IMG/VR virus record: IMGVR_UViG_2773857672_000001
Location: 1-34,928 of that record
Strand: one strand, 5' to 3'
Length of the DNA stretch: 34,928 nt
Origin: a virus
Positions within the stretch are counted from its first letter, which is position 1. Every line of letters starts with the position of its first letter. The notes beneath the pieces were generated by a model, which ran no database searches, was not told the DNA's origin, and was given only the letters and a program-made list of their open reading frames with translations. The position numbers and the translations under genes are program-made. Shown here one piece after another: positions 1 through 34,928 of the stretch.

Positions 1-44
1 TTCCCAAGCTCATGACGAGGGTTCGATTCCCTTCGCCCGCTCCA
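1..44 (+). tRNA. 3' part (anticodon loop to CCA) of tRNA-Gly(CCC); the 5' part lies upstream of the window
   Basis: Anticodon loop TTCCCAA (CCC at 3-5), stem GCTCA, 4-nt variable loop. T-arm GAGGG-TTCGATT-CCCTT, acceptor CGCCCGC, discriminator T, CCA at 42-44. Almost identical to the remembered 3' half of E. coli glyU. Confidence 0.8.
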
Positions 45-48
45 GATT
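1..48. repeat. attL core (direct repeat copy 1)
   Basis: Identical to 34881-34928. The repeat length is truncated by the window edges. Confidence 0.9.
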
Positions 49-90
49 CCATGCGGCTTTCAGGGCTGCATCAGCGTTACGCGGAAGTGC

Positions 91-112
91 TGGGGGCCGT
101 TTTGGGGTCCGT
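91..112 (+). promoter_or_regulatory. Candidate integrase arm-type sites, attL arm (two tandem copies of TGGGG[G/T]CCGT)
   Basis: TGGGGGCCGT at 91-100 and TGGGGTCCGT at 103-112. The same two decamers recur in the same orientation next to int at 34727-34749. Confidence 0.55.
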
Positions 113-203
113 ATCTGTCCAAGTGGCAGAGAGGCTGTCAGAGCGTTAGAGAGTGACGGCGAGAGTCTCGGCCGTGAATCCCTCCCCCCGATAGCGAAGG
201 CAA

Positions 204-525
204 TTTTTCAGGTTGGCGAAAAAAGTAGGTTACTGAGGTTACTTTTTTTTCTAATCACCCTCTATCCCTTGCCAGACAAGGCTTCCAGCGGTTTAGCCAA
301 AAGTTTTTTTCAGGTTATTTGAGGTTATTAGTAACTTTCCAGACAGGTTACTTCCCTCCAGGCTGAAACCCCTGATCTAGAGCGGTTCCAGAAAAAGTAA
401 CCTCGGAAAAAACCTCAAGTAACCTCCCCCAGGTTACCGACGAAACCCAGCAACGACGCGGCCTGGAGCTCTGTCAAGCAACCCCTCTACCCTCGGTAAC
501 CTACTTTTTTCGTCGACCTGAAAAA
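204..525. repeat. 35-bp imperfect inverted repeats enclosing an array of AGGTTAC/GTAACCT heptamers and A/T tracts
   Basis: 204-238 versus the reverse complement of 491-525 gives 31/35 identity (core 217-238 versus 491-512 gives 21/22). Top-strand heptamers at 227, 236, 312, 322, 345, 431. Bottom-strand heptamers at 397, 419, 496. Confidence 0.8.
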
Positions 526-694
526 GTCCTCAAGCACTGATCGGCCTGGGACTGCATTCGGCCGTCTAGAAAAAGGCCGGTGGTGCAGGGATTCGCAGGG
601 TTTCTCAGGCCTGCTAATCCCCGTACAGCCCCAGTAGCGGCGCGGAACGGGCCTAGGTGCAGGGCTGCAGAAAAAGCGACACATTTAGCCCGCG

Positions 695-713
695 GGCGTG
701 GCGGGGGGACGAC
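695..713. other. Candidate cos (cohesive end) sequence
   Basis: GGCGTGGCGGGGGGACGAC. Its first 12 nt match the remembered 186 cos GGCGTGGCGGGGAAAGCAT (P2: GGCGAGGCGGGGAAAGCAC). The position between attP and the portal gene matches phiCTX-type layout. Confidence 0.45.
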
Positions 714-870
714 GGCGCGCGCTGAGACAGAGCCCGTCAGATCTCATCAGGCAAAACAATCGACGCTGGGGTGATTGCGCAAAGCTCAAGTTTCTAGCAA
801 TCTCGCCGTTAGAGGGTTAGCAACAGGCGATTAGACCAGATGTCAAGCCTACCCTGGATCAAAATCAGGC

Positions 871-898
871 TTGACTTCAGATTTGCTAGCCTTAGAAT
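871..898 (+). promoter_or_regulatory. Sigma70-like promoter of the cos-proximal moron
   Basis: TTGACT (871-876), 16-nt spacer, TAGAAT (893-898), about 65 nt upstream of the ATG at 964. An 8-bp inverted repeat TCAAGCCT/AGGCTTGA (843-850 / 867-874) overlaps the -35. Confidence 0.5.
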
Positions 899-963
899 TA
901 CGCGCCCTCAAAATATCGAACGATGTCGTCAGCGTAGCGGGATGGTCATCGGTGAGTAGCTGA

Positions 964-1515
964 ATGATCAAACACGAGCTCGTTGAGGAAATCAGTGAGG
1001 CCAAGGTCAGACCTATCTGCAACGACCTTGACTCTGCTGTAGAAGGTCAAGTGATCGTCATCGAGATGCCGTATAACGGAGGCGGTGAGGTGCAGGCTGC
1101 GATCGACTTGCTCGATAGCATCCTTGAAACGAAGGCTGAGGTTTGGATCGAGATCGATCGCTACGTGGCTAGCGCTGCAGCTTTCATCTACTGTTGGTTT
1201 TTCTTCAAACCGGTAGAGCACGTGCGGGTCCGGACGAAGGGTGAGCAGGCGCTGATCATCTATCACCGCCCTAGGATGTGCATCACTGAACACATAGCCT
1301 TCCTTGATGCTCTAAACCCAGGGGATGCCTACTACGAGTACCTCAAGCATCACACAGACCTGTTCGACAATCTGTTCGATGTGATCTTGAGTGAGTTTGG
1401 CTACCAAGAATCGAAAGGCGCTCCCTTTTCGCACAAAGGAAGCGAGTACACCCACCAGCTTCACCATATGAAGCTGGCCTATTACGCAAACCAGGACTGC
1501 GTTTTTCCTGCGTGA
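964..1515 (+). CDS. ClpP-fold (S14/S49-like) serine protease-like protein, moron gene 1
   Basis: 183-aa ORF with SD GGTGAG 7 nt upstream. IEMPYNGGGEVQAAIDLLDSI...YVASAAAFIYC...LIIYHRPRM aligns with ClpP INSPGGxVxAGxAIYDTM...GQAASMGAFLL...MIHQP, with the Ser and His positions kept. AT-richer than the phage backbone. Confidence 0.5.
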   Translation: MIKHELVEEISEAKVRPICNDLDSAVEGQVIVIEMPYNGGGEVQAAIDLLDSILETKAEVWIEIDRYVASAAAFIYCWFFFKPVEHVRVRTKGEQALIIYHRPRMCITEHIAFLDALNPGDAYYEYLKHHTDLFDNLFDVILSEFGYQESKGAPFSHKGSEYTHQLHHMKLAYYANQDCVFPA

Positions 1516-1526
1516 GGAGGCTGACC

Positions 1527-1685
1527 ATGCTGACGGTAGGACTGAAAGACATTGATACCAGCAAGATCCAGAAGCGCTCCCGAGAGGAGATGGTTGAGCG
1601 CTTCAAGCGATTCAATTGCGACGAGCAAAGGCTGAAGGCCGAATTCCACAAGAAGGGAATTCCAGAGCCTGTCGTTCTCGCCTAA
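1527..1685 (+). CDS. 52-aa highly charged small protein, moron gene 2 (not in the supplied ORF track)
   Basis: ATG at 1527 preceded by GAGGAGG (1514-1520). Translation: MLTVGLKDIDTSKIQKRSREEMVERFKRFNCDEQRLKAEFHKKGIPEPVVLA. TAA at 1683-1685 sits directly before a terminator. Confidence 0.6.
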   Translation: MLTVGLKDIDTSKIQKRSREEMVERFKRFNCDEQRLKAEFHKKGIPEPVVLA

Positions 1686-1694
1686 CAATAAAAA

Positions 1695-1720
1695 AGCCTG
1701 GCTTAGCCAGGCTTTTTTTT
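1695..1720. terminator. Bidirectional rho-independent terminator
   Basis: Stem AGCCTGGC/GCCAGGCT (1695-1702 / 1706-1713), an A-run before and a T8 run after. It lies between convergent genes (1527-1685 plus strand, 1726-2517 minus strand). Confidence 0.8.
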
Positions 1721-1725
1721 GCCTA

Positions 1726-2517
1726 TCAAAACAGTGAAAGCGGCTCCGCCGCTGTATCCCAGCTGAAGATCAGCACTTCCCCAGCCTTGCTGCCCTTGCC
1801 GCCGCCCACCGTGTAGTTGATCTCGGTCGCCTCGATCCGGAACGCCTTGAAGCACTCGCGGATGGCCGGGTGATCGTTGAGGCTGATGATCGCCTTGCCC
1901 TTTAGCTGACCCAGCATCCGGGCCATCTCCTCATACTGCTCGAAGCCGAAGGGCACGCCGTACCCTTCCGTCTCCCAGTAGGGCGGGTCCATGTAGAAGA
2001 GCGTGTGCTCCCGGTCGTATTTGCGCAGGCAGTCCTGCCAGGCCAGGTGCTCGACGTAGACGTCCGACAGCCGCAGGTGTGCAGCCGAAAGGGTCTCCTC
2101 GAGGCGCAGCAGGTTCAGGCCGGGCGGCGTGGTGGTGGCGGTGCCAAAGGTCTGGCCAGCGACCTTGCCGCCGAACGCGGACTGCTGCAGGTAGTAGAAG
2201 CGCGCGGCGCGCTGGATGTCGGTCAGCGTTTCCGGGTTCGTCATCTGCAGCCACTTGAAGACCTGGCGGGAGCTCAGTGCCCATTTGAACTGGCGGACGA
2301 ACTCCTCCAGGTGGTGCTGGACGACCCGGTAGAGATTGACCAGGTCGCCGTTGACATCGTTGAGGACCTCCACCTCAGCGGGTACCGGACGAAGGAAGAA
2401 CAGCGCGGCGCCCCCGGCGAAGGGTTCGACGTAGCAGCTGTGCCTGGGGAAGAGCGGGAAGATTCGGTCGGCGAGGCGGCGCTTGCCGCCCATCCATGGA
2501 ACGATAGGTGCGGACAT
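1726..2517 (-). CDS. dam: N6-adenine DNA methyltransferase (Dam / D12 class), orphan
   Basis: Start MSAPIVPWMGGKRRL with SD AGGAAA. Motifs EPFAGGAALF (AdoMet binding) and DPPY (catalytic). No adjacent restriction gene. The upstream 200 aa of the 463-aa track ORF overlap the portal gene and are an artefact. Confidence 0.85.
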   Translation of the reverse strand: MSAPIVPWMGGKRRLADRIFPLFPRHSCYVEPFAGGAALFFLRPVPAEVEVLNDVNGDLVNLYRVVQHHLEEFVRQFKWALSSRQVFKWLQMTNPETLTDIQRAARFYYLQQSAFGGKVAGQTFGTATTTPPGLNLLRLEETLSAAHLRLSDVYVEHLAWQDCLRKYDREHTLFYMDPPYWETEGYGVPFGFEQYEEMARMLGQLKGKAIISLNDHPAIRECFKAFRIEATEINYTVGGGKGSKAGEVLIFSWDTAAEPLSLF

Positions 2518-2525
2518 CGGTTTCC

Positions 2526-3542
2526 TTACTGTGGCAGTTGCGTGAGTTCGTATTGCCGGAAGCGGATCACCTCTTCCCCCAGCCATTCGTTGACCTGGGC
2601 CAGGCGAGCCTGCAGCGGCTCCAGCTCGTTGGCGGCGTAGACCAAGGCGGCATCGCGGATCGAGCCGAAGCCGCCGGCGTTCTGGGGCACGATCCCCATC
2701 AGCTGCGGCGGGATCCGCAGGCCGGCGAGCATGTCGTCGCGGGTGATGCCCTTGATCGAGTTGAATTCGTCCTTCGCAGCCACCTCGCTGACCGGGATCA
2801 GCTGGATGCCGTCTTTCTTGCCGCCCGGGGCATAGACGAAGAGGTTGCGGAAGTTGCCCGGCCCCTTGGACTGGCGCAGCGCGGTGCGGACGTTGTCTAT
2901 GTCCTCCTCCTTCTGCGCCGGGTCGGTCATGTAGAAGATGAAGCCGGCGTGACTGCCATTGTTGTAGTACTTCCGGCGGAACAGCGTGGCCGACTCGTTG
3001 AGCAGCGCGGACTGCATGGCCGCGAGCCACTCGGGCATGCCGTAGATCTCCTGGTTGATGTCGGCCTCGCGCAGGTGGCAGATGGTGCCCGGGGTGAATT
3101 CGTGCTCGTCTTGCCACCCGCGCACCTGGAAGAAGCGGTTGTCCTCGCCCCGGCGCATGTATTTGGCCAACGGCGGCTGCAGGCTGACCGGCGTGCCGAG
3201 GCGCGATTGGCGACGCTCCAAGTACGCATTGCCGGACCAGAGCCAGTCCAAGGCGAACTGCTCGAACGCCGCGCGGCTCAGCAGGCGATGCGGGATAAAG
3301 GTGCGGGCCAGCATGTTGCGCTTGAACTTGAGCCCGGAGTCCAGATAGACGCTAGCCCGCGTGGCCTTGGCCAAGCCGTCGAGCGATAGCGGCGGGTCGT
3401 AGTAGCGGCCGTTGAACCAGCATTCCAGGTAATCGAAGACCTCGCGGCCTTCCAGCACTGGCATGGGATCGCCGAAGGTGAAGGCCTCGACCGGGCCGGG
3501 CGCCGCGGTGGCCTGGACGGCCAGGCTGGTGGAATCGCTCAT
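2526..3542 (-). CDS. Q: Portal protein (P2 gpQ homologue)
   Basis: Synteny downstream of terminase large. The ATG overlaps the terminase stop (TGATG). The length of 338 aa is comparable with P2 gpQ. Confidence 0.85.
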   Translation of the reverse strand: MSDSTSLAVQATAAPGPVEAFTFGDPMPVLEGREVFDYLECWFNGRYYDPPLSLDGLAKATRASVYLDSGLKFKRNMLARTFIPHRLLSRAAFEQFALDWLWSGNAYLERRQSRLGTPVSLQPPLAKYMRRGEDNRFFQVRGWQDEHEFTPGTICHLREADINQEIYGMPEWLAAMQSALLNESATLFRRKYYNNGSHAGFIFYMTDPAQKEEDIDNVRTALRQSKGPGNFRNLFVYAPGGKKDGIQLIPVSEVAAKDEFNSIKGITRDDMLAGLRIPPQLMGIVPQNAGGFGSIRDAALVYAANELEPLQARLAQVNEWLGEEVIRFRQYELTQLPQ

Positions 3543-5353
3543 CAGTAGATCTCCATGACGCCGGTATTGCGGGCGGTCTGCCCTTCCAGCGGCTCGTTGT
3601 GCAGGGCATGAAAGAGGGCCCACGCGAGATCCGCGTGGCCGGTGGTGTCGTTGCGTCCGGCCGTGTAGGTGAACTGGCGGCCGCTGGCGGTGGTGGTCTT
3701 GCGAATGGCCATCAGCGACTGGGCGACGTCGGTCCAGCCGGCGTCAAATTCGAGCCGGCCGTTCTTGATTACGTCGTAGGCCTTGAGCACCAGGCGCGTC
3801 TTGACCTCGGGCGAGTAGCTGAAGGTGGTCAGGTTGGGAAAGAACTGGCGCACCAGCTGGGCCACGCCGCTGCCCATGCCGGTGACATCGATGCCGATAT
3901 AGGTCACCCAGTAGCGCTGGCAAACCTGGCGGATCGCCTCGGCCTGGGCGGCGAAGTCCATCCCGCGGAACTGGTGGCGCTCGAGCACGCGAAACTTGCC
4001 GCCCGGTACCAGGGGCGGTGCGACCACCACCAGGCCGGCGGTGTCGCCGGTCTCGGCGGGGTCATAGCCGACCCAGACCGGGCGCTCACCCAGCGGCCGG
4101 GCGGCGAAAGGTTTGTAGTCCTCGGCCCACTCGACCCAGCTGTCCACCATGCAGGGCTGCAGCATGGCGAGCGGGAAGATGCTCGCGCCGTCGTCGACGA
4201 ACTGGCACATGAGCAGGTTCTGGAAGGCCTCGGCCGAGTACTCGAGCTTGAGCTCCTCCAGGTCGAACAGGTCGCAGCCGCGGGACTCAGCGTCCAGGAT
4301 GGTGACGATCTGCCGCCAGATCCGGTCCTCGCAGAGCCGGCCCTCCTGCAGAGCCTCATGGGAGACGTCCAGCTTGAGGTGCTGGGCGACCGGCTTGCCC
4401 TTGTTGAAGCGCTCGCCGGTCCAGAAGGTGTAGGCCTCATGGGCCATGGAGCTGGGCGTCGAGAAGTAGGTCCGGCGGTATTGCTTCTGCATGGCCATGC
4501 CGCTGGCCACCTTGTTCAGCTCCTCGAAGCGGAAGGTCCAGAAGAATTCGTCGAAGTAGAAGTTGCCGTGGTAGCCCTGGGCGGTGCGGGCATTGGTGCC
4601 CAGGAAGTGCAGCTCGGCGCCGTTGGCGAGGACGATCGGATCCCCGGTCACATCGACGCCACAGACCTCCCGGGCGAAGGCCTGGATATACGCCTTGAAG
4701 ATATGCGCCTGGTTCTTGCTGGCCGACAGGAAAATCTGGTTGCGCCCGGTGATCAGCGCATCCAGGAAGGCCTCGCGAGCAAAGTAGTAGGTGGCGCCGA
4801 TCTGCCGGCTCTTGAGGATCGCCCGGGTCCGCTGCTGGCCGGCCCGGTACCAGTCGAGCTGGTAGCCGAAGCACTGGTCGCGGAAGGCGCTCTCAAGGGC
4901 CTCGATCTGCTCCTCGGTGAACTCGTTGCGTGCGGCCTTCTTCTTGGGTCCGGCATTGCGGTTGTCCAGCTTGGGATTGAGCTCGGCCTCGGTACCGCCG
5001 CCCTGGAAGCGCTGGATCCGCGCCTGGCGCTCCAGCTGGCGATGGAGCAGATCGATCTCCTTGAAGTCGCTGCCGGTCTTGCCGTCCTTGAGGATCAGCT
5101 GCACCAGGCGCGCCTCGAGGGCGCCGCCGATCCGCTCCACGTTGTCGGCCCGGTCCCATTCGTCCCTGGCCTTCCAGCTATGGACGGTCTTTTCCTTCTC
5201 CTCGATCGCCTCGGCGATCTCCGTCACCCGCCAGCCCATCCAATACAGATGCTTGGCGCGCCGACGCACGTCCATCAGCAGGTCAGTGGACGGGGCGGCC
5301 GCCGGCGTTTCGGCCGGGCTTGGCAGGGGCGAGGAATCGGATAGGCTTTTCAT
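3542..5353 (-). CDS. P: Terminase large (ATPase) subunit (P2 gpP homologue)
   Basis: 603 aa. ILKSRQIGATYYFAREA matches the remembered gpP Walker-like segment. Divergent from the scaffold gene as in P2. Confidence 0.9.
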   Translation of the reverse strand: MKSLSDSSPLPSPAETPAAAPSTDLLMDVRRRAKHLYWMGWRVTEIAEAIEEKEKTVHSWKARDEWDRADNVERIGGALEARLVQLILKDGKTGSDFKEIDLLHRQLERQARIQRFQGGGTEAELNPKLDNRNAGPKKKAARNEFTEEQIEALESAFRDQCFGYQLDWYRAGQQRTRAILKSRQIGATYYFAREAFLDALITGRNQIFLSASKNQAHIFKAYIQAFAREVCGVDVTGDPIVLANGAELHFLGTNARTAQGYHGNFYFDEFFWTFRFEELNKVASGMAMQKQYRRTYFSTPSSMAHEAYTFWTGERFNKGKPVAQHLKLDVSHEALQEGRLCEDRIWRQIVTILDAESRGCDLFDLEELKLEYSAEAFQNLLMCQFVDDGASIFPLAMLQPCMVDSWVEWAEDYKPFAARPLGERPVWVGYDPAETGDTAGLVVVAPPLVPGGKFRVLERHQFRGMDFAAQAEAIRQVCQRYWVTYIGIDVTGMGSGVAQLVRQFFPNLTTFSYSPEVKTRLVLKAYDVIKNGRLEFDAGWTDVAQSLMAIRKTTTASGRQFTYTAGRNDTTGHADLAWALFHALHNEPLEGQTARNTGVMEIY

Positions 5354-5400
5354 GGCCGCCAGACTGCCGCCCTGAACCCCTCCTCCATAGCGCGCGAACG

Positions 5401-5419
5401 TGTACCGCGCGCGCCTACA
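5401..5419. promoter_or_regulatory. Late-promoter activator dyad TGTA-N11-TACA in the P/O divergent region
   Basis: TGTACCGCGCGCGCCTACA. The same dyad type occurs upstream of V and FI. A (CG)5 tract lies 20 nt downstream (5440-5449). Confidence 0.55.
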
Positions 5420-5435
5420 AAACCCCCTCGTTGCT

Positions 5436-5453
5436 GGGACGCGCGCGCGTCCC
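5436..5453. promoter_or_regulatory. Perfect 18-bp palindrome GGGACGCGCGCGCGTCCC in the P/O intergenic region
   Basis: Self-complementary by direct reading. It contains the (CG)5 tract shared by the late promoters. Confidence 0.5.
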
Positions 5454-5507
5454 GACCATGCCCCTCATCGCCCAAGCACTCCCGCTAAGCCTCTGAGGAT
5501 CCCCGGC

Positions 5508-6353
5508 ATGGCCGACCCCAAGACCCCCAAACTCCGCTCTCCCTTCTTCCGTGTCGCCGTCGAAGGCGCCACCAGCGACGGCCGCCAGATTGAGCGCGCC
5601 TGGATCGAGCAGGCCGCGGCCAGCTACAACCCCAAGACCTACGGCGCCCGCATCTGGATGGAACACATCCGCAGCAGCGTGGCGGACAGCCCCTTCAAGG
5701 CCTACGGCGACGTGGTGGCAGTGAAGGCCGAAGAGGTCGAGATCAACGGCCAGAAGAAGCTGGCCCTCTTCGCCCAGATCGAGCCCACCGCCGACCTGGT
5801 GGCCCTGAATAAGGCCAAGCAGAAGATCTACACCTCGATCGAGATCTCGCCCAAGTTCGCCGACACCGGCGCCGCCTACCTGGTCGGCCTCGGCATCACC
5901 GACAGCCCGGCCAGCCTGGGTACCGACGTGCTGTCCTTCGCCGCGGCCAACCCCGCCGGCAACCCCTACGCCGGCCGCAAGCAGCACGCCGACAACCTCT
6001 TCACTGTGGCCGAAGAGACCGCCCTGACCTTCGCCGAGGTCGAGGACAAGCCCAGCCTGGGCGTGATGCTCCTGGCCAAGGTCACCGACTTGCTCAAGGG
6101 CAAGGAGGCACGCACCGAAGGCGAGTTCGCCCAGTTCGGCGCTGCCGTCACTGCAGTGGCTGAGCACGTCCGCGAGCAGGACGGCCGCTTCACCAACGCC
6201 GAAACCGCTCTCGCCGAGCTGGCGGGCAAGCATGCGCAGCTGCAGACCGACTTCACCGCCCTGCAGGTGCAGCTCAGCCAGACCCAAGACCCCAACCAGA
6301 CCAAACGCCCTCCGGTCACCGGCGGCGATGGCAAGACCCTGACCGACTGCTGA
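5508..6353 (+). CDS. O: Capsid scaffolding protein (P2 gpO homologue)
   Basis: Start MADPKTPKLRSPFFRVAVEGATSDGRQIE, typical of the GPO family, with SD GAGGA 8 nt upstream. The GTG-extended track ORF (5400) was rejected. Confidence 0.85.
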   Translation: MADPKTPKLRSPFFRVAVEGATSDGRQIERAWIEQAAASYNPKTYGARIWMEHIRSSVADSPFKAYGDVVAVKAEEVEINGQKKLALFAQIEPTADLVALNKAKQKIYTSIEISPKFADTGAAYLVGLGITDSPASLGTDVLSFAAANPAGNPYAGRKQHADNLFTVAEETALTFAEVEDKPSLGVMLLAKVTDLLKGKEARTEGEFAQFGAAVTAVAEHVREQDGRFTNAETALAELAGKHAQLQTDFTALQVQLSQTQDPNQTKRPPVTGGDGKTLTDC

Positions 6354-6381
6354 TCAGCCGTTCACTTTCCCGGAGAGATCC

Positions 6382-7398
6382 ATGCGTAACGATACCCGTG
6401 CCCTGTACACCGCCTACCTGGCCCAAGTTGCTGCCCTGAGCGGCGTGTCCTCGGCGAGCGCCACCTTCGCTGTCGACCCCACCGTCCAGCAGAAGCTGGA
6501 AACCCGCATCCAGGAGTCCAGCGACTTCCTGAGCAAGATCAACATTATCGGCGTCGACGAGCTGCTCGGCCAAAAGGTCGGCCTGGGCGTCTCCGGCACC
6601 ATCGCCAGCCGTACCGATACCAGCGGCTCGGCCAGCCGGAATCCGCGCGACGTCTCCAGCACCGACAAGCAGGATTACAAGTGCGAGAAGACCGACTTCG
6701 ACACCGCGATCCCCTACTCGCTGCTGGACGCCTGGGCCAAGTTCCCGGACTTCCAGGCGCGCCTGCGTGACGCCATCGTCAAGCGCCAAGCCCTGGACCG
6801 CCTGATGATCGGCTTCAACGGCACCAGCGCGGCAGCCACCACCAACCGTGCGACCAACCCGCTGCTGCAGGACGTCAACATCGGCTGGCTGCAGCAGTAC
6901 CGCAATAACGCGCCCCAGCGCGTGCTGAAGTCCGGCAAGACCGCCGGCAAGATCGTGATCGGCACCGGCGCCGACGCCGACTACAACAACCTGGATGCCC
7001 TGGTCTTCGACGCGGTCAGCAACCTGATCGACCCCTGGTACCGCAAGGATCCGGGCCTGGTGGTGATCCTCGGTCGCGACCTGGTCCACGACAAGTACTT
7101 CCCCCTGGTCAACCGCGAGCAGGCACCCAGCGAGAAACTGGCCACCGACCTGATCCTGGCTCAGAAGCGCATGGGCGGCCTGCAGCCGGTCGAGGTCCCC
7201 TACTGCCCGGACAAGGGCATGCTCATCACCTCGCTCGAAAACCTGGCGATCTACTTCCAGACCGGTGGCCGCCGCCGCTTCGTCAAGGAAGCGCCGGAGA
7301 AGAACCGCATCGAGAACTACGAGTCGAGCAACGACGCCTACGTGATCGAGGACTACGGCTTCGGCTGCCTGATCGAAAACATCGAGACGGGCGTATAA
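6382..7398 (+). CDS. N: Major capsid protein (P2 gpN homologue)
   Basis: Extensive similarity to remembered P2 gpN (SSDFL..INI, NPLLQDV.IGWLQ.YRN.AP.RV, IDPWY, ENYES). Confidence 0.92.
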   Translation: MRNDTRALYTAYLAQVAALSGVSSASATFAVDPTVQQKLETRIQESSDFLSKINIIGVDELLGQKVGLGVSGTIASRTDTSGSASRNPRDVSSTDKQDYKCEKTDFDTAIPYSLLDAWAKFPDFQARLRDAIVKRQALDRLMIGFNGTSAAATTNRATNPLLQDVNIGWLQQYRNNAPQRVLKSGKTAGKIVIGTGADADYNNLDALVFDAVSNLIDPWYRKDPGLVVILGRDLVHDKYFPLVNREQAPSEKLATDLILAQKRMGGLQPVEVPYCPDKGMLITSLENLAIYFQTGGRRRFVKEAPEKNRIENYESSNDAYVIEDYGFGCLIENIETGV

Positions 7399-7401
7399 GC
7401 C

Positions 7402-8103
7402 ATGGCCACCTCTCCCGCGAAACGGCACTTCCTGGCAGCTGCAGCGGCACTCGCCGCTGCAGCAGTCGGGCCGGCCGACAGCATGGCGGGCCGTACCGTG
7501 TACGAACAGCAGCTGGCTCAGCTGCTGCAGGACCGGCTGCGACTCAAGCAGGTGCAATCCACCCAGGCCAAGGCCGAGCTTAAGCGGCACCTGCTTGGCG
7601 CCTATGCCGACTACGTCAGCGGCGTGCTCGAGGGCGGCAATGGCGCCCAGGACGAGGTGCTGGTCACCGTGATGATCTGGCGCATCGATGCCGGCGACTT
7701 CTGGGGCGCGCTCCACATCGCTGCCTACGTGCTCAAGCACGGCCTGGTGATGCCGGATCGCTTCGCCCGGACCACCGGCTGCCTGATCGCTGAAGAGGTG
7801 GCCACCGCCGCCCTCAACGCCCAGAAAGCTGGCCAGCCGTTCGAGCCGGACCTGCTGTTCTACACCGAGGCACTCACCGTCGAGCAGGACATGCCCGACG
7901 AGGCGCGCGCAAAGCTCTTTCTCGCCATCGGGCGGGCCTACATGGAGGGCATCGACGACGAACGCCCGGGCGCCGAAGGCCAGCTGGCCCGCGGCATCAC
8001 CGCCCTGCAGCGAGCCATCAGCCTGCACGACCGCTGCGGCGGCAAGAAAGACCTGGAACGGGCCGAGCGCCTGGCCAAGAAACATGCCGCCCCTGGCGGC
8101 TAA
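7402..8103 (+). CDS. M: Terminase small / endonuclease subunit (P2 gpM homologue)
   Basis: MATSPAKRH..., TVYEQQL, GAQDEVLVTVMIWRIDAGD and DMPDEARAKL parallel P2 gpM. Confidence 0.88.
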   Translation: MATSPAKRHFLAAAAALAAAAVGPADSMAGRTVYEQQLAQLLQDRLRLKQVQSTQAKAELKRHLLGAYADYVSGVLEGGNGAQDEVLVTVMIWRIDAGDFWGALHIAAYVLKHGLVMPDRFARTTGCLIAEEVATAALNAQKAGQPFEPDLLFYTEALTVEQDMPDEARAKLFLAIGRAYMEGIDDERPGAEGQLARGITALQRAISLHDRCGGKKDLERAERLAKKHAAPGG

Positions 8104-8205
8104 CCGAGCGGTCCCCCGCAACCCCGCCGGCTCGAGGCGGATCGGCCAGGCCTAGCCTGGAACCGTGAAGCCCCGACCACCGGCGACCCATTCGAGAGCA
8201 GCACC

Positions 8206-8667
8206 ATGAGCGGATTCGTTGCAGGCGGCACCGTCGCCAGCGGTCAGGTGGTGTCCGACCCTTTCTGGCCGGCGATCGAGCTGGACCAGGTCCGCGCGCG
8301 GTTGCGGATCGACAGCAGCGTCACCACGGAAAAGCTCAAGGCCGCCGTGATCGCCGCAGCCATCACCGTCAACCGCGAGCTCGCCGGCTACCGCTTCGCC
8401 CAGGCCACCAGCGGCTACGCCACCCTGGCCGCCGTGCCCGGGCTGCTGGTCGACGGCGTCAGCGAGCGTGCCCACCTCTACCTGCGTGCGATCGATGCTG
8501 CCACCGCGGCCGAGGTCGCCGAGCGGTACCGCAGCTACGACAGCACCGCCAAGGGCGACAAGGACGCCGAGGCGGAGACCCCCACCATCGACGACTACCG
8601 CCGCGATCAGCGCTGGGCCATCCGCGACTTCCTGGGCCTGGCCCGGACCACCGTGGAGCTCATCTGA
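8206..8667 (+). CDS. L: Head completion/stabilisation protein (P2 gpL homologue)
   Basis: Position after gpM, 153 aa, N-terminal FWPAIELDQVRARLRID typical of the gpL family. Confidence 0.8.
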   Translation: MSGFVAGGTVASGQVVSDPFWPAIELDQVRARLRIDSSVTTEKLKAAVIAAAITVNRELAGYRFAQATSGYATLAAVPGLLVDGVSERAHLYLRAIDAATAAEVAERYRSYDSTAKGDKDAEAETPTIDDYRRDQRWAIRDFLGLARTTVELI

Positions 8668-8891
8668 TGGCCACCGTCGTGCGCGCCCAGCAAGGCGACA
8701 CCCTGGACCGGATCTGCCTGCGGCACTACGGGCGCACCCAGGACGTCACCGAGACCGCGCTCGAAGCCAACCCGGGCCTGGCGGAGCTGGGCCCCATCCT
8801 GCCGATCGGCACCCCAATCACCCTGCCAGACGCCCCCGCCCAGGTCTCTGCCGGCATCGCCGCGCAGCAGCCGGTCAGCCTCTGGGACTAG
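8667..8891 (+). CDS. X: Tail protein X (P2 gpX homologue, LysM-like)
   Basis: 74 aa with GDTLDRICLRHYG. ATGA overlap with gpL. Confidence 0.8.
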   Translation: MATVVRAQQGDTLDRICLRHYGRTQDVTETALEANPGLAELGPILPIGTPITLPDAPAQVSAGIAAQQPVSLWD

Positions 8892-8903
8892 ATGAGAAAC
8901 ATC

Positions 8904-9218
8904 ATGCCTGACCGTCCTGACTCCTGGGCCTGGTTCGCCACCTGGCTCGAACACAACTGGCCCGCCCTCTACGCCGCCATGGTCGCCTGCGTCATCGCGG
9001 GCCTCCGGATCGCCTACAGCGGCGGCACCCTGCGCCGCGTGCTGCTCGAGGCGCCCCTCTGCGGCGCCCTGGCCCTGGCCGCAAGCCACGGCCTCTCCCT
9101 GCTGGGCATCCCTGCCAGCACCGGCCCCTTCTGGGGCGGAATCATCGGACTGCTGGGCGTCGAGGGCACTCGCGCCGCGGCTAAACGCTTCGTCGAACGC
9201 AAGGTAGAAACGCAATGA
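8904..9218 (+). CDS. Holin (three hydrophobic segments)
   Basis: Position between X and the endolysin. Hydrophobic helices ALYAAMVACVIAGL, LCGALALAA and FWGGIIGLLGV with a charged C-terminus. The start was chosen at the ATG preceded by GAGAAACATC. Confidence 0.65.
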   Translation: MPDRPDSWAWFATWLEHNWPALYAAMVACVIAGLRIAYSGGTLRRVLLEAPLCGALALAASHGLSLLGIPASTGPFWGGIIGLLGVEGTRAAAKRFVERKVETQ

Positions 9219-10039
9219 ACCAGCCCAAGATCCTGATCATCGGCGCCCACGGCCTGGCCGTGCGCGACCTGCAGAAAGCCCTGGCTGCGGCCGGCTTCAC
9301 CGTCGACCTGGACGGCGACTATGACGAAGCCACCGAGCAGGCCGTCGAAGCCTTCCAGCGCTCGGTCGGCCTGGTGGCCGATGGCATCGCCGGCCCCAAG
9401 ACCTTCGCCGCCCTGCTCGGCAAGCGCGATCCACTACACCTGGGCTTTGCCGACCTCGAGCGCGCCGCCAAGACCCTGGGCGTCCCCGTCGCGGCCGTCC
9501 AGGCGGTCAATGAGGTCGAGTCCAAGGGCGAAGGCTTCCTGGACAACGGCAAGGTGGTGATCCTGTTCGAGCGCCACGTCTTCTACCAGCGCCTGGTCAA
9601 GGCCCAGGGCCAGGCCGAGGCCGATCGCCTGGCAGCCCTCAACCCGAACCTGATCAACCCGAAGTCCGGCGGCTACGCCGGCGGCGCGGCCGAGTGGCAG
9701 CGTTTGACCTCGGCCCGGCAGATCGACGAGGCCTGCGCGCTGGAGTCGTGCAGCTGGGGCCTGTTCCAGGTCATGGGCTACCACTGGCAGGGCCTGGGCT
9801 ATGCCAACGTCCAGGACTTCGTCACCCGCATGCAGGCCAGCGAAGCCGAGCAGCTCGAAGCCTTCGTCCGCTTCGTCAAGGCGGAGCCCGCGCTGCTCAA
9901 GGCGCTCAAGGCTGGCAAGTGGGCGGACTTCGCTCGCGGCTACAACGGCCCGGCCTACGCCCGCAACCTCTACGACGTGAAGCTCGAGCGCGCCTTCGCC
10001 CGCTACAGCGCCGCCGCCCCGGCTAAGGACGCCGCATGA
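9215..10039 (+). CDS. Endolysin: peptidoglycan-binding domain plus N-acetylmuramidase-like (DUF3380-type) domain
   Basis: N-terminal LQKALAAAGF..DGDYDEATEQAVEAFQ..GLVADGIAGPKTFAAL (PG_binding_1). C-terminal ESKGEGFL...ILFERHVFY...WGLFQVMG motif set. Confidence 0.8.
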   Translation: MNQPKILIIGAHGLAVRDLQKALAAAGFTVDLDGDYDEATEQAVEAFQRSVGLVADGIAGPKTFAALLGKRDPLHLGFADLERAAKTLGVPVAAVQAVNEVESKGEGFLDNGKVVILFERHVFYQRLVKAQGQAEADRLAALNPNLINPKSGGYAGGAAEWQRLTSARQIDEACALESCSWGLFQVMGYHWQGLGYANVQDFVTRMQASEAEQLEAFVRFVKAEPALLKALKAGKWADFARGYNGPAYARNLYDVKLERAFARYSAAAPAKDAA

Positions 10040-10242
10040 TCACCATGGATGCTGCGCAGCGCATCAAACCGGTCGACGGCGACGTCTTCGTCTTGCCGGC
10101 CGGTGCCTCGATCGAGGACGCGGAGCACCTGGCCGAAGCCATCCAGGCCGCAAAGCCAGGGGTCCGCGCCGTCGTCGTAATGGGTGACCTCGAGCACCTG
10201 GACCAGGCGGCCATGGGCCGTGCTGGCTGGTACCGCCGATGA
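10036..10242 (+). CDS. Hypothetical small protein in the lysis cassette
   Basis: 68-aa ORF translationally coupled (ATGA) on both sides. No recognisable motif. Confidence 0.5.
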   Translation: MITMDAAQRIKPVDGDVFVLPAGASIEDAEHLAEAIQAAKPGVRAVVVMGDLEHLDQAAMGRAGWYRR

Positions 10243-10673
10243 TCAGCTGGAAGGAGAAGGCGCTCTTCGCGCTCGCCCTGGCCCTGACGATCGCCGTGCT
10301 GTGCCTGACCCTCTATGCGCAGGGCCTGCGCATCGACCAGGCCAACCAGAAGCGCGAGGCGGCCGAGGACCAGGTCACCCAGCTGACCGGCGAGCGCGAC
10401 CACCTCACGGCCACCCTCACCGAGCAGCGGGCCGCCCAGGCCCAGCTGCAGACCACCCAAACCGACCTGCGCCGCGAGATCGATGTCCGCAAGCGCCGGA
10501 TCCAGGAGCTCGAAAATGAAAACGCTGAACTCAGGGCGTGGGCTGGCCAGCCTCTGCCTGCTGCTGCTCGCCGGCTGCGCCAACGGCCCGTCCTCACCGG
10601 CGCCACGGCTTACCGTGAATGGCTGTCCAGTGGTAACGCGCTGCCAGCTGCCGTCGACCGCCCCGCGCAATAA
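10239..10673 (+). CDS. i-spanin (Rz/LysB-like)
   Basis: N-terminal TM helix LFALALALTIAVLCLTLY followed by a charged coiled-coil region. Located in the lysis cassette. Confidence 0.75.
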   Translation: MISWKEKALFALALALTIAVLCLTLYAQGLRIDQANQKREAAEDQVTQLTGERDHLTATLTEQRAAQAQLQTTQTDLRREIDVRKRRIQELENENAELRAWAGQPLPAAARRLRQRPVLTGATAYREWLSSGNALPAAVDRPAQ

Positions 10674-10773
10674 CGGCGAGCTCCTGGACGATAGCGAGGC
10701 GCTGGAAGCGGCCTGGGCCGACTGCGCCGCCCAGGTCGATATGGTCTATGACGCCCAGCAGGCCCACCCATGA
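10516..10773 (+). CDS. o-spanin (Rz1/LysC-like lipoprotein), overlapping the i-spanin in another frame
   Basis: MKTLNSGRGLASLCLLLLAGC has a lipobox (LLAGC) and is Pro-rich after the Cys. SD GGAG at 10505-10508. Overlaps the 3' end of 10239-10673. Confidence 0.75.
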   Translation: MKTLNSGRGLASLCLLLLAGCANGPSSPAPRLTVNGCPVVTRCQLPSTAPRNNGELLDDSEALEAAWADCAAQVDMVYDAQQAHP

Positions 10774-11300
10774 ACAAGCCCGAGAGCCTGCGCGCTCACC
10801 TGCTCACCGCCGTGCCGGAGCTGCGCCACAGCCCTGACCGGTTGCTGGTCTTCATCGACAAGGGCAAGTTGCGCTGCACCGCCGCGGCCAGCCTGTCCTG
10901 GGAGTACGGCTACGAGTTGCAGATCATCCTCACCGACTTCGCCGGCCACCCGGACGCCGTGATGCTGCCGCTGCTGGCCTGGGTCCGGACGAACCAGTCC
11001 GAGCTGCTGGCCAACCTGGACAAGTCCGCCCAGGGGATCGGCTTCGAGGCCGACATCCTGGACAATTCCAAGGTGGATCTGGCGATCACCCTCCCGCTCA
11101 CCGAGCGAGTGATCGTGAAACGCCAGCCGGACGACACCTACCAGCTGAGCCACGTGCCCGAGTCCCAATACACCGAGTACCAGGAGCCGGCCACCTGGCA
11201 GGTCTTCGCCGGCGACGATCTGCTGGCCGAATGGCAATCCGTATCCGCGGGCGACGCCCTCGCCCTGGAAACACCGCACCCAGGCCGCAGCCGTGGCTGA
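10770..11300 (+). CDS. R: Tail completion protein (P2 gpR homologue)
   Basis: Synteny after the lysis genes, 176 aa, ATGA coupling. Confidence 0.75.
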   Translation: MNKPESLRAHLLTAVPELRHSPDRLLVFIDKGKLRCTAAASLSWEYGYELQIILTDFAGHPDAVMLPLLAWVRTNQSELLANLDKSAQGIGFEADILDNSKVDLAITLPLTERVIVKRQPDDTYQLSHVPESQYTEYQEPATWQVFAGDDLLAEWQSVSAGDALALETPHPGRSRG

Positions 11301-11742
11301 CCTCGAGGCGCTGGAGACTTGGCTCTCGCCGCTGCTACAGAAGCTCGACGGTCGCGGCCGGGCCCAACTGGCCCGCAAGGCAGCTCAGCAGCTGCGCCGC
11401 GGTCAGCAGCAGCGGATCCGCGCCCAGGTGAACCCGGATGGCTCACCGTTCGAGGCGCGCAAGCCGCGGGATCTGCGTGGCAAGAAGGGACGGATCAAGC
11501 GGCGCATGTTCGAGAAGCTAAAGATGGCGCGCTACCTCAAGGCTAAGGGCACGCCGCAACAGGCGGTGATCGGCTTCGCCGGCCGCGTCTCCCGCATCGC
11601 CCGCGTCCACCAGTACGGCCTGAAAGACCGCGCCGAACGCGGAGCCCCCGAGGTCCGCTACCCCCGCCGCGAGCTGATCGGCCTTACTGAAAACGATTTG
11701 AAACTGCTGAGAGATGATCTGCTAGATGGATTGATCTCTTGA
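11293..11742 (+). CDS. S: Virion morphogenesis / tail completion protein (P2 gpS homologue)
   Basis: GTG start overlapping the end of gpR. Typical N-terminus LE.L..WL.PL and NPDGSPF. The last ~17 codons lie in AT-rich DNA. Confidence 0.78.
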   Translation: MADLEALETWLSPLLQKLDGRGRAQLARKAAQQLRRGQQQRIRAQVNPDGSPFEARKPRDLRGKKGRIKRRMFEKLKMARYLKAKGTPQQAVIGFAGRVSRIARVHQYGLKDRAERGAPEVRYPRRELIGLTENDLKLLRDDLLDGLIS

Positions 11743-12480
11743 GTACAACTCGTCAGGAGGTGTCAGCACCTTCCTGACGTATTGCCCATCTCCATCAAGA
11801 AACTTAGAAAGCCGGGCAGCTTCCACTAACTTTTTACCCGTTGGAGTTATAGCAACAATGCCCTCATATGTTCCTCTACCCACCAACAGAGACATTCCGC
11901 GTAGCTCGCCAATCTGCACAGCTATAACTCGGTCTCTCTCTATTATGTGGCGGAGATCATTGTCCCGCCAAACCTCGCCAAGCTCATCAAACGCTGCAAG
12001 AATCAGGAGATGCCGATAGGTAAGCCTGTCAATGCAAGATAGCATCCAAGACGCATCATCTGCGGCTATTGAGGTGTCAAAGGCTACAGACGCAAGAAGC
12101 TCACCTAACACCAGGACCTTTTGCTCTTCATATTGAAGCTTCGCTTTAGTAAGCACGCCATCAAGTATTGTTTGGGCTTTAGGTATTGACCCAGTCGGCG
12201 TCCGGAAGAAATCATCGTCCCTTAGCTCCTCGCCACTCGCGATTCTTTCTTTTATTCGCGCTGCACCTACCGCTACCGCACTAATACTTCTGACTTCTTC
12301 TCGGTTTGACATCGTCCGCTGCACGAAATCGACCAACGCCTGAGTTATAGCGACCCCAGCCTGAGCCAAAACACCTCCGCTCACATCTCCAACCGCTGTG
12401 GCAAGCATCGGCCCTGCTCCAGCGCCGGCAAGTTCGGCGCCACGCCTTATGATTTCTGGCAGTTTGCTCTTCGCATCCAT
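11722..12480 (-). CDS. Hypothetical 252-aa protein, antisense low-GC moron at the S/V junction
   Basis: ATG at 12480 with SD GAGGAA. N-terminal Gly/Ala-rich hydrophobic segment (GAELAGAGAGPMLATAVGDVSGGVLAQAGVAIT). C-terminal part resembles a winged helix (LTYRHLLILAAF...IGELRGMSLLVGRG..IVAITPTGKKLVE). The 3' end overlaps gpS by 21 bp. Confidence 0.7.
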   Translation of the reverse strand: MDAKSKLPEIIRRGAELAGAGAGPMLATAVGDVSGGVLAQAGVAITQALVDFVQRTMSNREEVRSISAVAVGAARIKERIASGEELRDDDFFRTPTGSIPKAQTILDGVLTKAKLQYEEQKVLVLGELLASVAFDTSIAADDASWMLSCIDRLTYRHLLILAAFDELGEVWRDNDLRHIIERDRVIAVQIGELRGMSLLVGRGTYEGIVAITPTGKKLVEAARLSKFLDGDGQYVRKVLTPPDELYSRDQSI

Positions 12481-12512
12481 GACTTTTCCTCTGGTTAGCT
12501 GGCACACACATT

Positions 12513-12531
12513 TGTAGCAGGCCTAGCTACA
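12513..12531. promoter_or_regulatory. Late-promoter dyad upstream of gpV (TTGTAGC-N7-GCTACAA)
   Basis: TGTAGCAGGCCTAGCTACA, with (CG)5 at 12551-12560. The dyad centre is 57 nt upstream of the V ATG. Confidence 0.6.
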
Positions 12532-12578
12532 ACTCTAGCTGGCTGCACCACGCGCGCGCGGTCGCCATTCTCCGCGGC

Positions 12579-13136
12579 ATGACCGATATCGCCGCCCTCT
12601 CCCGCCTCATCGAGAACCTGATCCGCCTCGGCACCATTGCCGAGGTCGACCATGGCAGTCTCCCAGACAAGCGCCCTGCCCGCGTTCGGGTTCAGAGCGG
12701 CGCCTTGCTGACCGGCTGGCTGCCCTGGACCGCCCTGCGCGCCGGCACCACGCGCGACTGGGATCCGCCCACCGTGGGCGAGCAGGTCCTGGTCCTGAGC
12801 CCCAGCGGCCAGACCGCCCAGGGCATCGCCATCGGCGGCCTGTTCAGCGCCCTCATTCCTGCCAACGGCGATCGCGCCGGCCTGCACCGCCGCACCTACC
12901 CGGACGGCGCCGTCGTCGAGTACGACAGCGAAGCCCACCAGCTGCTGGCCACCCTGCCCGCCGGCGGCCGGGTCGAAATCGTCGCCCCGGGCGGTTTTAA
13001 GCTGCAGGGCGACGTGGACATAGACGGCCTGGTGACCGTGACCCGCGACGTCGTCGCCGCCGGCATCAGCCTGGTTAAGCACCCGCACGGGGGCGTCCAG
13101 GTTGGCAACGCCCAGACCGGAGCGCCCACACCATGA
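12579..13136 (+). CDS. V: Baseplate assembly protein / spike (P2 gpV homologue)
   Basis: N-terminus L..L.NLIR.GTI.EVD and RVRVQSG..LT.WLPW parallel P2 gpV. Confidence 0.88.
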   Translation: MTDIAALSRLIENLIRLGTIAEVDHGSLPDKRPARVRVQSGALLTGWLPWTALRAGTTRDWDPPTVGEQVLVLSPSGQTAQGIAIGGLFSALIPANGDRAGLHRRTYPDGAVVEYDSEAHQLLATLPAGGRVEIVAPGGFKLQGDVDIDGLVTVTRDVVAAGISLVKHPHGGVQVGNAQTGAPTP

Positions 13137-13480
13137 TGAGCCGCGCAACGGGCCTGGCCGTCACCGAGCTCGAAGAGCTCCAGCAGTCGGTCGGCGACAT
13201 CCTCACCACGCCGATCGGCACCCGCGTGATGCGCCGCCCCTATGGCTGCGACCTGTTCAGCCTGATCGATCAACCGTTCAACGACGCCACCGCGCTGCAG
13301 GCCAAGGCCGTGGCCGTGATCGCCCTCATGCGCTGGGAGCCGCGGCTCAACCTCACCCGCATCGCGCTCACCCTGGGCGACGCCCCGGGCCAGGCCTTCG
13401 TTGACCTGGAGGGCTACAGCACCGTCACCAACGCCGCCGTCAGCCTGCGCGCCCCCCTGGTCTTTGGAGGCCTCGCATGA
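13133..13480 (+). CDS. W: Baseplate wedge protein (P2 gpW / gp25-like)
   Basis: 115 aa, synteny, and the GPW_gp25-type motif I...L.TP.G.R.M.P.YG. Confidence 0.82.
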   Translation: MMSRATGLAVTELEELQQSVGDILTTPIGTRVMRRPYGCDLFSLIDQPFNDATALQAKAVAVIALMRWEPRLNLTRIALTLGDAPGQAFVDLEGYSTVTNAAVSLRAPLVFGGLA

Positions 13481-14379
13481 TCGACCTTTCCCTCCTGCCG
13501 TTGCCCGACGTCGTCGAGTCCCTGGACTTCGAGACCCTGCTGGCCGCCCGCAAGGCCCGCCTGGTCAGCCTGTACCCGGCTGCCGAGCAGGCCAATATCG
13601 CCGCGCGCCTGGAGCTGGAGTCGCAGCCGCTGAACAAGCTGCTCCAGGAGAACACCTACCGCGAGCTCATCCTCCGCCAGCGCATCAACGATGGCGCCAA
13701 GGCGGTGATGCTGGCCTACGCCACCGGTGCGGACCTGGAGAACGTCGCTGCCTGGTACGGCGTCCAGCGCCTGCTGGTGACGCCGGCCGACAACAGCGTC
13801 ACCCCGGCCATCCCCGCCGTCTATGAGACGGACGAGCGCCTGCGGTACCGGACCCAGCTCGCCCTGGAAGGCTTCACCACCGCCGGACCGCGTAACGCCT
13901 ACCGCTACCACGCGCTGTCCGCCTCGGCCAAGGTCAAGGACGTAGCCATCCTGCGTCCCATCCAGGGCACCGTGCGGGTCGTGGTCCTGAGCACTGAGGG
14001 CGACGGCACGCCAAGCGCCACGCTGCTGGCCACCGTGGCCGCGGCGCTCAACGACGAAGACGTCCGGCCGCTTTGCGACACCGTCGAAGTGGTCGCCGCT
14101 GAGATCCTGCCCTACCAAGTGGCAGCCACCCTGGTCTTCTACAGCGGACCGGACATGGCGGTCGTGGAGGCCGCCGCCCTGGCCAAGGCGAAGGCCTACG
14201 TAGCCGAGCGCCATGCCATGGGCCAGGACGTCTCCCGCTCGGGCCTGTTCGCCGCGCTGCATCAGAGCGGCGTGCAGAACGTGATCCTGGCCAGCCCGGC
14301 GACCGACCTCGAGGTCGCCCAGGACCAAGCCGCCTACTGCACCGGCATCACCCTGAGCCAGGGCGGCACCGATGAGTAG
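13477..14379 (+). CDS. J: Baseplate protein J
   Basis: 300 aa, synteny V-W-J-I, coupled starts. Confidence 0.82.
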   Translation: MIDLSLLPLPDVVESLDFETLLAARKARLVSLYPAAEQANIAARLELESQPLNKLLQENTYRELILRQRINDGAKAVMLAYATGADLENVAAWYGVQRLLVTPADNSVTPAIPAVYETDERLRYRTQLALEGFTTAGPRNAYRYHALSASAKVKDVAILRPIQGTVRVVVLSTEGDGTPSATLLATVAAALNDEDVRPLCDTVEVVAAEILPYQVAATLVFYSGPDMAVVEAAALAKAKAYVAERHAMGQDVSRSGLFAALHQSGVQNVILASPATDLEVAQDQAAYCTGITLSQGGTDE

Positions 14380-14938
14380 CGTCCTGCTGCCACCCACCAG
14401 CCTGCCCATGGAGCGTGCGATCGCCGCCAGCGGCGCCAGCATCGATGCCCTGCCGGTCCCGCTCCGTGATCTGTGGAATCCCTGGAAGTGCCCGGCCGCG
14501 GTGCTGCCCTGGCTGGCCTGGGCGGTGTCGGTCGATGACTGGGACGCCAACTGGGGCGAGGACGCCAAGCGCCAGATCATCGCCGATTCCGTCACTGTCC
14601 ACCGGCACAAGGGCACCCGCGGCGCCGTCCGCCGCGCCCTGACCAACCTGCTCGGCTCCGAAGCTTTCACCCTCATCGAGGGCGCCACTGGTGGCCTCTA
14701 TGACGGCAGCCGCTCCTACAACGGCGACAACTTCTACGGCCACGACGAGCACTGGGCCAAGTACAGCGTGTACGTCACCCAGCCCATTAGCGTGGCCCAG
14801 GCCGCGCGGATCCGCCAAACCCTCGCCGACGTCGCCCCGGCGCGCTGCGAGCTCATTGCCCTCAACTTCACCGCTGCGCTCAACGATCACAGCGGCACCT
14901 TCCGTTACGACGGGACCTTCACCTACGGAGTCGCTTGA
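14372..14938 (+). CDS. I: Tail protein I
   Basis: 188 aa. LLPP..., LWNP..CP...LPWLAWA.SVD.W and HR.KGT are typical of gpI. Confidence 0.82.
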   Translation: MSSVLLPPTSLPMERAIAASGASIDALPVPLRDLWNPWKCPAAVLPWLAWAVSVDDWDANWGEDAKRQIIADSVTVHRHKGTRGAVRRALTNLLGSEAFTLIEGATGGLYDGSRSYNGDNFYGHDEHWAKYSVYVTQPISVAQAARIRQTLADVAPARCELIALNFTAALNDHSGTFRYDGTFTYGVA

Positions 14939-17241
14939 TGACGAACCTCACCGAAAAAGAGCAGTGGGAGGATGGCGTCTACCAGATCGAGAAAACCGAT
15001 CCGGTAGTCGGCGGCCCCGAAGGGCTCTCCAACCGCCAGGGCCTGCAGCTGGCCAACCGCACCCGCTGGCTCAAAGCTCGTATTGACGGCCTTCTGGACG
15101 GTACCCGCTCGGCCGCACTGGCGATCAAGCTGGCCACTGCTCGCGCGGTCAAGCTCACCGGCGACGCCACCGCTACCGGCACCTTCGACGGCAGTGCTGA
15201 TCTGTCCCTGACCGTGAACCTGGCTGACACCGGCGTCGCTGCCGGGACCTATGGCGGCGTCACGCTCGACAAGAAAGGCCGCGCCACTGCGGCCACCACC
15301 TACTTGCCGATCGCCAACGGCGGTACTGGCAATGGCTCCGGCCAGGCAGTTAGTGCGGCCAAGCTGGCCACCGCCCGGACCATCAACGGCGTTCCGTTCG
15401 ACGGCACGGCCAACATCGCCATCACCGACGACAGCAAGGCGCCACTCAACTCGCCGGTGCTGCTCGGCGACCCACGCGCGCCGACGCCGGCCGCCGGCGA
15501 CAATGACACCAGCATCGCCACCACCGCCTTCGTCCAGGCTGCGATCGCCGCTCTGGTCAATGGCTCGCCCGAAGCGCTCAACCAGCTCAACGAGCTGGCC
15601 GCCGCCCTGGGCAACAATCCGAACTACGCCACCGATATGGCCACGGCGCTGGGGCTCAAGGCCAACAGCGAGTCGCCGACGCTAACGGGCCTGCCCAAGG
15701 CGCCCACCGCGGGGATCGCCACCAGCACCACGCAAATCGCCACGACCGCGTTTGTCCAGGCCGTGATGGCGGCCTATGGCTTGGCAGGCTACGCACCGGT
15801 ACAGAACAACACCCTTAACCTCAACGATGCGCCCTTCGGCGGTCTGGTGCGCTGCGAAGGCGCAGCGTCCAACGCGGCCACCTACAACTGGCCCGTAACG
15901 GGGGCAAGCGACACCACCCAGGTTGCTTTCGAGGTCTTCACCCACGGCCTGGCTGGGCCCTATGCGCGCCTGACCCAGTTCGCTACGGAGATCTTCGGTA
16001 GCGCGGGTGGCCGCGGTCGGACGTTCGTTCGAGTGCGACACGACACCACCTGGTACCCGTGGCGGGAATTCGCCTTCGCCGACCAGTTGGCCACCGTAGG
16101 CAAGACCGGAAAGTTCAGCGACCTGGCCGCCGAGATCTATCACTGGATGTCCGGCAAATCCGCCGCTAACGGCTGGAAAAACGTCTACCTGCAGAACCAG
16201 GAGCCCACCGGCAACGTATCCCTGGAGATGGCCAACAGCGGCGGCTATACCGTGCTGTCCTACCAGGGCGTGCAGGACGGCGCCGGTGGCTGGGGCGCGC
16301 GGTTCTACTACACGCCGCCAGGCGATACCGCCAAGGACCGCCGCATCGGCTGGCTCGGCATTTCTACCGCGGGCGAGGTCCAGCTCGGCAATGCCTCCCT
16401 GCCAGCAGGACGTACCGGCCAGATCCTCACCAGTGAGGGCGACCAGAGCATCAACGGCAACAAGCGCTTCTTCGGCGAGGTGCAGACAACGTCCTGGAGC
16501 AGCTACCGCCTCATCGGGGGCGACTTCGGTAGCTTCTGGCGCAACGACGGCGCCGGGCTCTACCTGCTGTTCACTGCCAAGGGCAGCCCCTACGGCGACC
16601 TGAACAGCCTTCGCCCACTGACCTTCAACCTCACCACCGGCAAGGGCTACATGCCCCACGGCGTGGAAGTCCAAACCGTGGGCGCAGGTGATCGCAGCGT
16701 GAACGCGGCCTCCACGGCCTACGTCCTCAACGCCATCGGCGACCGTGCCGGCGCCATCGACTTCTTCGCCATGAGCAGCGCCCCAGCGGGCTACCTCAAG
16801 GCCAACGGCGCCGCCGTCAGCCGGACGACTTACGCCACCCTGTTCGCGGCAATCGGCACCACCTTCGGCGCCGGTGATGGCTCCACCACCTTCAACCTGC
16901 CGGACATCCGCGGCGAGTTCCTGCGCGGCTGGGATGACGGTCGCGGCGTGGATAGTGGACGGGCCTTCGCAAGCGGCCAAGCTAGCCAGAACCTGCTGCA
17001 CGACCACCCTGCCTCCACCGGCACGGCAGGCGCGCACAACCACACCATGACCTGGAACAACGACGGCGCCCAGCTGGGCAACAACGACAACTCCATCTTC
17101 GGCGACGAAAACCGCTATGGCACGGTCACCATGACCACCAGCACCGCGGGCTCGCACACCCACTCCGTCACCATCGGCACATCCGGCGGCAATGAAGCCC
17201 GTCCGCGCAACCTGGCCCTGCTGGCCTGCATCAAGTACTGA
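14935..17241 (+). CDS. H: Tail fibre protein (gpH-like) with C-terminal tail-collar domain
   Basis: 768 aa. Repeated TTAFVQAA motif. C-terminal GYLKANGAAVSRTTYATLFAAIGTTFGAGDGSTTFNLPDIRGEFLRGW (collar) and three HxH motifs (HDH, HNH, HTH). Confidence 0.85.
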   Translation: MMTNLTEKEQWEDGVYQIEKTDPVVGGPEGLSNRQGLQLANRTRWLKARIDGLLDGTRSAALAIKLATARAVKLTGDATATGTFDGSADLSLTVNLADTGVAAGTYGGVTLDKKGRATAATTYLPIANGGTGNGSGQAVSAAKLATARTINGVPFDGTANIAITDDSKAPLNSPVLLGDPRAPTPAAGDNDTSIATTAFVQAAIAALVNGSPEALNQLNELAAALGNNPNYATDMATALGLKANSESPTLTGLPKAPTAGIATSTTQIATTAFVQAVMAAYGLAGYAPVQNNTLNLNDAPFGGLVRCEGAASNAATYNWPVTGASDTTQVAFEVFTHGLAGPYARLTQFATEIFGSAGGRGRTFVRVRHDTTWYPWREFAFADQLATVGKTGKFSDLAAEIYHWMSGKSAANGWKNVYLQNQEPTGNVSLEMANSGGYTVLSYQGVQDGAGGWGARFYYTPPGDTAKDRRIGWLGISTAGEVQLGNASLPAGRTGQILTSEGDQSINGNKRFFGEVQTTSWSSYRLIGGDFGSFWRNDGAGLYLLFTAKGSPYGDLNSLRPLTFNLTTGKGYMPHGVEVQTVGAGDRSVNAASTAYVLNAIGDRAGAIDFFAMSSAPAGYLKANGAAVSRTTYATLFAAIGTTFGAGDGSTTFNLPDIRGEFLRGWDDGRGVDSGRAFASGQASQNLLHDHPASTGTAGAHNHTMTWNNDGAQLGNNDNSIFGDENRYGTVTMTTSTAGSHTHSVTIGTSGGNEARPRNLALLACIKY

Positions 17242-17252
17242 GGAGTCCAACC

Positions 17253-17948
17253 ATGAGCGATGACATTCAACAGGCCTCTCAAGAGCTGGTCGGCCCAGAG
17301 TATCCCAGCAACCAGGGGCCCTGGTGGTCAGGACTAGCGGCCCCGCTGGCGTACAACCTGGATCCTGCCACAGGCGAATACCTGGGCAGCTGCAAGGCCG
17401 ACCCCAGCCCGCTGGAGCCCGACGTCTGGCTCTACCCGGCCCATAGCGTCTCCAGCGTTCCACCGGTCGCTGGGCAGGGCCAGGCGGTCGTGCGTGAAGG
17501 TGAGACCTGGACCGTGATCGCTGACCACCGCGGAGCTACGGTCTACCACACCGCTACCGGCGAGCCGCGCACCTGGTTGCTGCTGGGCGCGCTGCCGGCC
17601 GATTACACCCTGACCGCCCCTGAGTCGGCCTACGACAAATGGGAAAACGGCCAGTGGCACCTGGACGAAGCCGCGAAACTGGCTGCGCTCAAGGAATCCG
17701 CCACCCGCCAGCGCTCGCTGCTGCTCCAATATGCCACCGGCCAAATTAGCGCCCTACAGGATGCCGTGGACCTGGAGATTGCCACCGAGTCGGAAGCCAA
17801 GGCACTCAAGGCCTGGAAGACCTATCGGGTACTGCTCAACCGGGTGGACACCATCAACACGGTACCGGCCGACGCCGACTGGCCCGCCAGTCCGGATCCG
17901 GCCGCCACGGCCAGCTACCTGGCCGCACAAGGAGATTCGGCCGCCTGA
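17253..17948 (+). CDS. G: Tail fibre assembly chaperone (gpG-like)
   Basis: Position after the fibre gene. C-terminal A...LKAWK.YR..LNRVD motif of the Caudo_TAP family. Confidence 0.8.
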   Translation: MSDDIQQASQELVGPEYPSNQGPWWSGLAAPLAYNLDPATGEYLGSCKADPSPLEPDVWLYPAHSVSSVPPVAGQGQAVVREGETWTVIADHRGATVYHTATGEPRTWLLLGALPADYTLTAPESAYDKWENGQWHLDEAAKLAALKESATRQRSLLLQYATGQISALQDAVDLEIATESEAKALKAWKTYRVLLNRVDTINTVPADADWPASPDPAATASYLAAQGDSAA

Positions 17949-17963
17949 TGGCCGTCGGCATTT

Positions 17964-17984
17964 TGTAGCGGGCGCCGCTACAAC
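17964..17984. promoter_or_regulatory. Late-promoter dyad upstream of the sheath gene (TTGTAGC-N7-GCTACAA)
   Basis: TTGTAGCGGGCGCCGCTACAA, with (CG)5 at 18001-18010. The half-sites are identical to the V promoter dyad. Confidence 0.6.
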
Positions 17985-18060
17985 TCCCACCCCGCGACCC
18001 GCGCGCGCGGATCCGCCAGCCTGTGCAGCGTCACCTACCCACCTGCGCAGGCAACCCCTC

Positions 18061-19227
18061 ATGGCTGACTACCATCACGGCGTGCGTGTCCTCGAGATCA
18101 ATCAGGGCACCCGCTCCATTTCCACCGTTTCCACCGCCGTCATCGGCATGGTCTGCACCGGCAGCGATGCCGATGCCGCCGCCTTCCCGCTCAACACGCC
18201 CGTCCTGCTGACCAACGTCCAGGGCGCTGTCGGCAAAGCCGGCACCAAGGGCACCCTGGCCGAATCGCTGCAGGCGATCGCCGACCAGTCCAAGCCCGTC
18301 ACCGTCGTGGTCCGCGTGGCCGATGGCGCCAATGCGGCCGAGCTGCAAAGCAACATCATTGGCGGCGTGGCCGCAGGCCGTTACACCGGTATGAAGGCCC
18401 TGCTCGCGGCCAAGGCCCAGCTGGGCATCACGCCGCGCATCCTGGGCGTGCCCGGGCTCGACACCCAGGCCGTCACCACCGCCATGGTGGCCATCGCCAA
18501 GCAGCTGCGCGGCTTCGTCTATGCGAACTGCAACGGCTGCGCCACCAAGGAAGAGGCCGTCGCCTACCGCAACCAGTTCGGCGCCCGCGAGCTGATGCTC
18601 CATTGGCCGGACTTCCTGGCCTGGTCCACCGTCCAGAACGCCACCGTGACCGCCAATGCCACCGCCCGGGCCCTGGGCCTACGTGCGCAGCTGGATCAGA
18701 GCACTGGCTGGCACAAGACCCTGTCCAACGTGGCCGTAGACGGCGTGACCGGCATCAGCAAGGACGTCTTCTGGGATCTGCAGAACACCGCGACCGACAG
18801 CGACTACCTCAACGGCAACGAGGTGACCACGCTAATCAACCACGACGGCTACCGCTTCTGGGGCTCGCGCACCACCAGCGAGGATCCGCTCTTTGCGTTC
18901 GAGAACTACACCCGCACCGCCCAGGTGCTGGCCGACACCATGGCCGAGGCGCATTTCTGGGCCAATGACCGCCCCATGCACCCGAGCCTGGTGCGCGACA
19001 TCGTCGAGGGCATCAACGCCAAATTCCGCGAGCTGACCCGCCAGGGCTACCTGCTCGGCGGCGAGTGCTGGTACGACGCCGACGCCAACGAGAAGGAGAC
19101 GCTCAAGGCCGGCAAGCTCTTCCTGGACTACGACTACACCCCGGTCCCGCCGCTGGAAGACCTGACCCTGCGCCAGCGCATCACCGACCGCTTCCTGGTC
19201 GACTTCGCCAGCCGCGTCAACGCCTGA
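18061..19227 (+). CDS. FI: Contractile tail sheath protein (P2 FI homologue)
   Basis: Start MADYHHGVRVLEINQGTRSI is typical of FI. The 110-aa upstream extension in the track ORF is Pro/Arg-rich and covers the promoter. Confidence 0.9.
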   Translation: MADYHHGVRVLEINQGTRSISTVSTAVIGMVCTGSDADAAAFPLNTPVLLTNVQGAVGKAGTKGTLAESLQAIADQSKPVTVVVRVADGANAAELQSNIIGGVAAGRYTGMKALLAAKAQLGITPRILGVPGLDTQAVTTAMVAIAKQLRGFVYANCNGCATKEEAVAYRNQFGARELMLHWPDFLAWSTVQNATVTANATARALGLRAQLDQSTGWHKTLSNVAVDGVTGISKDVFWDLQNTATDSDYLNGNEVTTLINHDGYRFWGSRTTSEDPLFAFENYTRTAQVLADTMAEAHFWANDRPMHPSLVRDIVEGINAKFRELTRQGYLLGGECWYDADANEKETLKAGKLFLDYDYTPVPPLEDLTLRQRITDRFLVDFASRVNA

Positions 19228-19281
19228 TCCCCACCCTGAATATCCGGCGCCCCCTTGGGCGCCCTCTGGAGAGCTGCCCCC

Positions 19282-19797
19282 ATGGCCATGCCCCGCAAAC
19301 TCAAGAACATGATGCTTTTCAACGATGGCTACTCCTACCTGGGCGTCGCCAAGTCCTGCACCCTGCCGACCCTCGGCCGCAAGATGGAAGCCTTCCGCGG
19401 CGCCGGCATGAACGGCCCGGTAAAGGCTGATCTGGGCTTCTCCGACGACGGCATCCAGCTGGAGTGGACCCTGGGTGGACTGGATCTCACCGCCCTAAAG
19501 CAATTCGGCGCCGTGGGCGCCGCAGCCGTACCCCTGCGCTTCACCGGCACCTACCAGCAGGACGACACCGGCGAGGACACCGCCGTCGAGATCGTGGTCC
19601 GCGGCCGTCACGAGACTATCGAGATGGGCGAAGCCACCCCGGGCGAGGACACCGAGCACAAGATCACCACCACCTGCAGCTACTACAAGCTGATCGTGGC
19701 GGGCGAGACCGTGATCGAGATCGACCTCCTCAACTTCGTCGAGATCGTCGGCGGTGAAGACCGCCTGGCCAAGCAGCGCGCCGCCCTCGGCATCTGA
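19282..19797 (+). CDS. FII: Tail tube protein (P2 FII homologue)
   Basis: MAMPRKLKNMMLFNDGYSYLGVAKSCTLPTL parallels P2 FII MALPRKLKLMNVFLNGYSYQGVAKSVTLPKL. SD GGAGAG is present. Confidence 0.9.
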   Translation: MAMPRKLKNMMLFNDGYSYLGVAKSCTLPTLGRKMEAFRGAGMNGPVKADLGFSDDGIQLEWTLGGLDLTALKQFGAVGAAAVPLRFTGTYQQDDTGEDTAVEIVVRGRHETIEMGEATPGEDTEHKITTTCSYYKLIVAGETVIEIDLLNFVEIVGGEDRLAKQRAALGI

Positions 19798-19858
19798 TCC
19801 CTCCTCTTTTCGGCCCGCTCCGGCGGGCCAGCCCTAGCCTATTACCTGGAGTACCACC

Positions 19859-20239
19859 ATGAGCGATACCACCAACGCCAACGCAACCCTGGGCGATGCC
19901 ATTCCTGCAGGCGCCCACACCCACAACTTCACCGCTTCCGAGCCGGTACCGGAAAACGTAGTCGTCCTGGACCAGCCTATCGTTCGCGGCTCGACCGTCA
20001 TCGAGCAGATCACCCTGCGCAAGCCCAACGCCGGCGAGCTGCGTGGCGTCTCCCTGGCCGAGCTGCTGCAGCTGGACGTCGCCGCGATCATGCGCGTGAC
20101 CCCGCGCATCAGCATCCCCAGCCTCACCGAGGCCGAAGTCCGCGGCATGGATCCGGCCGACCTGGTCGACGTCGGCGGGAAGATCGCTGGTTTTTTGCTG
20201 AAGAAGTCGGTCCGGGCGGAGCTCTCCCCGTCCGCGTAG
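19859..20239 (+). CDS. E: Tail assembly chaperone E (zero-frame product)
   Basis: Position between the tube and tape-measure genes. Contains the slippery site T TTT TTG. Confidence 0.8.
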   Translation: MSDTTNANATLGDAIPAGAHTHNFTASEPVPENVVVLDQPIVRGSTVIEQITLRKPNAGELRGVSLAELLQLDVAAIMRVTPRISIPSLTEAEVRGMDPADLVDVGGKIAGFLLKKSVRAELSPSA

Positions 20240-20367
20240 AGGAAGCGATGGCGGATCTCGCCATCACCTTCCACTGGCAACCAGCCCAGCTCGACCAGCT
20301 GGGTCTGGCCGAACTGATGGACTGGCGCGAGCGCGCCCGCAAACGAGTCGCCCCCGATGGCCAATGA
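19859..20367 (+). CDS. E+E': Tail assembly chaperone E+E' (-1 programmed frameshift at 20191-20197)
   Basis: After a -1 slip the frame continues from 20197 to TGA at 20365-20367. It encodes ...MADLAITFHWQPAQLDQLGLAELMDWRERARKRVAPDGQ (GpE-family tail). The end overlaps the T start, as in P2. Confidence 0.75.
20191..20197 (+). promoter_or_regulatory. -1 ribosomal frameshift slippery heptamer T_TTT_TTG
   Basis: Zero-frame codons are GGT TTT TTG. This is the same heptamer as the P2 E/E+E' site. Confidence 0.75.
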
Positions 20368-23300
20368 CCTGCAGATCCGCGTCCTCCTGTCCGCCCTGGA
20401 CAAGGTCACGGCTCCCCTCAAACGCATCGCCGGGGGCGGCAACGCGACCGCCCGGGCGCTCAAGGCTGCCCGGGACCGGGTCAAGGAGCTCAACCAGCAG
20501 CAGCAAGACATCAGCGCCTACCAGCGCCAGCGCGAGGCCGTGCGCCAGAGCGCCGAGGCCCTGGCCAAGGGCCAGGAGAAACTGCGGTCCTACCGCGAGC
20601 AGCTCAAGGCGATGGACGCCCCGTCCGCCGCCTTCCAGAAGACTTTCGCCAATGCCGCGGCCGCAGTAGAGAAACTCCAGACCAAGCACACCGCTCAGCG
20701 CACTGAGCTGCAGCGCCTGCTGCCGATCATGCGCTCGGCCGGCGTTGACACCCGCAATCTTGGGGCGGCCCAGTCGCGGCTGGAGACACAGCTCAGCACG
20801 GCGAATGCCGCCATCGAAGCCCAGCGGGCCCGGCTGACCAGTCTCAACCGCCTGCAGGAACGCAGCGCAGCAGTGCGCGCCAAGCTCGCCAAAGGCCAAG
20901 AATTCGCAGGCAACGCTGCGGTGGCGGGCGCCAGCTCAGCCGCAACCGGTGCGGCGCTTGGCAGTCCCATTCTCGGCATGATCAAGAGCTACAGCTCCTT
21001 CGAGGACGCCATGGCCGGCGTTGCCAAGCAGGTGGACGGCGCTCGCGACGACAATGGGCAGCTCACCCAGACCTACTACGACATGGCCCGGGCAATCCAG
21101 AAGATGTCCGAGACCATCCCCATGGCCACTACCGACATTGCGGCCCTGGTCGAGGGCGCTGCGCGCATGGGCATCCAGGGTAAGGACGATCTACTCACCT
21201 TCGCTCGAACCGCAGCCACCGCTGCCACGGCCTTCGATCTGCCCGCTGACCAGATCGGCGAGGACCTGGCGCGCATCGCCGGCCTCTACAAGCTGCCGAT
21301 CAAAAACGTCGCCGCGCTGGGCGATGCCATCAACTACCTCGACGACAACGCCCAGTCCAAGGGTGGCGATATCATCGAGGTCCTCAAGCGCACCGCCGGC
21401 ATCACCGCCAGTGTGGGTATGAACTACAAGGACGCCGCCGCCCTGGGCTCGACCTTCCTGTCGCTCGGCTCCTCGGCCGAGGTCGCGGGCACCGCCACCA
21501 ACGCCATGATCCGCGAGCTGGCTATCGCCGAGCAGCAGCCTAAGCGCTTCGGCAAGGCACTCAAGGTGCTGGGCCTGGACGCCAGCAAGATCCAGAAAGG
21601 CATGGCCAAGGACGCCACCGGCACCATCCAGATGGTGCTCACCGCCATCAACAAGCTGCCCCAGGACCGCCAGATCGGCGTGACCACTGAGTTGTTCGGC
21701 AAGGAGTACGGCGACGACGCCGCCAAGCTGGCCAACAACCTCAAGGAGTACCAGCGCCAGCTCGACCTGGTCCGCGGCGACAAGGGTGCCGGATCTATGC
21801 AGCGGGAAGGCGACATCAAGGGCGACCTCCTCTCCTCTCAATGGAAGATGAGCCAGAACCGGGCATTCAACCTGTCCAGCGACCTCGGCTCTACCTTGCG
21901 CCCGGCACTGATCGAGCTGATGAACACCCTCAACGGCGTACTGGAGAAGGTCAACGGCTGGGCCAAGGCCAACCCGGAGCTGGTCACTACCCTGCTCAAG
22001 GTCGGCGCCGGCGCAGCGGCACTGGCTGCGACATTCGGCGTCCTCGCGCTAGGCCTCGCCGGCATCCTTGGCCCTATGCTCATCACGCGCTTCGCCCTGG
22101 GCCAGATCGGCATCAGGCTTCCGAATGTCATCGCCCTCTTCACACGACTCGGACGGCGCGAACTTCCTGCCACGACTCAATCCATGGGACTGTTCGCCCG
22201 CGTCTCAAGCAGCTTGTCCGGTATTGGCCAACGCCTCGCCACCAGTTGGCAGGCGGCTGCAATCCAGCCTGGGATCTGGACGCGTGCTCGAGCGTCGTTG
22301 GTACAGTTCGGCTCGAGCATTTCTACAACGACCAGCCGCATGGGTCAGGCAGTCACCGCTTCACTGACGTGGAGCAAGACACTGGCTGGACAGGTAGCTA
22401 GTGGCATCAAGGGGGCAGCCCAGGCGACGGCCAATCTGGCCAAAGCCAATGCTCAAGGCCTGGCTGCAGCGACATCGCGCACCATCGCCTACGTAAGAGC
22501 TAACGGCCTGCTCGGTACCAGCCTCAACGTACTGCGCGGCGGCTGGACGGGTCTGGTGAGTATCCTTCGTGGAGCAGCAACCGGGATACTTGGTGGCGCT
22601 GCAGCGGGCTTGCGATTCGTTGGGCAGGCAGTGCTGTTCTTGACCCGCGCGCTTCTGCTCAACCCCATCGGTCTGCTGGTGACAGCCCTGGCGCTTGGCG
22701 CCGTTGCGCTTATCAAGTACTGGGAGCCGGTGAAAGCCTTCTTTGCGGGTATGTGGCAAGGCTTCAAGGAGGGCCTGGCCCCACTCCAGCCACTGATCAC
22801 CGGCGTGGGCAGTGCCTTGGCTCCATTGGCGCCCATCTGGGACAGCATCTCTGCGGCACTTGGCACTGCCTGGGGTTGGGTCAGCCGCCTCTTCGAGCCG
22901 TTCAAGGCCACAAGTGCCGAGCTTGATACCGCCACCAGCAAGGGGCGCATCTTCGGACAGTGGCTGGCCGGCCTGGTCAATCTGATCGCCGGCTTGCCGA
23001 ACCAATTCGTGGCTATGGGCGGCATGCTCATGGACGGCCTGGTCAATGGCATCACCAGCCGCATGGGCGCAGTAAAGGATGCCGTGATGGGCGCCGGTGA
23101 AAGTGTGATCAACTTCTTCAAGGAGAAGCTCGACATTCACTCGCCGTCCCGCGTCTTTGCGGCGCTGGGCGAGTACACCATGCAGGGCCTCACCGTCGGC
23201 CTGGGCAAAGGCGAAGACGGCCCACTGGCGCAGCTGATGTCGACAGCGAAACGACTCACTGCCGCCGGCGCGGTAGCGCTCGGGATCGGCGCTGCGCCTA

Positions 23301-23557
23301 TGGCACTAGCCCAGTCTCTACCGCAACCCACGGTCTTCAACGGCACGCAAAGCCAGCCCATTACCTTCGACGACCGTCCCGCGCTACCGCCTGCGGTACC
23401 GGTGGCCCCCAGCGCAGGCGACCACATCGAAATCCACATCCACGCTGGCCCCGCCCAGGATCCTCAGGCTATCGCACGCCAAGTCCGTGCCGAATTGGCC
23501 CGGGTCCAGGCTGAGAAAGCCGCTCGCGGCCGCAGTAGCCTCAGAGACAAGGACTGA
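20357..23557 (+). CDS. T: Tail tape measure protein (gpT)
   Basis: 1066 aa, Ala/Gly/Leu-rich with hydrophobic central segments. Position after E/E'. Confidence 0.9.
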   Translation: MANDLQIRVLLSALDKVTAPLKRIAGGGNATARALKAARDRVKELNQQQQDISAYQRQREAVRQSAEALAKGQEKLRSYREQLKAMDAPSAAFQKTFANAAAAVEKLQTKHTAQRTELQRLLPIMRSAGVDTRNLGAAQSRLETQLSTANAAIEAQRARLTSLNRLQERSAAVRAKLAKGQEFAGNAAVAGASSAATGAALGSPILGMIKSYSSFEDAMAGVAKQVDGARDDNGQLTQTYYDMARAIQKMSETIPMATTDIAALVEGAARMGIQGKDDLLTFARTAATAATAFDLPADQIGEDLARIAGLYKLPIKNVAALGDAINYLDDNAQSKGGDIIEVLKRTAGITASVGMNYKDAAALGSTFLSLGSSAEVAGTATNAMIRELAIAEQQPKRFGKALKVLGLDASKIQKGMAKDATGTIQMVLTAINKLPQDRQIGVTTELFGKEYGDDAAKLANNLKEYQRQLDLVRGDKGAGSMQREGDIKGDLLSSQWKMSQNRAFNLSSDLGSTLRPALIELMNTLNGVLEKVNGWAKANPELVTTLLKVGAGAAALAATFGVLALGLAGILGPMLITRFALGQIGIRLPNVIALFTRLGRRELPATTQSMGLFARVSSSLSGIGQRLATSWQAAAIQPGIWTRARASLVQFGSSISTTTSRMGQAVTASLTWSKTLAGQVASGIKGAAQATANLAKANAQGLAAATSRTIAYVRANGLLGTSLNVLRGGWTGLVSILRGAATGILGGAAAGLRFVGQAVLFLTRALLLNPIGLLVTALALGAVALIKYWEPVKAFFAGMWQGFKEGLAPLQPLITGVGSALAPLAPIWDSISAALGTAWGWVSRLFEPFKATSAELDTATSKGRIFGQWLAGLVNLIAGLPNQFVAMGGMLMDGLVNGITSRMGAVKDAVMGAGESVINFFKEKLDIHSPSRVFAALGEYTMQGLTVGLGKGEDGPLAQLMSTAKRLTAAGAVALGIGAAPMALAQSLPQPTVFNGTQSQPITFDDRPALPPAVPVAPSAGDHIEIHIHAGPAQDPQAIARQVRAELARVQAEKAARGRSSLRDKD

Positions 23558-23562
23558 CCACC

Positions 23563-24006
23563 ATGATGATGGCCCTCGGCAATTTCATATTCAGCCTCTA
23601 CACCCTCGCCTACCAGGAGCTCCAGCGGCAGACCGACTACCGCCACGCCAGCAGCTCCCGCGTGGGCGCCGCGCCAGCGCGCCAGTTCCTGGGCAAGGGT
23701 GACGACAGCATCACCCTGCCCGGCTGGCTTGCGCCGGAGCTCGCGGGGACGCCCAGCAGCCTGGACGTGCTGCGCTACATGGCCGGTACCGGCGGCGCCT
23801 GGCCGCTGATCGAGGGCAGCGGGCGGATCTACGGGCTCTGGGTCATCGAGAGCATCACCGAGACCAAGACGCTCTTCTTCCAAGACGGTACCCCGCGCCG
23901 CATCGAGTTCAGCATCGCCCTCAAGCGCGTTGACGACGACACCGGCCGCGAGCTGCTCGGCGTCGGCATTGCCGGCATGGGTACCGTGCTGAGGAAGCTG
24001 CTGTGA
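23563..24006 (+). CDS. U: Tail protein U
   Basis: 147 aa. The MALGNF.F start and GKGDDSITL.G motif are typical of gpU. Confidence 0.82.
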   Translation: MMMALGNFIFSLYTLAYQELQRQTDYRHASSSRVGAAPARQFLGKGDDSITLPGWLAPELAGTPSSLDVLRYMAGTGGAWPLIEGSGRIYGLWVIESITETKTLFFQDGTPRRIEFSIALKRVDDDTGRELLGVGIAGMGTVLRKLL

Positions 24007-25277
24007 TCCAGGAGCTGCTCGACACCGCTACCGGCCAGCTGCGCACCCTCGGCCGCGACCTGGTCCAGGGCGCCGCCTATGCCCAGGCGCGCTACCAGAT
24101 CCTGGTCGACGGCAAGGACATCAGCGCCCTCATCACGCCGCGGCTGATCAGCCTGGATCTGACGGACAACCGCGGCCTCGAGGCCGATCAGTTGAGCCTG
24201 GTGCTGTCTGACCACGACGGCCTGCTGGCCATCCCACCCCGGGGCGCCAAGATCCGCCTCTGGCTGGGCTGGTCCACCACCGGCCTGATCGACAAAGGCA
24301 GCTACATCGTCGACGAGACCGAGCACAGCGGCGCGCCTGATGTCCTGAGCATCCGCGCCCGTAGCGCCGACCTGCGCAAGGGTCTCAAGACCAAACGGGA
24401 CCAGAGCTACAGCGCCACCACCCTCGGCGCCGTGCTGCGCGGTCTGGCCGCGCGCCAGGGACTCACCCCGCTCATCGCGCCCGCCCTCGAGGCGCAGCAG
24501 GTCCTGCAGCTGGACCAGACCGGCGAATCAGATGCCAACCTGCTGACCCGTCTGGGCGAAGACTATGACGCGGTGGCCACTGTGAAAGCCGGGCGGCTAC
24601 TGTTCCTCCCAGCCGGCGGCGGCAAGGCGGTCAGCGGCGCCGATCTGGGCCACGTCACCCTCACCCGCCAGGACGGCGACCAGCACAGCTACCTGCAGGC
24701 CGATCGCGAGAGCTACGATGCCGTGCGGGCCTTCTATTACGACGTCAACAGCGCCAAGAAGCAGGAGGCTATCGCCGGCGGTGGCGAGAACGTGAAGGAC
24801 CTGCGCCACACCTACGCTGACCAGCTCTCCGCCCTGCGCGCCGCCCGGGCCGAGTGGAACCGCCTGCAGCGCGGTACCGCTACCCTCACCTACCAGCTAG
24901 CCCTGGGCCGCCCGGAGCTCATGCCCGAGCTCACCTACACCCTGCAGGGCGTGAAGGCCGAGATCGACGCCATCATCTGGTACGGGGGGAACGTGCAGCA
25001 CAGCCTCACCGCGGACGGCGGCTACACCACGCGCCTCGAGCTGGAAGCCAAGCTGCCGGAAGACCTGGTCGCCGACCTGGTCGACGAGATCCAGGGCGAC
25101 TTCACCGGCATCATTGCCTACTACCGCGACGCCAAGACTGGCAAGGAGCACACCCTCACCGAGGGTGACCAGAGCAAGCCGCGGCGGTTGCGGCATCTGT
25201 ACGCCACCAAGGCCACGGCGAAGCGGGCGGTGGAGCGGGAATGGAAGAAGCTACAGGCTACTAATGCTCAGGCCTGA
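24003..25277 (+). CDS. D: Late control / tail protein D
   Basis: 424 aa, the last gene of the F operon, with gpD-family length and context. Confidence 0.85.
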   Translation: MIQELLDTATGQLRTLGRDLVQGAAYAQARYQILVDGKDISALITPRLISLDLTDNRGLEADQLSLVLSDHDGLLAIPPRGAKIRLWLGWSTTGLIDKGSYIVDETEHSGAPDVLSIRARSADLRKGLKTKRDQSYSATTLGAVLRGLAARQGLTPLIAPALEAQQVLQLDQTGESDANLLTRLGEDYDAVATVKAGRLLFLPAGGGKAVSGADLGHVTLTRQDGDQHSYLQADRESYDAVRAFYYDVNSAKKQEAIAGGGENVKDLRHTYADQLSALRAARAEWNRLQRGTATLTYQLALGRPELMPELTYTLQGVKAEIDAIIWYGGNVQHSLTADGGYTTRLELEAKLPEDLVADLVDEIQGDFTGIIAYYRDAKTGKEHTLTEGDQSKPRRLRHLYATKATAKRAVEREWKKLQATNAQA

Positions 25278-25477
25278 TCAATTTGGCGGTTCGGCCCGGG
25301 CCCACCTCTCGGGCCTGGAGCCGAGCGTAGGACGTCGGCGAAGCGCAAGATGCTGGACTGCTCTCGCTCCTGCAGGGACCGAAAGCTATCTAGAAGCTGC
25401 TTTTCGCGGCCGCTGACCACCATAAGACTACCTGAACCTCGACTCACCATAGCGCCCTGCCAGACCATCTGCTCCAT
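25268..25477 (-). CDS. 69-aa hypothetical protein under an SOS box (candidate Tum-like antirepressor)
   Basis: ATG at 25477 preceded by GGGAGGG 8 nt upstream. A LexA-box lies 21-36 nt upstream. Its 3' end converges on and overlaps gpD by 10 nt. Confidence 0.5.
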   Translation of the reverse strand: MEQMVWQGAMVSRGSGSLMVVSGREKQLLDSFRSLQEREQSSILRFADVLRSAPGPRGGPGPNRQIDQA

Positions 25478-25497
25478 CCAATAGACCCTCCCAATTG

Positions 25498-25513
25498 CTG
25501 TATGTGCATACAG
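25498..25513. promoter_or_regulatory. LexA (SOS) box CTGTATGTGCATACAG
   Basis: Fits CTGT-N8-ACAG with conserved TAT/ATA flanks. On the minus strand it reads TACTGTATGCACATACAGCA. An adjacent 6-2-6 inverted repeat GTGATC-CC-GATCAC lies at 25520-25533. Confidence 0.7.
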
Positions 25514-25594
25514 TACATTGTGATCCCGATCACGCCAATGGCGAAAGCCGAACGGTTAGCTATGTCCGGTGCGGCGGGTGATCTGGCTGGCCTA

Positions 25595-25617
25595 GATGGC
25601 GCATGAGCAGCGCCATC
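25595..25617 (-). terminator. GC-rich stem-loop downstream of the secreted-protein gene (possible terminator, no U-tract)
   Basis: GATGGCGC / GCGCCATC 8-bp stem with a 7-nt loop. Confidence 0.3.
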
Positions 25618-25643
25618 CGTCTAGCGACCAACGGTACTAACGG

Positions 25644-26204
25644 TCATTTAGAGCTTAGGCTATCAACAAGCTTGTTCAGTTGCGGCTCTTTGTAATAAAC
25701 ATTTTCAAAACTCTTCGACCAGTGATCTAACTGGATACTTCCAGATTTTTCTGGCGAAGTAAGAGCGGAAAAGGAATCTACGGAAATATGTCCATTGATA
25801 ACCGACAGTGCTTTTTCGCGAGTCGCTTTAACCTCAACCTTCGGCGACTTCAGATAAACAACCTCTGACTTACCTGGCGTAAACTGAAGCGGAAACGCCG
25901 TTACGGTTATGCTATTTGCATTCGTATGAATGAAGGTACGATATACCGCGTACACCGCCGCACGCTTAACTTCATAGGCAGCATTATCCGCTGGCTCGTT
26001 CGGGAAGACCTTCGGCGAGATCTGCACGGTGAGCGGATCCTCCTTGAGCACACGGAACGTGCCGTTCTCCTCGGAGAAGTCGCCCAGATCCTCAATCATC
26101 TCTCTTACACCAGAGTATTGAATAGGCTCTAGATCATTTGCATAAGAAATTGACGCAAATAAAAAGAGCGCCGGAAGGGCAGCAACCTTTCCAACAGATA
26201 TCAT
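25644..26204 (-). CDS. Secreted (Sec signal peptide) 186-aa protein co-transcribed with the repressor
   Basis: MISVGKVAALPALFLFASISYA|ND signal peptide with no lipobox Cys. SD AAGGA. Only 15 nt separate it from the repressor stop. Strongly AT-rich relative to the phage. Confidence 0.7.
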   Translation of the reverse strand: MISVGKVAALPALFLFASISYANDLEPIQYSGVREMIEDLGDFSEENGTFRVLKEDPLTVQISPKVFPNEPADNAAYEVKRAAVYAVYRTFIHTNANSITVTAFPLQFTPGKSEVVYLKSPKVEVKATREKALSVINGHISVDSFSALTSPEKSGSIQLDHWSKSFENVYYKEPQLNKLVDSLSSK

Positions 26205-26219
26205 AACTATCCTTAATGT

Positions 26220-26555
26220 TTATTCAGAAGCTTGCGAAAGAGCCCAAACGAGACGTTCAATAGATGCCCGATCAACTTCGGACATTTTACGCATTGCCTG
26301 TATGACTTTTGTTTCCGAAGAGTTGAGGTCAGACACTGTTTGCGGCTTTCGCTCGCCATACAGTAGATACCAGATATCTACGCCAATCTTTTCGATAGCG
26401 GCCAAATACGCAACGTCGGGGCTGCGCTCATCCTTCTCGTAAAACCATTGAGTGTTTTTGGCAACACCACCCAATGCGGCGAAGTCGGTCTGGTTGTATC
26501 CCAACCGCTTTCGCTCCTCTTGGAGCCGAGACCCAATTCCCACTTTTGTCACCAT
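26220..26555 (-). CDS. Immunity repressor, XRE/Cro-CI-type HTH, no peptidase domain
   Basis: IGSRLQEERKRLGYNQTDFAALGGVAKNTQWFYEKDERSP is a classic HTH_3 pattern. 111 aa from the ATG at 26555. Divergent from the Ner/Cro-like gene. Confidence 0.75.
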   Translation of the reverse strand: MVTKVGIGSRLQEERKRLGYNQTDFAALGGVAKNTQWFYEKDERSPDVAYLAAIEKIGVDIWYLLYGERKPQTVSDLNSSETKVIQAMRKMSEVDRASIERLVWALSQASE

Positions 26556-26601
26556 CCTGGACTTGACTTTACCATCTGAGTGGTAAAGACTCCGCCTTGT
26601 G

Positions 26602-26633
26602 TCACACGAAACCACACTAAATCACACGAAACC
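26602..26633. promoter_or_regulatory. Two perfect 12-bp direct repeats TCACACGAAACC spaced 20 bp apart (candidate operators)
   Basis: Copies at 26602-26613 and 26622-26633, in the 83-bp gap between the repressor and Cro-like genes. Confidence 0.55.
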
Positions 26634-26638
26634 GAACT

Positions 26639-26863
26639 ATGCCGAACGGATACCCAACTGAGCAAGCTTGTGCCGCTGCGCGCGACCGCCTTAAGCGCCT
26701 TGGGTTGAGTGCCAAGGACTGGGCGCAACAGAACGGACTGACCCCCAGCACTGTTTACGCAGTGCTGAATGGCCAGAAAAAATGCCTTCGCGGTGAGTCC
26801 CACAAAGCGGCAGTGCTGCTGGGGATGAAAGAGGGTGAAACTTCAGCCGTGGCGGAACAGTAA
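26639..26863 (+). CDS. Ner/Cro-like small DNA-binding protein (Apl/Cox functional position)
   Basis: 74 aa. LSAKDWAQQNGLTPSTVYAVLNG..KCLRGESHKAAVLLGM resembles the Ner/Nlp family HTH. First gene of the early operon. Confidence 0.6.
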   Translation: MPNGYPTEQACAAARDRLKRLGLSAKDWAQQNGLTPSTVYAVLNGQKKCLRGESHKAAVLLGMKEGETSAVAEQ

Positions 26864-26892
26864 GGCCAGCAGGCCCAGGGAGATACTGGAAG

Positions 26893-27375
26893 ATGAAACG
26901 CCCCGCCCTAGAAACTCGCCGCCAGGTCATCAGCGCTGTGATCTGCGCATATCCCGGTGGTCGCGAGTGCGCCGCAGCCCGCCTCGGCCTGCCGCTCAAG
27001 AAGTTCGATAACCACGCCTACGAGACCGCCGGCTGCCGCCCGCTTAGCGATGCCCAGATCCTGCTGCTCGAGCAGGAGACCGGCACCACCCACCTGGTGG
27101 ACTACCTGGCCTCTCAGTACGGCGGTTTTTTCGTACGCCAGGCCGAGGTCGGCGACCTGGACAACCTGGACCTCTACGCCCGCTCGGTGAAGACCGCCGT
27201 CAAGCGAGGCCTGGTGGACCAGATCATCGGCCAGGCGCTCGAGGACGGCGTCATCGATGAGAAAGAGATCGAGCAGATTCTGGGCGCGCATCGCCGGCAT
27301 ATGGCAGCACGCGAGGAAGAGGTCTGGGCAGTGATCACGCTGCACGCGGCCAGGTCGTCTGGCCGAAAACACTAG
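26893..27375 (+). CDS. Phage regulatory CII-like protein (186 CII family)
   Basis: 160 aa in the second position of the early operon, as in 186. N-terminal ICAYPGGRECAAARLGLPLKKFDNH pattern is recalled from CII / CP76-family proteins. Confidence 0.5.
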   Translation: MKRPALETRRQVISAVICAYPGGRECAAARLGLPLKKFDNHAYETAGCRPLSDAQILLLEQETGTTHLVDYLASQYGGFFVRQAEVGDLDNLDLYARSVKTAVKRGLVDQIIGQALEDGVIDEKEIEQILGAHRRHMAAREEEVWAVITLHAARSSGRKH

Positions 27376-27480
27376 CCGAAGGGCGAACCCTGAAAGCCAG
27401 CCAGGACAGCGGGCACGTAGTCGGCGCGGAGCGCCAGAACCCGGCTAGGCCGGAGCCGCCACAGGCGGCAGGGAAGATAG

Positions 27481-27840
27481 ATGCGTTTGTTCAAGAAACA
27501 GAAGAAGGGGCAATTCTGGTGCTGCTTCTGTGGTGCGCCCCTGGTCTGCCGGACCAGCTGGTTTGCCCACGTGTTCCTGCGGCAACAGGTTTTCCAGTGT
27601 CACTTCGCGCCCTGCAGCGCGTCGTTTTACGCCCATACGGAGCTGACTCACCTGGCCAGCCCGAGTGGTTTGCCGAATGCGCCGGCTTGCGAGTTGCCCC
27701 CAAGCAACAGCCACCTGACTGCTATGGCGCAGAAGGTATACGAGAACAACGAGGCGATCCGTGAAGAGCAGCTCAATTTGCTCCAGGAAGAGCCAGAAGA
27801 AGACCAGCAGCCGCACGTAAGAGAGGACATCGCATCGTGA
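27481..27840 (+). CDS. ogr: Ogr/Delta/B-family zinc-finger late-gene activator
   Basis: C-X2-C-X22-C-X4-C (CCFC...QCHFAPCSASF) has the same spacing as P2 Ogr (CPLC...QCQNVNCSATF). It sits in the early operon, as does gene B of 186. Confidence 0.8.
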   Translation: MRLFKKQKKGQFWCCFCGAPLVCRTSWFAHVFLRQQVFQCHFAPCSASFYAHTELTHLASPSGLPNAPACELPPSNSHLTAMAQKVYENNEAIREEQLNLLQEEPEEDQQPHVREDIAS

Positions 27841-28196
27841 CCACCACCAACCACCCCGCCGACTACCTCGACACCATGCAGGCCGCTGCCCTCGCCTACC
27901 TACGCAACCATGAAGCCAAGCACCTCGGCCGCAGCCAGGCCCTGCAGGATGCCACCGCGGCGCACCTGCAGCTGATGGGTGTGCCCCAGCACACCGCCGA
28001 GCGCCTGGTCGCCCGCGCCAGTGATCAACTCGAAGCCCTCAAGGGCCACCGCTTCCTGGACATCGATGCCAGCACCGGCGACGTCGTCGTCTTGGTCAAT
28101 CCGGCCACTGGCCTGCGCTACTGCATTCCGGTCGTGGAGATCTTCGACGCCCTGATCGACGAAGACCCCGGCACGCGACAGAACGCCTCCCGCTAA
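27837..28196 (+). CDS. Hypothetical protein
   Basis: 119-aa ORF with backbone-like codon usage, coupled to the preceding gene. Confidence 0.55.
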   Translation: MTTTNHPADYLDTMQAAALAYLRNHEAKHLGRSQALQDATAAHLQLMGVPQHTAERLVARASDQLEALKGHRFLDIDASTGDVVVLVNPATGLRYCIPVVEIFDALIDEDPGTRQNASR

Positions 28197-28270
28197 GCCC
28201 CTGAATACCTGATCCATGCCCGCCTTGCGTGGGTATGGGTGAACTGCGCCTTTTTGCAGCGAGAAACATC

Positions 28271-28513
28271 ATGCCGAACACCCTTTCCCTCCAGATCGAA
28301 CTGCCGCCGGCAGTCGCTGAGACCTACGCCCGCTGGCTCCAGGGCCGCGCCGACTACATCGTCAACCAGCACTGGAACGAGCCGCGCTACCTCCGGATTG
28401 AGGACACCGACAAACGCCGTGCCTCCATCCTGCAGCGCTTCCCTTCCATGCTCGCCGCCCACCAGACCGCCGCCCAGATCCGCGCTCAGCTCGCCAACCA
28501 GGAGGCCAACTGA
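28271..28513 (+). CDS. Hypothetical protein
   Basis: Start chosen at the ATG preceded by GAGAAACATC (the same 15-mer as at two other genes). 80 aa. Confidence 0.5.
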   Translation: MPNTLSLQIELPPAVAETYARWLQGRADYIVNQHWNEPRYLRIEDTDKRRASILQRFPSMLAAHQTAAQIRAQLANQEAN

Positions 28514-28731
28514 TGCGCCGCCAACTCGACGTGACCCTCGCCCGAGACGCCGCCGGCTCTACCGTTGTATCGAACGATGGTGTCCTGGGCGTCATCGACT
28601 TCTGGACCCCCGCCGAGCTGCGCGAGCTCGCCCGCGCCCTGAACATCCTGGCCACCGACGCCGAACGCCATGAGGGCAGCGATCTGCGCCTGGTGCGCGA
28701 CCTCGGTACCGGCCGCGCGGCGGAGTTCTGA
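28513..28731 (+). CDS. Hypothetical protein
   Basis: 72-aa ORF with ATGA coupling. Confidence 0.5.
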   Translation: MRRQLDVTLARDAAGSTVVSNDGVLGVIDFWTPAELRELARALNILATDAERHEGSDLRLVRDLGTGRAAEF

Positions 28732-28733
28732 GC

Positions 28734-31451
28734 ATGTACCAAATGGACCACCAGCTCCGCGCCGACGTGCTGCAGCGCCTCGAGGCTGACCTCGGCCTGC
28801 GGCACATCAACGGCACGGACTACATGCGCAAGGGCACCTGCCCGGCGTGCCACAAGACCGAACTCTTCACCAGCCACGCTAATCCCTGGGTGGTGAAGTG
28901 CGGCCGCGAGGCGAAGTGTGGCCAGACCTGGCACGTCAAGGAGCTCTATAGCGATCTGTTCGAGGACTGGTCCGAGCGCTTCAAGCCCACCAACGACGCC
29001 CCCGCCGCCAGTGCCGATGGCTACCTCCAGTTCGCCCGCGGCTTCGATCTGGGCCTGATCAAAGGCTGGTACACCCAGGAAAACTACTGGGACCGCGACC
29101 TCGGCATCGGCTCGGCCACCGTGCGCTTTGAAATGCCCGCCGGCGGCTACTGGGAACGGCTGATCGATCGCCCGAACCGCTTCGGCAGCAAAAAGGCCCG
29201 CTTCAAGCCGGCCTGGAGCTACAAGGGCAAGCTCTGGGTGCCGCCAACCGTCGACCTGTTGCAGGTCCAGGAGCTGTGGATCGTCGAGGGGATCTTCGAC
29301 GCCATCGCCCTGCTGCATCACGGCATCCACGCCGTCTCCATGATGTCGAGCGCGCCCTTCCCCGAGGAAGCCCTCAAGGAGCTGGCCCGTACCCGCGGTC
29401 CCAAGCTGCCTAAACTGGTCTGGGCCCTGGATAACGAGCCAACCGCCAGAGAGAACATCCGCAAGTGGGTACGCCTGGCCAAGGACCTGGGCTATCGCAA
29501 CCAGGAGGCTGCGCAGATCCCGCAACCAGGTGGCCGCAAGGTCGACTGGAACGATCTGCACCAGCGCTGGATGTTCGAGAAAGAGGACAAGCGCAAAGAC
29601 CGCATCGAGCGCGACCTGGAGATCGCCCACCACCAGGGCACCCTGCTGCTGGCCGATTCCCCCAAGGAGAAGGCGCTGCGGATCTACGGCTTCGAGGAAG
29701 CGAGCAGCGAGTTCTACTTCGACTTCGGCAACCGCATGTACTGGGCCAAGTTCGACCTCAGCAAGCTGGACGAAGAGCAGCGCGCCATCCTGGACAGCGA
29801 CGAGCCCGAAGACCGGATGCTCAACGAGAACAGCGCCCGCCGCCGCGCTCTGGAGAACGTCTGCTCGCTCAAGCTGCTGGCTAACTGCAACTTCGAGACC
29901 CTCTACAAGCAGATCAGCGAATCCACCGGCGAGGCCTGGTACTACCTCCGCGTCAACCCGCCCCACGACGGCCCGGCCGAGAAGCTGGCCTTCACGCCCA
30001 AGCAGATGGCCTCGAGCGGTGAATTCAAGGCCAAGCTCTTGCACGCCGGCGCCACCTGGCTCGGCACCCAGAAGCACCTGGACCAGATCGTCATCACCCA
30101 AACCGAGGGCGTGAAGACCGTCGAGACCATCGATTTCATGGGCTACAGCAAGGACCACCAGGCCTACATCTTCAACGACATCGCCTGCCACAACGGCAAC
30201 GTGGTGAAGGCCAACAGCGAGGACTACTTCGAGCTGGGCAAGCGCCGGGTGAAGTCCCCGTCGCTGTTGAAGATCAAGGCGCAGCCCGATAGCACCGGCT
30301 ACCGCGAAGACTGGTTGCCCAAGCTCTGGCTATGCTTCGGCGCCAAGGGCCTGATCACCCTCACCTACTGGTTCGGCTCCCTCTTCGCCGAGCAGATCCG
30401 CGGCCAGTACGAGAGCTTTCCCTTCCTGGAAGTGACGGGCGAGCCCGACGCCGGCAAGTCCACCCTGCTGGTCTTCATCTGGAAGCTGTTCGGCCGCAAC
30501 TACGAAGGTTTCGACCCGACCAAGGGCTCGGCCTCTGGCCGCAGCCGCGCCATGGGCCAGGTTGCCGGCATGCCGGTCGTGCTCCTCGAGGGCGACCGCA
30601 ACAGCGATGCCGCCAACACCAAGAGCTTCGACTGGGACGAGCTGAAGGACTTTTTCGGCGGCGGTCTGCTGCGGACCCGCGGCGTCAAGAACAACACCAA
30701 CGAAACCTACGAGCCGCCCTTCCGCGGGACCATCGTCATCAGCCAGAACGCACCGGTAACCGGCCACGAAGCCATCCTCTCGCGGATCGTAAAGCTGCAC
30801 TTCACCAAGCCCAAGATCACCGAGGCCAGCAGCGCAGCCGCGGACGCCATCAACCTGATGGAGATCGAGGAGCTGAGCCACTTCCTGGTCAAGGCCATCA
30901 AGGCCGAACCCCAGGTCATGGCCCTATTCGCCGAACGCTACCCGCACCACCGCCAGCGGCTGCGCAAGATGAGCGCCCTGCGCTCGGCCCGGGTGGTGAA
31001 GAACCACGCCATGATCCTGGCCCTGGTGGACTGTCTGGCCCTGATCCTGCCGCTGAGCGAAACCCAGCTGGCTGCCTGTGATCAGCAGCTGCTGCAGATG
31101 GCCATGGAGCGCCAGAGCGCGATCAGCGCCGATCCGGCCGAGCTGGATGAATTCTGGGCCGTATACGACTACCTGGAATCGCGCGGCGACCACGCCATGG
31201 TCAACCACGCCAAGAAGCCCGACGAGCTGATCGCCATCAACCTCAACCAGTTCGCCGAGAAGGCCGCTGAGTTCAAGCAAAAGATCCCGGACCTCAACAC
31301 CCTCCGCCGCATGCTGCCCGACTGCCGCCGGCACAAGCTCCTGGGCATCAACGTTTCCACGTCCAGCGCAATTCGCACCCGCGAAATGCTGCGCAACCCC
31401 CTGAGCGAAAAGAAAGAACCCAACGTGAAGTGCTGGCACTTCAAGCCCTGA
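28734..31451 (+). CDS. Replication protein: zinc-finger / toprim primase domain fused to a P-loop helicase-like domain
   Basis: CPACHK...KCGREAKCG zinc motif. Toprim-like ELWIVEGIFDAIAL and VWALDNE. Walker A GEPDAGKST. 905 aa. Confidence 0.8.
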   Translation: MYQMDHQLRADVLQRLEADLGLRHINGTDYMRKGTCPACHKTELFTSHANPWVVKCGREAKCGQTWHVKELYSDLFEDWSERFKPTNDAPAASADGYLQFARGFDLGLIKGWYTQENYWDRDLGIGSATVRFEMPAGGYWERLIDRPNRFGSKKARFKPAWSYKGKLWVPPTVDLLQVQELWIVEGIFDAIALLHHGIHAVSMMSSAPFPEEALKELARTRGPKLPKLVWALDNEPTARENIRKWVRLAKDLGYRNQEAAQIPQPGGRKVDWNDLHQRWMFEKEDKRKDRIERDLEIAHHQGTLLLADSPKEKALRIYGFEEASSEFYFDFGNRMYWAKFDLSKLDEEQRAILDSDEPEDRMLNENSARRRALENVCSLKLLANCNFETLYKQISESTGEAWYYLRVNPPHDGPAEKLAFTPKQMASSGEFKAKLLHAGATWLGTQKHLDQIVITQTEGVKTVETIDFMGYSKDHQAYIFNDIACHNGNVVKANSEDYFELGKRRVKSPSLLKIKAQPDSTGYREDWLPKLWLCFGAKGLITLTYWFGSLFAEQIRGQYESFPFLEVTGEPDAGKSTLLVFIWKLFGRNYEGFDPTKGSASGRSRAMGQVAGMPVVLLEGDRNSDAANTKSFDWDELKDFFGGGLLRTRGVKNNTNETYEPPFRGTIVISQNAPVTGHEAILSRIVKLHFTKPKITEASSAAADAINLMEIEELSHFLVKAIKAEPQVMALFAERYPHHRQRLRKMSALRSARVVKNHAMILALVDCLALILPLSETQLAACDQQLLQMAMERQSAISADPAELDEFWAVYDYLESRGDHAMVNHAKKPDELIAINLNQFAEKAAEFKQKIPDLNTLRRMLPDCRRHKLLGINVSTSSAIRTREMLRNPLSEKKEPNVKCWHFKP

Positions 31452-31475
31452 TCCACCCACCCAAGGAGAGACACC

Positions 31476-32066
31476 ATGCAGCAATACCACTACCGCTCCA
31501 CAGATCCTGCCGTCGTCGCCATCGTCCAGGACTGCTTCAACCAACGCCAAGCCCTGCGGCTCGCTGCTGATCGTCTGGGCGAGGCCTTCGGTGGTGAGGT
31601 CGCCCTGCTGCGCTCCACGACCGACGTCATGCCCGGCGGCATAAAGCTCAAGGGTGGCCAGGAGCTGGACGTCCACTGGTGCCGACCTGATCAGTGGGGC
31701 TTCCGCCGCCTGCGCGTCAAGCCGAAGACGGCCAAGGGCATGCCCAAGGCGGAGCGCGAAGCCCTCCAGGTCGAGCACCAGTGTCTGGTCCAGCTGTGGC
31801 AGGAGCACTGCCCAGCGTCGCTCGACGTGCATGCGTTCTGGGATCGCCTGGGCGTGAACACCGGCAACCTGCTGCTCAGCGGCGGCCTGTTCTTCACCCA
31901 ACACGGCGCGGCCTTCTTCTGCCTGGGCTTCGACATCAACCAGGCCGAGCACCTGGCCAACGTCGCCGCCGGCAAGCCCAGCGCCGGCTGGATCGACGGC
32001 GCTGAGGAGATCCTGCCCAGCCACTACGACGCCGCCCGCCGCGACTACAACCGGGAGGCAGCTTGA
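31476..32066 (+). CDS. Hypothetical protein
   Basis: 196-aa ORF with SD AGGAGAG upstream and backbone composition. Confidence 0.55.
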   Translation: MQQYHYRSTDPAVVAIVQDCFNQRQALRLAADRLGEAFGGEVALLRSTTDVMPGGIKLKGGQELDVHWCRPDQWGFRRLRVKPKTAKGMPKAEREALQVEHQCLVQLWQEHCPASLDVHAFWDRLGVNTGNLLLSGGLFFTQHGAAFFCLGFDINQAEHLANVAAGKPSAGWIDGAEEILPSHYDAARRDYNREAA

Positions 32067-32194
32067 GGGCCAGGAGTGCCCAACTGTTCGTGATCGAGGA
32101 GAGAAGGTCCGGATCCGCTGACGGGACGCCGGAAAGAAAGAGGCCTGGGGAGCGCCAACTCGCCCAGGCCGACCACCACCACTGGAGAAACATC

Positions 32195-32455
32195 ATGCCT
32201 AACGTAAACCAGCGCAGTAGCAATGCTCAGCCTATCACGCTCCACCCGGCCCTGGTGCAACGCTGCCAAGCCACCGCGCTGCTGGGCGAGGCTGTCATCC
32301 GCTACCAGGTCAGCCGCTCCAGCGGCGATCGCATCCACCTCCTCGCTCTGGCCAGCATGGCCAACACTCTCGGCGCCCTGACCGCCGAGGACGCCGAGGT
32401 CATCGAAACCACCCTGGCCAAGCCAGCCCAGCAGCACACCGGAGCAACCCTATGA
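32195..32455 (+). CDS. Hypothetical protein
   Basis: ATG preceded by GGAGAAACATC. 86 aa. The TTG-extended track ORF (32063) was rejected. Confidence 0.5.
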   Translation: MPNVNQRSSNAQPITLHPALVQRCQATALLGEAVIRYQVSRSSGDRIHLLALASMANTLGALTAEDAEVIETTLAKPAQQHTGATL

Positions 32456-33123
32456 ACCGCCGTATCGACATCGTCATCGACCTGGAGACCCTCGGCCAGG
32501 GCAACAACGCCCCGATCCTATCCATCGGCGCCGTTGCCGTGACCGGTGCCGGCACCCCCGCCGCGGCGATCGCCGGCGAGTTCTACAGCCGCGTCGACCT
32601 GGAATCCGCCATCGCCCGCGGCGCCGTGCCTGACAGCGAAACCATCGAATGGTGGTGGCAGCAGTCGCCCGAGGCCCGGGCCGAGATCGACGGCAGCCGC
32701 GATCGGGACGACATCCGGGCCGCGCTGGTGCTCTTCTCCAACTGGCTGCTCCAGCAGTCCGAGCCTCAGCCCGACCAGGACGGCTGTCTCGCCGATGTCG
32801 AGCGGCGGATCTGGGGCAACAGCCCCAGTTTCGACTGCGTCATCCTGGGCAACGCCTACCGCATCGGTGGCAACCTGGTGCCTTGGCATCACCGGGAAGA
32901 GCGGGACCTACGGACGCTGCTGGACCTGTACCCCGCCGCCAAGCCGCGCCACTTCAATGGCATCCGCCATCACGCCCTGCACGACGCCCGCCACGAAGCC
33001 CACCAGTTGATCCAGGCCCTGTCCGTCCATGCCCTGCGCCTGGACTGCGCCAAGGCCGAAGCCAGCCGGGTGGCATCGCTGGAGCATTCCTACCAGCAGC
33101 CCACTGACCAGCAGGCCAGGTAA
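32452..33123 (+). CDS. DEDDh 3'-5' exonuclease (DnaQ-like fold)
   Basis: Exo I IVIDLETLG, Exo II NSPSFDCVIL, Exo III HHALHDARHEA. Confidence 0.75.
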   Translation: MNRRIDIVIDLETLGQGNNAPILSIGAVAVTGAGTPAAAIAGEFYSRVDLESAIARGAVPDSETIEWWWQQSPEARAEIDGSRDRDDIRAALVLFSNWLLQQSEPQPDQDGCLADVERRIWGNSPSFDCVILGNAYRIGGNLVPWHHREERDLRTLLDLYPAAKPRHFNGIRHHALHDARHEAHQLIQALSVHALRLDCAKAEASRVASLEHSYQQPTDQQAR

Positions 33124-33332
33124 TGCCGATTGAGAACGTTCAACAGCTCCTCGAGGCCGAGGCGCGCGCCTGGATCGGTAAGGGCTACAGTTCGCCCGAG
33201 CGGATCCAAGAATTGCGGGCAACCATCACCAAGCACCGCGGCGCAGCCGCGGCTGAGAAACTGATTCAAGAGATGCGCCGTCAGTACCGGCGCCAACGTG
33301 AGGAAGAGACCAATGGCCAGCAAGCTGGATAG
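33123..33332 (+). CDS. Hypothetical small protein
   Basis: 69-aa charged ORF coupled to the exonuclease gene. Confidence 0.45.
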   Translation: MPIENVQQLLEAEARAWIGKGYSSPERIQELRATITKHRGAAAAEKLIQEMRRQYRRQREEETNGQQAG

Positions 33333-33516
33333 ATTTCTGCGCGAGGAAGAGGTGGTCGCGGTGACCTCCCTCTCTCGCGCCACCATCTGGCGACTGGTGA
33401 AGGCCAGCCAGTTTCCGCCTCCGGTCAACATTACCCCTGGCCGGGTCGGCTGGCGTGAGTCGGCTATTGCCGGGTGGCAGAGCGACCCAATGAGATGGCA
33501 AGGCGGGGCTGCGTGA
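33313..33516 (+). CDS. alpA: AlpA-family transcriptional regulator / excisionase
   Basis: LREEEVVAVTSLSRATIWRLVKASQFPPPVNITPGRVGWRESAIAGW matches the AlpA/Phage_AlpA signature. Adjacent to and convergent with int. Confidence 0.82.
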   Translation: MASKLDRFLREEEVVAVTSLSRATIWRLVKASQFPPPVNITPGRVGWRESAIAGWQSDPMRWQGGAA

Positions 33517-33526
33517 GCAGCCCCTT

Positions 33527-34723
33527 TTACTTGCTGACGTTCCGTTCCAACCACTCAGCCCACACCTGCAGACCGGCCCGCTTCTCTTCGAAGTAGTCAT
33601 ATCGGTCATAGTGCTTCGACGATACGTCGTTGAAGGCGTGCCCCTGGATCCGGTCCCGTAATTCCTTGCTCAGCCCGGCGCTGGCCATCAGCGTCTTGCA
33701 GGTCCGCCGCAGGTCGCGCAGCGTGAAAGGCCCGGAGAATGCCTTCTCATGCCGCTGATAGAGCTTTGTCACCGCCCTAGACAGTGACTGCACGTTGAGC
33801 GGCTGGCCCTGGACCCGGCCTTGGAACGGATAGGGACTCTGCTCATCGATCTCTGCCATCGTGTGCAGCACCTGCCGCATCGGCTCGTTGAACGGCACCA
33901 CGTGCAGCTGCCGCTCTCCCTGGACCCGGCCCTTCGCGCTGCGAATCACCAGGTGGTCGTCGTGGTACATCGACCGATCAGACGCGAGCAGCTGCTCTGG
34001 TCGCTGACCGCCGGCGGCAATGAGAAAGCGGAGCAGCTCGGCGGTGGTAAGAGACAATTTCTCCGGCAGTAGCTGCCAGAGCGTCCGAAGTTCGACCTTC
34101 GACAGCGCCCGGTCTCCAGGCTGCTCCCAGTCCTCTTGCACTGGGATGCTGGCCACCGGATTGCTCTGCAGGCCGAAGCGCACCTTCACCTGCAGATAGC
34201 TACGCGGGTTGTATTCCTGCTCAAGCCCTGCCTGGAATGCTGCGTGCAGCTGCGATCGCACTCGGTTGCAGTAGGTAGTGACGCCGTTATCGATCATGCG
34301 GCTGATGATGTCCCGAATGTCCGCAGGACCGATCAGCGACGCCGGCCGCTTCACCAGTCCCGGGAACGGCTCGCAAACATAATGCCGAAACGACCAGGCC
34401 ACATTGCCAGCCGAGGCCGCCCCCTCCCCTTCCAGCTTCGCCAGGTACGAATCCAGCAGCTCCTGGAAGGTACCAGCGGCCGCCACCAGCTCCTTTTCGT
34501 CCCGGCAGCGATCGCGCGCATCCGTCAGCGTCAATGCCGGCCAGTTACCCAGCTTGCGCTTGCTCTTCTGCTCGCCGATTCGGCGCTGGTAATAGAACTC
34601 CTTAGAGCCGTTGGGCCGCACCCGGAGCACCAGGACACCCTCGCCCCGGGCAGTACGGCCATCTGAAACCGAGTACTCCTTCTCTCGCGGCTTAAGGGCG
34701 CGGATCTGCTTTTCCGTGAGCAT
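33527..34723 (-). CDS. int: Tyrosine integrase (P4-like, DUF4102-type N-terminal arm-binding domain)
   Basis: Start MLTEKQIRALKPREKEYSVSDG...LVLRVRPNGSKEFYYQ. C-terminal catalytic region has RDLRRT...GH...Y. Adjacent to attR. Confidence 0.9.
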   Translation of the reverse strand: MLTEKQIRALKPREKEYSVSDGRTARGEGVLVLRVRPNGSKEFYYQRRIGEQKSKRKLGNWPALTLTDARDRCRDEKELVAAAGTFQELLDSYLAKLEGEGAASAGNVAWSFRHYVCEPFPGLVKRPASLIGPADIRDIISRMIDNGVTTYCNRVRSQLHAAFQAGLEQEYNPRSYLQVKVRFGLQSNPVASIPVQEDWEQPGDRALSKVELRTLWQLLPEKLSLTTAELLRFLIAAGGQRPEQLLASDRSMYHDDHLVIRSAKGRVQGERQLHVVPFNEPMRQVLHTMAEIDEQSPYPFQGRVQGQPLNVQSLSRAVTKLYQRHEKAFSGPFTLRDLRRTCKTLMASAGLSKELRDRIQGHAFNDVSSKHYDRYDYFEEKRAGLQVWAEWLERNVSK

Positions 34724-34725
34724 GT

Positions 34726-34749
34726 TTGGGGTCCGTTTCTGGGGGCCGT
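34726..34749 (+). promoter_or_regulatory. Candidate integrase arm-type sites, attR arm, immediately upstream of the int start codon
   Basis: TGGGGTCCGT at 34727-34736 and TGGGGGCCGT at 34740-34749. They lie 3-26 nt upstream of the int ATG (34723, minus strand). Confidence 0.55.
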
Positions 34750-34880
34750 TCGCCGGAATCAAGGTGGTTTCACCTGAGACGAGGTGAGACAGCCCATGGG
34801 TATGGAAACCCGCGATTCTACTGGCTTCCAGCGCCAATCTGACACTTCATGAACCAACCTGAGATTCTAGGCGGAGCAGT

Positions 34881-34928
34881 TTCCCAAGCTCATGACGAGG
34901 GTTCGATTCCCTTCGCCCGCTCCAGATT
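34881..34928. repeat. attR core (direct repeat copy 2; partial tRNA-Gly 3' copy)
   Basis: Identical to 1-48. The upstream bases (ggcggagcagt) cannot form the anticodon or acceptor stems, so this copy is not a full tRNA. Confidence 0.9.

What the first reader, a model, noticed from the sequence alone, without database searches (positions are those of the whole stretch)
775..1725. Self-contained low-GC moron beside cos: ClpP-fold protease-like gene plus 52-aa partner
Seen in sequence: the segment is visibly AT-richer than the flanking >60% GC phage DNA. It carries its own sigma70-like promoter (TTGACT-N16-TAGAAT, 871-898). It holds two SD-preceded genes 11 nt apart (964-1515 and 1527-1685) and ends in a bidirectional hairpin terminator (1695-1720). 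Gene 1 aligns by eye with the ClpP catalytic core. The Ser sits in VASAAAF and the His in YHRP, at ClpP-like spacing; the Asp is uncertain. P2-type phages do not need a separate protease, because gpO matures itself. Established knowledge: the cos-proximal position next to the portal operon corresponds to the old/tin slot of P2. That slot is a documented hotspot for anti-phage cargo. Inference: this is a lysogen-expressed accessory system. It could be a protease-based defence or toxin-antitoxin-like pair. I cannot match it to any named defence system.
Basis: partly seen in the sequence, partly recalled or inferred. Interest (0 to 1): 0.78.

Follow-up and report, generated by a model that had tools for sequence, protein, structure and literature searches.

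The report
Mobile ClpP-like protease plus small partner
A Pseudomonas prophage carries, in the cargo slot where phage phiCTX carries its cytotoxin gene, an imported two-gene cassette encoding a stripped-down ClpP-type protease and a 52-residue partner; the same pair also occurs in other prophages, Vibrio integron cassettes and conjugative plasmids, which suggests an undescribed toxin-antitoxin-like or anti-phage module whose function is untested.

Summary
Window 871-1722 is a low-GC insert (GC 0.51 vs 0.645; GC3 0.65-0.68 vs 0.87-0.91). It has a sigma70-like promoter, two tightly coupled genes (964-1515 and 1527-1685) and a symmetric hairpin terminator.

Gene A has a ClpP fold (AF2 pLDDT 97; Foldseek to ClpP, E 2e-7). 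Ser70 and His101 align with ClpP Ser97 and His122. Asp178 fits the ClpP catalytic-Asp strand. A lacks ClpP's N-terminal region and its C-terminal helix. It passes no curated family threshold and matches no PADLOC model.

The small partner sits downstream of A in every locus I examined. These include P2-like and lambdoid prophages, one Vibrio integron cassette holding only these two genes, and IncF plasmids.

The slot is cos (694-714) to portal, the same slot as ctx in phiCTX. A Dam-like methylase lies between the cassette and the portal gene. The phage has its own intact gpO protease.

Function is inferred, not shown. The most likely reading (about 0.45) is a TA-like or abortive-infection module built on a partner-controlled protease.

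The parts
694..714 (+). cos site. It is the left boundary of the cargo slot and is context, not part of the cassette.
   Evidence: GGGCGTGGCGGGGGGACGACG matches 19 of 21 bases of the annotated cosL of phiCTX (AGGCGTGGCGGGGGGACGACT). The flanking sequence is also similar.
825..892 (.). Imperfect inverted repeat that overlaps the -35 hexamer. It could be an operator.
   Evidence: The arms are 825-850 and 867-892, 26 nt each and 73% complementary. The repeat is not conserved in other contexts, so its significance is unknown.
871..898 (+). Sigma70-like promoter, TTGACT-N16-TAGAAT.
   Evidence: It matches 10 of 12 consensus positions. The -10 hexamer and the downstream CGCGCC are conserved in L002 and L016. 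Activity has not been tested.
951..956 (+). Shine-Dalgarno-like GGTGAG for gene A.
   Evidence: Read directly from the sequence. It lies 7 nt before the ATG at 964.
964..1515 (+). Gene A: a 183-aa minimal ClpP-fold serine protease. The oxyanion-hole glycines are Gly40-Gly41 and the triad is Ser70-His101-Asp178.
   Evidence: The AF2 model has pLDDT 97 and pTM 0.90. Foldseek best matches are ClpP structures at E 2e-7, probability 1.0, TM 0.55-0.63 over the full length. Viral ClpP proteins also match. hhalign pairs S70 with S97 and H101 with H122.
1514..1520 (+). Shine-Dalgarno GAGGAGG for gene B. It overlaps the stop codon of gene A.
   Evidence: Read directly from the sequence. The tight junction between A and B is conserved across loci.
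1527..1685 (+). Gene B: a 52-aa basic (pI 9.4), hydrophilic partner. Its C-terminal tail follows the pattern G-hydrophobic-x-x-P-x-hydrophobic-x-A.
   Evidence: A small ORF was found downstream of A in every locus inspected. The core-family partners are alignable with Gly44 and Pro48 invariant and Ala52 nearly so. The B profile finds 49 clusters, all annotated only as hypothetical.
1686..1721 (.). Symmetric (bidirectional) intrinsic terminator. It ends both the cassette and the convergent P-Q-methylase operon.
   Evidence: Free energy is -20 kcal/mol, z = -4.2. The stem is kept by compensatory changes in four Pseudomonas contexts, and homology stops just after the T-run.
1726..2517 (-). D12-class (Dam-like) DNA methyltransferase. 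It is a backbone gene on the right flank and not part of the cassette.
   Evidence: Pfam MethyltransfD12 at E 2.5e-24 and PADLOC MTase_II at E 7e-103. Its GC is 0.64 and GC3 0.87, like the backbone. A methylase gene sits beside Q in phage Smp131 as well.

Best explanation
SHOWN (confidence above 0.9)
- Window 871-1722 is an imported, self-contained two-gene moron.
- It sits in the cos-to-portal cargo slot of a phiCTX-like Pseudomonas prophage.
- Gene A is a divergent, minimal ClpP-superfamily serine protease with the triad Ser70, His101 and Asp178 (the Asp assigned by motif alignment).
- Compared with ClpP, A lacks about 26 N-terminal residues. In ClpP those residues form the axial loops and the docking surface for the unfoldase.
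- A also lacks ClpP's last helix and strand.
- Gene B is a 52-aa basic partner, tightly coupled to A, with a conserved hydrophobic, proline-containing C-terminal tail.
- The pair travels as one unit between prophage moron slots, a Vibrio chromosomal integron cassette and IncF plasmids.

INFERRED (confidence about 0.45)
- The pair works as a toxin-antitoxin-like or abortive-infection-type module.
- It is expressed from its own promoter in the lysogen.
- The protease acts without an ATPase and is held in check by B. B's C-terminal tail may occupy the substrate groove as a pseudo-substrate.
- If B is lost or displaced, for example during infection by another phage or after loss of the element, the protease cleaves host or phage proteins. 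That would stop growth or phage development.
- Which of the two proteins is the harmful one is not settled.
For: Fold and catalytic residues:
- Searches give the ClpP fold.
- Searches give the invariant residues and their alignment to ClpP.
- A profile of the family pulls in proteins of which 33 of 76 independently match Pfam CLP_protease.
- PDB ClpP chains match the profile at E about 1e-3.

Foreign origin and moron anatomy:
- Composition.
- Promoter and terminator.
- Cassettes in other hosts also have a promoter-like site upstream and a terminator immediately downstream.

Obligate pairing:
- A small ORF lies downstream of A in every locus I inspected. The gap is at most 11 nt, or the genes overlap by 4 nt, in all but two loci (a 30-nt gap in L013, a 26-nt overlap in L001).

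TA-like distribution:
- In Vibrio vulnificus, A and B alone fill one cassette between two attC-like repeats, next to a ParE/Phd cassette.
- On IncF conjugative plasmids the pair lies a few kb from the replication genes and among IS elements.
- It sits at a prophage end beside the integrase.
- It sits between the Q antiterminator and the holin in many P. aeruginosa prophages. The index lists that B variant in 843 blocks of the collection.
- It sits between the tape-measure and minor-tail genes in an Enterobacter prophage.

Slot:
- phiCTX carries ctx at the same place.
- The slot holds different genes in related phages.
- The cos-proximal gpA-gpQ region is a documented defence hotspot (PMC9122126).
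- Integron cassettes are documented stores of anti-phage systems, according to a review that cites Darracq 2025 and Kieffer 2025.
Against: - There are no functional data of any kind.
- PADLOC has no hit.
- Known defence genes are mostly absent from the neighbourhoods. The only one found is an OLD/GajA-like ATPase near the Enterobacter copy.
- B has no recognisable DNA-binding or antitoxin domain.
- In several phages the pair lies in the same direction as late or early operons, so it could equally act during the phage's own lytic cycle.
- The promoter is one consensus match with no statistical weight on its own.
- The small ORFs downstream of distant family members are not demonstrably homologous to B.
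Confidence: 0.45

Rival explanations
1. Protease-substrate (maturation or neutralisation) pair. A cleaves B. In one version this releases an active peptide from a precursor. In the other, B is a small basic toxin and A, the upstream gene, is an enzymatic antitoxin that keeps destroying it, as in type VII-like TA logic.
For: - The catalytic residues are invariant, so catalysis is needed.
- B's most conserved part is a short G-x-x-x-P-x-hydrophobic-x-A tail that could be a cleavage or docking site. Similar proline-hydrophobic motifs recur in the partners of distant members.
- The gene order, enzyme first and small protein second, fits the canonical antitoxin-then-toxin order. That order is my own knowledge of the field.
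- Precedents from established knowledge: NfeD proteases cleave the stomatin encoded in the same operon, and prohead proteases cleave the neighbouring scaffold protein.
Against: - B has no signal peptide, no hydrophobic segment and no similarity to a known toxin or peptide precursor.
- No cleavage has been shown.
- The distribution data do not separate this reading from the main one.
Confidence: 0.2
2. A factor that benefits the phage during lytic growth, through counter-defence or host takeover. A degrades host proteins such as defence proteins or regulators, and B targets or times that activity.
For: - In P. aeruginosa lambdoid prophages the pair always lies between the Q antiterminator and the holin.
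- In Enterobacter it lies inside the tail operon.
- In metagenomic contig L018 it lies in a same-strand block with a PIF1-type helicase and many small genes.
- All three are positions that would be transcribed during lytic growth.
Against: - The pair also occurs as a Vibrio chromosomal integron cassette, on conjugative plasmids and as a chromosomal islet in Sodalis. A lytic-cycle role makes little sense there.
- The cassettes keep their own promoter-like site and terminator. That is the usual mark of lysogen-expressed morons.
Confidence: 0.15
3. Modulator of the host Clp system. A joins or caps host ClpP rings, or competes for substrates, and so changes host proteolysis, as inactive ClpR-type subunits do in other organisms.
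For: - A has a ClpP head-domain fold with a handle helix.
- Pseudomonas is known to have more than one ClpP paralogue. This is established knowledge and was not tested here.
Against: - A keeps a full catalytic triad, so it is not a ClpR-like inactive subunit.
- It lacks the N-terminal region that gates the pore and contacts the unfoldase.
- Sequence identity to ClpP is only 12-18%, so conserved ring interfaces are unlikely.
- The same module works in hosts as different as Vibrio, Enterobacter, Klebsiella and Pseudomonas.
- This reading does not explain the obligatory partner B.
Confidence: 0.07
4. Head-maturation (prohead) protease of the prophage, or a decaying remnant of one.
For: The nearest curated sequence families are phage ClpP-related head-maturation proteases. 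The hits are weak: PHROG 53 and 2976 at E about 1e-3, and NCBIfam NF045542 at E 1e-3 to 1e-5.
Against: - The NF045542 scores are far below threshold (18.8-25.6 bits against a cut-off of 120).
- The phage has a complete gpO scaffold-protease.
- The gene lies outside the head module, has foreign composition, and is absent from related phages at this slot.
- It occurs in integron cassettes and plasmids that have no capsid genes.
- Strong conservation across genera argues against decay.
Confidence: 0.02

Closest known systems
ClpP (MEROPS S14, Pfam PF00574 CLP_protease)
   Same: - Same alpha/beta fold over the whole length (Foldseek probability 1.0).
- The GG oxyanion-hole motif, the nucleophile Ser in a small-residue helix start (SAAA against ASMG), and the His in a hydrophobic-H-x-P strand are all at equivalent positions.
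- An Asp sits in the D-x-hydrophobic-hydrophobic strand.
   Different: - No hit to PF00574, even at E up to 1.
- Only 12-18% identity to ClpP structures.
- Lacks about 26 N-terminal residues (the axial loops and helix A) and ends 5 residues after the catalytic Asp.
- Has the family-specific motifs Y-H-R/K-P-R and Y-Y-x-N-x-D.
- No AAA+ partner gene is nearby.
- Always paired with a small basic protein and carried on mobile elements.
ClpP-related phage head-maturation proteases (NCBIfam NF045542; PHROG 53 and 2976)
   Same: Both are phage-borne ClpP-fold proteases. These are the best, though weak, curated sequence hits. They are a plausible evolutionary source of gene A.
   Different: - Scores are far below the curated cut-offs.
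- The gene is not in a head module.
- The host phage uses gpO.
- The pair also occurs where there are no capsid genes.
The ctx cytotoxin moron of phage phiCTX
   Same: The position and layout are the same: cos, then its own promoter, then the cargo, then a terminator, then the convergent portal gene Q. The cos sequence is nearly identical.
   Different: - The cargo is unrelated. ctx is a pore-forming toxin, according to the record's annotation and established knowledge.
- Here a Dam-like methylase also lies between the cargo and Q.
P2 old/tin and the cos-proximal gpA-gpQ defence hotspot (Rousset et al. 2022, PMC9122126)
   Same: The cassette lies in the variable, cos-adjacent interval between the replication gene and the portal gene of a P2-family phage.
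   Different: - It is on the portal side of cos, whereas old/tin are on the other side of cos in P2 (recalled from the P2 map, not checked here).
- In this phage attP and the integrase gene also lie in that interval, as in phiCTX.
- There is no similarity to Old or Tin.
Type II / type VII toxin-antitoxin modules and protease-based defence effectors (for example Lit, and the proteases linked to CBASS or CRISPR systems)
   Same: - A compact, tightly coupled two-gene unit with its own promoter and terminator.
- It is found on plasmids near the replication genes, in prophages and in chromosomal integron cassettes beside ParE/Phd.
   Different: - No homology to any catalogued toxin, antitoxin or defence protein.
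- As far as my literature searches show, no ClpP-fold protein has been reported in either role.
- Toxicity and neutralisation are untested.

Membership tests
ClpP / peptidase S14 (Pfam PF00574) | ClpP alpha/beta fold | tested here: met
   The AF2 model has pLDDT 97. Foldseek best matches are ClpP crystal structures at E 2e-7, TM 0.55-0.63 and about 185 aligned columns. The first, lower-confidence model gave the same answer.
ClpP / peptidase S14 (Pfam PF00574) | Catalytic Ser and His at the homologous positions | tested here: met
   hhalign pairs S70 with S97 and H101 with H122 of E. coli ClpP. Both residues are invariant in 76 sequences.
ClpP / peptidase S14 (Pfam PF00574) | Catalytic Asp that completes the triad | tested here: inconclusive
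   D178 is at least 90% conserved. It falls in the column of the D-x-[FWV]-[LIF] strand of CLP_protease-positive relatives. I could not measure the geometry in the model.
ClpP / peptidase S14 (Pfam PF00574) | Score above the curated family threshold | tested here: not met
   There is no PF00574 hit, even at E up to 1. Only profile-level and fold-level similarity is seen.
ClpP / peptidase S14 (Pfam PF00574) | N-terminal axial loops and helix A, used for gating and for docking ClpX/ClpA | tested here: not met
   Query residue 6 aligns with residue 32 of full-length ClpP chains, and residue 22 aligns with residue 50. About 26 N-terminal residues therefore have no counterpart.
ClpP / peptidase S14 (Pfam PF00574) | Heptameric or tetradecameric chamber | not testable with these tools
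   No multimer prediction or model coordinates were available.
ClpP-related phage head-maturation protease (NCBIfam NF045542) | Score above the cut-off, and location in the head-assembly module | tested here: not met
   The score is 18.8 bits against a cut-off of 120. The gene lies between cos and a methylase gene. The phage has gpO (Phage_GPO, E 1.4e-105).
SppA / NfeD (S49-type, Ser-Lys dyad) | Ser-Lys dyad, and a family score above threshold | tested here: not met
   NfeD1b_N scores 14 bits against a cut-off of 40. The invariant residues are Ser and His, and no Lys is invariant.
Phage moron | Own promoter and terminator, foreign base composition, and absence from related phages at the same site | tested here: met
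   The slot holds ctx in phiCTX and other genes in Dobby, Sirocco, D14A and Smp131. The promoter is a sequence match only, and transcription was not tested.
Known anti-phage defence systems (PADLOC-DB v2.0.0) | A match to any catalogued defence protein model | tested here: not met
   Neither A nor B matches any family at E up to 1. Models added after 2023, such as current DefenseFinder models, were not available.
Toxin-antitoxin module | A compact co-directional gene pair with coupled translation, found on plasmids, prophages and integrons | tested here: met
   The junctions are 5 to 11 nt gaps or 4-nt overlaps in 12 of the 14 loci tabulated; L013 has a 30-nt gap and L001 a 26-nt overlap. The distribution is shown.
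Toxin-antitoxin module | One product is toxic and the other neutralises it | not testable with these tools
   This needs cloning and expression experiments.
P2-family cos-proximal hotspot (gpA-gpQ interval) | Variable cargo next to cos, between the replication gene and the portal gene | tested here: met
   cos is at 694-714. The portal gene is 2526-3623 and the Toprim replication gene is 28734-31451. The definition of the hotspot comes from PMC9122126.

The most novel reading that the evidence does not exclude
The A-B pair is the founding example of an unrecognised family of mobile toxin-antitoxin or abortive-infection modules. Their effector is an ATPase-independent, minimal ClpP-fold protease controlled by a peptide of about 50-70 residues.

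The protease may have been exapted from ClpP-related phage head-maturation proteases. If so, it might recognise and cut the capsid or scaffold proteins of invading phages.

The family moves between prophage moron slots, chromosomal integron cassettes and IncF plasmids across Pseudomonas, Vibrio and Enterobacterales.
Probability: 0.3. Interest if true: 0.8.

Novelty: new variant of a known kind. Interest (0 to 1): 0.58.

Why it matters
If the pair is a defence or addiction module, it would add a new kind of effector to bacterial immunity: a ClpP-fold protease that needs no unfoldase.

It would also give a small, easily handled system (183 + 52 aa) for studying how a self-compartmentalising protease fold was turned into a regulated stand-alone enzyme.

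The P. aeruginosa variant is common in clinical-type genomes. The index lists it in 843 blocks of the collection, always between the Q antiterminator and the holin. Any effect on phage susceptibility would therefore bear on phage therapy.

The result also shows that the ctx slot of phiCTX-like phages is a general cargo slot.

Even if the function proves different, the family is a well-defined and currently unannotated branch of the ClpP superfamily.

Tried and rejected
- Single-sequence searches for gene A gave nothing above threshold. This covers Pfam, PADLOC, PHROGs, NCBIfam and PDB phmmer. The one PDB phmmer hit was a designed TPR repeat protein, which I rejected as a low-complexity coincidence.
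- A profile search of the PDB was topped by Staphylococcus protein A repeats. I rejected these because the score is the sum of several weak repeat matches to one short segment. The ClpP chains below them are the meaningful hits.
- The first AF2 model, built from 10 sequences, was weak in its C-terminal third (pLDDT 68). I replaced it with a 38-sequence model (pLDDT 97).
With the narrow alignment it found only 3 genomes and 2 viral contigs. That undercounts the family, because the B profile found 49 clusters.
- ARAGORN finds no tRNA, because the window starts inside the tRNA-like att repeat.
- The only Rfam hit is a sub-threshold Thr_leader match lying over the terminator. I rejected it as spurious.
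- The antisense ORF at 946-1293 and other long overlapping ORFs are by-products of high GC content.
- PADLOC scans of neighbouring genes in three loci found almost no known defence genes. Guilt by association with defence islands is therefore not available as evidence.
- Five literature searches for ClpP-like defence, TA or moron proteins found nothing relevant.
- I considered whether the methylase belongs to the cassette and rejected it. Its composition matches the backbone, and Smp131 also has a methylase gene beside Q.
Full report
**1. What the window is**

The 34.9-kb window is one complete prophage.
- A 48-bp direct repeat bounds it at 1-48 and 34881-34928. The repeat looks like the T-arm and acceptor end of a tRNA. 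ARAGORN calls no tRNA because only the 3' part is present.
- The gene content is that of a P2-family phage. It includes a portal gene, a large terminase, the gpO scaffold-protease, a P2-type major capsid protein, a Toprim replication protein and an integrase.
- The closest sequenced phages are phiCTX and other Citexvirus members, at about 82% DNA identity over the terminase gene. Stenotrophomonas phage Smp131 is also related.
- Window 694-714 (GGGCGTGGCGGGGGGACGACG) matches 19 of 21 bases of the annotated cohesive end of phiCTX, with similar flanks. The order is therefore: integrase, att, a repeat-rich arm at about 200-540, cos, the cassette, a methylase gene, portal Q, terminase P.

**2. Checking the observation**

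- *Composition.* The cassette has GC 0.511 against 0.645 for the prophage. GC3 is 0.65-0.68 against 0.87-0.91 in backbone genes.
- *Promoter.* TTGACT-N16-TAGAAT at 871-898 is the only promoter-like match in 500-2700. One match is about what shuffled sequence gives, so it carries little weight alone. However, the -10 hexamer and the following CGCGCC are conserved in two unrelated genomic contexts.
- *Genes.* Gene A is 964-1515 and gene B is 1527-1685. They are 11 nt apart, and a GAGGAGG site overlaps the stop codon of A.
- *Terminator.* The hairpin at 1686-1721 has a free energy of -20 kcal/mol (z = -4.2), with an A-run on one side and a T-run on the other. It can therefore terminate both the cassette and the convergent P-Q-methylase operon.
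- *One correction.* A D12-class methylase gene (1726-2517, minus strand) with backbone composition lies between the cassette and the portal gene.

**3. Gene A is a ClpP-fold protease**

Single-sequence searches give only hints:
- PHROG "ATP-dependent protease" and "head maturation protease" at E about 1e-3.
- NfeD1b_N at E 0.04.
- NCBIfam ClpP-related head-maturation protease at 18.8 bits against a cut-off of 120.

A profile of ten close homologues, run against 1.84 billion representative proteins, found 93 proteins at E up to 1e-3. Of the 76 I aligned, 33 independently match Pfam CLP_protease, 14 match NfeD1b_N and 12 match SDH_protease.

With a 38-sequence alignment AlphaFold gave a confident model (pLDDT 97, pTM 0.90).
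- Its best PDB matches are all ClpP structures (E 2e-7, probability 1.0, TM 0.55-0.63, full length).
- Its best viral matches are phage ClpP proteins.

The catalytic residues map as follows.
- hhalign against E. coli ClpP pairs Ser70 with Ser97 and His101 with His122.
- Gly40, Gly41, Ser70 and His101 are invariant across all 76 sequences, and Asp178 is at least 90% conserved.
- In that alignment Asp178 falls in the D-x-hydrophobic-hydrophobic strand that carries the catalytic Asp in CLP_protease-positive relatives. It rests on motif alignment, not on measured geometry.

The protein is a trimmed ClpP.
- Its first strand corresponds to about residue 27-32 of ClpP, so the axial loops and helix A are missing.
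- It stops five residues after Asp178, so the last helix and strand are missing.
- It has its own motifs, Y-H-R/K-P-R and Y-Y-x-N-x-D.
- No Lys is invariant, which argues against an S49-type Ser-Lys dyad.

**4. Gene B is a real, obligate partner**

A small ORF follows A in every locus I inspected. These loci are:
- four Pseudomonas contexts;
- P. baetica and Pseudomonas sp. LRF_L74;
- an IMG/VR contig;
- P. aeruginosa lambdoid prophages;
- Enterobacter hormaechei;
- Vibrio vulnificus and V. campbellii;
- Pantoea and Klebsiella plasmids;
- Sodalis;
- three metagenomic contigs.

In one Vibrio record B was simply not called by the annotator, but it is present.

The core-family partners can be aligned. 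Gly44 and Pro48 are invariant and the C-terminal Ala is nearly so, giving a tail of the form G-hydrophobic-x-x-P-x-hydrophobic-x-A. They are basic (pI 9-10) and hydrophilic, and they have no domain hit.

Partners of distant members are similar in size (59-73 aa) and coupling (4-nt overlaps or a 5-nt gap), but they are not demonstrably homologous to B.

A B profile finds 49 clusters, all labelled hypothetical. One P. aeruginosa variant is listed in 843 blocks of the collection.

**5. The pair is a mobile unit**

- *Pseudomonas boundaries.* In four Pseudomonas contexts, homology begins near the -10 hexamer. It ends just after the terminator T-run, and the stem is maintained by compensatory changes.
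- *Vibrio integron.* In V. vulnificus the locus is an array of about 14 attC-like repeats. A and B alone occupy one cassette, between the repeats at 4230-4366 and 5211-5347, next to a ParE/Phd cassette.
- *Prophages.*
  - The pair lies beside the integrase at a prophage end.
  - It lies at another prophage edge.
  - It lies between the tape-measure and minor-tail genes.
  - It always lies between the Q antiterminator and the holin in P. aeruginosa lambdoid prophages that have different packaging modules.
- *Plasmids.* On IncF conjugative plasmids it lies a few kb from the replication genes, among IS elements.
- *Moron anatomy elsewhere.* The P. aeruginosa and Enterobacter copies also have a promoter-like site upstream and a strong terminator immediately downstream.

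**6. The slot**

- phiCTX carries its ctx toxin gene in exactly this place: cosL, its own -35 and -10, ctx, two terminators, then the convergent Q gene.
- Related phages carry other genes there.
- Rousset et al. 2022 define the P2 hotspot as the cos-proximal region between gpA and gpQ, where P2 carries old and tin (PMC9122126).
The precise counterpart is the ctx slot on the portal side of cos.

**7. Mechanism**

What is shown is a catalytically equipped, minimal ClpP-fold protease with an obligate small partner, moving as a unit among mobile elements.

What is inferred is that the pair is a toxin-antitoxin-like or abortive-infection-type module.
- It occurs in integron cassettes beside a classical TA pair, a few kb from plasmid replication genes, and in prophage moron slots and ends.
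- That distribution is typical of addiction and defence cargo. Both the P2 hotspot and integron cassettes are documented stores of anti-phage systems.
- The absence of the unfoldase-docking region suggests the enzyme acts without ClpX or ClpA.
- The conserved tail of B suggests it docks in the substrate groove as an inhibitor or as a substrate.
- I put this reading at about 0.45.

The rivals are:
- a protease-substrate pair, including the version in which B is the toxin and A destroys it (0.2);
- a factor that benefits the phage in the lytic cycle, suggested by co-directional placement within phage operons (0.15);
- a modulator of host ClpP (0.07);
- a head-maturation protease (0.02), which is effectively excluded by the intact gpO and by the contexts without capsid genes.

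**8. Novelty and verdict**

- No curated family, PADLOC model or paper in the searchable library describes this pair.
- It is a new, distinct branch of a known superfamily in a known kind of genomic setting, so I rate it a new variant of a known kind.
- The structural and genomic observations are solid. The function is a reasoned guess that simple cloning experiments could settle.
- Interest is moderate to high (0.58). It is a clean, testable candidate, but uncharacterised cargo in phage hotspots is common and nothing here overturns expectations.

Noticed in passing
window 1-48 and 34881-34928: An identical 48-bp direct repeat sits at the two ends of the window. It contains a tRNA-like T-arm and acceptor 3' end (GGTTCGATTCCCTTCGCCCGCTCCA). 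The window is therefore one whole prophage from attL to attR, integrated into the 3' end of a tRNA gene that lies just upstream of the window.
   Followed up: partly
window 200-540: An AT-rich region (GC 0.46) lies between att and cos. It is dense in GGTTAC / AAAAAGTAACCT-type repeats and includes a 38-nt inverted repeat (204-241 and 488-525, 89% complementary). It occupies the same position as the annotated R-repeat and IHF-site region beside attP in phiCTX, which uses GGTAAT-type repeats. It probably holds integrase arm sites or IHF sites.
   Followed up: partly
window 1726-2517 (minus strand): A D12-class (Dam-like) orphan DNA methyltransferase is the last gene of the P-Q operon. Its composition matches the backbone. 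Smp131 has a methylase gene in the same position, but phiCTX, Dobby and Sirocco do not.
   Followed up: partly
window about 25300-26700 (ORFs 25644-26204 and 26220-26615, minus strand): This is a second low-GC island and the lowest in the prophage (GC 0.47). It encodes a 131-aa XRE-type HTH protein (Pfam HTH_3, E 5e-5), probably the repressor. Downstream is a 186-aa protein with no Pfam or PADLOC hit, which could be another lysogen-expressed cargo gene.
   Followed up: partly
L029-L033 and L001 (P. aeruginosa lambdoid prophages): A 214-aa relative of A overlaps a 57-aa relative of B. The pair always lies between the Q antiterminator and the holin, in prophages with two different packaging modules. 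That is the position occupied by stx in Shiga-toxin phages. The index lists this B variant in 843 blocks of the collection. In GenBank record OQ658367.1 the A gene is not annotated at all.
   Followed up: partly
L006 11576-13429: An OLD/GajA/AriA-like AAA ATPase (617 aa) lies at the end of the Enterobacter prophage, about 3 kb from its A-B cassette. In the sister locus L005 the gene is truncated to 404 aa.
   Followed up: no
window 825-892: An imperfect 26-nt inverted repeat brackets the -35 hexamer of the cassette promoter. It is not conserved in other contexts, so it may be an operator specific to this copy or a chance match.
   Followed up: partly
L002 (Pseudomonas metagenome contig), 3830-4338 and 11440-16475: Here the cassette sits in an element that has AlpA-like and PyocinActivator-like regulators and two very large unannotated ORFs (1105 and 572 aa) with no PADLOC hit. 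It may be a satellite or an island rather than a full prophage.
   Followed up: no

Follow-up and report, generated by a model that had tools for sequence, protein, structure and literature searches.

A low-GC cassette at the gpS/gpV junction of a Pseudomonas P2-like prophage encodes a candidate stand-alone anti-phage protein with a putative glycine zipper

Prophage hotspots have already yielded new immune systems, and a lone antisense gene lodged between two late genes of a P2-like prophage raises the question of how it came to be there and what its product does. The gene considered here, termed the cargo, encodes a protein of 252 aa and lies in a window of 34,928 nucleotides, which is the whole stretch of viral DNA analysed (IMG/VR record IMGVR_UViG_2773857672_000001, positions 1 to 34,928). 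Pfam assignments and the ORF map place it between homologs of gpS and gpV in a P2-like late region, with gpR identified upstream (Pfam, E 2e-50). Coordinates of the main features are collected in Table 1.

Table 1. Features of the gpS/gpV junction and its cargo in the window.
Feature	Position	Strand	Basis
gpS, tail completion	11293..11742	+	Pfam Phage_tail_S, E 5e-37
Cassette of low GC at the gpS/gpV hotspot, 825 bp, carrying the cargo	about 11686..12510		GC content; alignment with relatives
Cargo gene, 252 aa, unannotated family	11722..12480	-	ORF, homologs, dN/dS, AlphaFold model
Strong stem-loop, 9 nt past the gpS stop, inside the 3' coding end of the cargo	11751..11779	+	Folding
MarR-like winged helix-turn-helix domain, residues 155-232	11785..12018	-	AlphaFold, Foldseek, profile
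Central helical domain, residues 53-154, with ordered loop G83-x3-R87-x-D89-x-F91-F92	12019..12324	-	Conservation, model
Glycine-zipper helical hairpin, Gly/Ala-rich, residues 14-50, putative membrane-active element	12331..12441	-	Motifs, family profile
Shine-Dalgarno GAGGA, 6 nt before the cargo ATG	12487..12491	-	Sequence; conserved in L001
Dyad TTGTAGC-N7-GCTACAA, marking the right border of the cassette and a candidate Ogr-type late-activator site for the gpV promoter	12512..12532		Alignment of relatives
gpV, baseplate spike, opening the downstream late operon	12579..13136	+	Pfam Phage_base_V (5e-15) and Apex motif

The composition of the segment sets it apart from its surroundings, with a windowed GC content of 0.47-0.51 against 0.65-0.71 in the flanks (the fall, from 0.66-0.70, spans about 11690 to 12500), and a third-position GC of 0.47 in the cargo gene against 0.79-0.91 in gpR, gpS, gpV and gpW. 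The preliminary description had placed a sharp drop in GC between the last ~17 codons of gpS and the dyad ahead of gpV, and this is borne out both by the GC profile and by alignment with relatives that have an empty slot or carry other cargo. In these alignments the left border falls inside gpS, ~17-19 codons ahead of its stop (~11686), and the right border coincides with the conserved dyad. The end of gpS (about 11686-11742) is therefore recoded low-GC DNA supplied by the cassette, and such recoded tails are seen by alignment in the window and in the relatives L001, L013 and L019. The slot holds one ORF, and no known RNAs are found within the cassette. The cargo combines foreign composition with presence in some close relatives and absence from others, and the data support a mobile single-gene cassette, acquired horizontally, in the equivalent of the P2 orf30 slot of a Pseudomonas P2-like prophage.

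The antisense gene, its good Shine-Dalgarno sequence and its overlap with gpS, all described beforehand, are confirmed from the sequence. Translation is assigned to an ATG at which the homologs also begin, with an in-frame GTG at 12507 that would add nine codons, and the stop (11722-11724) lies 21 bp within gpS. Two sister prophages hold the cargo in the same slot as alleles of 84% and 55% identity, and the ORF is intact and conserved in both (L001, from Pseudomonas sp. HR1, and L007). Comparison with the 84% allele gives a dN/dS of 0.11, and purifying selection is strong in every domain, with ω = 0.06 in the central domain and the highest dN of the three domains in the winged helix. This ratio, together with hundreds of homologs, indicates that the ORF is maintained beyond chance. 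As the gene is absent from all 76 other relatives (76/76), its product is not a virion component.

The S/V junction is a real hotspot. Among 76 related viral contigs, the junction is empty in 30, where it measures 61-69 bp, and filled in 46 by unrelated low-GC cargo comprising 63 ORFs in 49 clusters with GC contents of 0.37-0.60. The main cargo ORF is antisense in 33 of the 46 filled slots, as it is in the window, and the dyad is invariant across filled and empty relatives alike. Cassette turnover at the slot is rapid, and an allele can be swapped within a near-constant backbone, as illustrated by a comparison in which gpW is 100%, gpV 95% and the cargo 55% identical. By PADLOC and Pfam, the cargos in sister slots include PDC-S31, PDC-S20, PDC-S45, PD-T7-4, HEC-04 and SIR2, along with PifA, ATPase-TOPRIM, ApeA-HEPN, KAP NTPase and DUF4145 genes. 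In P2-like phages and P4 satellites, defence hotspots behave in the same way, with a fixed slot between core genes, near-identical backbones and rapid exchange of mostly unrelated low-GC defence cassettes (PMC9122126, PMC13586616). The characterised hotspot in enterobacterial P2 is gpA/gpQ, and the hotspot among the tail genes appears only under the collective phrase 'downstream of GpL' (PMC9122126, Rousset et al. 2022; PMC13586616, NAR 2026), whereas in the present case it is narrowed down to the S/V junction in phages of the Pseudomonas phiCTX group and the cargo matches no known system. With its borders placed at base-pair resolution in Pseudomonas P2-like phages, the slot provides a precise handle for mining further cargo.

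The parallel with P2 orf30 that had been drawn from the gene order holds, as the P2 record shows an Orf30, annotated as nonessential, that likewise lies antisense between S and V and has 261 aa as compared with 252 aa for the cargo. The region has been recognised as a slot for horizontal transfer (PMC3091744). In both phages the antisense gene starts beside the activator site of the gpV promoter, at 14 bp from the annotated pV site in P2 and at 33 bp from the dyad in the window, where the dyad lies 33-51 bp upstream of the ATG. P2 annotates an activator-binding site at the position equivalent to the dyad, and the spacing differs, being TGT-N13-ACA in the window and, by our reading, TGT-N11-ACA in the annotated P2 site. 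A further difference lies just past S, where P2 carries a terminator in the intergenic space; in the window the cargo instead reaches 21 bp into S, and the cassette recodes the end of gpS. Homology of the cargo to Orf30 was considered and rejected, with an hhalign probability of 0.1%, a BLASTP E of 39 and no match by tblastn in a phage collection that includes P2.

The protein had been described as unrecognised, and searches of the Pfam, PADLOC, PHROG and NCBIfam libraries agree in returning chance-level matches only; the sole hit in PADLOC-DB v2.0.0 is a chance-level match to Csx20 (E 0.021). The AlphaFold model has a pLDDT of 89.2 and a pTM of 0.86. Designed helical repeats dominate the Foldseek matches of the full model, and a structure search of BFVD returns two unnamed viral proteins at E ~0.07. 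The glycine-zipper N-terminus proposed from the sequence is upheld by six overlapping (G/A/S)xxx(G/A/S)xxx(G/A/S) motifs within residues 14-39 and by relatives that match zipper models, namely Pfam Gly-zipper_Omp (PF13488) in 8 of 136, NCBIfam PdsO in 23 of 136 and YiaD_Gzip in 1 of 136, with the window protein itself below threshold for every such model. The zipper glycines G14, G19, G23 and G42 are kept, and family-wide the segment is 47% Gly plus Ala and 7% charged. Its Kyte-Doolittle means over 19 residues (1.2-1.4) lie under the classical transmembrane threshold, an aspartate (D32) falls within it, and it forms the low-confidence part of the model (pLDDT 54-74). No signal peptide or lipobox is found in the sequence of the protein. 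Small-xxx-small repeats and a hairpin of about 37 residues are shared with Gly-zipper_Omp, YiaD/PdsO and tape-measure segments, and the family profile gives a weak match to residues 594-641 of a tape-measure protein in a PDB profile search (E 0.0024). The comparison extends to just the N-terminal ~40 residues of the cargo, which has no OmpA or other partner domain. Bacteriocin-like zipper effectors have been noted in conflict systems (PMC11090510).

The central helical domain is the best conserved portion of the protein, and among 136 sequences conservation reaches 90% or more at R55, R64, G83, R87, D89, F91, F92, E119 and K121. Modelled alone it reaches a pLDDT of 93.5, and it has no relative in the PDB, the best Foldseek match being at E 1.7. 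The C-terminal part, noted earlier as winged-helix-like, is given that topology in the AlphaFold model, with helices at 155-167, 173-182 and 184-195 followed by a β-hairpin, and is matched weakly by MarR-family proteins. Foldseek aligns MarR-family chains over about 100 residues (3fm5_B with a probability of 0.96 but an E of 0.31), and the profile match to MepR/MarR is similarly weak (E 0.04-0.1). Over its C-terminal ~75-100 residues the modelled cargo resembles MarR and MepR in its α-α-α-β-hairpin topology and in the pattern LT..Q..L / L...GL. /.T..G..L. The likeness is limited by the weakness of the matches (E 0.04-0.3), by the lack of evident dimerisation helices and by the fusion of the domain to a zipper and a novel core. 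As the domain is not basic, with a net charge of -1, DNA binding by it is doubtful.

The family to which the protein belongs is widespread and wholly unannotated, comprising 1,411 clusters at 50% identity in at least six bacterial phyla, represented by no Pfam, PADLOC, PHROG or NCBIfam model and having a confidently predicted core unlike any solved structure. With few exceptions the homologs are encoded on bacterial chromosomes or plasmids. A tblastn search with three divergent members finds the family in none of 50,697 sequenced phages, and a pattern-limited scan of IMG/VR finds no close relative; carriage by a phage is thus exceptional. Searches of 136 relatives against PADLOC-DB give only three weak LeoBC matches and one Cas9 match.

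The genes around the homologs could point to a connection with defence. One homolog neighbours GajA and GajB of Gabija, with a DUF4238-like gene 2 bp upstream. Others lie near an SMC-type ATPase with matches to the LmuB model and DUF4145, together with CHAT, or near ApeA and ABC-3C on a Shewanella plasmid, and elsewhere the neighbours are PLD and helicase genes, NACHT and RES genes, or McrBC. Among 16 non-phage contexts, a small sample, about four are clear and three probable defence neighbourhoods, and about half of the loci are neutral, with neighbours such as ThiC, beta-lactamase and TonB-dependent receptors. No conserved partner emerges. The 22 neighbours of homologs are mutually dissimilar by BLAST, and a conserved downstream partner in Bacteroidota was set aside on the same result. 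A HEPN partner, suggested by Shewanella and Listeria plasmids, was also rejected, as the two neighbours are unrelated and one is a stand-alone ApeA. A DUF4238 partner, suggested by the Gabija-associated locus (L004), was discarded because at the nearest other locus (L091) the upstream gene is instead a GGDEF gene.

The label of a defence or lysogenic-conversion candidate given in the preliminary description is strengthened by the defence genes in sister slots and by the homologs near Gabija, McrBC, ApeA, ABC-3C and the SMC-type ATPase, and a protective phenotype stays at the level of a candidate. The reading that we prefer, at a rough probability of 45%, is that the lysogen makes the cargo product as a stand-alone anti-phage protein, which would work through superinfection exclusion or abortive infection and probably at the membrane. 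In this model the defence phenotype, like the timing of expression, the membrane action and sensing through the winged helix, is what we infer from the features above. In the proposed mechanism, the core and the winged helix would keep the protein inactive, either soluble or peripheral, and would sense a component of an incoming phage. The glycine zippers may then self-associate in the inner membrane, and their assembly could abort the infection through loss of membrane potential or disturb the channel through which incoming DNA enters. More tentatively, the cargo may be the first phage-borne member of a large, unnoticed family of stand-alone immunity proteins, in which a new helical sensor or latch fold and a winged helix control a glycine-zipper membrane effector. 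On this more tentative view, the likeness of the zipper to the hydrophobic segments of tape-measure proteins suggests that it might act as a decoy, co-assembling with the entry channel of the incoming phage DNA and blocking it, as opposed to simply killing the cell. Protection against phage, if borne out, would make this a new one-gene defence family and a tractable model for a glycine-zipper effector that is silent and then triggered, and Pseudomonas lysogens with the cargo may resist therapeutic phages.

A functional analogy is provided by Abiα (EF2833, Pfam Abi_alpha/DUF4393) of Enterococcus faecalis prophage 6, a single gene whose product of about 270 aa lacks any recognisable enzymatic domain and that occurs on prophages and in resistance islands and causes abortive infection with premature lysis, possibly via the membrane or the timing of the holin (PMC6356687). 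Both are single prophage-borne genes, and the comparison is one of function only. Homology to Abi_alpha (PF14337/DUF4393) was rejected, with no Pfam match for the protein at E<=1 or for the 136 relatives at E<=0.01, and PDB 3H35, described as Abiα-like (PMC6356687), is not among the top Foldseek matches of the cargo.

The alternative that survives best, although unlikely, is a membrane-associated lysogenic-conversion factor outside phage defence that serves envelope physiology, stress tolerance or competition, for example as a zipper toxin or an immunity-like protein. Glycine zippers are common in envelope proteins, and relatives match PdsO, YiaD and Gly-zipper_Omp as well as DUF456 and DUF1269; the contexts devoid of defence genes point the same way, and P2-like hotspots have been described as mixed-purpose (bioRxiv 10.1101/2024.10.15.618418). 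Such a role is harder to reconcile with a slot that is rich in recognisable defence genes in sister phages, with homologs that directly adjoin defence systems and with a protein that has neither signal peptide nor lipobox.

Less probable still is a winged-helix transcription factor or other DNA-binding regulator that tunes late genes of the prophage or genes of the host and merely oligomerises through its N-terminus. The MarR-like fold and profile matches of residues 155-232 and the start of the gene close to the late-promoter dyad would suit a regulator, but family-wide conservation is lowest in the winged helix among the three domains, and it is the zipper and the core that the family conserves. 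The 76 relatives from which the cargo is absent share the dyad and the gpV promoter, so that the protein is not needed for their regulation, and the homologs, found in chromosomal and plasmid settings that are unrelated to one another, have no conserved target genes beside them.

The chance is slim that the protein instead counters host immunity, as anti-defence genes do. These also gather in accessory hotspots of phages, and the variable S/V slot is a phage hotspot; some have been found in P2-like phages (NAR 2026, PMC13586616). They are rare there, at 28 elements (PMC13586616), and an orientation antisense to the late genes and a placement like that of P2 Orf30 fit expression in the lysogen. 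Homologs that are nearly all bacterial, several of them in defence islands, and the lack of any in the 50,697 phages also weigh against this role. The least probable explanation, under which the gene merely hitch-hikes, either as a selfish addiction-type toxin or as a neutral gene of no benefit to phage or host that hotspot recombination keeps, draws on the fast cassette turnover and the lack of a partner or antitoxin gene and is opposed by the strong selection on all domains and the breadth of the family, while its sub-case of a virion or morphogenesis role is excluded by the intact tail modules of the 76 relatives lacking the gene and by the lack of any tail-protein match.

For the preferred reading of a lysogen-made anti-phage protein, the arrangement of control signals around the slot offers a possible means of regulation. 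The cargo would be transcribed opposite to the late genes, its promoter overlapping the control dyad of the gpV late promoter; a simple consensus scan finds no sigma-70 promoter upstream of the gene. During the lytic cycle of the prophage itself, binding of the activator at the dyad and antisense read-through from gpS could shut the gene off. The geometry permits such silencing by late transcription, which had been suggested earlier, given the closeness of the ATG to the dyad and the outcome of a scan that detects no terminator-like site on the + strand between gpS and gpV. The stem-loop past the gpS stop occupies a position equivalent to the annotated terminator of P2 and is unusually stable (ΔG -24.4 kcal/mol, z = -4.7, with 0 of 200 shuffles equally stable). 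It has no U-tract and is not a canonical terminator in the scan, and it could serve as a barrier or processing site for the transcript of the upstream late operon. The exact core of the dyad occurs in two copies only in the window, one upstream of gpV and the other at 17964-17982, presumably upstream of the sheath operon, and a copy with two mismatches is found at the start of the scaffold gene.

Within the window, the GC content of the late region is 0.65-0.71, dips to 0.47-0.51 at ~11690-12500 and then rises again, and the antisense cargo gene at the gpS/gpV (S/V) junction is the feature that this interval carries. Its ATG is preceded at 6 nt by GAGGA. Initiation at the in-frame GTG at 12507 would lengthen the ORF by nine codons, but close homologs all start with MDAKSK. 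The stop codon lies 21 bp within gpS, and GC3 is 0.47 for the cargo versus 0.79-0.91 for gpR, gpS, gpV and gpW. The preliminary description had read all checkable details of the sequence correctly, from the GC dip, the ORF and its Shine-Dalgarno site to the gpS overlap and the flanking genes. The reference record of P2 is arranged alike, with the nonessential Orf30 (261 aa) antisense between S and V, and the orf30 region is one of three horizontal-transfer slots in P2-like phages (PMC3091744). Homology to P2 Orf30 was rejected, and the cargo is a positional counterpart only.

Coordinates of the cargo gene, its flanking genes and ORFs in other low-GC regions
Feature	Position	Strand	Remarks
183-aa ORF	964-1515	+	third low-GC region
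gpR	10770-11300		flank of cargo; Pfam
gpS	11293-11742		flank of cargo; Pfam
Cargo ORF	11722-12480	-	ATG start, 252 aa; sole long ORF of the low-GC interval
gpV	12579-13136		flank of cargo; Pfam
186-aa protein	25644-26204	-	apparent N-terminal signal peptide; downstream of the XRE-type HTH gene, same strand
XRE-type HTH protein, repressor-like	26220-26615	-	131 aa; second low-GC island

Immediately before gpV, the junction has a conserved dyad, TTGTAGC-N7-GCTACA(A), whose left arm contains the gpS stop codon when the slot is empty. The window retains this dyad at 12512-12532 as one border of the insert, whose other border is at gpS codon ~131-133 (~11686). The last ~17-19 gpS codons are low-GC DNA encoding a loosely conserved peptide, and the gpS end is likewise recoded with other cargos in two related phages (L013, L019); therefore the cassette carries its own gpS end. 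The exact dyad core, TGTAGC-N7-GCTACA, has only two copies in the window, at the gpV junction and at 17964-17982, the latter expected to lie upstream of the sheath operon, and a copy with two mismatches is found at the scaffold gene start (5401-5419). This distribution fits a late-activator site, with the copies at 17964-17982 and 5401-5419 as candidate sites. Their spacing is TGT-N13-ACA; the site annotated for pV in P2 reads as TGT-N11-ACA. The cargo and gpV start codons are divergent and 98 bp apart, with the dyad 33-51 bp upstream of the cargo ATG, and therefore any cargo promoter must overlap the late-activator site; in P2, 14 bp separate the Orf30 start from the activator-binding site annotated for pV. 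A scan found no plus-strand terminator-like site between gpS and the cargo, so late read-through would be antisense to the cargo, and silencing by late transcription, as proposed in the preliminary description, is geometrically plausible. The 3′ coding end of the cargo contains a strong hairpin without a U-tract (11751-11779; ΔG -24.4 kcal/mol, z -4.7), 9 nt past the gpS stop. This hairpin may terminate or stabilise the late transcript that arrives from upstream; in P2, a rho-independent terminator is annotated at the corresponding position.

The survey of this slot covered 80 related P2-like contigs from IMG/VR retrieved with gpS as query, in 76 of which both gpS and gpV were located. The junction is empty, GC-rich and 61-69 bp long in 30 of the 76, and in the other 46 it holds inserts of 351-3,280 bp with a GC content of 0.37-0.60 versus 0.58-0.69 in the flanks. 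With a minimum length of 60 aa, the filled slots contain 63 ORFs that fall into 49 sequence clusters, and the window cargo is related to none of them; 34 of the 46 loci have just one ORF of 100 aa or more, and in 33 the main ORF runs against the late genes. Among 43 slot-ORF representatives, PADLOC matches comprise PDC-S31 (three members), PDC-S20, PDC-S45, PD-T7-4, HEC-04, PDC-S15, PDC-S58, SIR2, PifA and ATPase-TOPRIM, and Pfam matches include ApeA_NTD1/HEPN_Apea, KAP_NTPase, DUF4145, DUF2971, FRG and Trypsin_2. The S/V slot is a defence hotspot. The hotspot concept is already known, gpA/gpQ being the best characterised (PMC9122126), and mapping it to the S/V junction refines it for this Pseudomonas group. 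The smallest recurrent cargo of the survey is a ~350-bp mini-cassette with a conserved 70-74-aa antisense ORF, found in four related phages (L016, L017, L026, L028; about 4439-4663).

Two sister phages also have the cargo gene at this junction: a prophage of Pseudomonas sp. HR1 (L001), in which it is 84% identical and likewise overlaps gpS by 21 bp, and a phage from a metagenome (L007), in which it is 55% identical. Its dN/dS against L001 is 0.11 overall, with 0.16 for the glycine zipper (residues 14-50), 0.06 for the core (53-154) and 0.12 for the winged helix (155-232). In the comparison with L007, gpW is 100% and gpV 95% identical versus 55% for the cargo, whose synonymous sites are saturated. 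The cargo is an autonomous, selected and horizontally mobile single gene that is exchanged as a cassette. The backbone is also mosaic at the junction (10770-13480 compared with both sisters): gpR and gpS are 94-95% and gpV and gpW 81-82% identical to L001, and thus the S/V junction is a recombination breakpoint of the backbone too, while the corresponding values for L007 are 91% and 95-100%. The cargo follows the gpS side, in keeping with a cassette that carries the gpS end. The dN/dS of gpV is 0.53-0.67 in both comparisons involving L001, a value rarely expected of a structural gene. The relatives that follow in similarity (46-49% identity) lie outside gpS/gpV slots in genomes of ~43-46% GC, which include a Cellvibrio MAG (L091), and this GC content and origin suggest a lower-GC gammaproteobacterium as the donor.

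An indexed search recovered only 13 clusters of the family, and exhaustive phmmer against 1.84 billion representatives yielded 1,411 proteins at E<=1e-3, of which 740 also passed E<=1e-10, mostly 250-290 aa and aligned chiefly over residues 1-170. Named sources include Pseudomonas, Cellvibrio, Shewanella, Oceanicaulis, many Bacteroidota, Salinibacter, Planctomycetaceae, Poribacteria and Listeria. All 83 family-profile matches are labelled "hypothetical protein" without a Pfam tag, no PADLOC v2 family matches the cargo protein, and the family was found neither in 50,697 sequenced phages nor, as a close relative, in a pattern-limited scan of IMG/VR. Two unnamed viral proteins in BFVD (A0A291AUV8 and A0A516M1T5; 229 and 221 aa) match the full-length structural model (Foldseek probability 0.96-0.98, E ~0.07, TM 0.38-0.47) and may be remote phage-borne relatives missed by sequence searches.

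Several members of the family adjoin defence systems. In one contig of ~43% GC (L004, 5833-7480), a 49%-identical homolog starts 2 bp past a gene for a 302-aa DUF4238-like protein (PADLOC DUF4238-Pers, E 3.6e-5, N-terminal part only), both directly downstream of a complete GajA-GajB Gabija pair. This tight spacing suggests co-transcription of the two genes; the pairing is absent from the closest other locus (L091). Other clear defence neighbours are an SMC-type ATPase with LmuB-model matches and DUF4145, plus CHAT (L006), ApeA and an ABC-three-component system on Shewanella plasmid pS19501, and McrBC (L101), and probable ones are PLD with a DEAD/ResIII helicase (L005), NACHT with RES (L010), and an annotated HEPN protein with an AAA ATPase on Listeria pLIS4. 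Mobile elements are represented by a serine recombinase and by IS110, all other contexts are neutral, and the family gene lies at least 5 GC points under its surroundings in 9 of 19 loci. No neighbour gene is conserved (22 neighbours lack mutual similarity), which together with the solitary phage-slot position shows that the cargo protein works without a dedicated partner.

The AlphaFold2 model of the cargo protein, from a 136-sequence alignment, has a pLDDT of 89.2 and a pTM of 0.86, and its lowest-confidence part is the zipper, a Gly/Ala-rich helical hairpin. This segment has six overlapping small-xxx-small motifs, conserved G14, G19, G23 and G42, and 47% G+A with 7% charged residues across the family; zipper models match some relatives (Pfam Gly-zipper_Omp 8/136, NCBIfam PdsO 23/136, YiaD_Gzip_OmpA 1), and the family profile matches residues 594-641 of tape-measure protein 9ki1_g (E 0.0024). 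The helical core, modelled with an ordered loop of ~19 residues, is the most conserved part, with R55, R64, G83, R87, D89, F91, F92, E119 and K121 at least 90% conserved and a pLDDT of 93.5 when modelled alone, and no PDB relative was found for it (best E 1.7, probability 0.14). The winged helix shows a weak but repeated MarR-family likeness (profile E 0.04-0.1; Foldseek probability up to 0.96 at E 0.31), a net charge of -1 rather than a basic character, and the lowest conservation of the three domains. Likeness to known modules is limited to the two end domains, the glycine zipper and the MarR-like winged helix. Defence-type cargo in a P2-like hotspot is known; the unannotated family and a core without a solved-structure match are new.

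The preliminary description proposed a single-gene lysogenic-conversion or abortive-infection cargo, of which the position, cargo nature and architecture are verified and the function is circumstantial. We place the probability that the protein acts in defence or exclusion at about 0.45-0.5, and a specific membrane mechanism is about half as probable. It would be an exclusion or abortive-infection protein expressed in the lysogen, in which the conserved zipper could act as effector through membrane insertion or oligomerisation, and the core and winged helix would hold it inactive and sense the invader. By analogy, its closest functional counterparts would be Abi proteins encoded by single prophage genes, for example Abiα (PMC6356687); the Pfam model Abi_alpha does not match the protein. 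A conversion factor unrelated to defence is unlikely, if the least so of the alternatives. A regulator acting through the winged helix is improbable, as this domain is acidic and variable and 76 relatives have the same promoter dyad without the cargo gene. A counter-defence protein is less probable still, its homologs being nearly all bacterial, and a selfish or neutral passenger is slightly less probable again, given the purifying selection on the gene and how widely the family is distributed. A virion role is excluded, as the gene is missing in 76/76 relatives.

Two other regions of the window have low GC. The second island, at 25400-26700 (GC 0.475-0.49), directly follows a gpD-like gene (24003-25277), and its 186-aa protein may be a further cargo for lysogenic conversion, transcribed together with the repressor-like gene. 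The third (GC 0.51-0.55; 1-1800 and 1726-2450) is at the left end, on the portal/terminase side, where a minus-strand ORF adjoining the 183-aa ORF has a DPPY motif, typical of N6-adenine DNA methyltransferases, and this region may correspond to the gpA/gpQ (old/tin) hotspot.

Follow-up and report, generated by a model that had tools for sequence, protein, structure and literature searches.

LexA-controlled antirepressors and the locus of ORF69

Small antirepressors controlled by LexA are known in phage 186, phage N15 and the Gifsy phages, and those of the Gifsy phages are about half the size of the 186 antirepressor Tum (PMC3121763). The small Gifsy-1, -2 and -3 proteins GfoA, GftA and GfhA are under direct LexA control (PMC3121763) and inactivate short, uncleaved XRE repressors of the DicA/RacR type. 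In the phi106-family Bacillus phages the LexA-controlled helical protein AimX, 29 aa long in phi106, blocks oligomerisation of an XRE repressor via the C-terminal two-helix domain of the latter (bioRxiv 10.1101/2025.11.23.689978). This repressor, AimC, is built of an HTH domain, a linker and the two-helix domain (AimX-AimC, PDB 9sf2). The very small aimX ORF, which has a LexA site immediately before it, adjoins the repressor gene. The chromosomal biofilm switch SinR/SinI of Bacillus subtilis (PDB 1b0n) pairs a 111-aa repressor, with an HTH and a C-terminal two-helix hook, with a small helical partner that resembles the repressor's own tail.

The window analysed here is the complete record (34,928 nt) of a phiCTX-like Pseudomonas phage. 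An earlier note on this DNA had proposed that a 69-aa minus-strand ORF, convergent with gpD and preceded by a LexA box and a GGGAGGG Shine-Dalgarno sequence, is an SOS-inducible antirepressor analogous to Tum. The ORF and its ribosome binding site were found as described (Table 1, ORF69). Its ATG lies at 25477-25475 on the minus strand, and its end overlaps that of gpD (24003-25277) by 10 nt, inside the palindrome TCAGGCCTGA.

Table 1. Features of the ORF69 locus and of the immunity repressor gene, in window coordinates.
Feature	Position	Strand	Basis or remark
ORF69, 69 aa, candidate SOS-induced antirepressor	25268..25477	-	ORF, conservation, helix model
Shine-Dalgarno sequence GGGAGGG	25486..25492	-	8 nt before the ORF69 ATG
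LexA-type operator TACTGTATGCACATACAGCA, 20 nt	25496..25515	-	core CTGT-N8-ACAG at 25498-25513
Putative sigma-70 promoter of ORF69	25510..25538	-	inferred from sequence and the 186 p95 layout
Perfect palindrome GTGATC-N2-GATCAC	25520..25533	.	within the promoter spacer
XRE-type immunity repressor, 111 aa, presumed target of ORF69	26220..26555	-	Pfam HTH_3, AF2 model

With the p95-tum unit of 186, for which LexA repression is experimentally known, the locus shares a P2-family background and a repressor without self-cleavage. In both phages the site, here of LexA type, opens with TACTGT, the −10 hexamer of p95 and the presumed −10 hexamer of ORF69, 18-20 nt separate the site from the start codon and the Shine-Dalgarno sequence is of the GGAGG type; 16 of the 20 bases of the annotated p95 LexA site recur in the site before ORF69. 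The proteins themselves differ. ORF69 has no sequence similarity to Tum, as the earlier note had stated (BLASTP, no alignment at E≤100), lacks the DinI-like half and is 69 aa long, Tum having 146 aa. Its gene is located between gpD and the immunity module, whereas tum follows the replication gene. The presumed target of ORF69 is an XRE protein of 111 aa that ends in a helical tail, that of Tum being 186 CI. By sequence ORF69 falls outside the Tum family (186, PSP3, Fels-2), and the geometry of the LexA-type promoter upstream of it matches. Its being half the size of Tum, formerly raised as an objection, carries no weight, the Gifsy antirepressors being of similar size and AimX of 29 aa.

AimC and the repressor studied here have the same domain plan, and in both loci a LexA site stands just before a very small helical ORF. 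AimX has no sequence relation to ORF69, however, and it belongs to Gram-positive siphoviruses, as part of an arbitrium (AimR/AimP) module, which the present phage lacks. The aimX gene overlaps aimC on the opposite strand; ORF69 is read in the same direction as the repressor gene and lies 740 nt downstream of it. The Gifsy systems compare through their small antirepressors and their type of repressor, the present one being a weak match to the DicA family. They differ in belonging to lambdoid Salmonella phages and in the location of the antirepressor genes, in an operon linked to dinI and remote from the immunity region; no curated family links these proteins to ORF69, so that the comparison is by description only. 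SinI, finally, is not under LexA, and its similarity to SinR is far stronger than that of ORF69 to the repressor tail, a pairing which here rests on sequence and model.

Putative operator and promoter, and conservation of ORF69

Gammaproteobacterial LexA operators were taken to have the form of a 16-bp palindrome, CTGT-N8-ACAG, whose inner flanks are rich in TA. The core box CTGTATGTGCATACAG, which reads TACTGTATGCACATACAG on the minus strand, fits this palindrome, confirming the claim made for it, and a scan of the complete 34.9-kb record found no second copy. The bare palindrome is not significant, with one seen against 0.46 expected per window and at least one in 37 of 100 shuffles. Significance was reached by the fuller minus-strand site TACTGTAT-N4-ATACAG, scored over 14 bases (one seen, 0.00 expected, 0/100 shuffles). 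CTGTATGCACATACAG agrees with the P. aeruginosa LexA consensus CTGTATAAATATACAG (PMC13114513) at 13 of 16 positions. In the related loci (n = 9), CTGT and ATACAG are invariant and the centre of the box drifts (ATGCAC, GCGCGT or GCACGT); this centre is more GC-rich than the consensus, most so in the L002/L023 clade. The edge of the box is 20 nt from the ATG of ORF69. The box has the form of a LexA operator and, on the putative promoter, also its position, and LexA would be expected to bind it.

The putative promoter consists of a −35 hexamer TTGGCG (25538-25533), a 17-nt spacer and a −10 hexamer TACTGT (25515-25510) that also forms bases 1-6 of the LexA-type site. Its hexamers match the consensus at just 7 of 12 positions, for which reason a simple consensus scan missed it. 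Between two clades the promoter block does not vary, although the DNA on either side of it is only about 50-60% identical.

ORF69, the promoter block and the box are conserved together in nine further Pseudomonas contigs. These include P. oryzihabitans isolates, reached through the repressor cluster, in which ORF69 is omitted by the NCBI annotation. Gene callers predict ORF69 on the Logan and ENA contigs. A scan of bacterial species genomes by peptide pattern and promoter block returned nothing. The copies always have 69 codons, without indels, and show 62-96% amino acid identity; start, stop and Shine-Dalgarno sequence (GGGAGGG, GGGAGAG or GGAGGG) are conserved. Substitutions fall in excess on the third codon position (5/5/21 and 15/14/36 for positions one to three), and between the window and L001 there are 17 synonymous and 11 non-synonymous codon changes. 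An antisense frame of 44 codons (25350-25484, plus strand) shares these third positions and is open in all copies, and the codon-position evidence alone therefore leaves the strand unfixed. The conserved core reaches past the limits of this antisense ORF.

At the protein level ORF69 is a sequence orphan, searches for remote homologues returning close copies only. No matches were found in Pfam, NCBIfam or PADLOC. A profile search of 1.84 billion representatives gave ORF69 itself and two repeat-protein artefacts, and searches of the PDB and, by tblastn, of the phage collection gave nothing. A weak, collinear match was obtained with phrog_23693 (E 5e-4); the PHROGs matched are of unknown function. 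With a mixed profile of ORF69 and repressor tails, one additional ORF69 clade (P0046) was recovered. The rest of the mixed-profile matches were repressors and apparent truncated repressor calls, and a wider family of stand-alone tail mini-proteins was rejected. On the sequence evidence, we hold with moderate confidence that ORF69 is a real gene under SOS control and that it most likely triggers the induction of this prophage.

The repressor and the predicted helix of ORF69

The repressor, for which the earlier note had given about 111 aa and no S24 peptidase, matches HTH_3 alone in Pfam and has no S24 domain. Its AF2 model has a five-helix HTH domain (residues 7-66), a linker and a C-terminal tail of two helices (79-89 and 93-109). 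In the PDB, Foldseek ranked SinR from its complex with SinI first (1b0n_A, E 3.5e-4, 106 columns). The tails of this repressor family carry a motif, E-x2-LL-x2-YR-x-L...R-x2-VL, which was found in P2-like phages of Pseudomonas, Burkholderia, Ralstonia and E. coli. As judged from its domain content and model, the repressor is incapable of self-cleavage, and the lack of an S24 domain calls for an inducer acting in trans. No gene of the ANT, ImmA or Tum-like type was detected by Pfam among the ORFs of the early and immunity region, a scan that covered the late genes in part. In the early operon one gene is CII-like (phrog_101, 1.8e-41) and another of the Ogr/Delta type (phrog_603, 6e-19), which bears out the 186-like character ascribed to this operon.

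ORF69 has a disordered N-terminus, an amphipathic helix and a Gly/Pro-rich tail. AF2 predicts one continuous helix of 30 residues (23-52) at a pLDDT of about 90, against a hairpin in the repressor tail. Profile comparison by hhalign aligned ORF69 21-56 with repressor 77-111 (P 6e-4, probability 28%, about 22% identity), the ORF69 profile having a Neff of 1.4. BLASTP of ORF69 against its own repressor gave nothing. Against an HMM built from 12 repressor tails ORF69 reaches 12.1-12.5 bits, a value attained by one in 15,000 composition-preserving shuffles. When this HMM was run on 1,531 six-frame ORFs (152,836 residues), the repressors ranked first and the ORF69 copies followed at 10.4-11.6 bits; the match below them scored 7.8 bits. 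The same register was obtained independently with MAFFT, and in it the hydrophobic residues L28, L29, F32, L35, I43, F46 and L50 of ORF69 coincide with V84, I85, M88, M91, I99, L102 and L106 of the repressor. ORF69 resembles the repressor tail weakly but specifically. This resemblance offers a concrete mechanism of the SinI/AimX kind in place of the analogy with Tum.

Proposed circuit and alternative readings

In the lysogen, host LexA would sit on the operator, over the −10 hexamer and the start region, and keep the ORF69 promoter off. Upon DNA damage, RecA-stimulated cleavage of LexA would free the promoter and the 69-residue protein would be made. The central amphipathic helix of ORF69 (residues about 21-54) is proposed to imitate the two-helix oligomerisation tail of the repressor and to bind this tail where a second repressor subunit would otherwise dock. 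Operator binding needs the repressor oligomer, which would thereby be broken up, and the early operon (Cox-like, CII, Ogr-like, primase) would be released. LexA binding, SOS induction of the prophage, contact between ORF69 and the repressor and loss of repression are steps that we infer.

From sequence, structural models and the analogous systems, the chances that ORF69 is an antirepressor made in the SOS response and serving as a decoy of the repressor tail, in the manner of SinI and AimX, are judged about even. The further suggestion that ORF69 descended from, or converged on, the oligomerisation tail of its own phage's repressor, making it a LexA-gated decoy subunit, is more tentative. Of the original proposal, the candidate SOS-inducible antirepressor is supported in part, by the form of operator and promoter, the joint conservation of box and ORF and the non-cleavable repressor; the analogy with Tum has given way to the SinI/AimX-like mechanism. 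The claim of a new antirepressor family stands at the sequence level, where ORF69 is probably new, and not for the circuit, LexA-gated antirepression being of a known kind.

How those phiCTX-type Pseudomonas prophages that have short, non-cleavable repressors detect DNA damage is not established, and ORF69, if it does act in this manner, would account for it. An unannotated orphan protein family would then join the LexA-controlled antirepressors, and the decoy of the repressor tail would extend to P2-family phages of Gram-negative bacteria. To our knowledge, tail mimicry of the SinI/AimX type has been demonstrated so far in Firmicutes only. Missed by the NCBI annotation of the isolate genomes, ORF69 is also a simple potential handle on the induction of such prophages in laboratory strains, through its deletion or ectopic expression.

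ORF69 could instead be an SOS-controlled accessory protein directed at the host, possibly one that inhibits division, modulates RecA or LexA like DinI or GIL01 gp7, or acts as a small toxin, with the prophage induced by another route. Many LexA-controlled prophage genes are cargo, and in Pseudomonas phage Sirocco the LexA box precedes a cargo pair of 185 and 132 aa. The CTGT-N8-ACAG palindrome is absent from phiCTX, Dobby, BR319a, D14A and OQ658368, and it is absent or represented by poor sites only in Menos, FUB5a, a Ralstonia phage and E. coli phage 520873. As phiCTX, Dobby, BR319a and D14A are close relatives with a repressor of the same family and without any LexA box, such a module is not a general requirement of this family. 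ORF69 is also without homology to characterised antirepressors, with no match to the curated families ANT/KilAC, AntA, Rha and ImmA/IrrE protease. Against a role directed at the host, the Pfam, NCBIfam and PADLOC profiles revealed no DinI, toxin or defence signature either, and the sole specific similarity of ORF69 is to the repressor tail. ORF69 is moreover strictly tied to one immunity module, being accompanied by the same repressor in every locus found, all of one immunity type. Neither the box scan of the record nor the Pfam-scanned ORFs gave a further candidate for an SOS input of the phage. An accessory role is considered unlikely.

Antirepression might also proceed without tail mimicry, with ORF69 covering the HTH or operator-binding surface of the repressor, as Tum and CarS do, or recruiting a protease. 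The operator, the conservation and the linkage to the immunity module fit such a protein equally well, and both the low hhalign probability and the single modelled helix, not a hairpin, favour it. The only measurable similarity of ORF69 is nevertheless in register with the tail, all hydrophobic positions included, and the repressor is SinR-like. We regard this possibility as rather improbable.

A chance or decayed palindrome before a silent ORF, or an RNA product interfering as an SOS transcript antisense to the end of gpD, is the least probable. In favour of it, the bare palindrome is expected 0.46 times per window, the NCBI annotation passes over ORF69, the antisense frame is open too and no terminator was found 3' of ORF69 (nor 3' of ORF186), so that a transcript of ORF69 would enter gpD in antisense. 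Against it, the full site is absent from the shuffles, the promoter block is invariant where its flanks diverge, the start, Shine-Dalgarno sequence, stop and length of ORF69 are kept with mostly synonymous change, the conserved core exceeds the antisense ORF and a collinear, if weak, PHROG match exists.

The spacer of the putative ORF69 promoter holds the sole perfect copy of GTGATC-N2-GATCAC in the window. The arms of this palindrome are conserved, apart from AATCAC in one arm of one isolate, and its two central bases are variable. It was considered as an operator of the repressor and rejected, having no counterpart in the pR/pL region. Should ORF69 be a decoy of the repressor tail, this invariant palindrome would add a second regulatory input.

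The phage and its gene order

The window carries terminal repeats and is a complete virus record of a P2-family phage, phiCTX-like (Citexvirus), with gpD DNA about 80% identical to that of phiCTX, Dobby, BR319a and Sirocco. The repressor's 90% cluster includes proteins annotated in genomes of Pseudomonas oryzihabitans and of unclassified Pseudomonas, which places the host in that group of Pseudomonas. The low-GC module of repressor and 186-aa gene is flanked by a 17-nt inverted repeat (94% complementary). The two arms lie within the end of the 186-aa gene and within the start of the Cox-like gene, and the repeat may be a remnant of module exchange.

Features of the ORF69 region and position of neighbouring genes
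Feature	Position	Strand	Remark
gpD	24003-25277		last of the late genes
ORF69	25268-25477	-	69 codons, after gpD
Antisense frame	25350-25484	+	44 codons, Cys-rich
LexA-type box	25498-25513		CTGTATGTGCATACAG
Predicted -10, TACTGT	25515-25510	-	17-nt spacer to -35
Palindrome GTGATC-N2-GATCAC	25520-25533		within promoter spacer
Predicted -35, TTGGCG	25538-25533	-	
186-aa secreted protein gene	25644-26204	-	low GC
17-nt inverted repeat	25666-25682 and 26655-26671		
111-aa XRE repressor	26220-26555	-	
Early-promoter repeats	26566-26587, 26602-26639		divergent region
Early operon		rightward	Cox/Apl-like HTH gene, CII-like gene, Ogr/Delta-like gene, primase
Integrase	far end of phage		

ORF69 as a gene

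ORF69 was found in nine further contigs: four of metagenomic or viral origin, two isolate genomes from NCBI, two Logan assemblies from the lineages of these isolates, and a second contig of divergent sequence. In each, the repressor and the 186-aa gene known from the window lie upstream of ORF69, which is always exactly 69 codons long. At the first, second and third codon positions, 5, 5 and 21 substitutions separate the window from related locus L001, and 15, 14 and 36 from L002. The conservation might also be read on the opposite strand, where the Cys-rich frame shares its third positions with ORF69 and is open in all copies, with synonymous and non-synonymous counts similar to or slightly worse than those of ORF69. 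The minus-strand frame is preferred because its start, Shine-Dalgarno sequence, stop and length are conserved, its conserved core (residues 15-50) reaches beyond the antisense ORF, it was called by gene callers on contigs from Logan and ENA, it shows a weak collinear match to the 59-position PHROG phrog_23693 (E 5e-4), and promoter and operator point toward it. The antisense frame probably stays open as a side effect of the conservation of ORF69.

ORF69 is absent from the NCBI annotation of both isolate genomes, GCA_028641015.1 and P. oryzihabitans CP183397.1. In the latter (locus L013) it is intact at 5028-5237, and the 186-aa gene is called at just 151 aa (4406-4861). No match to the protein was found in Pfam, NCBIfam, PADLOC or PDB, and no remote homologue among 1.84 billion representative proteins. 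Comparison with Tum of phage 186 gave no similarity, as the earlier note had stated. In the AF2 model, a disordered N-terminus and a disordered Gly/Pro tail enclose one confident helix at residues 23-52 (pLDDT around 90).

The LexA-type box and the predicted ORF69 promoter

The box was present where it had been reported, 20 nt from the ATG of ORF69 (25477), which follows GGGAGGG after an 8-nt spacer. The CTGT-N8-ACAG core by itself is not improbable (0.46 expected per window), and this site is its sole occurrence in the phage; the minus-strand site TACTGTATGCACATACAG was recovered in none of 100 dinucleotide-preserving shuffles. The box agrees at 13 of 16 positions with the P. aeruginosa LexA consensus CTGTATAAATATACAG (PMC13114513). 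The predicted promoter was read from the sequence and was too weak to be recovered by a simple consensus scan. Its layout is that of the annotated LexA-repressed p95 promoter of phage 186, where the -10 is likewise TACTGT, forming the opening six bases of a 20-nt LexA site TACTGTATGTTTATACAGTA, and the start codon lies 18 nt past that site with GGAGG in front.

Upstream of ORF69, the intergenic DNA of the two clades shares no more than about 50-60% identity, while the block CATTGGCGTGATC..GATCACAATGTACTGT is invariant. In the related loci CTGT and ATACAG are kept and the centre varies (ATGCAC, GCGCGT or GCACGT), and fixed half-sites around a drifting centre are to be expected of a LexA operator placed on a promoter. 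The box is likely a working LexA operator for ORF69.

The perfect palindrome in the promoter spacer has arms that are invariant across the divergent clades and a variable pair of central bases; in one isolate an arm reads AATCAC. No counterpart was found in the early-promoter region. The palindrome may bind a second regulator.

A putative antirepressor and its presumed target

The repressor was modelled as a five-helix HTH domain, a linker and C-terminal helices 79-89 and 93-109, with SinR of the SinR-SinI complex as best full-length PDB match (1b0n_A, E 3.5e-4). Its family, found in P2-like phages of Pseudomonas, Burkholderia, Ralstonia and E. coli, has a common tail motif, E-x2-LL-x2-YR-x-L...R-x2-VL, to which the ORF69 core REKQLLDSFRSLQEREQSSILRFADVL conforms. 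With a very shallow ORF69 profile, hhalign paired ORF69 21-56 with repressor 77-111 (P 6e-4, probability 28%), and MAFFT placed the repressor tails on the same residues. An HMM of 12 repressor tails scored three ORF69 variants at 12.1-12.5 bits, a level attained by just one of 15,000 shuffles that preserved composition. In a set of 1,531 stop-to-stop ORFs (152,836 residues), drawn from the window and the loci collected before this comparison, ORF69 copies ranked next below the repressors at 10.4-11.6 bits, followed by a match of 7.8 bits. A BLASTP comparison of ORF69 with its own repressor was negative. The sequence signal linking ORF69 to the repressor tail is modest.

In the proposed circuit, LexA would hold off the ORF69 promoter until removed upon DNA damage; ORF69 protein would then be produced, its amphipathic helix would dock on the repressor tail and displace the partner subunit, the repressor oligomers would come apart and the early promoter would open. 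Each element has experimental precedent in other systems. LexA-controlled antirepressors of non-cleavable repressors include Tum and AntC as well as the Gifsy proteins, which are small, roughly half Tum's size (PMC3121763). In AimX-AimC, partly LexA-controlled and likened to SinI-SinR by its authors, a small helical protein blocks oligomerisation via the repressor's C-terminal two-helix domain (bioRxiv 10.1101/2025.11.23.689978). The observation in the earlier note is confirmed and its interpretation of ORF69 as an antirepressor partly supported: an antirepressor of some kind is a reasonably likely role, and the complete explanation with tail mimicry as favoured mode stands at about even chances. 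The sequence family of ORF69 is new; the kind of circuit is already known.

Gene callers differ on the repressor start (26220-26615), giving 94 aa (TTG), 111 aa (ATG 26555) or 131 aa (GTG 26615). The 94-aa call would cut into helix 1, and homologue alignment supports the 111-aa form. The divergent early-promoter region contains an 8-6-8 inverted repeat, CTTTACCA-N6-TGGTAAAG, and two copies of TCACACGAAACC at a spacing of 20 bp, between which lies a partial copy. The repressor and the Cox/Apl-like protein may have their operators in these repeats.

No LexA-type box was found in phiCTX, Dobby, BR319a, D14A or OQ658368, so the ORF69 module is a lineage-specific acquisition and not a family trait. 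Pseudomonas phage Sirocco (OR683410.1) has a box, CTGTATATGCATACAG (775-790 of locus L022), about 140 nt upstream of a gene pair of 185 and 132 aa in a cargo slot near cos; this cargo is unrelated, and a LexA box by itself is therefore no proof of an antirepressor. Burkholderia phage Carl1 (ON642070.1), with a homologous repressor 43% identical to that of the window, carries a perfect LexA box, CTGTATAAACATACAG (257-272 of locus L009), upstream of an ImmA/IrrE metalloprotease gene (422-937 of L009). This protein may be an SOS-controlled repressor protease, an alternative route by which the SOS response would govern an inactivator that acts on the repressor in trans.
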